Under the pieces are notes generated by a model that saw only the letters and a list, made by a program, of their open reading frames with translations, searched no databases and was not told the origin of the DNA. 64,000 nucleotides of DNA, from the NCBI GenBank assembly GCA_963783885.1, contig CAWAPJ010000029.1, positions 60,430-124,429 of the forward strand, read 5' to 3'. The DNA is from Waddliaceae bacterium. Its GTDB lineage: Bacteria; Chlamydiota; Chlamydiia; Chlamydiales; SLFE01. The position numbers and the translations under genes were made by a program. Shown here piece after piece: positions 1 through 64,000 of this stretch (position 1 is the first letter of the stretch; each line of letters begins with the position of its first letter).

Positions 1-406
1 CGAGAATCGCTTCGACATCGGCTCCGTTTAGATGCTGCCGAATTAAATATTTGGCTGCCATCATAGTGAGTTCTTTTTCTCCGAAACTTTGGTAAAAGAG
101 CGCAGTTATCTTCTTGAGGATGGAATAAAAGTAAGAATCATCGGATAAATTTTTGTAGGCTTTAATGATTATGTCCAAATCTTTTTGATTCATAGAATTG
201 GTTGTGAGGGGAGTGATACGCCTAGCCGTGAGAAGCAATTGGTTGGAAAGACGGATTTCGCCGGAAAGGAGAATTCGCAGAGCAATCCTGACAGTCTGAG
301 GGTTCGGGTTGTCAGGCATTATGCTCGTAATCTTGCTAATAACTTCATTCTCTAACGGCTTGTCAGCAGATGGCAAGCATATATAATCTAAGGTATTCGT
401 ATTCAT
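1..406 (-). CDS. Hypothetical helical-repeat protein, 5' part only (runs off window start)
   Basis: Manually translated from ATG at 406 (MNTNTLDYICLP...), open to the window edge. Ends in LIRQHLNGADVEAIL, which resembles the repeats of ORF 7606..9789. Confidence 0.6.
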   Translation of the reverse strand, partial: MNTNTLDYICLPSADKPLENEVISKITSIMPDNPNPQTVRIALRILLSGEIRLSNQLLLTARRITPLTTNSMNQKDLDIIIKAYKNLSDDSYFYSILKKITALFYQSFGEKELTMMAAKYLIRQHLNGADVEAIL

Positions 407-506
407 TTTTCAAAACTATAGCAGATTAGTTTTTTTTGCGGTAATTGACATTCCTTTTTTTTAGCAGAGATGCTATACTTTTTCTAAACCAAAGGATTTT
501 TTTATT

Positions 507-2015
507 ATGACAGTTCGCGTTCGTATCGCTCCCTCTCCTACGGGCGACCCGCATGTGGGAACAGCTTTTATGGCCCTTTTTAATCTGATTTTCGCGCGTC
601 ATCACGGGGGGCGGTTTATTCTTCGCATTGAAGATACCGACCGGTCGAGGAGCCGGACTGAATATGAAGAAAATATTTACAAATCGCTTCATTGGTGCGG
701 GATCCATTGGGATGAGGGGCCCGATGTCGGCGGCGGCTTTGGCCCCTACAGGCAGTCCGAGAGGATGGAGATGTACAAAGAGTATGTCGACAGGCTTCTT
801 AAAGAAGACAAAGCCTACAAATGCTACTGCACTGCCGAAGAACTGGCGGAGAGGCGCCTCGTTCAGGCGAATAGGGGAGGACGGCAGGGATATGACCGCC
901 GCTGCCGCAATTTAAGCGATCAGGAAAGGCGGGCGTTCGAAGAGGTCGAGAGGCGCCCTTATGTTGTGCGGATGAAGACGCCGCTTACGGGCGAGTGCGT
1001 ATTTGAAGATGCCATTAAAGGGCGCATCACAACCCCTTGGCCTGATATCGACGACCAGGTCCTTTTAAAATCCGACGGCTTTCCCACTTATCACCTCGCC
1101 AATGTTGTCGACGACCACCTGATGGAAATCACTCATGTGATTCGAGGAGATGAGTGGATCAGTTCCACCCCCAAGCATATCTTCTTGTATCAGGCCTTTG
1201 GATGGGAGGCGCCGGTCTTTATGCACATGCCCCTTTTGCTGGGGATGGACGGCAAAAAGCTCTCCAAGCGGAAGAATCCGACTTCGATCTTTTTCTATCG
1301 GGACTGCGGGTACCTGCCTGAAGCTTTTATGAATTTCATGACTTTGATGGGATACAGCATGCCCGGGGATCTTGAAATTTATTCCCTCGAAGATATTATT
1401 AAAGATTTTGACCCTAAGAGGATTGGGGTTTCAGGGGCGGTTTTCGATGTCAAGAAGCTTGACTGGATCAATCAGCAATACCTCATCAAAAACATCCCGG
1501 AAGAAGAGCTTTGGGGCCGCATTCGGGATTGGGGCTTTAACGATGATTTTATGCAAAAGCTGATGCCTTTGGTTCATTCAAGGATCAAGACATTCGGAGA
1601 CTTTATCAAACTCTGCGATTTTTTCTTTATCAACGACTTAGACTATACTCCCGAACTTTTTCAGGTGAAGAATTTGACTCCTCCCCATGCGGCGATGATT
1701 CTTCAGGCTATGATCTGGCATCTTGAAGAAAATGAAAACTGGACAAGCGAGGGGATGAACCTCGCCTCGCGGGATGTCGCCGAAATTTTTAGCGTCAATC
1801 ATAAAAAAGTCGTCATGCCGCTATTGTTTGCCAGTTTAATGGGCAAAAAACAAGGGCCTCCACTCTTTGGTTCAGTTCCCTTGCTGGGAAAGGACCGTAC
1901 GCGGGCACGCCTTTTAAAGTCGATAGAATTTTTGGGCGGCATCTCCAACAAAAAGCTGAGTGAATTAAGAAAGGGATGGGACCATAAAAATTGTTCGAAT
2001 TTAATTGCAGATTAA
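507..2015 (+). CDS. gltX: Glutamate--tRNA ligase
   Basis: [15 protein letters not shown] (HIGH-like), [22 protein letters not shown] (KMSKS-like); 502 aa. Confidence 0.97.
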
Positions 2016-2041
2016 TGATTTAATTTTTTATTTATTAGTTA

Positions 2042-2563
2042 ATGATAACAATCCCCAATATTTTGTCTCTGCTGAGGATTCCCTTGGCTCTGGTCTTCTT
2101 TCAACAGAATGTTGTTTTGCGGGCTGTTGTCGTTCTTCTTGCGCTCTGCAGTGATGGGCTCGATGGTTATATTGCAAGGCATTATAGGCAGACATCCCGT
2201 TTGGGGACGGTTCTCGATCCTTTAACCGATCGTTTTTTCGTGATTGTGGCCGTTTCCGTCTTTTATACTGAAAACCGGATTCAGGCATGGCAGGTCGCGG
2301 CGATGTTTTGCCGGGATTTTTCCATTTTGCTATTCGGGTTTTATTTGTTTCTTAAAGGGTCGCTCGCAGAGTATTATTTGCGCGCCATCTGGTGCGGTAA
2401 AGTGACAACGGTCGTTCAGCTTGCCGTCCTCCTTAGCTTGGTACTGAACCTTTTTGTCCCCAATATCGTTTATTATATCCTGATCGCCCTTGGCGCTTTG
2501 GCGCTTATCGAACTGGCAATATCCAGCCCTCGCATCAAAGAGGAGGCTTCCCGGTTAAGGTAA
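2042..2563 (+). CDS. CDP-alcohol phosphatidyltransferase (PgsA-like)
   Basis: TIPNILSLLR start and DGLDGYIAR...G..LDPLTD signature; hydrophobic. Confidence 0.9.
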   Translation: MITIPNILSLLRIPLALVFFQQNVVLRAVVVLLALCSDGLDGYIARHYRQTSRLGTVLDPLTDRFFVIVAVSVFYTENRIQAWQVAAMFCRDFSILLFGFYLFLKGSLAEYYLRAIWCGKVTTVVQLAVLLSLVLNLFVPNIVYYILIALGALALIELAISSPRIKEEASRLR

Positions 2564-2969
2564 AGGGGGTCATCAGGAGGTTGTCTTGGTTCTGCTCAAT
2601 TTGAAAATTTTCAGGCGTTGTGATCATATTGGGCTTTGTCACATTTTCGCTCAGGTTCGAAATTGCCCATAAAGCGGCGATTTTACTGCATTCGTTCCAG
2701 TGCTTGACCCACTCATAGGGCTTGCTGCTGATACATGACACCGCATACCCTACAGGAAACATCAGGCAGCTTGTTGCATATTCGCCAAAGCCCACTCCCG
2801 CTAAAAGCGTGAAAGCTCCTTCGCACTTGACGACAGTCCAAACTGGAGGGAATTTTTTATATTTGTCTCTTTGAGTAATCCAGTTCTCCTCCTGGCCTTG
2901 GGGATTTCTCCATATGATTAATTTAGTTTGCAACCAGGCAGATAAGGAATCTGAAAAGTAATGAATCAT
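2535..2969 (-). CDS. Hypothetical protein with central hydrophobic segment
   Basis: ORF follows the rsmB stop by 10 nt; start chosen at MIHYFSDS; short convergent overlap with the pgsA-like gene. Confidence 0.55.
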   Translation of the reverse strand: MIHYFSDSLSAWLQTKLIIWRNPQGQEENWITQRDKYKKFPPVWTVVKCEGAFTLLAGVGFGEYATSCLMFPVGYAVSCISSKPYEWVKHWNECSKIAALWAISNLSENVTKPNMITTPENFQIEQNQDNLLMTPFTLTGKPPL

Positions 2970-2979
2970 AAATGTCTCC

Positions 2980-4161
2980 TTATTTGGATAGAACGCAGGC
3001 AAAGCCCCCATCCCAACCATCTTTGTTCGGTAATATGACCTTATGACACAAGCAATTTCCCCACAATCTTTCTTCTTTGACAAGGTTTTGATTCTCGCAG
3101 GGCAGGATGCTGCACGTCATATAGAAAACTCTGCCATGGGGTGTTAATAAATCGAGGGCATGCCTTAAGAGCTTTTTTTGAAGCGAGCGGAGTTCTTCGA
3201 CGGCACAAGAGTTGAGCCTCCAACGGGCTTCAGGCCGTTTGTTGAGCACTCCCGAATTGGTGCAGGGAGCATCGACAATGATAAGATCATAACGATCATC
3301 AGTTGAAAACGTTTCTCCACGGCTGATTGAATAGTCGGCATTGATGCCGTATTTTTCAAAATTTTCCCGTATTTTATTCATCTTGCCTTCCGAAACATCA
3401 TTGACAGTGAGTTTTGCCTGGGGATAAAGATCATGGGCAAGCAGGGCCTTTCCCCCGGGAGAGGCTGCGAGGTCTAAAATGGTCTTGGGAGGTTTTGTCA
3501 AAAAATTAGCCATTTTCCCCATGAGAAGAACTGGGGTGATGTTCTGAATATAAATATCCGGAGATTCGGAATAGTCTTGAGGGTTTTCGATGGGGAAAAC
3601 TTTTAAAGGAGAATCGCTGCCCCGCCTTAGGCGGCCCATCGTTTTGCCGGGGGTATTGCCCGCTTCCAAGGTCGCAATTGTCGTTTGAAGGCCGTATTCT
3701 ACGAGAAGCTGCTGAACATAAAATTTGGTATAGGAATAACGGATGCTGAGGCTTTCGGCATCACTTCCCTGAGGCAGTCTGAACTCTGTATGGGGGATCT
3801 TCTTCAGCACGGCGTTTAAAAAGGAGGCAAACCGGACATGGCACTCTTTTTTTGCCAGCTCGACGCTCTCGTTGACAATGGCGTGCAGAGGAACTTTGTC
3901 CATTTCAAGCGCTTGATAGAGAGCAATATAAAGTAAAGCCCTCTCTTTGCGTTTCAACTTCAGGGTGTCTGAGAGTTGTTTGGCGTAGTGGTCGAGAGTT
4001 TTTTGTTTTCTCATAGCGCCGTTGGCGATTTCTTTTGCGAAACGAAGATCTTTCGAGGAAGGGGCGTCGGATTGTTGCCAGGTCTCAAGAAATGAGGAGA
4101 TAAACTGCTTTTCCCTCATAGATCCGAGAAGAGCTTTGTAGGCCGCTTCTCTTGCATTCAT
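2980..4161 (-). CDS. rsmB: 16S rRNA m5C methyltransferase RsmB/Sun family (NusB-like N-domain plus MTase)
   Basis: MNAREAAY..., AIVNESVELAK, FLNAVL (NusB-like); LDLAASPGGK, DAPCTNSGV, YMTCS; ATGA overlap with the upstream gene. Confidence 0.88.
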   Translation of the reverse strand: MNAREAAYKALLGSMREKQFISSFLETWQQSDAPSSKDLRFAKEIANGAMRKQKTLDHYAKQLSDTLKLKRKERALLYIALYQALEMDKVPLHAIVNESVELAKKECHVRFASFLNAVLKKIPHTEFRLPQGSDAESLSIRYSYTKFYVQQLLVEYGLQTTIATLEAGNTPGKTMGRLRRGSDSPLKVFPIENPQDYSESPDIYIQNITPVLLMGKMANFLTKPPKTILDLAASPGGKALLAHDLYPQAKLTVNDVSEGKMNKIRENFEKYGINADYSISRGETFSTDDRYDLIIVDAPCTNSGVLNKRPEARWRLNSCAVEELRSLQKKLLRHALDLLTPHGRVFYMTCSILPCENQNLVKEERLWGNCLCHKVILPNKDGWDGGFACVLSK

Positions 4162-5045
4162 TTTTTAGTGATCCATTCTCTGACCACCCATTTTTGAAAC
4201 CATTCCGACAGCTTGCCAGCCGAATCCTCGATCCATTCTTCATGCTCTTCTTCAAGAACCGCGCACGCTTCGTCGATAGTCGTACCCTGCTTGAAAAGAT
4301 TGAGAAGAAATAATTCCGGTTCATCAATTTCTTCCCAGCACATGTTGTGTCTAAAGTTGCGGAAAAGGCAAAATGTATACCGTTTTTCTTTGTCAAGTTT
4401 CGGGAAGTCATGCTCTTCCCAATGTTCGGGCTTCTCTTCTAGCATCTCATCGCGGAACTGAAAGAGGTGATAATTAAGGGGGAAAAGATAAATATGGGGC
4501 TGGAGGACGAGACGTTTATTGAGAAGGGAAGAGAACTCATCCGAATTAGGGAGGTCTTTTTGACTCAACGGTGGATTGTGGGGCATTAAAAAGCCGTCAT
4601 TGTAGGCCAGGTCGATTGCTGCGGCGTCATAGACGAATGACTTGTCGTTGTTATGATAGTTGTTTTGGATCCAGTCAGGGAGCCGGCTCCCAAGCGGGTT
4701 TAGCGACCAGCTATCGGGAGGATGGTCCAGCAGGTAGGGCATTGCGATTGTTTGATTAAAATCGAAGTAGCCGAACATGCGTGTGACTAGAGGAAAAATA
4801 TCGTGCAGAATCGACAGCAGGCGCCACCAATATTGCTGGTTGTAGATCTCGATTCTTCTATGGGATTCCAATGTAGGGCTGGGGGTGATAAACTGCTTGG
4901 CCTCTTCTTTCATCGGCTGGCCGGAAGGCGAGAGGGGATTCATGCGGCTGTTTTCATCGATGGGGCGCGCAATAATATTGCCAAACCACTGCTGGGTCAA
5001 CTTCAGAGTGTGGGGAACTGTAGAATCAAAGATTACGTCAGACAT
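4158..5045 (-). CDS. DUF2063-family MNIO partner / RiPP maturation protein (HvfC/BufC-like)
   Basis: RIEIYNQQYWWRLLSIL..FP, YL..HPP.S..L..LG..LP and D.A.IDLAY motifs; overlaps the DUF692 gene. Confidence 0.85.
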   Translation of the reverse strand: MSDVIFDSTVPHTLKLTQQWFGNIIARPIDENSRMNPLSPSGQPMKEEAKQFITPSPTLESHRRIEIYNQQYWWRLLSILHDIFPLVTRMFGYFDFNQTIAMPYLLDHPPDSWSLNPLGSRLPDWIQNNYHNNDKSFVYDAAAIDLAYNDGFLMPHNPPLSQKDLPNSDEFSSLLNKRLVLQPHIYLFPLNYHLFQFRDEMLEEKPEHWEEHDFPKLDKEKRYTFCLFRNFRHNMCWEEIDEPELFLLNLFKQGTTIDEACAVLEEEHEEWIEDSAGKLSEWFQKWVVREWITKK

Positions 5046-5902
5046 TTTTTCAAAGGGGTTTTGCAGTTTTTTTCGATTGCTTTCTGAAATTTTTTCGCTT
5101 TCAGCGCTTCGTCCCAGGTTTCCTGAAAGCTCACAAAGTTATCGTCCCATTCAAGAAGAGTTGAGACGCCCCCTGTTCTTGGATAAACTTCAGCATAGAT
5201 GTCCCAAACCTCATTGCGGACGTAATTATCATGGGTATCGAGAACATAGTCTCCGTGATCGGTGTGTCCGGCGATATGGATCTGGATAACGCGTTCCATC
5301 GGGATATTGTTATAATAATCTTTCGGGACAAATCCGTGGTTTCTGCTGGAAACGTAAATATTATTGACATCGAGCATCATGTAAATGTCGGCTTTTTCCA
5401 CGATCGCCGAATAAAATTCCCATTCGGGCATTTCATCATCTTTGAAAGCGACATATGAAGAGAGATTTTCCAGAGCAAAGGGAAGCTCCAGATAATCCTG
5501 AACAATGCGCGCTCTTTCAGCGACATAATTGATCACTTCCCGGGTATAGGGCAGGGGGAGAAGGTCGTGAAAATGTGCCCCGGCCAGCTTTCCCCAGCAA
5601 AGGTGGTCGGATATCCAAGGGGTTTTGGTTTTAAAGGACAGTTTTTTCAGTCTTTTCAGGTAGTCGAAGTCGAGGGGATCGGGGCTCCCTATGGCTAGGG
5701 CGACGCCATGTTGGACCACGGGATACATTTCGAGGATCCTTTCGAGATTTTCGATGGGTTTTCCTCCGTCGACCATGAAATTTTCGCTGATAATTTCGAA
5801 CCAGTCAACATCCGGTTTATCCCGGAAGATGTCTTCGTAATGGGGAATACGAAGCCCTAGGCCGATACCTAGATTGGGAATCATTTTGTTTGTTTTAGCC
5901 AT
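5033..5902 (-). CDS. DUF692-family multinuclear non-heme iron oxidative enzyme (MNIO; BufB/HvfB-like)
   Basis: GIGLGLR, FEIISENF, QHGV, SDHLCW, DLLPLP, LENLSSY, LDVNNIYVS, QIHIAGH, LDTH, LLEWD: the expected Fe-ligand motifs are present. Confidence 0.95.
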   Translation of the reverse strand: MAKTNKMIPNLGIGLGLRIPHYEDIFRDKPDVDWFEIISENFMVDGGKPIENLERILEMYPVVQHGVALAIGSPDPLDFDYLKRLKKLSFKTKTPWISDHLCWGKLAGAHFHDLLPLPYTREVINYVAERARIVQDYLELPFALENLSSYVAFKDDEMPEWEFYSAIVEKADIYMMLDVNNIYVSSRNHGFVPKDYYNNIPMERVIQIHIAGHTDHGDYVLDTHDNYVRNEVWDIYAEVYPRTGGVSTLLEWDDNFVSFQETWDEALKAKKFQKAIEKNCKTPLKKCLT

Positions 5903-5940
5903 GTCAAAAGCCTATATTAAAACAGCAATAGGAAAAGAGT

Positions 5941-6381
5941 TCAATCTGTTTGAGTTTTTTCCCTTTTTTCAGCCATTTTTTTTGCGACGAGTTTGACTGC
6001 GAGATTTTTGTCTCCGATCGCGCATTTTGTTGTTCCTTTGCATTCGCCTTTGCCGGCACAATCATTGTCTTCGGTTTTGCAGGCATTGAGTCCTTTGCAC
6101 TCGTTAGCACCATTGCACCGTCTGCTGGCAACTTTCAGGGCCAGTTTTTTCCCTTCCGGCGAGAGAGACTCATAAAGCTCTCGTCCTTTTCTATTCAGAT
6201 TGAGGAACAGTTCCTGTTCGCTCATTAAATAATACCCCTCGTTTTCCGAATTGGGATCCTCTTCATATTCGTCGGCTTTACCGGCCGATGTTTCTTTTTC
6301 CTGCCCTTGCAGCGTAGGAGTCATGAATAGTCCCGAGGCTATGCCGATAATGGCCAGCTTTCCAAGATCTCTTTTTTTCAT
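5941..6381 (-). CDS. Secreted Cys-rich RiPP/metallophore precursor, bufferin BufA2-like
   Basis: Start at MKKRDLGKLAIIGIASGLF with an AAGGAG RBS; signal-like N-terminus; 6-Cys core CNGANECKGLNACKTEDNDCAGKGECKGTTKC; immediately upstream of the MNIO. Confidence 0.82.
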   Translation of the reverse strand: MKKRDLGKLAIIGIASGLFMTPTLQGQEKETSAGKADEYEEDPNSENEGYYLMSEQELFLNLNRKGRELYESLSPEGKKLALKVASRRCNGANECKGLNACKTEDNDCAGKGECKGTTKCAIGDKNLAVKLVAKKMAEKREKTQTD

Positions 6382-6401
6382 AACACTTCTCCTTGCCAGA
6401 T

Positions 6402-6434
6402 AAAATATGCGGCCTTTGAAAGACCGCATATTTT
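6402..6434 (-). terminator. Stem-loop between the two precursor genes
   Basis: Minus strand AAAATATGCGGTCTT-TCA-AAGGCCGCATATTTT; the G-U pair works only on the minus strand. Confidence 0.6.
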
Positions 6435-6471
6435 GGGTTAATAGAAAAACTAAATCCTTCCCTTATGGGGA

Positions 6472-6933
6472 TTACAGGCGATATCCATAGGAACCGTTGG
6501 ATCCTCCGCAGCTTCCCCTGTCTTTGCCATTGTTATGGTTGCCGCAGCTTCCCCTGTCTTTGCCATTGTTATTGTTGTTGCTGTTGTCGTGATTTTGATA
6601 TTGGTTGTCCGAATTGTCATGATTTTGGTCATTGTTTCCATTGTCATGATTTTGATCATGGCCGTTCGAATAATTATAATTAGTTTGGCTGTAATTTCCA
6701 TTGGCGTTGTCATAATCTCCGTTATAGCGTCTTGTGCGTCCGTTATTTGTGTTGTCTGCATGTGGGCGGCATTTTTGGGGACATCCCCCTTTTGCCATTT
6801 GCTGGTTGGTTTCATTTCCGGGAATAAAATGCGATGTGTCGGCGCCTGCCTCACCGGAAACAACAAGTCCTGCAGCCATTCCCATCAATGCAAGTTTTGT
6901 GAGTCTGCTTTTTGAAAAATCTCGTTTTTTCAT
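6472..6933 (-). CDS. Secreted Asn/His-rich low-complexity protein with repeated KDRGSCG motifs; probable second MNIO precursor (HvfA-like)
   Basis: MKKRD leader, hydrophobic core and AGA cleavage site; GGCPQKC; QNHDN x3; NNGKDRGSCG x2; AAGGAG RBS. Confidence 0.72.
   Translation of the reverse strand: MKKRDFSKSRLTKLALMGMAAGLVVSGEAGADTSHFIPGNETNQQMAKGGCPQKCRPHADNTNNGRTRRYNGDYDNANGNYSQTNYNYSNGHDQNHDNGNNDQNHDNSDNQYQNHDNSNNNNNGKDRGSCGNHNNGKDRGSCGGSNGSYGYRL
6506..6577 (-). repeat. 36-bp tandem duplication encoding the KDRGSCG unit
   Basis: ccgcagcttcccctgtctttgccattgtt occurs at 6506 and 6542. Confidence 0.9.
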
Positions 6934-7188
6934 TTCGAATCTCCTTTAAGTTTTGTGATTCATAAATGAACCATACTAAAGAAAAATTTATTTGTCTACC
7001 GCATCATTTAAAATATAATATTCTGAAAATCAGATACTTAAAAATTTAAAAAGAGGAAAATGACTGTTTCCGAAACTATAAATGTCCAGGCTTTACTTTT
7101 TGGAGGATAAAAGTAATTAAGAGGTTGATTTTTAGTGAGATATCGTTTACATTTAGTTCCCTAACCTTGTAAAGGGGGCTATGTTATT

Positions 7189-7605
7189 ATGAGTTTATCT
7201 ATTCAAAAAAGCGATGCTTTTGGTTTTCATACATATAATCAATTTAAAGGAAAGCTGATTTCTATTTCTAACTCCATGGATGTTAACAATCCAATTCTGC
7301 AAGAGGCTGAAAAGAAATTTCAAAAAATTAACCTCGTAAAGAATCTCGTGACCGCCGCAGGCTATATTCCTGTAGTAGGAACTATCGCGGCTATTGCAAA
7401 GCTTGTTTTGATCAATAAGGCTGAAAAAGAAATGTCTAAAGATTCTCGTGGGAGACGATTGAAGCCGTTAGTACAAAACTACTTCACCGGGCAAAAAATC
7501 AGAAGCGGGATTGAGTTGACCTCTCTTGGCTTTCTTTTGCTTATTCCAGACATAATTTTTACTATAGGACGCAATATTGGGAAAAAGCCCGCTGAAGCTA
7601 TATAG
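7189..7605 (+). CDS. Hypothetical protein with two hydrophobic stretches
   Basis: 138 aa ORF with GGGGG RBS; GYIPVVGTIAAIAKL and LGFLLLIPDIIFT segments. Confidence 0.7.
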   Translation: MSLSIQKSDAFGFHTYNQFKGKLISISNSMDVNNPILQEAEKKFQKINLVKNLVTAAGYIPVVGTIAAIAKLVLINKAEKEMSKDSRGRRLKPLVQNYFTGQKIRSGIELTSLGFLLLIPDIIFTIGRNIGKKPAEAI

Positions 7606-9789
7606 TTAGCTGGAGCTGCCTTGTTCGGTTTCCTTTACAAGAAATTGGCATTGGGTTAAAAGAGGGCGATTTTGCAAATGCAAATCATCAGAATACAATA
7701 ATATATCCTTTGCCCAGATTTTAGTCATTTCGTCTTTTTCTTGGATTTTTTTCATTAAATACTGATGACAATCTTCCCGAAGGCTTGGGTCGACGGTGAA
7801 GATATTGCACCAATAGAACTGTTCCTCTACCCAGCACCTTGGGTCATTGAAGAGCTTGAAGTAATCATCGTATTTTTCTGGTGGAATGAATTTGGCTTTA
7901 CCCATCATCTCTTGTTTATTGGGGGATGATAATTCGATAGTTTTTTGGAGGAGATGAGGATAAGCTTTTTCTATGACAGTGCTGCCATAACATTTTAAGT
8001 CGCCAGTTGTGAACTTGACAGCATGAAGAAGTTCCTCAGAATGACGAATTTTTATACCTTTTAAGACTTTAAGTAATGGATCCAGGGTAAACGCAAAAGA
8101 AACGCGGCTAAGATAGTAAAAAATTTTTGGAACAGAGTCTGTATCGTCTAACAAGTCGAAAAGAGGAAAGCAATTTTCTGCAAGGGATCGGTATGCGAAA
8201 AGCTTCGCCGCACTAAATACAAAAGGGAGCTGATAATCATAAATGACATAGTTCTCCAAAAAAACAGAGACAATTGTAATTATATCTGCCAGCTTAGGAT
8301 GATTTTCAGTTTGTCGGTAAGCATTAAGCAAGTCGGCAATTTCGATTCTTTCTGATTCTCCAAGTTTGGAGAAAGTCTTCAGAAACTCATAAAAAGACTC
8401 CAATGTTTTAGTATTCGCAAGGGCACATTTAACAATTTCATATTGTTGATGCATCGGCAGTTGTAATAGAGCATTGAGATACTGTTCAAGGGGTCTTCCT
8501 CCTGGGAAGTAGAACCGCCCAAGTATCGTGGTTGCTTCCGGATTGATCTTGCCGGCCAGCCGTTTCATAAGATCTAAAGTATTCATGATCTGAGAAGCTG
8601 TTTTACATCGGCCTGCAAAACAGGCAGCTAACTTGATCACCTCTAGAGGGTAGTCGATCAGGTTTTTGAAAATGGAGCGTATGTCAACGCTTTCATGAAT
8701 CATAAATGATCGGACAGCTTCAGAAAATCGAGGTCTGTCTTTTAAGGGTACTTTTCGAAAATCTTCGATCAAAGAGGCGGATTGACTATAAATCGAAAAG
8801 CATCTGCTTTGCTCCCTTTCTTCGGGAGGAAATTTTTCGATGGTTTGGAGAAGGTGGCAAATATACCATCCGTCCATAGAGTTATACAAAAGTTCGGCGG
8901 TATGCACCACAACATCCTCAGGATCGACTTCGCTTTTTAACTGATTAATGACTGTCATAATTTCAGCGGCATCTCTTCCCGGCAAACGGTCATGGATCAG
9001 TTGTGATGCCAGGGCAAGTGTCTTTCGCCTTGTTTCTTTCGGCAATTTCACGGCTGCCTCGAGAAGGAAGACGACATCGCCTCCACGCATCTTCTCACGA
9101 ATGACCTTCGAAGTACTAATTTCTGAGATGACTTTTCGATTCTCCAATTGGTCGACAGCTGCCATGATTTTAGCGACATCGCTTCCAGACATACATTTAT
9201 GGGTGAGTTGAGATGTCAGAGCAAGTGTATTTTTCCTTGTGCCTCTCGGCAATTTCAAGGCTGCTTTGAGAATTTCTTTGACATCCTCTCCATTCATGTT
9301 CTGATGAATGACAGGCCGAATAGCGATTGCAGCATTGACGTTTTCTCCCGACTGGTAACCAAAAAGAATATTCAGATTTAGAAAAAAAGATTGATAATTC
9401 CAGTGATAGTTCGGCATGTCACGAACTGCGTGGATGATAGTTTCTAAATCACCCCGTGTCATGCACATTGAGATTAATGGAGCGGCAAGATCAGCAATGG
9501 CTTTGTCTGGATTCCTTCGGTGAGACAGTAAAATCATCAACGAAAGTTGATTAATTTTAATGGTTAACTCGCATTTCTTAATTTTAGTGATGTTTCGGTT
9601 AATCAGTAGAAGGCAGTCGACATGTTCCGGGGTGAAGCTTATAGGATGATTATTTATCCATTGATCAAGTTTGTCGAAAATGCTTTGAAAATCGTTTTGA
9701 GTTTGTAGAATTCGGCTAAAATCTTCGATTTGAGTAGCTGTCGATAGTTGAAGAAGTGTTGTACCAAAATCCATGCCGGAAGTGTACAT
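7606..9789 (-). CDS. Hypothetical 727-aa helical-repeat protein
   Basis: Long ORF; degenerate ~36-38 aa repeats (IHQNMNGEDVKEIL, THKCMSGSDVAKIM, IREKMRGGDVVFLL, IHDRLPGRDAAEIM). Confidence 0.8.
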   Translation of the reverse strand: MYTSGMDFGTTLLQLSTATQIEDFSRILQTQNDFQSIFDKLDQWINNHPISFTPEHVDCLLLINRNITKIKKCELTIKINQLSLMILLSHRRNPDKAIADLAAPLISMCMTRGDLETIIHAVRDMPNYHWNYQSFFLNLNILFGYQSGENVNAAIAIRPVIHQNMNGEDVKEILKAALKLPRGTRKNTLALTSQLTHKCMSGSDVAKIMAAVDQLENRKVISEISTSKVIREKMRGGDVVFLLEAAVKLPKETRRKTLALASQLIHDRLPGRDAAEIMTVINQLKSEVDPEDVVVHTAELLYNSMDGWYICHLLQTIEKFPPEEREQSRCFSIYSQSASLIEDFRKVPLKDRPRFSEAVRSFMIHESVDIRSIFKNLIDYPLEVIKLAACFAGRCKTASQIMNTLDLMKRLAGKINPEATTILGRFYFPGGRPLEQYLNALLQLPMHQQYEIVKCALANTKTLESFYEFLKTFSKLGESERIEIADLLNAYRQTENHPKLADIITIVSVFLENYVIYDYQLPFVFSAAKLFAYRSLAENCFPLFDLLDDTDSVPKIFYYLSRVSFAFTLDPLLKVLKGIKIRHSEELLHAVKFTTGDLKCYGSTVIEKAYPHLLQKTIELSSPNKQEMMGKAKFIPPEKYDDYFKLFNDPRCWVEEQFYWCNIFTVDPSLREDCHQYLMKKIQEKDEMTKIWAKDILLYSDDLHLQNRPLLTQCQFLVKETEQGSSS

Positions 9790-9868
9790 TGTGCACTCAA
9801 TTTAAGGCAAATCTCAAAACTTTCATCAGCTCCGATCTTTGCGGTTATAGGTTAGTAGAGAGGTAATT

Positions 9869-9897
9869 TTGACAATAAAAAATTTAAACGACACAAT
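9869..9897 (+). promoter_or_regulatory. Putative sigma70/sigma66 promoter of the cyo operon
   Basis: TTGACA-17 nt-CACAAT, 9 nt before the cyoA ATG. Confidence 0.45.
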
Positions 9898-9906
9898 AAG
9901 CTCTTT

Positions 9907-10791
9907 ATGAAAACAAGACACCTTGTCACTCTGCTTCTAGTTTCAGGTTTCATCCTGCTTTCCATTCTCATTATGCAGCCAATGGAAATGGTTGGAGGCT
10001 ACAAGTATATCGACATCCTGTTTCCCGAGGGAGTCATAGGTTGGAAACAGCTGGAACTTCTGCTCATCATTCAAGGAGTCATGCTCGCAGTTGTCATTCC
10101 CGTCTTCATCCTCACATACTATTTCTCCTGGAAATACAGGGCGGGAAACACGAAAGCCAGACATGATCCTGATTTTGACCACCACCCTGCCGCTGAATAT
10201 ATTTGGTGGGGTGTTCCCTGCATCATTGTTCTGATTATAGGTATCCTCACCTGGATCAGAACGCATCAATTAGATCCCTATAGGCCCATTGACTCTCCAA
10301 AAAAAGCGCTAGTCGTCCAGGCGGTCGCTTTGCAGTGGAAGTGGTTGTTCATCTACCCAGAGGAAAAAATTGCCAGCGTCAACTTTCTACATATTCCTAA
10401 GGATACCCCGATTCATTTTGAAGTCACCGCAGACGCTCCCATGAATTCGTTGTGGATTCCTAAACTGGGAGGACAAATTTATGCCATGCCTAAAATGAAA
10501 ACAGAACTCTATCTGATAGCTGATGAAGTCGGAGATTTCAGAGGTTCTTCGGCCAACATCAGCGGCAAAGGATTTGCGGGCATGCATTTTATCACACGCT
10601 CTTCATTAGAAGACGATTTTCAAAATTGGGTGGAGGCGGCAAAGCAGTCGGAAAAGGCCTTAACTGCAAAAGAATACGATCGATTAGCCGCTCCCAGCCA
10701 GAACAACCCTGTAGAGTCCTATCGCTTAGAAGATGAGAACCTTTTCGAACAGATTATCATGAAATACATGCCCCCAAAGAAAAGAGGATAA
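9907..10791 (+). CDS. cyoA: Cytochrome bo3-type quinol oxidase subunit II
   Basis: LDPYRP, WKWLFIYPE, MNSLWIP.LGGQIYAM, SANISGKGFAGM; no CuA ligands. Confidence 0.93.
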   Translation: MKTRHLVTLLLVSGFILLSILIMQPMEMVGGYKYIDILFPEGVIGWKQLELLLIIQGVMLAVVIPVFILTYYFSWKYRAGNTKARHDPDFDHHPAAEYIWWGVPCIIVLIIGILTWIRTHQLDPYRPIDSPKKALVVQAVALQWKWLFIYPEEKIASVNFLHIPKDTPIHFEVTADAPMNSLWIPKLGGQIYAMPKMKTELYLIADEVGDFRGSSANISGKGFAGMHFITRSSLEDDFQNWVEAAKQSEKALTAKEYDRLAAPSQNNPVESYRLEDENLFEQIIMKYMPPKKRG

Positions 10792-10794
10792 GAT

Positions 10795-12768
10795 ATGTTT
10801 GGCAGATTAACTCTTGGAGCATTCGATCACGAAATTACTCAAAATCTTGCTGTCATCTCGATGGCAGTCATCGGCATTGGGCTTATCGGACTTATAACCT
10901 ACCTCAAACGGTGGAAATGGCTTTGGAATGAATGGCTGACAACCGTCGATCCCAAAAAAATCGGTATCATGTATATCGTCGTCGTCCTTCTGATGTTCCT
11001 GAAAGGGTTTTCCGATGCCCTGATGATGCGCATTCAGCAAGCACTCGCCGTAGGAGATTCTCAGGGCTTTATTTCCGCGACCCATTTTCAGGAAGTTTTT
11101 TCCGCTCATGGGACAACGATGATTTTCTTTGTCGGCATGGGATTTGTCTTTGGTATCATGAACCTCATAGTCCCCTTGCAAATCGGAGCTAGAGATGTCG
11201 CCTTCCCGTTTTTAAACGCTTTGGGTTTCTGGCTGTTTGCGGGGGCGGGATCTCTGCTTCTCATCTCCCTTGCTATCGGTCAATTTACGATAGCGGGGTG
11301 GCTTGCTTATCCTCCTTTGTCCGGACTGGAATACAGCCCCAATGAAGGAGTCGACTATTGGATATGGATGCTGCAGATAGCGGGGGTGGGCAGTACTATT
11401 TCTGCGATCAACTTTTTAGTTACCATCCTCAAAATGCGTTGTCCGGGCATGACGCTTTTTAGAATGCCCATCTTTGTCTGGAGCGCCCTTTGCGCCACGA
11501 TTCTCATTATTTTTGCCTTCCCCATTCTGACAGCGACGCTCTATTTGCTCACGCTGGACCGCTACCTCGGTATGCACTTTTTCACTGCGGGAGGCGGAGG
11601 AAACCCTATGATGTATGTCAACCTGATCTGGGCTTGGGGCCATCCGGAAGTTTATATTTTGATCATGCCGGTGTTCGGCATCTTTTCCGAAGTGGTGCCC
11701 ACCTTCTCGGAAAAACGATTGTTTGGATATGTCTCGATGGTCCTGGCCCTTGGATTGATTACATTCCTCTCATTCATTGTCTGGGTGCACCACTTCTTTA
11801 CGATGGGGGCAAGCCCTAATGTCAACGCGTTTTTCGGGTTTATGACCATGCTCATCGCGATTCCCACGGGAGTCAAAATATTCAACTGGCTGTTTACGAA
11901 ATTTCGAGGAAGGATTCATTTCTCATCGCCAATGCTATGGTTTTTTGCTTTTGTGCTCAATTTTACCATAGGGGGAATGACGGGAGTCTTGCTTTCATCG
12001 CCTCCGGTCGACTATCAAGTCCACAACAGCCTGTTTTTGATTGCCCATTTCCACGGCATGGTCATTGGCGGGGTGCTCTTCGGCTTTTTTGCGGGATTTA
12101 CCTATTGGTTTCCCAAGTACACAGGATTTTTTCTCGATGAAAAATGGAATATGTCAGCTTTTTGGTGCTGGTTCAGCGGTTTTTTGCTTGCGTTCATGCC
12201 CCTTTATATGCTGGGATTTATGGGAGCGACAAGGCGCCTCAACCATTACGACGCCTCTACCGGTTGGCATCCGCTGTTTTTGGTAGCGGCCGTAGGGGCA
12301 TTTATTATTTTGTGTGGAGCCAGCATCCAGTTTTTGGGTCTCTTTTGGAGCATTAAAGAGCGCAAAAAGAACCGCGACACCTCTGGAGGCGACCCTTGGA
12401 ATGGCCGTACCCTCGAGTGGTCTCTTCCATCCCCTCCTCCCATCTATAATTTCGCTATCATTCCCAATGTGAACGATGTCGACCCGGTGTGGGAAATGAA
12501 ACGGGGCCTTGCCCCTCCGCAAAAAAAGGAATACGAAGATATCCATATACCGAAAAACACCCCACTTGGAATTTATATTGGGGGCTTGTGCATAGCTTTC
12601 GGCTTTGCTATGACCTGGTATATCTATTGGCTGGCAATCATCAGTTTCGTCGGAGTTATCGGGTGCCTGATTTACCGCCTCTCCCGAAAAGACGTGTACG
12701 AGGTGATCATGAAAGAAGAGGTCAAGGAGATAGAAGACTCCCTCTCGAGGAGGCGTGAATTGGCATGA
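10795..12768 (+). CDS. cyoB: Quinol oxidase subunit I (heme-copper)
   Basis: TTVDPKKIGIMY, AHG, WAWGHPEVY, VWVHHFF, AHFH. Confidence 0.97.
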   Translation: MFGRLTLGAFDHEITQNLAVISMAVIGIGLIGLITYLKRWKWLWNEWLTTVDPKKIGIMYIVVVLLMFLKGFSDALMMRIQQALAVGDSQGFISATHFQEVFSAHGTTMIFFVGMGFVFGIMNLIVPLQIGARDVAFPFLNALGFWLFAGAGSLLLISLAIGQFTIAGWLAYPPLSGLEYSPNEGVDYWIWMLQIAGVGSTISAINFLVTILKMRCPGMTLFRMPIFVWSALCATILIIFAFPILTATLYLLTLDRYLGMHFFTAGGGGNPMMYVNLIWAWGHPEVYILIMPVFGIFSEVVPTFSEKRLFGYVSMVLALGLITFLSFIVWVHHFFTMGASPNVNAFFGFMTMLIAIPTGVKIFNWLFTKFRGRIHFSSPMLWFFAFVLNFTIGGMTGVLLSSPPVDYQVHNSLFLIAHFHGMVIGGVLFGFFAGFTYWFPKYTGFFLDEKWNMSAFWCWFSGFLLAFMPLYMLGFMGATRRLNHYDASTGWHPLFLVAAVGAFIILCGASIQFLGLFWSIKERKKNRDTSGGDPWNGRTLEWSLPSPPPIYNFAIIPNVNDVDPVWEMKRGLAPPQKKEYEDIHIPKNTPLGIYIGGLCIAFGFAMTWYIYWLAIISFVGVIGCLIYRLSRKDVYEVIMKEEVKEIEDSLSRRRELA

Positions 12769-13361
12769 ATGAATCTGTAGCCGTTTATCCCGATCCTTAC
12801 CAGGATGTCTATTCCAAAAACACATTGGGCTTTTGGTTTTATCTGATGACCGATTGTATGGTCTTTACCACACTCTTTGTGACTTATGCAGTTCTTAAAA
12901 GTAATACCTTTGGCGGTCCCTCGTCAAATGACCTTTTCAGTTTGAGCACAGCTTTTGCCGAGACGATGATCCTTTTATGCAGCAGCGTTACGTGCGGCTT
13001 CGGACTGCTCTCTTCATTGAAAAATGATAAGAAAAAAGTAGTTTTTTGGCTTGCGGTCACATTTTTGCTGGGAGCAGCTTTCATCGCCCTCGAGCTGAAT
13101 GAATTTTCTCATTTTATCTTGGAAGGCAACAGCTTTACAAGAAGCGCTTTTTTATCCTCCTTCTTTACCCTTGTCGGCACCCACGGCTTGCATGTTTCTG
13201 TCGGCTTGCTATGGATGGCGGTGATGATCGTGCAGGTGTCTTTGCTCGGGATTACACTCGATACTTTTCGAAGGCTGATGATTTTTGGCATGTTCTGGCA
13301 TTTTCTTGATTTGGTGTGGATCTTCATATTCACTTTTGTCTATTTAATAGGAGTCATATAA
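12765..13361 (+). CDS. cyoC: Quinol oxidase subunit III
   Basis: GFWFYLMTDC, FFTLVGTHGLHV, FWHFLDLVW. Confidence 0.95.
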   Translation: MNESVAVYPDPYQDVYSKNTLGFWFYLMTDCMVFTTLFVTYAVLKSNTFGGPSSNDLFSLSTAFAETMILLCSSVTCGFGLLSSLKNDKKKVVFWLAVTFLLGAAFIALELNEFSHFILEGNSFTRSAFLSSFFTLVGTHGLHVSVGLLWMAVMIVQVSLLGITLDTFRRLMIFGMFWHFLDLVWIFIFTFVYLIGVI

Positions 13362-13362
13362 A

Positions 13363-13701
13363 ATGAGTGAACATCTGAGTCTGGAGGAGACCCAAAAAGA
13401 ATGGCCCGGAACCCTCCGCTCTTACTTGATCGGATTTTCCTCTTGCATCGTCTTGACAGGAATCTCCTTTCTGCTTGTCGGATTGAAGCTATTGTCCGGC
13501 AATATTTTGATAGGCACCATTGTCGCACTGGCTCTAGTGCAGGCGATTTGCCAGCTGCTTTTCTTTCTTCATTTGGGACATGAAGAGAAACCTCACTGGA
13601 AGACCCTTATTTTCTACTGTATGCTGATGATTCTTTTAATTATCGCCATCGGGTCTTTATGGATTATGTTTGATTTAAAAACACGGGTGATGCCGGGATA
13701 G
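13363..13701 (+). CDS. cyoD: Quinol oxidase subunit IV
   Basis: SYLIGF, QLLFFLHL, GSLWIM; operon position. Confidence 0.92.
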   Translation: MSEHLSLEETQKEWPGTLRSYLIGFSSCIVLTGISFLLVGLKLLSGNILIGTIVALALVQAICQLLFFLHLGHEEKPHWKTLIFYCMLMILLIIAIGSLWIMFDLKTRVMPG

Positions 13702-13705
13702 ATTT

Positions 13706-14554
13706 ATGATTAATTATTATCTTCTGACAAAACCGGGAATTATTCTGGGAAATCTGATTACCGTAACAGCGGGTTTTTTGCTGGCGGCAAACGGAAATAT
13801 TGATTTTAAATTATTTTTTGCAACCTTGATCGGCCTTGCGTTTATCATCGCTTCCGCCTGTGTTTTTAACAATTATATCGACCGTCAAACCGACAAAAAA
13901 ATGGAGAGGACGAAAAACCGGCCGCTTGTCACAGGCCTCATCTCCGGACGTCATGCCATTGTCTTTGCCACTTTTCTTGGGATACTCGGCAACATTGTCC
14001 TCTTTTCATGGACCAACCTCTTGGCAGTACTCGCAGCAGACCTTGGTTTTCTCATTTATGTTGTCCTCTATAGTTTTTGGAAATGCCATACAATTTATGG
14101 CACGGCAATTGGAAGTCTTGCGGGAGCCGTTCCACCGGTTGTCGGTTATTTAGCCGCCAGCGGCCGCTTTGATGCAGGAGCCATCATTTTGTTTTCCATG
14201 CTGATACTGTGGCAGATGCCCCACTTCTTTTCGATCGCTATCTATCACCTGGAGGATTATACCTTAGCGGGAATTCCGGTGCTGCCGGTCATCAAAGGGA
14301 TCCCGAGAACAAAAGTCCATATGGCGCTTTATATCCTCGGCTTTATTGCGGCTTCTTTGATGCTCACCTTTTTGAATTATACAGGGTATATCTACTTCAT
14401 TGTGACGACAATCATCGGCCTGGCTTGGCTTGGCCTTGGACTTAAGGGATTTCGTTGTGCCAATCACACGCTTTGGGGCAGGGACATGTTCCGCCTGTCA
14501 CTGTTGATGATAAGCGCCATTTGCCTGGCAATCTTTTTTGATGCGAGTGTCTAG
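13706..14554 (+). CDS. cyoE: Heme o synthase (protoheme IX farnesyltransferase)
   Basis: TKPGII.GN, NNYIDR..DKKMERTKNRP, WQMPHF. Confidence 0.95.
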   Translation: MINYYLLTKPGIILGNLITVTAGFLLAANGNIDFKLFFATLIGLAFIIASACVFNNYIDRQTDKKMERTKNRPLVTGLISGRHAIVFATFLGILGNIVLFSWTNLLAVLAADLGFLIYVVLYSFWKCHTIYGTAIGSLAGAVPPVVGYLAASGRFDAGAIILFSMLILWQMPHFFSIAIYHLEDYTLAGIPVLPVIKGIPRTKVHMALYILGFIAASLMLTFLNYTGYIYFIVTTIIGLAWLGLGLKGFRCANHTLWGRDMFRLSLLMISAICLAIFFDASV

Positions 14555-14636
14555 TCTATAAAATTCTTACAGAAAATTGGGTGAGATTTTTTATCCTGAC
14601 GTTGCGTGGAGATCGAAGTAAACATAGTGATGTTAG

Positions 14637-16466
14637 TTAGCTTGGACGTTCCACTGCGTTTTTCAAGCCATTTAATTCGCGATATTTTTTGATTAAATCA
14701 AAGTTATCTTGAATTTGTTTTAATTCTTCCTCTCTAGTTTTATCGCCATCTATATTTTGTCTAACGTCTTTATATTCGAGCACCAGTTTTCGGTATGCCT
14801 CTTTAAATGGTTTCCAGTCTCCTAGAATATCATCTGTGATTCCTAATCGACGAGCGGCTTCGCGGGCTTCTTTTTCACTAACGAAATCCTCATTAAAGTT
14901 GAAATCGTTGAATCCATTGCCATAGTTGAAATCGTTGAATCTATTGCCATAGTTGAAATCGTTGAATCTATTGCCATAGTTGAAATTGTTGTATCTATTG
15001 CCATAGTTGAAACCATTAAATCCATTTCCGTTGTTGAATCCATAGCCAAAGTTGAAACCATTAAATCCATTTCTGTTGTTGAATCCATAGCCAAAGTTGA
15101 AACCATTAAATCCATTTCCGTTGTTGAATCCATAGCTATAGTCGGAAGCATTGAATCTATTTCTGTTGTTGAATCCATTGCCACTATTTCTATAGCCGAA
15201 ACGATACCTACAGTCAAAGCCAAGCGTTTTCTTAATATTGTTTTTGAAAGCTTGTTTGTTGTCAGCCCCTTGGATCAAATTGTAAAAATTGTGGACGTCA
15301 GGTCTGGAAAACTTTTTAAAAAGCTTATAGCCTTCGGAAGTTTTCTTTAAGTCATTTAACCATTCATTCATGTGGATTGTATCAAAAGAACCATTGCTTT
15401 CCCTTGTGAATCTGACCTGGGAAATATTTATGTAACTTAAATGACGATCATCAAGTAATTGAAATATTTCCGGTGTCAATCCAGTACCATCGTTGCTAGT
15501 AAGTAGTCTTTTAGTTTGCGTTAGAAGTAGTTTATCTAAGAGATCCTTATGTTTGTATATCTGATATTCGATGATTTCCTTATTTGATAAAGAATGAATA
15601 AGATTTTTTATGATTTCCCTTCGTTCTTCAACGGGTAATTCAGTAAAAGCTTTATTGTTCTTAGATAAATATGTTCTAACTTGTGAGTCTAATAAGCATT
15701 TTACTGCAGCACTTTTCCTGCTTAACTTCAAGACATCAACATCGTTTAAGTCTATGGATCGTATAAAATTTTCAACTTCTCTATCACCATACCAAAAATT
15801 ATTTGTTTTCGCTTCTACTAAAGCGGAAACAAAATCACGTTTTTGCTTCGGGGATAATGAATTGTACATTGCTGCACAATTGTCATTTGATATTTTTATT
15901 GAAATGACATCGTTTATAAATTCCTCAATTTGTATTTTATCTGAATTTTCCATAATTTTTTTTGCATATTTGCTAAGCTGGTTTGTATTAAGGAGGGGTA
16001 AGTATTCATGTTGCGAAATTTTAGCTAATGTAAAATATTGTTCAATTTCCTCTGAATTTAATGAGTGCACAAAATCAGGTCTGTCAAGAAGAAAATAAAG
16101 TTTATGCTTGGAAAGGGTTTCGGGGGATATCTTCTTAAGTTCCTGAATCGGGTCATTTGAAAGACGCTTGTATGATGTACTGCTCCAGAGGGTGTCGCAG
16201 CCGACTTTTAAAGCCAAAATGAGATTTGCGCATCGCAGAATTTTTCGAAGCCTTGAATTTTCACTATTAGAATATCGATGAAATCTTTTATTCTCATATA
16301 CATTCTTGTAATTGGATATATTAATATTATATCCCTTATAGAGATCTCTCATGCCAATAAAAAGTGGAATAACCACGGTCCCTGTAGCAGTGCTTTTTGC
16401 CACGAATTTTCCTACCGATGCTACATTATTAAAAAAATTATTTTTAACTGTAAGTGAATGATACAT
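14637..16466 (-). CDS. Hypothetical protein with Asn/Gly/Phe repeat tract and C-terminal J-domain-like region lacking HPD
   Basis: 609 aa, AT-rich; C-terminus ARRLGI...FKEAYRKLVLEYKD...LKQIQDNFDLI. Confidence 0.75.
   Translation of the reverse strand: MYHSLTVKNNFFNNVASVGKFVAKSTATGTVVIPLFIGMRDLYKGYNINISNYKNVYENKRFHRYSNSENSRLRKILRCANLILALKVGCDTLWSSTSYKRLSNDPIQELKKISPETLSKHKLYFLLDRPDFVHSLNSEEIEQYFTLAKISQHEYLPLLNTNQLSKYAKKIMENSDKIQIEEFINDVISIKISNDNCAAMYNSLSPKQKRDFVSALVEAKTNNFWYGDREVENFIRSIDLNDVDVLKLSRKSAAVKCLLDSQVRTYLSKNNKAFTELPVEERREIIKNLIHSLSNKEIIEYQIYKHKDLLDKLLLTQTKRLLTSNDGTGLTPEIFQLLDDRHLSYINISQVRFTRESNGSFDTIHMNEWLNDLKKTSEGYKLFKKFSRPDVHNFYNLIQGADNKQAFKNNIKKTLGFDCRYRFGYRNSGNGFNNRNRFNASDYSYGFNNGNGFNGFNFGYGFNNRNGFNGFNFGYGFNNGNGFNGFNYGNRYNNFNYGNRFNDFNYGNRFNDFNYGNGFNDFNFNEDFVSEKEAREAARRLGITDDILGDWKPFKEAYRKLVLEYKDVRQNIDGDKTREEELKQIQDNFDLIKKYRELNGLKNAVERPS
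14896..15185 (-). repeat. Intragenic tandem repeats (27-bp units NYGNRFNDF; 45-bp units GFNFGYGFNNxNGFN)
   Basis: Repeated catagttgaaatcgttgaatc(c/t)attgc and ccaaagttgaaaccattaaatccattt units. Confidence 0.9.
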
Positions 16467-16561
16467 GTTTAATTTCCTTTTTATAGAATACGTTATAAAA
16501 CTAAATTATAAATTTTGTGTAAAGATAGCTGTACTAGCTGCAAAACACAGGGACATTATCC

Positions 16562-17845
16562 CTAAATAGTCTCTGTGAGCTCTCGTGATCTCTGAGGTGA
16601 AAATTCCAGCTGCGAATAATTGAAAACTTGCGAAATCACGGGGAAGAGAAAAAGAAGCGTCATAAACGGCACCACTTCGATGGATTGATAAAACAAAGTT
16701 TGGATGAGGGAGGCATAAAAGGCGGCCTTCAGCAGGCAGTGGCCCGGGTGGATGAAGCGGGGGATCTGCAGGAGGATGGCGTAGAAGAGAACCATGCCGA
16801 TGAGTCCGAAGTTCATGAGGAGCTGGAGGACGCTTGATTCGGTTACACGGCTTTTGTTGGTGTCGAGCTTCTTTTTCGCGAGCATGTTGTTGGAAGCGTT
16901 GGTGTATTTCCCCGCCTCTTCGCCGATGAGAAGATTGGTTCCCACCCATTCGGAGATGACTCTGTTCCAGATATTGATGCGGATGTTGTTTCCAATGGAC
17001 TTTTTGCTGGCGGCCATCACCATGTGGTGGACCATGTTGTGGAGGGGGGAGTTTCGGCTTTCTTTTGAGAAATAGAGGAAGGACAAAAAGCCGCAGGCGA
17101 TGATGAGGGTGATGAGAATGATAATTTTTTTGGATTTTCTAAAAGGGGCGACAAGGGGGTAAAACAAAATCGAGGCGAGTAGGATTAAAGCGCCCGATCT
17201 TGATGCGGCGGCAAGGGGGGCGAGGCAAAAGATCAAACCCGACCACAGATACAGTTTTTTTTTGGAGAGGGCATACCATTGAAGGGAGATCATCCCCAAA
17301 AGAATCATAATGATCGGATAATGGAGAAAGCTTCCTGTAAGCGACGCGGGGCGGACGAGGTAAATTTCTCCCGTAGCGTCGAATTTAATCAGGTGGACCT
17401 GTTCCAAACAGGCAGTCATGAGCAAAAGCCAGCCGGCAAAAAGAAGTATTGGGGCAATCGCGATCTTCAGTTCTTTTTCTTCGAAGCGTCTGATCGTAAA
17501 GAGGCCGATCCAAAGAAGTCCAAGATTAAAGGCAAAGTAAATAACCCAGATTTTTGTTTCGTTTAGAGTGAATGTGAGAAAACAGCTCAAAAAAGATTCG
17601 GCGATGAAGATAAGAGCAAAGATTATGTAAAATTTTTGAGAAGGGGAGGCGGCGCGGCTTTTGGGAAAGAAGATGAGAGCGCTTAGGGCTGTAATTCCTG
17701 CAAACTGAAGTGCCATGGCGAATTTTTTCGTCATGAGAAGCTCAAGCCCTCCTCGGCAGGTTGCCAGGATAATCATGAAAAAAAACAGCAGGGTTTTCGG
17801 GTTGACCTTGATTTGGGTATCGGGGAGCGTTTTTACCAAGATCAT
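16562..17845 (-). CDS. Polytopic membrane protein, Wzy polymerase / O-antigen ligase-like
   Basis: About 10-11 TM segments, SRSG motif, periplasmic loop with R..IW; ATGA-coupled to the sugar genes. Confidence 0.7.
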
Positions 17846-19476
17846 CGTTTCACTTTGACAAGCTCTTCCTCGGCGGGGTGGACCTGATCGAATTCCAGGC
17901 AGTAGGTTTCTCCGCTTGCAGGACAGCGGGCGAAGAGGGGTTCTCCGTCACTCGCCTGCAAGGGAAGGTCGAGCTTTTCGCCGTGGCGGCTCATCCAGCC
18001 CGTTTGCCTTGCGGGGCTGCCGACCATAAGAGCGTAAGGTTTGACGTTTTGAATCACGACGGCGCCGGCGCCGATGAAGCAATACTCTCCAAGCTCAATT
18101 CCGCAAAGGATTGTCGCATTCGCGCCTATGGTGGCGCCTCTTTTGACAAGAGTTTTGAGATAGTGGTCTCTCCGGACCACCTCACTTCGGGGGTTTCTGA
18201 TATTGGTGAAAACCATGCTGGGTCCGAGGAAGACGTGATCTTCTAAGACGACTCCCGAGTAGACGCTGACATTGTTTTGAATTTTGACGTTGCTCCCTAT
18301 TTCGACATGCGGGGCGACATAGACATTTTGACCTATGCGGCATTTCGATCCGATTTTCGTTTTATCTGAAATATGCGTGTAGTGCCAAATGGTTGTTTCT
18401 TCCCCGATAGCGGCGCCGGCATCGACTGTGGCGGTCGGGTGGACCTGTAGGGAATGATGAGCGCGCATTTGGGATGGATTTTTAGCTTCACCGCCATCTT
18501 CGAGACTCTTTTGAGCGGCCTGCAGTACCTGAAGGACGCGCAGCCCCTCTTCTCCATCGGTAAGCGGTGTTTTCCTCTCTTGGCAGCATAAGAGAAAATG
18601 GCGGCACTCCTCTTTGAGCGGTTCGAGCTGGGGCGGGTCCATAGGCTCGGGATCGGACTGAGCGGCAACGGGGGATTTGCCGTCGCTCCACTTGACATGT
18701 TCTCTGAAAATAACGAGTTTTTCTCCCCAGGGTTTTGTGTCGTCAAAAACCGCGAGGCCATTGGAGCCGACGACAGTCATTTTTTGTTCCTTGAAGGGGC
18801 TAAGCCAACTGACATAAATGTGTGCTTGAACACCGCCGGGGAATTTCAAAACCGTCAGAGCTTTATCCTCTACTCCTTCTGACAGGAAGGAGGCGCCTTC
18901 GCAGCGCACCTTTTCCGGAAGGCGGCCGCCGCAAAGAGAAAGGATAACCGAAACGTCGTGGGGAGCAAAATTCCAGAGGGCGTTTTCCTCGGTACGGTAG
19001 CTTCCAAGGTTTAGCCGGTTGGAGGTGATATATTGAATTTTTCCGAGGTCGCCTTTTGAGACAAGTTCCTGAAGTTTGCGGACGCATGGGTGGTATTGAA
19101 GCAGGTGGCCGACCATAAGCAGGCATTCCTGCTCATCGGCAATGTGGATAAGCTCTTTGGCTTCGGCGCAGTCCAGGCACAGGGGTTTTTCGACATAGAC
19201 GTCTTTCTCTGCGAGAAGAGCTTGCTTGGCTAGCTCGTAGTGTTGAAACGCCGGTGCGGCGATGGCGATTTGCTTGATCTTAGGATTGCCGAGGACTTCC
19301 GAAAAATCGGCGGTCAAAGCAACATCTGGATACTTTTCTTTGTAAGTTTGCAGCAAATCGCTGTCGGTATCGCATATTGTATGGAGGGCTCCAAGGCTGG
19401 AAAAATTTCTCGCAAGATTTTTTCCCCAATATCCGGCCCCGATTAAGGCGCATGTTTTTGGAAACTTGTCTTTCAT
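17842..19476 (-). CDS. Fusion of Gfo/Idh/MocA 3-dehydrogenase (WbpB-like) and hexapeptide N-acetyltransferase (WbpD-like)
   Basis: GAGYWG, EKP, VGHLL.YHP, PHD; then [38 protein letters not shown]; start at MKDKFPK (ATGA overlap). Confidence 0.88.
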
Positions 19477-20579
19477 GACAGGGCCTCTACTGCTGCTGAT
19501 TCTTTGACTGATTCGACAATGAAGTCTTGCGCCTCTTCTGTCAACCAGGGATGCATGGGCAGGCTGAGTACCTCTCCGCAGACCTGCTCGGTGACAGGAA
19601 AAGCTTCTTTGGAAATTTCGAGGGATGCATAAGCCGGTTGGGTGTATATCGGAGTGGGGTAATAGACAGAGTTTGGGATCCCTTTTTCTTTCAGGCAAGC
19701 CGCGACTCTGTCTCTTTCGGGAATGCGGATGGTGTAGATGGCAAACGTGGAAGTGTAATTGTCTCTTATGACGGGGACAATGCAAATGTCTTTTAGAAGA
19801 TGATTATAGCGGTTTCCGATGGCGCTTCTCCTTTCGATTTCTTCGGGAAAGTAGGGAAGCTTGGTTTTGATGACAGCAGCCTGGATCGTATCAAACCGGC
19901 CGTTCATTCCAATTCTAGTGTATTCATGCCTGTTGACTCCGCCATGGATTCGGATAGCTTTTAGGGTCTCGGCAAGATCGTCGCTGTCGGTAAACAGCGC
20001 TCCACCGTCCCCGTAACAGCCCAGAGGTTTGGCCGGGAAGAAGCTTGTCGACCCGATGGTTGTCATGCCGCAGCTTTGCTTGCCATTCAAAGTGGAGCCA
20101 AATGTTTGCGCGGCGTCTTCAATCACGGGGAGGTTGTGTTTTTTGGCAATGGCGTTAATAGCAGGAAGGTCGGGCATATGGCCGAAGAGTCCGACCGGCA
20201 TGATGGCTTTAGTTTTCGGGGTAATGGCCGCTTCGATGAGGTCGGGGTTGATGTTGTAGGTGTCGAGTTCGATATCGACGAAAACCGGTATGGCCCCTAG
20301 AAACGAGATGGTCTCGACAGTCGAGATGAAGGTAAAGGGTGTCGTGATCACTTCGTCGCCGGGCTTGATATCCAATGCCATCATGGACATCAGGAGAGTG
20401 TCGGTGCCGCTGGAGGCCGTGACGCAGTGCTTGACACCGACAAAGTCGGCAAGCAGGGATTCGACTTCGCGAACCTGCGGGCCCATGATATACTGGCTCG
20501 AATCTAAGACTTCGTGAATCGCTTCGTCTATTTCTTTTTTATATTTTTGGTATTGGGTTTTTAAGTCTATAAAATCCAT
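19473..20579 (-). CDS. DegT/DnrJ/EryC1 sugar aminotransferase (WbpE-like)
   Basis: [33 protein letters not shown]. Confidence 0.92.
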
Positions 20580-20586
20580 TGATTCC

Positions 20587-21927
20587 TCAAGCTTGATAAA
20601 CATTTTCTTTTCGGGGTAAAAAATTTCGCGTATCGACAGTGGGAATGCCGTAGGATAAAATCTCGTCGGCACAAAAGCAGCTGTGTTTTGTCGCGATCAC
20701 AAAACAGTCGTATTGATCTGACAAGGGACGGCTTTTCCTTCCGGCCAGCTTCGGGTAGCGCCGGGTCGGGGGAAGTTCGGGAAAGTAGGGGTCGTGAAAG
20801 TCGACAAGGGCGCCTTTTTGTTCCATCAGCCGTATCAACTCGAGACTGGGGCTTTCCCTCATGTCATCGACGTCTTCTTTGTAGGAGAGGCCGAGAATTA
20901 AAATTTTTGCCCCTCTCATCGCTTTTCCATAGTCATTGAGGCAGTCCTGCACTTTCCCGATAACATAATGGGGCATGTTTCGATTGATTTCTCCGGCCAG
21001 TTCGATAAACCGCGTGGCTGCGCCGCATTCCCGGGCTTTCCATGAGAGGTAAAAAGGATCGATCGGTATGCAATGCCCTCCAAGGCCCGGCCCCGGCCAA
21101 AAAGGCATAAAGCCGAAAGGCTTTGTCGCTGCCGCGTGGATGACCTCCCAGACATCGATCCCCATTTTATCGAGAATGATCTTCATTTCGTTGACCAAAG
21201 CGATATTGACGCTGCGAAAAATATTTTCAAACAGCTTGGCCGCTTCGGCCGCCTCGGCAGAGCTTAAGGGAATGACCTCGTCGACGATCAAGGAATAAAG
21301 CTCGACACCCAGATCGGTCGATGCTTCGTCCACCCCTCCCACTAGTTTCGGGGTATTTTTGGTTTTAAAATCCTTGTTTCCCGGGTCTTCTCTTTCAGGA
21401 CTGAAGCAAAGATGCAAATTTCGGCCGGTTTTGAGCCTTCCCCCTTTCTCCAGAATAGCTTGAACGACCTCCCGGGTTGTTCCCGGCCAGGTTGTGCTTT
21501 CCAAAGAGACAAGGGTACCCGCTTTTAGATACGGGGCGATCGACTCAGAGGTGCTGGTAATATAAGAAAGGTCGGGCTCCAAGTGTTCTGTCAAGGGAGT
21601 CGGGACGCAGATGATGACAGCGTCGCAGCTAGAAATTTGAGAAAAGTCCGAGGTTGCGGATAAAAACCCCCTCTTTCTGACAGTTTTCAACCGGTTTTCA
21701 TCGATGGTGTGGATATAGTTTCGATTGTTCGAAAGGTCGTCGATTTTCTGCTCGTCAATATCGAATCCAATAACGTGAATATCTGATTCAGAATAAGTTA
21801 AGGCTAGAGGATAGCCGACATATCCAAGGCCCACGATACCCACGGTCAATTCCTTGGAGCGGATTTTTTGATGTGAGATGCCCGATGTTTCAGGCAGCCG
21901 GCAGTTTGTCAATGCGGTCGCGGTCAT
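20587..21927 (-). CDS. UDP-N-acetylhexosamine 6-dehydrogenase (WbpA-like)
   Basis: GLGYVG, ICVPTP, ESTTWPGTT, SPEREDPGN, GGHCIPIDP, RESPS. Confidence 0.92.
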   Translation of the reverse strand: MTATALTNCRLPETSGISHQKIRSKELTVGIVGLGYVGYPLALTYSESDIHVIGFDIDEQKIDDLSNNRNYIHTIDENRLKTVRKRGFLSATSDFSQISSCDAVIICVPTPLTEHLEPDLSYITSTSESIAPYLKAGTLVSLESTTWPGTTREVVQAILEKGGRLKTGRNLHLCFSPEREDPGNKDFKTKNTPKLVGGVDEASTDLGVELYSLIVDEVIPLSSAEAAEAAKLFENIFRSVNIALVNEMKIILDKMGIDVWEVIHAAATKPFGFMPFWPGPGLGGHCIPIDPFYLSWKARECGAATRFIELAGEINRNMPHYVIGKVQDCLNDYGKAMRGAKILILGLSYKEDVDDMRESPSLELIRLMEQKGALVDFHDPYFPELPPTRRYPKLAGRKSRPLSDQYDCFVIATKHSCFCADEILSYGIPTVDTRNFLPRKENVYQA

Positions 21928-22092
21928 AGGAAAAAGTCACCTCAAAATGAGATACCACATTATCAATTTCCGGGTTATTCCTCAAGGGAAATGAGAAAAT
22001 CGGTTGGCTAAAAGAAACTGTTGTTTTGACATATCCCCCATGGATAATTCCAGAAAATCCTTTAATTTATCCTATCCAAGTAAAACATTGAG

Positions 22093-22713
22093 CTAACAAG
22101 TCACTTGCAAATTTTGGTTTGCCGGGTAGCAGGGGTGGAGCATGATCTTTTCGACGGCTTCTGAATGGGGCCCGTTTTTGGTGAAAATATCGTTGGATTC
22201 GATGCTAATCAGCTTCTCTTGGCAGGAGAAGGGGAGCGTGTCAATGTATTCTCTAAAAAGGTCCCGGATGCGGTTTCGATAGACAATCCCTGAGTCGCGC
22301 ACGGCGTCGACGGCGAAATTGTCGGTATCGCTTGAGGGTTCGACGAGGATAAGCAAATCATATTCCGTCTCGAGCCATTGCAAGGCAGCTTCTTTCAGCT
22401 TATCGTAATAGGGATGAGGGGTGTTTCTGTCGTGCCAGTAAACTATGGGGTCGAGCGAGCAGCGGTCCATAACGGCGACCTCGAACTGCTGGGCTTTGAC
22501 ATGTAGTTCTGCGCGGATCTGGGTGTGGATCATCCAGACCTCCGTATCGATTGTGGCCGCTTCATTAATGGGAAATGGGCAGGACCGGGCCTTTTCTTCG
22601 ACGATGGAAGCATTAAAATTACTTTCTTTTAACGCAACGCAAAGCTGATGTGTCAATGTGGTTTTTCCAACGCCATGCGTTCCGGTTATGGCAATCTTTT
22701 TCATGGGCAGCAT
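22093..22713 (-). CDS. P-loop nucleotide kinase-like protein (AAA_28/NadR-type)
   Basis: KIAITGTHGVGKTTL Walker A and DR motif (MDRCSLD); start may be 22704. Confidence 0.75.
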   Translation of the reverse strand: MLPMKKIAITGTHGVGKTTLTHQLCVALKESNFNASIVEEKARSCPFPINEAATIDTEVWMIHTQIRAELHVKAQQFEVAVMDRCSLDPIVYWHDRNTPHPYYDKLKEAALQWLETEYDLLILVEPSSDTDNFAVDAVRDSGIVYRNRIRDLFREYIDTLPFSCQEKLISIESNDIFTKNGPHSEAVEKIMLHPCYPANQNLQVTC

Positions 22714-22753
22714 CCCGGGTTTATTGAAAATTCAGCTTATACAACTTTTACTG

Positions 22754-23830
22754 TTAAAATGTCATGGCTTTTTTGAGTTTTTCCCGAATGAAAGAGTTCG
22801 ATTCTTTGAAGGGTTCCATCTGATGATTAACCCTCCAGAAAACAACATCTGCCAACAAGTTCCAGTCTTTCTCGATTTTTTTTGAAGGGATTAACTCGCA
22901 TCTCTTTTTAAACTCCACCTCCCTTTTCTTTGAATAACAGCGAAAAAGATAATGGAGATTTTCGGTTTGTTGGGGAAAGGCAATAATTGGTCCTTTTAAG
23001 CTTAAGTAATCGGCAGTCTCTTTTAAAAAGGTTTTTAATTCATCAGTCTTGCCGATTTCAATAGGTCCCCATTCGGTGGCGATGTGAAAGGTGCCTCCTT
23101 CGCCCTTTTCGACACCAATAGCGCCGCTTTTTTTGACCTGGGGCCCCATTGCATTGGGACCTTTCAGGTAGGTTTGATGGATTTGAGAGGTTCTTTGAGA
23201 TGGAGGAAGTCTTCTTGAGAGAAGAACTCGCAATTTGATGACTTCGACAAGGTAGGGAATTTTTCCCTTGAGTTCCGGAGGAAGGGCGTTTTCAGCTTCT
23301 TCGATTCCTTCGAGTTTGGAGAAGTGTCCCAATTCGAGGGATTTGAGTTCTTCTACTTCCCAGACTTTTTGAGTCTTTTGCAGTACCTCCAAGGGGTCGT
23401 AGTTGATCAAATTTAAAATGGGGCGGATTTTCCCGCAGAGCTTAGAGTATTTGACGATTGGCAAGGCTGCCGGATGTTCGGCATAGGGACCTACCAGGTC
23501 AATCTCGGGTTTAATGGTTCTGGCAACATAAGGGACCAGTCCCCGATTGCTGACATCTTCAGTTATGCGGCATATGGTCTTGCCGGGCAAAATCCTGTCG
23601 TCTCCGGGCGTTCCATAAGGAGCGTTAATAATCGTTGTTATAAGGGGAGGATTTTTCAGGGCAGAGCAGGTTGCTTGATGAACGCAAAGTTTATTATTGG
23701 CTATGGCGTCTGTCGCTTGGTGTTCTCGAAACTTGAAATAACCGCAGCTTGCAGCTCCTATGCCAAGAAAGACCCCGGCTCCATTTTTAAGCATAATAAC
23801 CTCCAAGGTGATTGTCATAATTATGTTCAT
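22754..23830 (-). CDS. Hypothetical protein with N-terminal hydrophobic anchor
   Basis: 358 aa ORF with no recognised motif. Confidence 0.7.
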   Translation of the reverse strand: MNIIMTITLEVIMLKNGAGVFLGIGAASCGYFKFREHQATDAIANNKLCVHQATCSALKNPPLITTIINAPYGTPGDDRILPGKTICRITEDVSNRGLVPYVARTIKPEIDLVGPYAEHPAALPIVKYSKLCGKIRPILNLINYDPLEVLQKTQKVWEVEELKSLELGHFSKLEGIEEAENALPPELKGKIPYLVEVIKLRVLLSRRLPPSQRTSQIHQTYLKGPNAMGPQVKKSGAIGVEKGEGGTFHIATEWGPIEIGKTDELKTFLKETADYLSLKGPIIAFPQQTENLHYLFRCYSKKREVEFKKRCELIPSKKIEKDWNLLADVVFWRVNHQMEPFKESNSFIREKLKKAMTF

Positions 23831-24023
23831 ACCTTTATCATTTAACGCAAATGAAAGCGTTGATTAGCAGTTATAAAGATTTAGACCGGCAACTCAGGGT
23901 ATGTTGTCAGATTCGGCGGATTTTGGACGGGAAAAATTCCATAAGGACTCTTGGTCTGATAGTTTTCCTTTTTCCTGGGGAGAAGTATTTCAAATTAATA
24001 GTGGAAATGAAGGAGCCGGCTCT

Positions 24024-25856
24024 ATGTGCGGGATAGCAGCCTTGTTCGGCCTGGGCAATGATTTAAGCGTTATCGATGAAATGACCGATATCGCAAGCCA
24101 CCGGGGCCCTGATGATCGGGGAGTGCAGCTGTTCCAGGGAGCCGCTTTAGGGCATCGCCGCCTCTCCATTCTCGATTTAACCGAGCATGGCCATCAGCCA
24201 ATGGCCTCTCATTGCGGCAGGTTTCATATTGTTTACAACGGCGAGATTTACAATTACAAAGAACTCAAAAGGGAGCTTGAAGGAAAAGGAGTCTGCTTTT
24301 CTTCTCATTCGGATACAGAAGTTCTCCTAAACGCCTTTTGCGAGTGGGGGAAGGATTGCCTTCACAAGCTGAACGGGATGTTCGCTTTTGTCATTTATGA
24401 CAAAGAGCAAAGACGTTTTTTTGCCGCAAGGGACCGCTTTGGCATCAAGCCTCTTTATTACTGGATTTCCCCTGCAGGGCTGATCGCTTTCGCATCGGAA
24501 ATCAAGCAATTTACCGCTCTTGAAGGATGGAGGCCCAGACTGAATCATCAGCTTGCCTATGATTTTCTCAATTGGGGGGTTCACGACCACACATCCGGAA
24601 CTCTGTTTTCCGGTGTGAACCAATTGAGAGGGGGTGAATATGCCCAAGGATCAATTGGCGAGTCTGAAATTTGCCCAAAAAAATGGTACGTTTTAAAAAC
24701 CCGGGGTCTAAAGATGTCCCCCGATGAAATCGCCAAGACTTATAGAGAGCTCCTTGCCGATTCGATAAGGCTGAGGCTAAGGGCTGATGTCTCGATCGGC
24801 TCCTGTCTTTCGGGAGGGCTCGATTCCTCCTCGATCGTCTGTCTGGTCGCAAAACAGCTACAATCACAGCAGGCAGCAGAGAAGCAGAAGACATTTTCCG
24901 CCTGTTCTCATGTTGAGCGGTTCGATGAAAAACGGTTTATCGACATCGTGATCGAAAAAACGGGGCACCGGGCGCACTTTATCTATCCGGATATCGAAGA
25001 TCTTTTTCGCGAGCTTGACTCCATCATATGGCATCAGGACGAACCGTTTGGTTCAACCAGTATTTTTGCCCAGTGGGAGGTATTCAAGCTGGCAAAAAGG
25101 GAGCAGACAAAAGTTCTTCTCGACGGACAGGGGGCCGATGAGCAGCTTGGAGGGTATACGTCCTCATACGGTTTTCATTTTTATAATCTCTATCGCTGCA
25201 TGAGGTGGTTAAAACTGTGGCAGGAAATGAGGCTTTCCCGGCCGACTCTTGGTTCGACGCTTCCTTTTAAGATGCTCGGAGCAAGAGTTTTGCCTGAAGT
25301 GGTGAAGCGTCCGCTTAGCAAGCTGTATCGACGGCCGGCAAGACGTCCCGAATGGTTGAATTTAAACATTCTCTTAGCAGATGACGTCTCGCCGTTTTTG
25401 TCTTTAGAAAGAAGCGGGCTGAAAGATTATTGCCAAACGATGATCGCCTCGTCCAGCCTGCCGATGCTTCTCCATTATGAAGACCGCGACTCTATGGCAT
25501 CATCAGTCGAGGCGAGGACGCCGTTTCTCGATTACCGGCTTGTGGAATTTGTTTTGGATCTTCCTTCCGAATGGCTGCTCGATCAGGGGACAACCAAAAG
25601 AGTTTTGCGCGAAGCTATGAAAGGGATCCTTCCTTCGGAGATTCTCGCCCGGCGGGATAAGATCGGCTTTGCCACTCCCGAAGAGGTGTGGGCTCGCCAT
25701 CCCGGCTTCTGCCATCTTCTTGAACAAGGGATCGCTTGTTCACAAGGGATGGTTACCCCTTCAGTCCTTAGTGATTTTGGGAGGGTGTTTACGGCTCGGT
25801 ATTGGCGTATCATTAGTTTTGGCAGGTGGATGGAGCTTTTCAAAGTGAGGCTTTAG
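24024..25856 (+). CDS. asnB: Asparagine synthase (glutamine-hydrolysing)-like amidotransferase
   Basis: MCGI start with AAGGAG RBS; HRGPD, GHRRLSILD, YNGEIYN, SGGLDSS, DGQGADE, EARTPFLD. Confidence 0.9.
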   Translation: MCGIAALFGLGNDLSVIDEMTDIASHRGPDDRGVQLFQGAALGHRRLSILDLTEHGHQPMASHCGRFHIVYNGEIYNYKELKRELEGKGVCFSSHSDTEVLLNAFCEWGKDCLHKLNGMFAFVIYDKEQRRFFAARDRFGIKPLYYWISPAGLIAFASEIKQFTALEGWRPRLNHQLAYDFLNWGVHDHTSGTLFSGVNQLRGGEYAQGSIGESEICPKKWYVLKTRGLKMSPDEIAKTYRELLADSIRLRLRADVSIGSCLSGGLDSSSIVCLVAKQLQSQQAAEKQKTFSACSHVERFDEKRFIDIVIEKTGHRAHFIYPDIEDLFRELDSIIWHQDEPFGSTSIFAQWEVFKLAKREQTKVLLDGQGADEQLGGYTSSYGFHFYNLYRCMRWLKLWQEMRLSRPTLGSTLPFKMLGARVLPEVVKRPLSKLYRRPARRPEWLNLNILLADDVSPFLSLERSGLKDYCQTMIASSSLPMLLHYEDRDSMASSVEARTPFLDYRLVEFVLDLPSEWLLDQGTTKRVLREAMKGILPSEILARRDKIGFATPEEVWARHPGFCHLLEQGIACSQGMVTPSVLSDFGRVFTARYWRIISFGRWMELFKVRL

Positions 25857-27059
25857 AAATTCAACAATCTGGAGGGCAGTGATGCGTTCTTCCCTTTTCA
25901 GCTTCCAGCAGCGCCACAGAAGATATTTTAGGATATCGTCCTCGGGGGGTTCTTTCATTTGTTTGAGATATGCTTCGAGGTTGCTTCGATATTGCCTATA
26001 GGCGTATTCCAGTTTGTAACGCATCTGATACTTGTAGGCTTCTTGAAATCTATCGGCATCTTTCAACCATGCGGGTTCTTTCTCTCCGAGAAGCCTATAG
26101 ATGACCCAGCCAAGGCTCCAAATATCCATAGCAAATGGATTGGCTATAAATTTATTGTAAAGTTCCGGGTAAAAGAAGTGTTCAAAGAGCTCGGGAGGCC
26201 AGTAGCCAATTGTTCCTCCGATGCCGAGTGCAACTTTTACTTGAGTCAAGTGGCGCGCTTGTCCGAAGCCGTCAAGTTTGACGACTATGCGCCCTTCTAT
26301 AAGAGAAATCAGAGTATTTTCAACGCTTACATTGCCGTGAAGGTCTCCTCTGGAGTGCATATGATGGAGCAGGCCGGCAATTTGATAGACGATCGAAAGT
26401 TTATCCTGCAGAGACAAAGGTATTTCCTTGTCTTTGATGACATCGAACAAATCACGCTGCAGCAGTTCGCTGATTTCCATATGCTTTACATGAGCTTGTT
26501 TCTTGATAGTTCCGATATAGGGAAATTCATGGAAAAGTTTGGGAATCTGCGCACTTTGATATTTTTTTCGATATGTCATTTCCCTATCGATCCTGTTTAG
26601 CTCTATTGACCCGTCTCGGTTAGGAAGACAAATAGATTTGGTTTTTTTTATCAGAAGAGTTAATTGAGGCTTGTCCGAAAAATCAAAACAGAGCATGGGT
26701 TTGAAGCTTTTTTCCGAAGGATTTTTAGGGTCTTTTTTCTTGAGTCCAATTTTAGAAAGATATCCAAAAGCCTCGCGGAAGTTTTCGCTGATGATTGAAA
26801 GATTGCCGTTGATTCTGTCGATATCGGCTGTTTTCAGCATAATGCAGAGCTTTTTTTCTTGCGGAAGAACAATGCAGGTTCTTTTTATTTGCTTTTCAAG
26901 CCTATTGAAGACAATCGGATCTTCATTGTCTTCAATACTTACTGTTCTTTGGTAGAGATTGTAAATTCTTTTGAAGTCCGGTTGATTGAGCTGGGGTAAA
27001 AGGAGGCCTGCTAGACGATAAAATTCGTCAAAAGTTTTCGGCGGTTGATTACAGACCAT
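25761..27059 (-). CDS. Ser/Thr protein kinase-fold protein, probable pseudokinase
   Basis: HGNVSVEN (catalytic loop), LDGFG, GT.GYWPPE, DIWSLG, RERITA. Confidence 0.8.
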   Translation of the reverse strand: MVCNQPPKTFDEFYRLAGLLLPQLNQPDFKRIYNLYQRTVSIEDNEDPIVFNRLEKQIKRTCIVLPQEKKLCIMLKTADIDRINGNLSIISENFREAFGYLSKIGLKKKDPKNPSEKSFKPMLCFDFSDKPQLTLLIKKTKSICLPNRDGSIELNRIDREMTYRKKYQSAQIPKLFHEFPYIGTIKKQAHVKHMEISELLQRDLFDVIKDKEIPLSLQDKLSIVYQIAGLLHHMHSRGDLHGNVSVENTLISLIEGRIVVKLDGFGQARHLTQVKVALGIGGTIGYWPPELFEHFFYPELYNKFIANPFAMDIWSLGWVIYRLLGEKEPAWLKDADRFQEAYKYQMRYKLEYAYRQYRSNLEAYLKQMKEPPEDDILKYLLWRCWKLKREERITALQIVEFLKPHFEKLHPPAKTNDTPIPSRKHPPKITKD

Positions 27060-27065
27060 AGGACA

Positions 27066-28355
27066 TCACACAATGTATCGTTCCCACGCGCCATAGCGTT
27101 CTTTAATTTTGCCGCGGGGGAAGGTTAACGCAATCAAAAGCAACCCTACAATAATGTGGCTTATCAGTCCACCCCCATGAGAAAAGAAGAGCAAAAAGAA
27201 AGCAAAAATCCCGAAAAACAGATTGATAAAACGTGCCGCTCTGACCACTTCTGCCATGGAAATGATGGAGATGGCCACGACCAAAGCTCCGATAATGTGG
27301 TCCAGATCTCCCACTAGTTTCGGCTCGTCCAGAACATGCGGCGAAAACATCAGCCAAAGTCCCAGGATCGCTGTTAACCACAGGTTCCAGGGGAAGCTTA
27401 TCCCCCAAATCATCGAGCCTGCCATTTTATACGAAGCGACAGAAGGGGTTCTGCTGTCGGTTTCTTCACCCTCGGCATGGCCGCCGCGCCAAAAGACTTT
27501 TGAGAAGTTTCCTTTCTTTTTCGCTTGGTGGAGAAAGTGGAGGACAGCGATCACTTCATCGATGGCAAGAGCAATCATAAAGAGCATGCACACTGCGGTG
27601 AGCAGGCACCAGAAGCACCAGTGGCCAACCATAATCGGCTGAAGCATAATCAGCACAATGCTTGTAAAACCGAGAGGAACGACCAGGATCGCAAAAAGAA
27701 CAACGAACCAAGGGATTGTATGCCATCTTTTCACCCCTCCATGCGCTCCCATAAGAGTTTCTATTGTGTAGGCCATAGCGCCAAGCCCTGCGTCAGCAAC
27801 AGGAAATTCTTTTGACACTGTAGACGTAATCACATCCCGGGTGCCGTTTCCAAAGACAGGGTCGTAGACGTTGTCCAGGTATCCCAGCTGATAGCAGGCC
27901 ATGTAGCGGGCGAACATCCAGGCAAAGAATCCCAGGAAGATAATCGGAATTCTTTGCGGCCAGGAAGAGGGGTTGTAGGACCACCCTTCGGGAATTGAAG
28001 CGCCCCCCACAGCCTCTTCGATGGGGTCTCTAGGGATGAGTACGGCAAGAGCGATCACTAAAGCGCCTACAAGAGTATCATTCAAATAGGTAACCGCCTC
28101 AGGAGCCCAGAAAGCAAGCGGAGCGAACTGCAGCCAAACCGCGACAACCGACAGGGCCCATCTTGGCCATATTTGCCTGAAGGTGAGGTCGTAGAGGCTG
28201 ATCACAATCAGCAGGATTCCGCAGACAATATCGCTCACAGCCATCGGCAGGCTGTGCTGCGTGAATGAAAAGGTGCAGGCGATCAGCCAAAGCCCCAGTC
28301 CGATAACCGCATAATGGGTCCAGAAACTTTTATTTTGATGTAAATTATTTTGCAT
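27066..28355 (-). CDS. Vitamin K epoxide reductase (VKOR)-family membrane protein with SPW repeats
   Basis: GWSYNPSSWPQR, FPVADAGLG, WCFWC CxxC motif, flanking G.WL...P repeats. Confidence 0.82.
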   Translation of the reverse strand: MQNNLHQNKSFWTHYAVIGLGLWLIACTFSFTQHSLPMAVSDIVCGILLIVISLYDLTFRQIWPRWALSVVAVWLQFAPLAFWAPEAVTYLNDTLVGALVIALAVLIPRDPIEEAVGGASIPEGWSYNPSSWPQRIPIIFLGFFAWMFARYMACYQLGYLDNVYDPVFGNGTRDVITSTVSKEFPVADAGLGAMAYTIETLMGAHGGVKRWHTIPWFVVLFAILVVPLGFTSIVLIMLQPIMVGHWCFWCLLTAVCMLFMIALAIDEVIAVLHFLHQAKKKGNFSKVFWRGGHAEGEETDSRTPSVASYKMAGSMIWGISFPWNLWLTAILGLWLMFSPHVLDEPKLVGDLDHIIGALVVAISIISMAEVVRAARFINLFFGIFAFFLLFFSHGGGLISHIIVGLLLIALTFPRGKIKERYGAWERYIV

Positions 28356-48963: not shown

Positions 48964-49338
48964 ATGTATAGGAAGATTAAGCATGTCCACGCCCTTATCC
49001 TAGATCGGATTGTCAGAAAGGTGGGTTTTGATTTCTTTATTTTTGAACAATAATCAGACAATTTTCTTCAAATTCATGTTTTTTTCCTGATTTGTTAGAG
49101 ATACGTCATGATTTTGGGAGAAATGAGAGCAAAAGGTATCATATCGCTTCTGAGGCGATATGATACCTTTGCTTTAATTCGCTCCCAAACCGGATATATC
49201 TCTACCAAGAATCTGGAAGAATACCTCAAATTAAGAATCTGAGGCTGATTGCCGATCAAAAATAAAGAAATCAAAACCCACCTTTCTGACAATCCGATCG
49301 AGGATAAATCCCTAGACATGCTTGTTTTTCCTAAACAT
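48964..49338. repeat. ~375-bp imperfect palindrome (foldback) centred near 49151
   Basis: Perfect 44-bp IR (49003-49046 / 49256-49299), central hairpin aaaggtatcatatcgc-ttctgag-gcgatatgataccttt, and alignable sequence between and beyond them. Confidence 0.88.
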
Positions 49339-49384
49339 ATGACCTTCCAATACGTGTTCAAAATATCCGCAATGTCATCGGGAG

Positions 49385-50071
49385 TCAATGAGGCCTCGTG
49401 GTATCGGCGATTTTTTTCATCAATTTTTCGTGAGGATTGCCGGGCTGAAGCGTCTTTTTTGGTGATAATTTGAGCATTTTATTGATGTATTCACGAGCGA
49501 TTTCATCATCCACCGGCAAAGTTCCGCTAAGATACTTATAGACGTTGAGGAAGCCTTCGACCTGTTCGTCAAAATCTTGAGATTCTTTTCGGCCTAAGAA
49601 AACATCCCAGGTTTTTTTTAACGTTTCAGATTCCTCTTTCGTAAGAGGCTTTTCGGTTTCTTCTGTTGCGCCTAAAGGACCTGAGGCTATCGGACATATG
49701 CTTATGACCCGGTTGGGATAAGACAGCGCCAGCTGCTGGCAAAGATGTCCCCCCATCGAGTGGCCTGCCAAGTGGGCTTTCTCAATATTTAAATGATTTA
49801 GGATTTTTACGACATCTTCGGCGTGATCTTTTAATTCATACTCTTTTCCTTTGGGGGTGAGTGATGATCAGCCGATGTCGCGGTGGTCAAATCGAATCAC
49901 GTAGAAACCACCCTCGGCGATTTTTTGGCAAAAACGGCCGCTAAAGCCCCAAGCTCCTTTCATAGCTTCCGGAATCAGTAGACAGGCAGGAGAGGAAGTT
50001 TGGCCAAAAGACTCGACATAAAGACTGTGCTGATTTGTATTAATTTTGTGTATTTCAAACATACGTGACAT
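49385..50071 (-). pseudogene. Alpha/beta hydrolase pseudogene
   Basis: VIRFDHRDIG-TGA-SSLTPK... continues in frame to GHSMGG; C-terminus with the catalytic Asp/His is missing. Confidence 0.82.
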
Positions 50072-50119
50072 TGAAAAATATCATTTTAATACTGTTAAGT
50101 AATGTTTGACCAGTTCATT

Positions 50120-51019
50120 TTATTCCTTGGCGCCGGATTTTAGAAGCGCATTCACAAAACTGTTGCCTGCGTGACGGCCTACTTGGTAGGCGCGCGCAAC
50201 AATCAACGGTGAAAAACCATTGTTATCGGTTATGTTCGGATCGGCTCCATATTTGCATAACAGGAGGATCATTTTCGGATCGTGCATCACATGGAATAGG
50301 GGCGTTTTCCCGTCGAGGTCTTTGGCATTAGGGTCTTCGCCATTCTTCAAAAGCTTTTTAACTTTTTTCAATTCATTTTCCTGCACGGCATAAAAAAGGG
50401 CTCCCGACCACATTGTTTTGGAGCAGTCCGGATCTCTCTCTTGCGCATAGCAGAGGTTGCCAAAGCCGATTCTTCTTAGAGAGTATCTTCTTTTTGTTGT
50501 AATTTCAGCAAACCTCAACCTCAACTCCTGATCGCTCATCGTTGGGACCGGTGATGCCGGTTTCGGCTTTTGATCTAAGGTCCATAAAGACGTTTCGTGC
50601 TTTTGATCTAAGTTCCATAAAAGCGGGATATGCCTTTTCGGGATGGGTGACTTTATTTTAAGAGTCGGGTGCTTCTTCTTGTCTTGTTTTGGGGGATGAG
50701 TGAAAACCTGATAATATGCGGTCAAATCGTTTGGACTGTCACTGCCGCGCACGGCAGTCATTGCCACGAGTTTATTTTTAGTATTGAGCACAGGAGAAAG
50801 TTTGACTTCATGGGTATTCCAGAAAAGCTCCATGAGTATTAAAAACTCTGCAGCGTCCCCGGGAGAAACGCGAAGTTCCTGAAAGGTGTTGGAGTTTTGT
50901 GAAAGTTCCGCTAATATCTGTTGTGTTTTTTGTGAGATGCGTTCTTGCAGCTCATCCTTGTAAAGCCCTTTTGAGCTGCAAAAAGGGACTTGATCTTTTA
51001 TATTATTATCTACTTGCAT
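50120..51019 (-). CDS. Ankyrin repeat protein
   Basis: ALFYAV...VKKLLKNGEDPN, GKTPLFH, LCKYGADPN, GFSPL...LLKSGA. Confidence 0.88.
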   Translation of the reverse strand: MQVDNNIKDQVPFCSSKGLYKDELQERISQKTQQILAELSQNSNTFQELRVSPGDAAEFLILMELFWNTHEVKLSPVLNTKNKLVAMTAVRGSDSPNDLTAYYQVFTHPPKQDKKKHPTLKIKSPIPKRHIPLLWNLDQKHETSLWTLDQKPKPASPVPTMSDQELRLRFAEITTKRRYSLRRIGFGNLCYAQERDPDCSKTMWSGALFYAVQENELKKVKKLLKNGEDPNAKDLDGKTPLFHVMHDPKMILLLCKYGADPNITDNNGFSPLIVARAYQVGRHAGNSFVNALLKSGAKE

Positions 51020-51125
51020 GAATTATCTCCATAAATAAAATAATACTATTATTACAAATATCTTATATTCAAGAAAGAAGTAAATATAGATGTGTGTGTT
51101 TAAAAATTAAATTTAACGCCTCTAG

Positions 51126-51166
51126 GACCCTGATTGCTACCTAAACCTTAGCTAGCAATCAGGGTC
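51126..51166. repeat. 14-bp perfect inverted repeat (possible IS scar)
   Basis: GACCCTGATTGCTA-13 nt-TAGCAATCAGGGTC, preceded by CTAG. Confidence 0.7.
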
Positions 51167-51167
51167 T

Positions 51168-51645
51168 CAGGTATTTTGGGAGGAGGGGCTGGTTTGATAA
51201 GCAGACGATAAAGCAAATGCTCTCTAATGAAAACAGCGGATTTTCTCTCGATGCTAAAGTAAGAGTACCCTCTTGGGACCGTGAAGGGTTAGAGCGCCTG
51301 ATAAGATACTGTGCCCGCCCTTGCTCTTAAGAGCGAGAACTTGCGATGGAGAAGGCCTTTGGGTTCATTATCGCCTTCCTAAACTTAACCCACACCGGAA
51401 AAACCTTTGTCCAGATAGAACCCTTGGAATTTATCGAGAGGATTTCCCGATTCATTCCATTTCCCCGCCAACATCTTCGTCATTATCATGGAGTTTTTGC
51501 ACCAAATTTCCCATTAAGAAAAAAGGTGGCCGCCAGCGCTCAAAAACGCCCTGAATTCAACATCCAGAAAAATTTACAAGAGTCTTCGAAAAAAGTTATA
51601 AAGGTTTCTTTCGCCTTAAGCAAAACTCATCGCTCGTGTTTATAA
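51168..51645 (+). mobile_element. Degenerate IS91-family (Y2/HUH rolling-circle) transposase, C-terminal fragment
   Basis: SGFSLDA.V.....DREGLERLIRYCARP, then after frameshifts PLEFIERISRFIP.PRQHLRHYHGVFAPN. Confidence 0.82.
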
Positions 51646-51651
51646 AACCGA

Positions 51652-51815
51652 CAACGAGCCCAAAAGCAGAACTCCTCTATTCGTTGAAGCGGCTCAGCTT
51701 TCCAGCTGTCCGGTAGACGAAGTGACTCGCAGGTTGCTGTCTTCAATTAGTGATTAAATATGGGGTGATTTGGCAAATGTCTTTGAAACCCATTTTTTTG
51801 CAATAGCCTCTGGCC
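51652..51815 (+). repeat. 164-bp direct repeat, copy 2
   Basis: Matches 47237-47400; contains the 3' end of the GNAT gene. Confidence 0.93.
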
Positions 51816-52546
51816 ATAGCGTCGGCCATTAAAATAATCGAGACGTAATCAATGCCAAGCTCTTTGGCGTCTCTGACTCTTTGACAAGCCATCGCTGTTG
51901 CTATTCCTTTTCCTCTTGCATCAGGTTTGACGGCGGCATTGTAAAACCCTCCTAAAAGTCTTCCTGTATCATCCCGGGTTAATGTGAGAGAGCTGCATCC
52001 CACAGCTTTTCCATTGAGGATTCCCAGATAGTTGATCCAAGGAGGCGATTGAGAATGGAGAATTTCCAGGAAAAGCTTTCGAAAGAAATCAATCTGGGAT
52101 TGAAATCCAAATACATGGACATAGATGTCAATAAAACGGTCAACTTGCTGTTCAGTTTCAACTTTGACAATGTCTATTCCTGGTTTTTTGAGAGATAAAT
52201 TAGCTTTGTCGACATCCAAAACCATCCCAAAATTCGGCCCGGGAGTTTTATAGTTTCTTTTGAGAAACTGCGGCATTTCGTCTTCCGCCCAGAGTGTCAA
52301 AGGAATGCCTAAATGCTTTTGTTCTTTTTCGAGGCTTTCGAGAAAAGATTCGAGGTCTTGGCCGGAAAAAGAGATATCGAAAATACTGTTAAAAAAAGGA
52401 AGATTGGCTCCGGAATAAATTTTCGTGAATTTCGAATCTTTAAAGATAACCGAATTTGGTTCGTTTGTCAGGTTTACGGCATCTTCAAAACAGTTTTTGA
52501 GACCTGTCATGATAATTCGTTGATTCATATTTGAGTAATGTATCAT
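51743..52546 (-). CDS. GNAT-family acetyltransferase
   Basis: C-terminal YNAAVKPDARGKGIA motif A and GY.KKMGF. Confidence 0.85.
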   Translation of the reverse strand: MIHYSNMNQRIIMTGLKNCFEDAVNLTNEPNSVIFKDSKFTKIYSGANLPFFNSIFDISFSGQDLESFLESLEKEQKHLGIPLTLWAEDEMPQFLKRNYKTPGPNFGMVLDVDKANLSLKKPGIDIVKVETEQQVDRFIDIYVHVFGFQSQIDFFRKLFLEILHSQSPPWINYLGILNGKAVGCSSLTLTRDDTGRLLGGFYNAAVKPDARGKGIATAMACQRVRDAKELGIDYVSIILMADAMARGYCKKMGFKDICQITPYLITN

Positions 52547-52573
52547 AATGATAATTAAATACCTAAGTTTTTT

Positions 52574-53383
52574 ATGTTGTTGTCTAATGGAACTCGATTG
52601 ACATCTGTCAAGAAGGCCGATGGAGTCAATCTCAACATTTTTTGCCTTCCTGGAGGCCCAGGGCTTTCTTCGGAATCGCTAAGGGAGCTTGCTGAATTGA
52701 TTGATACTCGGGGAGCGGTCTGGCTTGTTGATTTTCCCGAAAACGGCAATAATCATGTGAAAGGCCGCGAGCTCAATTGCTTCAAATGGGGAGACTATCT
52801 TATCGATGCTGTTAAAGAGTTCGACAATGTGGTTGTTTTGGGCCACTCTTTTGGGGGGCATCTGGCACTGAGCCTTCCGGAGCTTGAAAACCTGATTGAA
52901 GGATTGGTAATTGTCAACTCATCCCCGGGGCTTTGGTTTGAGGCACAAGCGAGAGAAATTAAAAAAAGAAACCTTCCTTCTTTGCAAAACCTTCATAAAG
53001 CCTATGCGGAAAACCCTTGCGATGAAACGTTTCGTCCCTGCTTTATTTCTGCTATACCACATTTTGTTGCTGCCGAATATATTGATAAGGCCAAGAAAAT
53101 CCTGTCGGACTTGCCATATAACCACCGGGCGTTGAAGTGGTGGGTTGAAACATCACAACAAATCAATTGGACAGCCGGTTGGATTCCGGAGGGGATTCCG
53201 ACACTCATTATCGGCGGAAGGGAGGATGTCATCACTCCCTGCTGCCTCTTTGAACGGGATGCTCGATTCCGTAGACCCAATATCGAGCAGCATATTATTG
53301 ACAACTCCGGTCATTTTTGCTGGATAGAAAAGCCCGATGAAGTCAAATCTGTTCTCAACCTGTACTTCTCTACTTTTTTTTAG
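52574..53383 (+). CDS. Alpha/beta hydrolase (proline iminopeptidase-like)
   Basis: PGGPG, GHSFGG, G.ED..TP, SGHF..IE.P (complete Ser-Asp-His triad). Confidence 0.85.
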   Translation: MLLSNGTRLTSVKKADGVNLNIFCLPGGPGLSSESLRELAELIDTRGAVWLVDFPENGNNHVKGRELNCFKWGDYLIDAVKEFDNVVVLGHSFGGHLALSLPELENLIEGLVIVNSSPGLWFEAQAREIKKRNLPSLQNLHKAYAENPCDETFRPCFISAIPHFVAAEYIDKAKKILSDLPYNHRALKWWVETSQQINWTAGWIPEGIPTLIIGGREDVITPCCLFERDARFRRPNIEQHIIDNSGHFCWIEKPDEVKSVLNLYFSTFF

Positions 53384-53462
53384 AAAGGTCTTCAGGCCTT
53401 TCTTCTTTCCAAAAATCTTTCAAAATTGTTAACATCTTCCTTTTCTTTTTGCAGGAGTTTAC

Positions 53463-54713
53463 ATGATACGATCATTCACCAAAAGTTTTCGACCTCCCTA
53501 TGGGAGCCGCGGCATGACTTACATTCCCCATCAATTCGATAGACGGAGGGCGGAAGAACTCATCCTCGAGCAGGATAAAAAGCGTATTTTCGCTCCATTC
53601 TCGAGGAATTTTGAAACAAAATCTGTTAGGGTTTCCCATGACAATCCACTAAAAAAGGCGTTTCTTCCTTTTTTTTACACAAATGGCGATATCACCCACT
53701 CTGATTTTGAAGGAGAAATTGGGAATATACAGCATATAATACTCCCGCCGTTGTTGGGTAGGGGGATAAGTTATGTGCAGTATAAAATGTGGTCACCCGT
53801 TACTGGAACATTCGACGGCAGCTCGTATCGCAACCTGTTTACATATGGCGGATTCACGTGGAGCCAGAGGCTTGTGGAAGATGCAATTTCGGAATACAAT
53901 ATCATTTTGAAATTAAAACCCTTTCATCCCTCATTTTTGGATTCGGACGCAATTGTCGATCCTTTTCACAAACGGGAAATAGTCGCCAAGGAAGAAGCGA
54001 TTGAGGCAATGAAGAATTTGGAAATCCCGAAGATAGAGAACTGGATTAAGCAGTATTTCAATTCCCATGATTCTCGAGTCACTAAACTTGAACTTCACTT
54101 TTCCGATTTGACAATCCGGACCTGCCTTCTTCCCTTTTACATTCTTCAATATGACTGTATGCCTCCCCGGGTCATTCCGGCGCTTGACCAGAACACAAAG
54201 GTTGTAGGATCGGCTCCTATTTCCCCCACGAAATCAATGATTGTAGCTGCCGCAGCTACCGGTCTTGTTTCTCTTTTCTTTCCGCAGATGGCCCTTGCAG
54301 CCAGAGTCGCAATGATTGCAGGTCCATCAATCGCCACCGGGCTATGGATGAAAACAAGACTCTATTTGAAAGGATATTTGAATTGGGCCTACATGGATAA
54401 TAAACGGAGCGAAAACGCCTCTTTCGCGAAAACAGAAAGTGATCGTTTACGCCGCCGCATCACCGAAAATCTTAACACTTCTTATCGGGAAACAACGCAA
54501 GTTATTAATATACCCGATAAATATTACCATCTGCTTGGCTTGACACCCGGAAAAACCTATACCAAAAAGGAAGTGACTCGAGCTTTTCATGGCAAAGTAA
54601 AAGAGGTTCATCCCGATCGGATTCAGGGCAGCGGGGAACCGTTCATTGAACTTGTTAAAGCCCGCAAAGAGTTTTACCGCGCTTTCGGGGAGATTAAAAG
54701 AAATCCTTCTTGA
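53463..54713 (+). CDS. Membrane-anchored protein with C-terminal DnaJ (J) domain
   Basis: Hydrophobic hairpin near aa 255-295; YYHLLGL...VTRAFH......HPDR. Confidence 0.8.
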   Translation: MIRSFTKSFRPPYGSRGMTYIPHQFDRRRAEELILEQDKKRIFAPFSRNFETKSVRVSHDNPLKKAFLPFFYTNGDITHSDFEGEIGNIQHIILPPLLGRGISYVQYKMWSPVTGTFDGSSYRNLFTYGGFTWSQRLVEDAISEYNIILKLKPFHPSFLDSDAIVDPFHKREIVAKEEAIEAMKNLEIPKIENWIKQYFNSHDSRVTKLELHFSDLTIRTCLLPFYILQYDCMPPRVIPALDQNTKVVGSAPISPTKSMIVAAAATGLVSLFFPQMALAARVAMIAGPSIATGLWMKTRLYLKGYLNWAYMDNKRSENASFAKTESDRLRRRITENLNTSYRETTQVINIPDKYYHLLGLTPGKTYTKKEVTRAFHGKVKEVHPDRIQGSGEPFIELVKARKEFYRAFGEIKRNPS

Positions 54714-54733
54714 TATTCTTGAATCTTTGCTGG

Positions 54734-57700
54734 TCATGAATAGAGGATCGGAAGGACGTCGATGACTGTGGGAGACCAGTCGAGGCCGCGGTGGTAAACG
54801 AGTTCGGTGGCCATGCGGCAGGCGATGACAGCCTTTTTGTGGAGGTCGGGGACATTGTCAAGAAGCTGCTGGCGGAACTTGGTTTTGAGCAGCGGGGGGC
54901 AGTAATCGAGAAAAGCGATGATGAGCGGATGGTCGGGGTTTTTGGGCAGAGGACGGTGTTCAATAAAATCGAGGATTTCGTAGGTGTATTTGTTGATGCA
55001 CTCGGAGATTTGGTCGGAGATATCGGTGAGGCGCCGCCTGGTTTTTTTATGGGTTTTTAGGAGGAGCTGGGCTTCGTTATAGGCGAGATGGCGTACGCGT
55101 GTCATGATTTCGGAGACAAGCTGTTCTTTGTTTTCAATAAAGTCCGCTTCGCTTATGGCAAGGCCCGAGAGCGCTTCGAATGAGGAGCAGATGACTCCGG
55201 CTTTGTTTGCCGAACTGTCTTTGATGATCAGAACGCCTCTTTCTTCCAGGGCTTTTCTCGCTTCGGAACTGAAATAGAGGTTGGCTCCTTCAATGACCGC
55301 TTTTGACGTTGGGCGCCCTTCGTCGTCGATGAAGTCGAAAAGGTTCATTTCATTGATCGTTCTGGGACGGCCGCCGGCGGGAATGAAAATATCGGTTTTT
55401 GCGCTATGGACATTATGGCGGAGAAGATAATTCATTTCACTGCTCGACAGCCAGTCTTCAACCACTTGACCCTCTTTTTTTCGCCAGCAAAGAGTTTGCT
55501 GAATAAAAGCGGTTTGTTTTCTTTTGGTAAATTTATCGACCAGAAACCCTCCCTCGTTCAAAAGAGCGGGCGGATATTCGCGAATTCCTTTGCTTTCATA
55601 AAAGAGTTCGACAAGCTGTTTGAGATCGAGGCCTTCCGGGTCGAAGATTGTCCCTGTTCCGTCTGTAAGGGCCAGGAGTTTGGCAGTGTGGGAGTAGAGT
55701 TTGGCCAGGTTTAATATCTGATTGCCCGCCACATCGCCGTCTGGGCCTCCGGTCATTTTTATGGTGAATTCATTTTGCAAGGGATCAATGCCGAGATATT
55801 TGAGAACCTCTTCCATATAAACATTCACACCGCTAGAGGTTACACCGTATTCTTTATGGTTGATACCTGATGTTGGTTTGCTAGTTATGAAACTGCTGCC
55901 GGGCGGATATTTTTTTCTTTTGGAAAAATTGGCGATCCAGTCGATGATTTTTGGCTGCATATTTTCATCGGGACCTAAATAAATATTTTCGGGCTTGCTC
56001 CAATAATCTTTGATGTGGCTGGCAGCCAGGCTGCCGTTGTTGTCATAGTTAATCAGAGACATGAGGTTGATCACAAAAGATCGCTGTGCCAGATACATGA
56101 GCTCGCTTTTTTGCCCTTTTTGGAATTTCTTCAGTTTTATTTTGAGTTCTTGTTCTTCGATGTCTGAACTTTCGAGTTCTTTCTTTAAGATTTCAAGTTC
56201 TCTTTCGATCCGCTCATGGGGTTCAAGAAAAATGACCCCTTTTGAACCGCCCTCGGGAATTTCCTTGTTTTTCTTATGCTGGGTATAGGCAAGATTGTAG
56301 CATTCGGAAAAGATGTGATCGCTTTCGTATTGCATCCTTTCCGAATATTCGGGAAATACGGTTCTTAAGCCTCCTCGGGATAGATCTTTGAAACGAATAT
56401 GAAATCCGAAGTAGTTCATCCCTTTAAGATAAAAAATTCCGTAAGGGAGCACAGGATAAATTTCTTTGGTTTCGAACGGAACATCCCTCATAAAGGCAGG
56501 GTCGATTCTAAAACTCAGAGCGCTGTAATTATACCGGTAAAAATTTGTTTTTAGAGTATAGGCAACAAAATTGATAGCCTGCTTCAGGACATTTTTTCTT
56601 CTGATGTCGTTTTCCTCATGTCCGGTATCGAGCTTGTCGATATCTTCGTGAATTTCCCGGTTGAGCATTTGGAATTTTTTCTCATCGGAATGGACGGGGT
56701 CGAACCTCAGCTTGAAGGCATCGCAGATCTTTTTCGTCAGGTCGGGAAGCCGGCACAGATCCCATTCAACATGTTCAATGGTGTAGACATTGGGATCGAT
56801 GTGTACCAGGACCTGATGAATGAAGTTTTCCATAGCTCTCACAAGATTTCCCTTGCTACCCGAAACATAGCCGGGTTTGACAAGCCTCTCTTCAATCAAA
56901 TCGAACCTGGTAAAGTATTTTACGGTGATCAGCTCCCGGATAAAGTCAGGAATATCGGCGACTTCCCAAGCTTCTTCTCCATTGCTGCCATGAAGCCCTA
57001 TAGACATGATCAGTATATTTTCATTGCCGGAACCGGGATGAATGTAGGCGGCGTTGACCCCTTTCATCACAAGTTTGTGATTGTGGACGATTCTTGCGAG
57101 CAGATAGAGGAAATGGTGCTTGGGAGTATTTCTCCAGGCTAAGACGATATGCATCGAGGCGTTGTTTTCGTATGAAAGGGTATCATGGTAAAGAACTTCA
57201 TATTGGCAAAGATCGCGAGTCTGGGCTCTGAAAAACATATCAAATGCGAGAATTAGCCGCTCATTTGGCATACTGCGGATGAATCGGCTGCCAAGAGCCT
57301 GAATGATTTTATCCAGCTCCTCGTCGGTAACTTGGGGATTTCTTTGTTTGACATGAGGGCGAATCTGATCGATTTTATCGACAGGAACAGGACTTTTGTC
57401 ATCCTGTGAAGAACCTGTGAAATGAAGAAAGGCGACTCTCAAATTTGCTTTAGCATCAGTAAATGATGGGGGGCAGTCTGAAACATAAGTTCTATACGAC
57501 TGTATGCCGAACAGTGCGTAGTTTTTCAGAATAGTCAGATCGGCATCGGCGCTGTCGAGGCAGAGGACAATCGCTGCGTTTTTTAGATTGATAGTACTGA
57601 AATAATCCTGTGTGTGAAAGCCCATGAGGCTGTGAGTGATGAGCATGATGTTATCGGGCCCGACTTCGCTAAAAAACGGAGCCGGCATGGCTTTTTCAAG

Positions 57701-57793
57701 CCACTGGTAGCAATCGAGAAAATTTTCGCTTTCACGCTTAACCAGCTTTTGAAGCTGCTTATTGTTCAAATGCCGGTTGTCTTCTGTGATCAT
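54734..57793 (-). CDS. Large NAD-specific glutamate dehydrogenase
   Basis: GFHIRF.D.SRGGLR, KNK.IPEGGSKG, LGPDEN, HKEYGVTS, GGPDGDVAGN, EGANL, D.SANK.GV..SS.E. Confidence 0.9.
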   Translation of the reverse strand: MITEDNRHLNNKQLQKLVKRESENFLDCYQWLEKAMPAPFFSEVGPDNIMLITHSLMGFHTQDYFSTINLKNAAIVLCLDSADADLTILKNYALFGIQSYRTYVSDCPPSFTDAKANLRVAFLHFTGSSQDDKSPVPVDKIDQIRPHVKQRNPQVTDEELDKIIQALGSRFIRSMPNERLILAFDMFFRAQTRDLCQYEVLYHDTLSYENNASMHIVLAWRNTPKHHFLYLLARIVHNHKLVMKGVNAAYIHPGSGNENILIMSIGLHGSNGEEAWEVADIPDFIRELITVKYFTRFDLIEERLVKPGYVSGSKGNLVRAMENFIHQVLVHIDPNVYTIEHVEWDLCRLPDLTKKICDAFKLRFDPVHSDEKKFQMLNREIHEDIDKLDTGHEENDIRRKNVLKQAINFVAYTLKTNFYRYNYSALSFRIDPAFMRDVPFETKEIYPVLPYGIFYLKGMNYFGFHIRFKDLSRGGLRTVFPEYSERMQYESDHIFSECYNLAYTQHKKNKEIPEGGSKGVIFLEPHERIERELEILKKELESSDIEEQELKIKLKKFQKGQKSELMYLAQRSFVINLMSLINYDNNGSLAASHIKDYWSKPENIYLGPDENMQPKIIDWIANFSKRKKYPPGSSFITSKPTSGINHKEYGVTSSGVNVYMEEVLKYLGIDPLQNEFTIKMTGGPDGDVAGNQILNLAKLYSHTAKLLALTDGTGTIFDPEGLDLKQLVELFYESKGIREYPPALLNEGGFLVDKFTKRKQTAFIQQTLCWRKKEGQVVEDWLSSSEMNYLLRHNVHSAKTDIFIPAGGRPRTINEMNLFDFIDDEGRPTSKAVIEGANLYFSSEARKALEERGVLIIKDSSANKAGVICSSFEALSGLAISEADFIENKEQLVSEIMTRVRHLAYNEAQLLLKTHKKTRRRLTDISDQISECINKYTYEILDFIEHRPLPKNPDHPLIIAFLDYCPPLLKTKFRQQLLDNVPDLHKKAVIACRMATELVYHRGLDWSPTVIDVLPILYS

Positions 57794-57811
57794 GAACTTA
57801 TCTTATCGCGA

Positions 57812-58408
57812 TTATTTTTTGAATTCCACTGTCGTCTTTTTAAGGAAATCGGAAGCAATATCTTTACCCTTGGTCTGCATTGCTGTATTGTCTTTATCCT
57901 GGGATGATAAAATAAAACGCGACATCACGACTATGTCGTAACCTTTGTTTTGATAAATATTGAATGTTGTGAATTCGCGGAATCCGTTATCGAGATCGAT
58001 TGTATATTGCTCTGTTGATTTTGTTCCCCCCGTGATGTCATCCTGTTTAAGATCGGTTTTTTTGGCGTCTGTAATTTTAAAGTTCATATTGGAATATTCT
58101 TTGCCGATGATGCTCATCATCATTTTGACAATTTCTTCCGGAGATTTATTCTCATGGCCGGCTATCAGTATGGACATTTGGACCAGGGGATTTTGCATGA
58201 TATAATTGGCCGTTTGGCCGGAAAGAATAGGTTTGCCGGGAAATGAAGACTTTAAGGTGAAATCCTTTCCTGTAAATTCGACATTAAAGGTGCCCTCTTC
58301 ATTTTGGACCTCCTTAAACTGTCCCTGAACGTGGGGGATCGGATTTCCCCATAGACTTATTGCTCCTAGGCAAATAACTAACATCAAAGCGGATACAATT
58401 TTATTCAT
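57812..58408 (-). CDS. Hypothetical exported protein
   Basis: Signal peptide MNKIVSALMLVICLGAISLWG; GAGG RBS. Confidence 0.7.
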   Translation of the reverse strand: MNKIVSALMLVICLGAISLWGNPIPHVQGQFKEVQNEEGTFNVEFTGKDFTLKSSFPGKPILSGQTANYIMQNPLVQMSILIAGHENKSPEEIVKMMMSIIGKEYSNMNFKITDAKKTDLKQDDITGGTKSTEQYTIDLDNGFREFTTFNIYQNKGYDIVVMSRFILSSQDKDNTAMQTKGKDIASDFLKKTTVEFKK

Positions 58409-58465
58409 GACTTACCTCTCTATAGTCTCCTGTGTAACGCCGGCTCGACTATTAATCAAGCGTCA

Positions 58466-60453
58466 TCATTTAAGAATCCGGAGGGCGTTCAGGCCCACCA
58501 GAACGGTCCCCCCTTCATGGAGGACAACTGCAAGCCAGAGGGGTATATATCCCAGAAGAGCTGGAGTCGTTGCCAGGAGGATGACTGAGGATGCAAGCGT
58601 AAGGTTTTGAGTGACAATATTTTTTGTTTGACGGGCTTTGGTCATGAGCCACGCCAGCTTTTCGAGGTTGTCGTGGAGGAGGACGACATCGGCGGCTTCA
58701 ATGGCGGTTGTGCTGGCTGCCTTGCCCATCGAAATGCCGACAGAGGCCCTGGCCAGAGCGGGGGCGTCGTTGATGCCGTCGCCGACCATGATCATCCCCT
58801 CTTTAAGAGACAGGTCGCTGACAATACGGAGCTTGTCTTCAGGTTTGAGCTCGGCGTGATATTCGTCTAGTTTCAGGCTGGCTGCGATTTTCTTGGCGTT
58901 TTCATGGTGGTCTCCGGTTAGTATCAGGAGTCGCCAGCTGCCGGTTTTTTTCAGCGATTCAATAGCCTCTTTCATATGCGGTCTCAAAACGTCTTCAAAA
59001 CGAAAGAGATAGGCATCGCTTTCCAAAAGTAAAACGGTTAAGACCTGGCCATTTCTTTTAGCCTCTTCAGCAAGCAGCAGCAGCTGGCGGGATTTGTCTT
59101 TTGAAAGTTTGGGCAGAACATAATCGACATTGCCTATTGAAACAGGAACTTTCCGAGAATGAATTTCAGTGTCTCCCTCTAGGCCGAATCCGGGAATCGC
59201 TTTAAACGAGGCAAGCTTAGCGGGCTTAACCTTTTTTCTCCCGCATAAGCCGTTATGGCATGGGCAATCGGGTGGACAGCATTTCTTTCCAGGGCATAAG
59301 CGATGCTTAGTGCCAGGTTTTCATCAGAGTTTTCCTGCAGCGGCACAATTGCTGACAGCTGGAGTTCTCCTTTTGTCAGAGTTCCCGTTTTATCAAAGGC
59401 AATGATTGTGCACCTTTCAATGGCATCTAAGATCACGCCTCCTTTAAGCAGGATCCCTTGTTTTGCGCAGACGCTGATAGCGCTTAAGTACGCTATAGGG
59501 GTGGCAATGATGAGAGCACAGGGAGATGCGGCTATCAAAAAGGCGATGGAGCGGTAAAGCGAACCCTCTTCTCCTAGAAAAGGAATGTTTAGCAAAAATG
59601 GAAACGAGGCGGCAAAAAACGCGGTCAGGAAAATGACAATGGCGGCATATTTTTCACTGACGCTGTCGAACCATCTTTGAATGCGCGGTTTGGCGTCTTG
59701 AGCGAGGGTAACCAGTTTAATGATGCGGGCGACTGTGGATTCGGAACTCGGCCGAGTCACGCGGAGGGTCAGCGAGCCCTCGAGATTTTGCCCTCCTGCG
59801 GGGACCTCGTCCCCAACTTTTTTTGCTACGGGTATATTCTCACCTGTCAGGTGGACAAGATTCACAGAGGATATCCCTTCGATAACCTCTCCGTCGAGAG
59901 GGATGACCTCACCGGCTTTGATCAGAATTTTTGTTCCCGGAGAAATATCTTTGACCGACAGATAGTGCAGCGCGCCATCCTCTTCGATGACAGCGGCAGT
60001 TGAGGGGGACAACTTGTATAGCGAGCTGATGGCCCCTTTGGCTTTTTCAGTGACGGCATCTTCCATGGATCCCGAGAGGGCGAATAGGACAAGAAGCATG
60101 CCTCCTTCGAGAGGGCTGCCGATTAAAACAGAGGCAAATGCGGCAAGAGTCATGAGAACGTCGATGTTGAGTTCGAGACGGAAAATATCTTCAATCGATT
60201 CAATTAACGCCGGAATTCCGGCGAAAAAGTAAACGCCCATTAGGCAAAAGTTGGAAAGGGGCAGCCCTTTTGGAATGAAGCGGAGGAAAAAGGCAATGGC
60301 CAAGAGGACGGCAGAGAGGATGGAGGCTCTCAGCATGATATTGACGCCCCATCTTCTCGATTGAGGAGTCAAAAACGGACTGACGCGGTCTTCGAGCCCC
60401 ATCTCGAAAAACTCATCGAATACCACCGGTTTTTTTTTGGTCGTCAAAGTCAT
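58466..60453 (-). pseudogene. Heavy-metal P1B-type ATPase (P1B-4-like, SPC/HEGGT), frameshifted at an A6 tract
   Basis: TGE, SPC and DKTGT lie in the first ORF; TGD, GDGIND and HEGGT in the second. Adding one A at 59232-59237 joins them (AGEKKVKPAKLASFKAIPGFGLEG). Confidence 0.85.
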
Positions 60454-61199
60454 CAGGTAATAAAATCCCAGAGAAAATAGGCACATCCCCAGGCTAAAAA
60501 GGCGATGCCGAGGTTCCAGACGATAGCCGGAATTTTCCGATTTTTTTCATAAAAAGCATAGATTCCTCCGGCGATGCCGATTGCCGCAGCCGACCCGATA
60601 ATCAACCCATAATTTCCCGGAATGAGAAAAAAACCAGTTGCTGCAGCAAGAGCTGCAGCGACGACTCCCGCTCCCGCTCCCAAACTTTGCTCAAGAGGAT
60701 GCTCCTGGTTTTCAAGGGAAAGGCCAAGCTCTTCTTCAAGCATGACCCTCAGAAGCCTGTCGTCGTCGGACATAAGAACGTCGATAACATCTTCGAGAAG
60801 CTTGCCTTTGAAGCCTTTGGCTTCATAAAGAGCGGCGAGTTCCTCTCTTTCTTGCTGCCTGTGATGGTCAATCTCCCACTTCTCTTCGGTAACCAGCCGG
60901 TGCAGCCTTTCGAGTCTGGACCAGCCAAGCCAAGCGCTTCTACCCATTTTCCAGATTAACCACCCGATGGCTATGATGAGATAAGGAAAAAAATGAGATT
61001 CAGCCGGAAGGAATATCCAAAGAAGCATAAAAAAGACGGCAGTTTCCCTGGCTGCATCGGCTCCTGCCGAGATATGGCCCGGTATTTCTTCCCCATGAAA
61101 TTCCGCTTTGGATATAAGCCCCTTAGCCTGTGCCTCTACAACATGTTCAACAGCTTCCTTGCCTTTAAAATGGGAAGGAGAGGCCGATTTGTTGTCCAT
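60453..61199 (-). CDS. VIT1/CCC1-family metal transporter-like protein
   Basis: E.WEI......EREELAALYEAKGF, MLEEELG, flanked by TM segments; stop overlaps the ATPase start. Confidence 0.8.
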   Translation of the reverse strand: MDNKSASPSHFKGKEAVEHVVEAQAKGLISKAEFHGEEIPGHISAGADAARETAVFFMLLWIFLPAESHFFPYLIIAIGWLIWKMGRSAWLGWSRLERLHRLVTEEKWEIDHHRQQEREELAALYEAKGFKGKLLEDVIDVLMSDDDRLLRVMLEEELGLSLENQEHPLEQSLGAGAGVVAAALAAATGFFLIPGNYGLIIGSAAAIGIAGGIYAFYEKNRKIPAIVWNLGIAFLAWGCAYFLWDFIT

Positions 61200-61388
61200 A
61201 ATGCCTCCTAAAAACAAAGAGAATACTGGAAAATGAAGAAATATGGCAAATTTTTCTTAAAAATTCCCTCTTTTTGGGGTAAAACTAAATTTTAATTTTA
61301 ATTATTATATGTTATAATATAATAAAGAAGGTATACAGTTATCTTCTTGTTATTAAAACGAACGATTTATTTACATAGGGGTATTATT

Positions 61389-62549
61389 ATGTCGGATAAT
61401 ATGGATATCGTTGATATACTTAAAGAATTGCAGCAATCCCAGCAAATACAAGACTCGACGAAAGTTGTCAGTGAAACAACTGTAGAGCAGAAAGTGACAA
61501 CCCCGATAACGCAAGTGGACTCTATCCAACAAGCTGAAATCTCTGATGCCGAAAAAGGGGTGCAGGCTCCGAGCAATCCTATGCCGCCTCAACCCAGTCA
61601 GCATCTGACACCTCAGGCTTCCGATATTGAAGCCTTTCTGATATTGTTTAACAAAGTTCAAAATACGGTGATCACGCATATTCTGGATTCCTGGGAAGCT
61701 AACATCGCAGAAAATAAACGAATCGATAAAGAAGAAATGGAAAGAAAAATACGAATGGGATTGGACCAAATCGGCCATTTCACCGCTTCTTCAGTAACGA
61801 AAGACGATGCCGGAGAAGGTGCGGCGACGACAGTAGCTTTTGCCAACTACACATCATTTATGTTTGCCTCTGCCTTGACTGTCTCGCAACTTGGTGCTGC
61901 TACGAACTATGTCGCAATGAACAATCTTCACAATTTAACCCCTGGAGTTTTTAGTGTTGCGCCAGCAGAACTTCAATCGATGATAGCAATGACCGGCGCT
62001 TTGGTTTCCAGCGGAATTGTCGCTCCGGTGATTACGGCTATGACGAGCCGAAACGAACAGACAAAAGGCGACCTTCCCAAATTCGCCTTTGCGACGCAGA
62101 TTGCGGGACAAACATTAAAATTGGTTCAGCAGGGAGTGATCCGCGATGTCGTCAATAAACATGGATTGTTTGCGTCATTGACACCCAAGCAGAGGGCGCA
62201 GCTGATTTCCCGCATGAATTTGACATTTCTTTTAAACTCATTGGCCCTCTTTTATGAAAAAGAAACGGGATGGGTGACGGAAGAAGAATTGACTGATTTG
62301 ATTTCAAAAGGAAAAATATTTCAACAAATTCAAAAGGAAAATCCACAGGATCCGCGTCTTGCTTTAGTGGCTGCTATTAGAGAAGAAATGAGAAACCTGT
62401 CAGCAAACGACCGAAAAACATTCATGAAGGACGCCCTCCGTTATTTGAGCCGCAATCCTTCCTATAGTTCGGAAAGGGATCTGGATGGATTATTGAAAAA
62501 AATGTGGAAGTATCTCGACTACGAGCAAATGAGCGGAAACGCCGCTTAA
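61389..62549 (+). CDS. Hypothetical protein (Gln/Thr/Pro-rich N-terminus, central hydrophobic region; candidate secreted protein)
   Basis: Start at MSDNMDIVD after AGGGG; own AT-rich promoter region and terminator. Confidence 0.72.
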   Translation: MSDNMDIVDILKELQQSQQIQDSTKVVSETTVEQKVTTPITQVDSIQQAEISDAEKGVQAPSNPMPPQPSQHLTPQASDIEAFLILFNKVQNTVITHILDSWEANIAENKRIDKEEMERKIRMGLDQIGHFTASSVTKDDAGEGAATTVAFANYTSFMFASALTVSQLGAATNYVAMNNLHNLTPGVFSVAPAELQSMIAMTGALVSSGIVAPVITAMTSRNEQTKGDLPKFAFATQIAGQTLKLVQQGVIRDVVNKHGLFASLTPKQRAQLISRMNLTFLLNSLALFYEKETGWVTEEELTDLISKGKIFQQIQKENPQDPRLALVAAIREEMRNLSANDRKTFMKDALRYLSRNPSYSSERDLDGLLKKMWKYLDYEQMSGNAA

Positions 62550-62567
62550 GATACTGCGTTAGCCTTG

Positions 62568-62599
62568 CCCGCGAGGACACGGTTCTCGCGGGTTTTTTT
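62568..62599 (+). terminator. Rho-independent terminator
   Basis: CCCGCGAGGAC-ACG-GTTCTCGCGGG followed by T7. Confidence 0.85.
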
Positions 62600-62702
62600 G
62601 TTCCAAAAGGCACATGGTTTAAAGATAAAGGGCCCTGCGGAAATAATTATGCACAATGCACCGCACGGCCCTTTTTTTGAATGAACTCGGCTCAGGTGAC
62701 CT

Positions 62703-63704
62703 TTACAATCGATAACTGTGTAAATCTTCTTCGATTTCAGTTGTTTTTTCTGCATGTTCGAAATCTAATAAAATAGAATCTGGATCACGTTTAATGGTTC
62801 TGCCATAAATGCTTTGATGTTTTTCAGAGTTTCTCTCAATTTTTACCATTGGTAAATTATTTCGTCTGAGACAATTTGGATTTTTGACCCCATCCGCAAT
62901 GATGAGATGCAAATCAATTTGCTCACTTTCTTCAATTTGGTTGTAAAGGTTATTTGTGACATTATCCAAGCAAATTTCCATACCAATTCTAAGAGGACCT
63001 ATATGCCTAATGGGTTTACCACTGCCAACTTTGAATAACTGGTGAAGTTGCCCAAAAACAAGGAAAGTCTTTTCTGTAATATAGTCTAGATCATAATCAA
63101 AATTTCCATTTTGTTTTTTATATTTTTGAGTAACTGACTTATAAAAAAGATAGGCTGTATTTCGATAGCGGACAGTTTGGTCTTTTTTACTTGGTTTCCG
63201 CCAGCAAATGGTGCCGGGTATAAGAACCAAATCAGATTCCTTAGCTCGCTTCTGCATTCGTTCGATAAATTGTTTTTTCTCTTGATGGTTTTGAAACCTC
63301 TCTGGCCCTTTTGAGTTCGAGAGATTTTTGAATAGATACTCGGGAGCAACAAAAACTCCTGCGCTCTTTTTATGAGACGGGTACTTATCACGAAAGTCTG
63401 CATCGGCCAAAGTAATTTTTCTGTCGACAATCTTCAGTTTTTCGTCAAAGGACAGGTTGTAAAACGATTGTTCTGGCTCAAAGGCATAGACTACGATTTC
63501 CTCCGGTTTCTCAAATTTAATCTGATTTTCAATCCGATTGGAAAAATGTTGAACGTCAATTTCTGGACATTCTTTAACCTCATACAATTCAGAGAAATAC
63601 TTTTGCAGCCACGCATCAGATATTTTTACCCCTCCTTTATCAATTTCAAAGGCCTCGTCTAATGAGTCAAAACTCCCCGTTATTATATTGTTATTAAAAT
63701 CCAT
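62703..63704 (-). CDS. Divergent carbon-nitrogen hydrolase (nitrilase superfamily)-like protein
   Basis: VFVAPEYLF (Glu), LIPGTI, YRNTA, YKK (Lys), GMEICLD (Cys) give a putative E-K-C triad. Confidence 0.65.
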   Translation of the reverse strand: MDFNNNIITGSFDSLDEAFEIDKGGVKISDAWLQKYFSELYEVKECPEIDVQHFSNRIENQIKFEKPEEIVVYAFEPEQSFYNLSFDEKLKIVDRKITLADADFRDKYPSHKKSAGVFVAPEYLFKNLSNSKGPERFQNHQEKKQFIERMQKRAKESDLVLIPGTICWRKPSKKDQTVRYRNTAYLFYKSVTQKYKKQNGNFDYDLDYITEKTFLVFGQLHQLFKVGSGKPIRHIGPLRIGMEICLDNVTNNLYNQIEESEQIDLHLIIADGVKNPNCLRRNNLPMVKIERNSEKHQSIYGRTIKRDPDSILLDFEHAEKTTEIEEDLHSYRL

Positions 63705-64000
63705 AAAAACTCCTTTTATAATTTACAATATTATAATATATTTTATTATTTTATTTCAATAATTATTTTACATTTCCAGGAAAGTAAGTATTCGGTGAAT
63801 TAAGTGGGCGTTGTTGCATAAATCACCACTGAGACCACCGAGCTCACTGAGAGATTATGAGAGAGGAATTAAATGATTAGACGCCTAATCCCATTTTTTA
63901 GAAGTTTTACATTGAAATTGATGAGCAAACCTCTGCCACCACCATTATGCTTAAGATAGGATAGAAGTTGGGCCTCATGAACAGGCAAGAGATTGGCCAC

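Follow-up and report, generated by a model that had tools for sequence, protein, structure and literature searches.

A predicted bufferin/captophorin-type operon of a Waddliaceae-like chlamydia with a candidate second, unlike precursor

INTRODUCTION

Bufferins/captophorins, copper-binding modified peptides that form a very large class, were described recently. The closest described system to the locus analyzed here is BufA2-BufB2-BufC2 of Caulobacter vibrioides (Buf_6/12Cys, "Cys-Lys" captophorins), in which a precursor with a Sec signal and a six-Cys C-K-G core is encoded together with an MNIO whose catalytic Asp is followed by an acidic residue, and with a DUF2063 partner (PMC11626156, PMC13097082). 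In Caulobacter Buf2, a −4-Da change was reported on the four central Cys, while the first and the last Cys probably form a disulphide (PMC11626156). The second point of comparison is provided by oxazolin (HvfABC, Haemophilus influenzae) and fontiphorin (FonABC), the "Lys-Cys" systems with EGKCG repeats, in which exported, Gly-rich, and probably unstructured Cys proteins are modified by an MNIO-DUF2063 pair. The modification of oxazolin has been revised to 5-thiooxazoles, which are also what bufferins carry (PMC13097082; 10.64898/2026.07.17.739211); a contrast between the two chemistries is outdated. Enzymes of the Cys-Lys class have an acidic residue in place of FonB-Phe250 and no second Arg at the position of FonB-Arg16, and the acidic residue after the catalytic Asp has been proposed to be the partner of the Lys that follows the Cys (PMC13097082). 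FonBC, the one enzyme tested, shows class-specific selectivity around the Cys, tolerates no Pro, and has a minimal substrate of two Cys repeats (PMC13097082).

Published surveys of these systems are centered on Pseudomonadota. Antoine et al. (2025) describe bufferin domains in fused form as well as "BGCs with tandem precursor genes"; "Chlamydi" does not occur in the main text of that study, and its genome table gives Protochlamydia amoebophila and Waddlia chondrophila an MNIO and a DUF2063 protein but 0 Buf1, 0 Buf2, and 0 Buf_EGKCG, with no precursor in the chlamydial genomes listed there (PMC12452194). Here, we describe an MNIO locus in a 64,000-nucleotide stretch of DNA from a Waddliaceae bacterium; this whole stretch is referred to as the window.

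RESULTS

Organization of the locus

The original prediction of four co-oriented genes was confirmed, including their boundaries. On the minus strand, these are gene A (6472-6933; 153 aa), an ORF for a low-complexity protein with a predicted export signal and a candidate second precursor; gene B (5941-6381; 146 aa counted from MKKRD), which encodes a BufA2-like precursor; the MNIO (DUF692) gene (5033-5902; 289 aa); and the DUF2063 gene (4158-5045; 295 aa; PME type 1, BufC/HvfC-like), which overlaps the MNIO gene by 13 nt. The start of rsmB (2980-4161, minus strand), encoding a 16S rRNA m5C methyltransferase with NusB and RsmB-F domains, overlaps the stop of the DUF2063 gene by 4 nt, and this junction or a close spacing recurs at loci L003, L004, L006, L017, and L020; rsmB is predicted to be translationally coupled to the DUF2063 gene and to be the closing gene of the transcription unit. 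The gene order A, hairpin, B, MNIO, DUF2063, rsmB is that of a predicted bufferin/captophorin-type operon of a Waddliaceae-like chlamydia. As in Caulobacter, there is no DoxX gene at the locus (two are present elsewhere in the genome). In contrast to bufferin 2, a second, unlike candidate precursor lies ahead of B, rsmB is coupled, and no SigF/NrsF-type regulator was seen at the locus. The closest named record is a Waddliaceae MAG with a 94% identical MNIO, and contigs from four public DNA runs are identical to the window and end at a 36-nt repeat in gene A.

The MNIO has the residues of the Cys-Lys class

The MNIO scored 343.6 bits against PF05114 (gathering score, 25) and 319.9 bits against the BufB model NF050167, above the cut-off of 310, while the 242.9 bits obtained with the HvfB model NF003818 are below its cut-off of 360. 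The original prediction that the motifs are intact was borne out by H65, H100, E145, D178, N181, D222, H209, H224, E251, and D253, the ten catalytic and iron-site residues that are invariant in 35 chlamydial MNIOs and align with 3BWW and MbnB. N181, D222, and H224 align to N175, D242, and H244 of HvfB, and we take the other invariant residues to be the Fe ligands based on work on MbnB. In HvfB, these three residues are reported as essential, their substitution inactivating the enzyme. R18-I19 and E251-W-D253-D254 form the Cys-Lys-class signature, the RR and D-F of the HvfB/FonB type are absent, and 3BWW and the chlamydial locus L021 have ERDF and RR instead. At the loci with a B core, D or E follows the catalytic Asp in 57/57 cases. 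The MNIO is classified as BufB-type from its model score and as a member of the Cys-Lys class from these residues; it was predicted to be the single MNIO, and no other was found in the genome (88.9% complete). The DUF2063 protein reached 45.8 bits against PF09836 (threshold, 27.2), and for the C-terminal RRE-like domain, the scores with NGO1945_C (20.8 bits; cut-off, 27) and the HvfC model (23.2 bits; cut-off, 142) were below the cut-offs. Altogether, the matches to PF05114, PF09836, and the BufB model support the proposed chlamydial MNIO-DUF2063 operon of bufferin type.

B is a BufA2-like precursor with a paralog

The ATG of B at 6381 has AAGGAG 7-8 nt upstream, and the relatives of B begin at MKK; a start at 6429 was rejected because that ATG sits within the hairpin between A and B. 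The assignment of B as BufA2-like was upheld by a match to NF050166 over the Cys core, although at 30.8 bits it is below the cut-off of 60; the match extends from residue 84 to 118 and covers positions 28-62 of the 79-position profile. Seven relatives and fusions scored 30-39 bits, and one double-domain relative 71.9 bits, against the same model. The BufA2-type features of B are six Cys, Cys-Lys dyads, the neighboring MNIO and DUF2063 genes, and a Sec signal judged by eye. Based on an alignment of 14 B-type sequences, B consists of a signal, an acidic linker, a helical flank, the six-Cys core (C89, C95-K, C101-K, C108-A, C114-K, and C120; 6022-6117, minus strand), and a C-terminal helix; C89, C95, C101, C108, and C114 are invariant. 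In a structure model, helices at 55-85 and 125-145 have a pLDDT of 75-95 by 10-residue block and the core is of low confidence. B differs from bufferin 2 in remaining under the BufA2 cut-off and in these conserved helices to either side of the core, which have no counterpart in the 79-position BufA2 model. Over the last 96 codons, B and its congener counterpart differ by 23 synonymous-only and 3 non-synonymous changes. A second copy, B2, lies 5.2 kb outside the window, and the 223 relatives of B are named only "hypothetical" or "putative secreted." It is near certain that B and the unlinked paralog B2 are the cognate Cys-Lys-type substrates of the MNIO; as in Buf2, modification probably falls on the four central Cys within the CKG core.

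A is a low-complexity protein with an invariant Cys doublet

In a coding test on codons 1-75, A and its congener counterpart differ at 15 codons by synonymous changes only and at 8 by non-synonymous changes. The N-terminal 31 residues of A (6841-6933, minus strand) form a predicted Sec-type signal with the signature MKKRD..KLALMGMAAGL and A29-G30-A31 before D32, the cleavage site being placed by a rule of thumb on the sequence. The N-proximal Cys doublet C51-P-Q-K-C55 (6769-6783, minus strand) is invariant at both Cys in an alignment of 15 A-type N termini. A has four Cys in total, i.e., GGCPQKC and two GSCG, and the Cys contexts are S-C-G and G-C-P only. The two GSCG derive from a 36-nt tandem duplication (6506-6577, minus strand; TRF: period 36, 2.0 copies, 97% matches), which encodes two 12-residue units ending in GKDRGSCG with C130 and C142. 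The congener (G001) has one copy of this unit and its A a single C-terminal Cys; in two public runs from two studies, the two copies are joined by short contigs. Mature A is 25% Asn and rich in N, D, and H, and a single-sequence structure model had a mean pLDDT of 45.6 and no secondary structure.

A matched no Pfam or NCBIfam model, and nothing was obtained at E ≤ 10 with the HvfA/Buf_EGKCG models NF050137 and NF050188. In the HMM check proposed with the original prediction, the MNIO and the DUF2063 protein passed, B fell short of the BufA2 cut-off, and the assignment of A to the HvfA family failed, A having neither a Lys-Cys dyad nor EGKCG. The best score in an ESM Atlas search with A was 0.76, which is under the level of meaning. 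A word-based search with residues 1-80 returned A alone and is uninformative on novelty; a profile search did find relatives. A lipoprotein reading of "LLAGxC" was rejected, as this motif lies ∼15 residues past the predicted cleavage site and K or S often precedes the Cys.

A, B, and B2 share an N-terminal signature

The common N terminus proposed for A and B was recovered by BLASTP (13/26 identities; E, 5e-5). A degenerate signature pattern, itself derived from these sequences, had only three matches in a six-frame search of the 2.16-Mb genome, namely A, B, and B2. When a leave-out profile of 12 A-type N termini from other families was used to rank 25,450 genome segments, A came first (E, 1.7e-8), B2 second, and B third, and nothing beyond these was below E 2. 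This common segment may function in recognition as well as in export.

A carries the features of an A-type family defined here, MKK..LALxGxAxGL and a Cys doublet at approximately residues 40-55. The A-type N-terminal profile identified 366 clusters in 1.84 billion proteins; among the best 150 of these 366 clusters, C-x2-6-C falls within residues 30-70 in 146, and a B core is also present in 24. In 66 doublet-bearing ORFs adjoining MNIO genes, the first doublet is at a median residue of 46 and falls within residues 35-60 in 51. These patterns place A in a large unannotated chlamydial family of predicted exported, disordered proteins with a Gly-flanked Cys doublet soon after the signal peptide and, in the lineage of A, further C-terminal Cys.

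A-type and B-type genes recur at chlamydial MNIO loci

An MNIO is present in 91/301 genomes of a phylum sample, approximately one-third, and all 91 have one each. The B profile matched in 68/300 chlamydial genomes, 65 of which also have an MNIO. At 57 of 97 informative MNIO loci, which are kin and not independent, an upstream same-strand ORF combines a signal-like N terminus with a Cys doublet, both scored by loose, author-defined rules; in the genome-wide background, the doublet is present in only 24/1947 signal-like segments. Based on HMM classification, in which L037, whose core is degenerate, is missed and the frameshifted L039 appears as two genes, the A-type gene is beside B at 26 loci, fused to the B core at 7, fused to a coreless B flank at 7, and alone at 17. 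Because B occurs without A at 24 of the 97 loci and no precursor is recognizable at 16, A is not obligatory. In G004 (98% complete), the MNIO is accompanied by an A-type gene only, and no B gene was found with the B profile. The MNIO tree is star-like with A-type genes upstream of the MNIO across lineages, and starred branches force at least three changes in the A+B state. It had been predicted that homologous MNIO loci retain the small genes; the synteny survey agrees, and the objection that they might not does not apply, because homologous loci keep both kinds. Judging from these loci, the pairing of A-type and B-type, sometimes as one fused gene, is recurrent across environmental chlamydiae.

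A hairpin lies between A and B

The hairpin between A and B (6402-6434, minus strand) was predicted by RNA folding to have a 15-bp stem with an A-run/U-run (z, −3.4; 0/200 shuffles as good). In relatives, all four A-B intergenic regions tested have a hairpin, and their sequences differ; 0/200 shuffles were as good in three of them, while in L036 7/200 were (z, −1.9), and in one relative U9 comes after a stem of 11 bp. A consensus terminator scan of the window did not list the A-B hairpin. We read this hairpin as a putative attenuator or terminator after gene A; A could equally be a separate transcription unit.

DISCUSSION

Our analysis supports that the precursor set of this operon is heterotypic, with two unlike types, and that the operon is a variant within the known bufferin/captophorin class. 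It resembles the systems of Antoine et al. (2025) in that more than one substrate per MNIO is possible and bufferin domains occur in chimaeras; heterotypic tandems and doublet-BufA2 fusions are not known to be among the arrangements described there (PMC12452194).

On balance, the MNIO probably has a second substrate in A, which is unlike B in structure. The idea that the single MNIO would mature A as well as B is strengthened by the synteny, the natural fusions, and the A-only loci, and the need of FonBC for two Cys repeats fits the doublet in A. As inferred from characterized relatives, the MNIO and its DUF2063 partner would oxidize precursor Cys to 5-thiooxazoles before Sec export, the signal peptide would be removed afterwards, and the products would bind copper in the periplasm. 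The hairpin after A may set a higher ratio of A transcript to enzyme transcript, as in other RiPP operons. In its complete form, we offer this model tentatively: one Cys-Lys-class pair would place thiooxazoles both on the CKG Cys of B and B2 between helices and on the Gly-flanked doublets of A, often on one fused chain, with the N-terminal segment acting as Sec signal and recognition element of all substrates. Counting against A as a substrate, C51 is followed by Pro, the MNIO belongs to the Cys-Lys class by both published determinants, and A matches no precursor model.

These same observations suit a different reading, in which only B and B2 are modified and A is a co-located exported protein working unmodified. 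A might then serve as a metal sink, by virtue of its Cys pairs and a stretch rich in His, Asp, and Asn, or it might have an envelope or spacer role together with the bufferin. We regard this as possible, if a little less so than even the complete model. It is in line with the class residues of the MNIO, which suit B and not A, with the composition of mature A, with the single C-terminal Cys of the congener A, and with the hairpin that separates A from the enzyme genes. However, MNIO and partner are both intact at the A-only loci, including that in a 98%-complete genome in which no B was found, nothing but the Cys doublet is invariant in the otherwise unconserved A-type protein, and the fusions put doublet and B core on one chain.

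It is improbable that A is unrelated in function, i.e., an independently transcribed neighbor kept by descent. While the terminator-like hairpin and the lack of a family assignment would be compatible with this, A-type genes lie upstream of the MNIO across the lineages of the star-like tree with at least three changes to account for, the doublet is enriched at MNIO loci far over the genome background, the N-terminal signature is common to A, B, and B2 only, and gene fusions exist. Least likely is the originally proposed reading of A as a genuine precursor of the HvfA/oxazolin family (Lys-Cys, EGKCG): its Cys are Gly-flanked, an A-type protein of one relative (GKCGAGKCGG) reaches 15.6 bits on NF050137 (cut-off, 19.5), and one A-type member carries the source name "uncharacterized low-complexity protein," but A itself has no such match, Lys-Cys, or EGKCG unit, the enzyme is well under the HvfB cut-off and without RR and D-F, and L021, a locus of another chlamydial genome that is truly of the HvfA/HvfB type, differs. 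In being probably unstructured, Gly-rich, and predicted to be exported, A does resemble oxazolin and fontiphorin; in contrast to their 17-residue repeats, it has one doublet and a long low-complexity tail.

If the complete model holds, these loci would offer a natural setting in which to ask how captophorin enzymes select their Cys; if the doublets of A are modified by a Cys-Lys-class enzyme, the rule that links active-site residues to Cys context needs widening. Beside chlamydial MNIOs, the substrate candidates fall into two unannotated families with hundreds of clusters each, and A-type and B-type are repeatedly fused in nature. Amoebae use copper on ingested bacteria, and bufferins slowed the killing of Caulobacter by Dictyostelium (PMC11626156); because of this, it is plausible by analogy that these systems have a role when amoeba-associated chlamydiae live inside cells. 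Finally, "adjamnio-3," an unstructured family with a Sec signal and PME type 1, could be related (PMC12452194).

The operon and its enzyme

On sequence grounds, the operon is predicted to be a bufferin/captophorin system. Based on ORF calls, it comprises five genes in one orientation on the minus strand, i.e., gene A (6472-6933; 153 aa), gene B (5941-6381; 146 aa), the gene for the DUF692 enzyme MNIO (5033-5902), a DUF2063 gene (4158-5045), which overlaps the MNIO gene by 13 nt, and rsmB (2980-4161), the start of which overlaps the DUF2063 stop by 4 nt. A Shine-Dalgarno-like AGGAG is located just 5' of the ATG in both A and B. MNIO matches PF05114 with 343.6 bits; it scores above the cut-off of the NCBIfam BufB model (319.9 vs 310) and below that of the HvfB model (242.9 vs 360), while its DUF2063 partner is above the PF09836 threshold with 45.8 bits. 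MNIO is the only such enzyme found in the window's genome (88.9% complete). Because its closest named record is from a Waddliaceae MAG (94% identity), the bacterium was correctly described as chlamydial-type in the original prediction.

According to the accessible text of Gadgil et al. (PMC13097082), MNIO-DUF2063 systems fall into three groups, with DUF2282, Lys-Cys (EGKCG), or Cys-Lys (BufA2) precursors; the same text gives Arg15/Arg16 and Phe250 as the selectivity residues of FonB, with Asp replacing Phe in Cys-Lys enzymes. In our alignment, the window's MNIO has R18-I19 and E251-W-D253-D254 at these sites, whereas the HvfB-like structure 3BWW and the enzyme of L021, a locus of another chlamydial genome (G032), have RR and ERDF. 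This difference argues that the window's MNIO suits B and not an HvfA-type substrate. Among the loci surveyed below, the residue after the catalytic Asp is D or E in all 57 loci with a B core; in the 40 loci without this core, it is D in 32, A, S, T, or N in seven, and unreadable in one, and Phe was found in none of them. These counts suggest that loci with only A mostly retain a Cys-Lys-type active site. The D or E seen with every B core fits the pairing proposed between this acidic residue and the Lys following Cys. The oxazolin and bufferin cores had been contrasted as two classes; this contrast dissolves because the accessible parts of two reports (PMC13097082; 10.64898/2026.07.17.739211) revise the oxazolin structure to 5-thiooxazoles, leaving both with one chemistry.

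L021 is a genuine HvfA/HvfB-type locus with an EGKCGEGKCG precursor, a DUF2063 gene, and a DoxX-like gene (by eye from translation); its RR- and ERDF-containing MNIO is 37% identical to that of the window. The contrast case L043, from a Micavibrio MAG, is a homotypic tandem in which two DUF2282-like four-Cys precursor genes (by eye) precede an MNIO with 40% identity to that of the window.

Genes B and B2

B matches the BufA2 model only across its Cys core, with 30.8 bits against a cut-off of 60. An alignment of 14 B-type sequences revealed the common pattern C-x5-CKG-x3-C-x6-CAG-x3-CKG, preceded by a conserved helical flank and followed by a helix. In the predicted structure of B, the helices score 75-95 when averaged over 10-residue blocks, and confidence in the core is low. 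The 223 relatives of B in the protein collection are named just "hypothetical" or "putative secreted," and their named sources are chlamydial without exception. A second BufA2-like gene, B2, encodes 137 aa with five Cys and the same N-terminal signature as A and B; it is located on the plus strand, 5.2 kb before the window's start (L044:2232-2645, equivalent to G000:C29:55231-55644 in the window's own genome). B2 is not linked to any MNIO, and an unlinked second copy is also present in the congener G001 and in G021. B2 is flanked by an ADP/ATP-translocase-like gene on one side and by a convergent aldehyde-dehydrogenase-like gene on the other (both by eye; the former from its translation). By analogy, B and B2 are almost certainly cognate substrates. 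In Caulobacter Buf2, according to the accessible text of PMC11626156, the modified residues are the four central Cys, and a disulphide probably links the outer two.

Gene A as a putative second substrate

A has no match to family models, even at E ≤ 10. The original prediction of an HvfA-like core in A was not supported, given this result and an enzyme that falls below the HvfB cut-off and lacks RR and ERDF. Codons 1-75 of A comprise 52 identical, 15 synonymous-only, and eight non-synonymous codons relative to the congener. Mature A is 25% Asn, is rich in Gly, Asp, and His, and is predicted to be unstructured by a single-sequence model, which is weak evidence. Both GSCG motifs of A derive from a 36-nt tandem duplication that is present as one copy in the congener; the two copies are joined on short contigs from two public DNA runs.

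Alignment of 15 A-type N-termini revealed a signal of the form MKK..LALxGxAxGL, followed ~15 residues later by a hydrophobic-Ala-x-Gly stretch and the Cys doublet; the invariant positions are M1, C51, and C55. Searching 25,450 segments of the window's genome with an A-type profile from which the window's own family had been left out, we recovered A as the top hit (E 1.7e-8), ahead of B2 and then B, with no other segment below E 2. Similarly, a degenerate N-terminus pattern, derived from these sequences and their kin, matches only A, B, and B2 in this genome. Among 1.84 billion representative proteins, the A-type profile has 366 matches at E ≤ 0.001; among the best 150 of these, C-x2-6-C occurs at residues 30-70 in 146, the B core in 29, and doublet and core together in 24. 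Of 10 A-type clusters looked up, three had an organism, which was chlamydial in each case, and one further member is named "uncharacterized low-complexity protein." The A-type family could be related to the "adjamnio-3" family of PMC12452194. Among A-type proteins, a (G/S)RTRRY motif (6733-6747; A residues 63-67) is kept only in those of the window's family, from the window, G001, G003, and G004.

Based on sequence and locus comparisons, we regard A as a probable second substrate of the same single MNIO. The main counterpoint is that FonBC, the only enzyme for which substrate selectivity has been tested, is class-specific according to the accessible text of PMC13097082, and that C51 of A is followed by Pro.

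Folding placed a hairpin with a 15-bp stem between A and B (6402-6434). Hairpins of unrelated sequence occupy the equivalent spot in four of four relatives tested; for three of these, all 200 shuffles fold less well, while for that of L036 z is -1.9 and 7 of 200 shuffles are as good. One of the four is a classic terminator ending in a U9 tail. The hairpin after A may function as an attenuator, in which case the A transcript would exceed the enzyme transcript. Alternatively, it could mark A as a separate unit.

Chlamydial MNIO loci

Of 41 relatives, 22 carry MNIO; so do 91 of the 301 genomes in a sample of the phylum, each of these 91 with one copy at E ≤ 1e-60. No MNIO was found in this sample among 30 genomes of one family with ~1.1 Mb genomes. 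The B profile matches 68 of 300 genomes, 65 of which are MNIO-positive (lists compared by eye). G022, which belongs to the same order, carries five MNIO paralogues that share 50-59% identity with the window's enzyme.

We fetched 3 kb upstream of MNIO and classified 107 distinct loci by script, leaving out window copies, L021 and L043 (other MNIO classes), non-MNIO loci, duplicates, and two loci without a readable MNIO start; 10 were cut by contig ends, and 97 were informative. A-type and B-type genes lie side by side in 26 of these, and doublet and B core are fused in one ORF in seven, with the 202-residue protein of L009 as an example of a natural fusion; thus, as the original prediction implied, the small genes are retained at these homologous loci. 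The doublet is fused to the B flank without the core in seven further loci, A-like genes alone are present in 17, B alone in 24, and no recognised precursor in 16. For comparison, the doublet occurs in 24 of 1947 signal-like segments of the whole genome; the surveyed loci are kin, and "signal-like" and "doublet" were loosely defined. Given its starred branches, the star-like MNIO tree requires no fewer than three changes for the A+B state and two for the fusions. Proteins of L012, L030, and five more loci retain both the Cys doublet and a helical flank of the B type and have lost the CKG core. At L039 (594-2392), a long A-type ORF runs on in another frame into the helical flank and B core and represents either an A-B fusion disrupted by a frameshift or a misassembly of a 3.9-Mb contig.

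"Chlamydi" is absent from the main text of PMC12452194 and of PMC13097082, and an accessible passage from the literature pairing DUF692 with chlamydia does no more than list the phylum group. The accessible text of PMC12452194 mentions "BGCs with tandem precursor genes," and its genome table includes two chlamydial genomes with enzymes and no recognised precursor.

Genomic surroundings

A haem-copper-type quinol-oxidase operon (9907-14551; plus strand) begins ~3 kb upstream of A, on the other strand. It codes for subunit II with a COX_ARM motif, COX1, COX3, COX4_pro, and then a UbiA-type haem O synthase, placing a copper-dependent enzyme near the presumed copper-buffering operon. The neighbouring 727-aa protein (7606-9789; minus strand) and 138-aa protein with a hydrophobic stretch (7189-7605; plus strand) had no family match in Pfam and NCBIfam scans. 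Further away on the minus strand, 25764-27059, 29782-31221, and 27069-28355 encode two Ser/Thr protein-kinase-domain proteins and one SPW-repeat/VKOR-domain protein.
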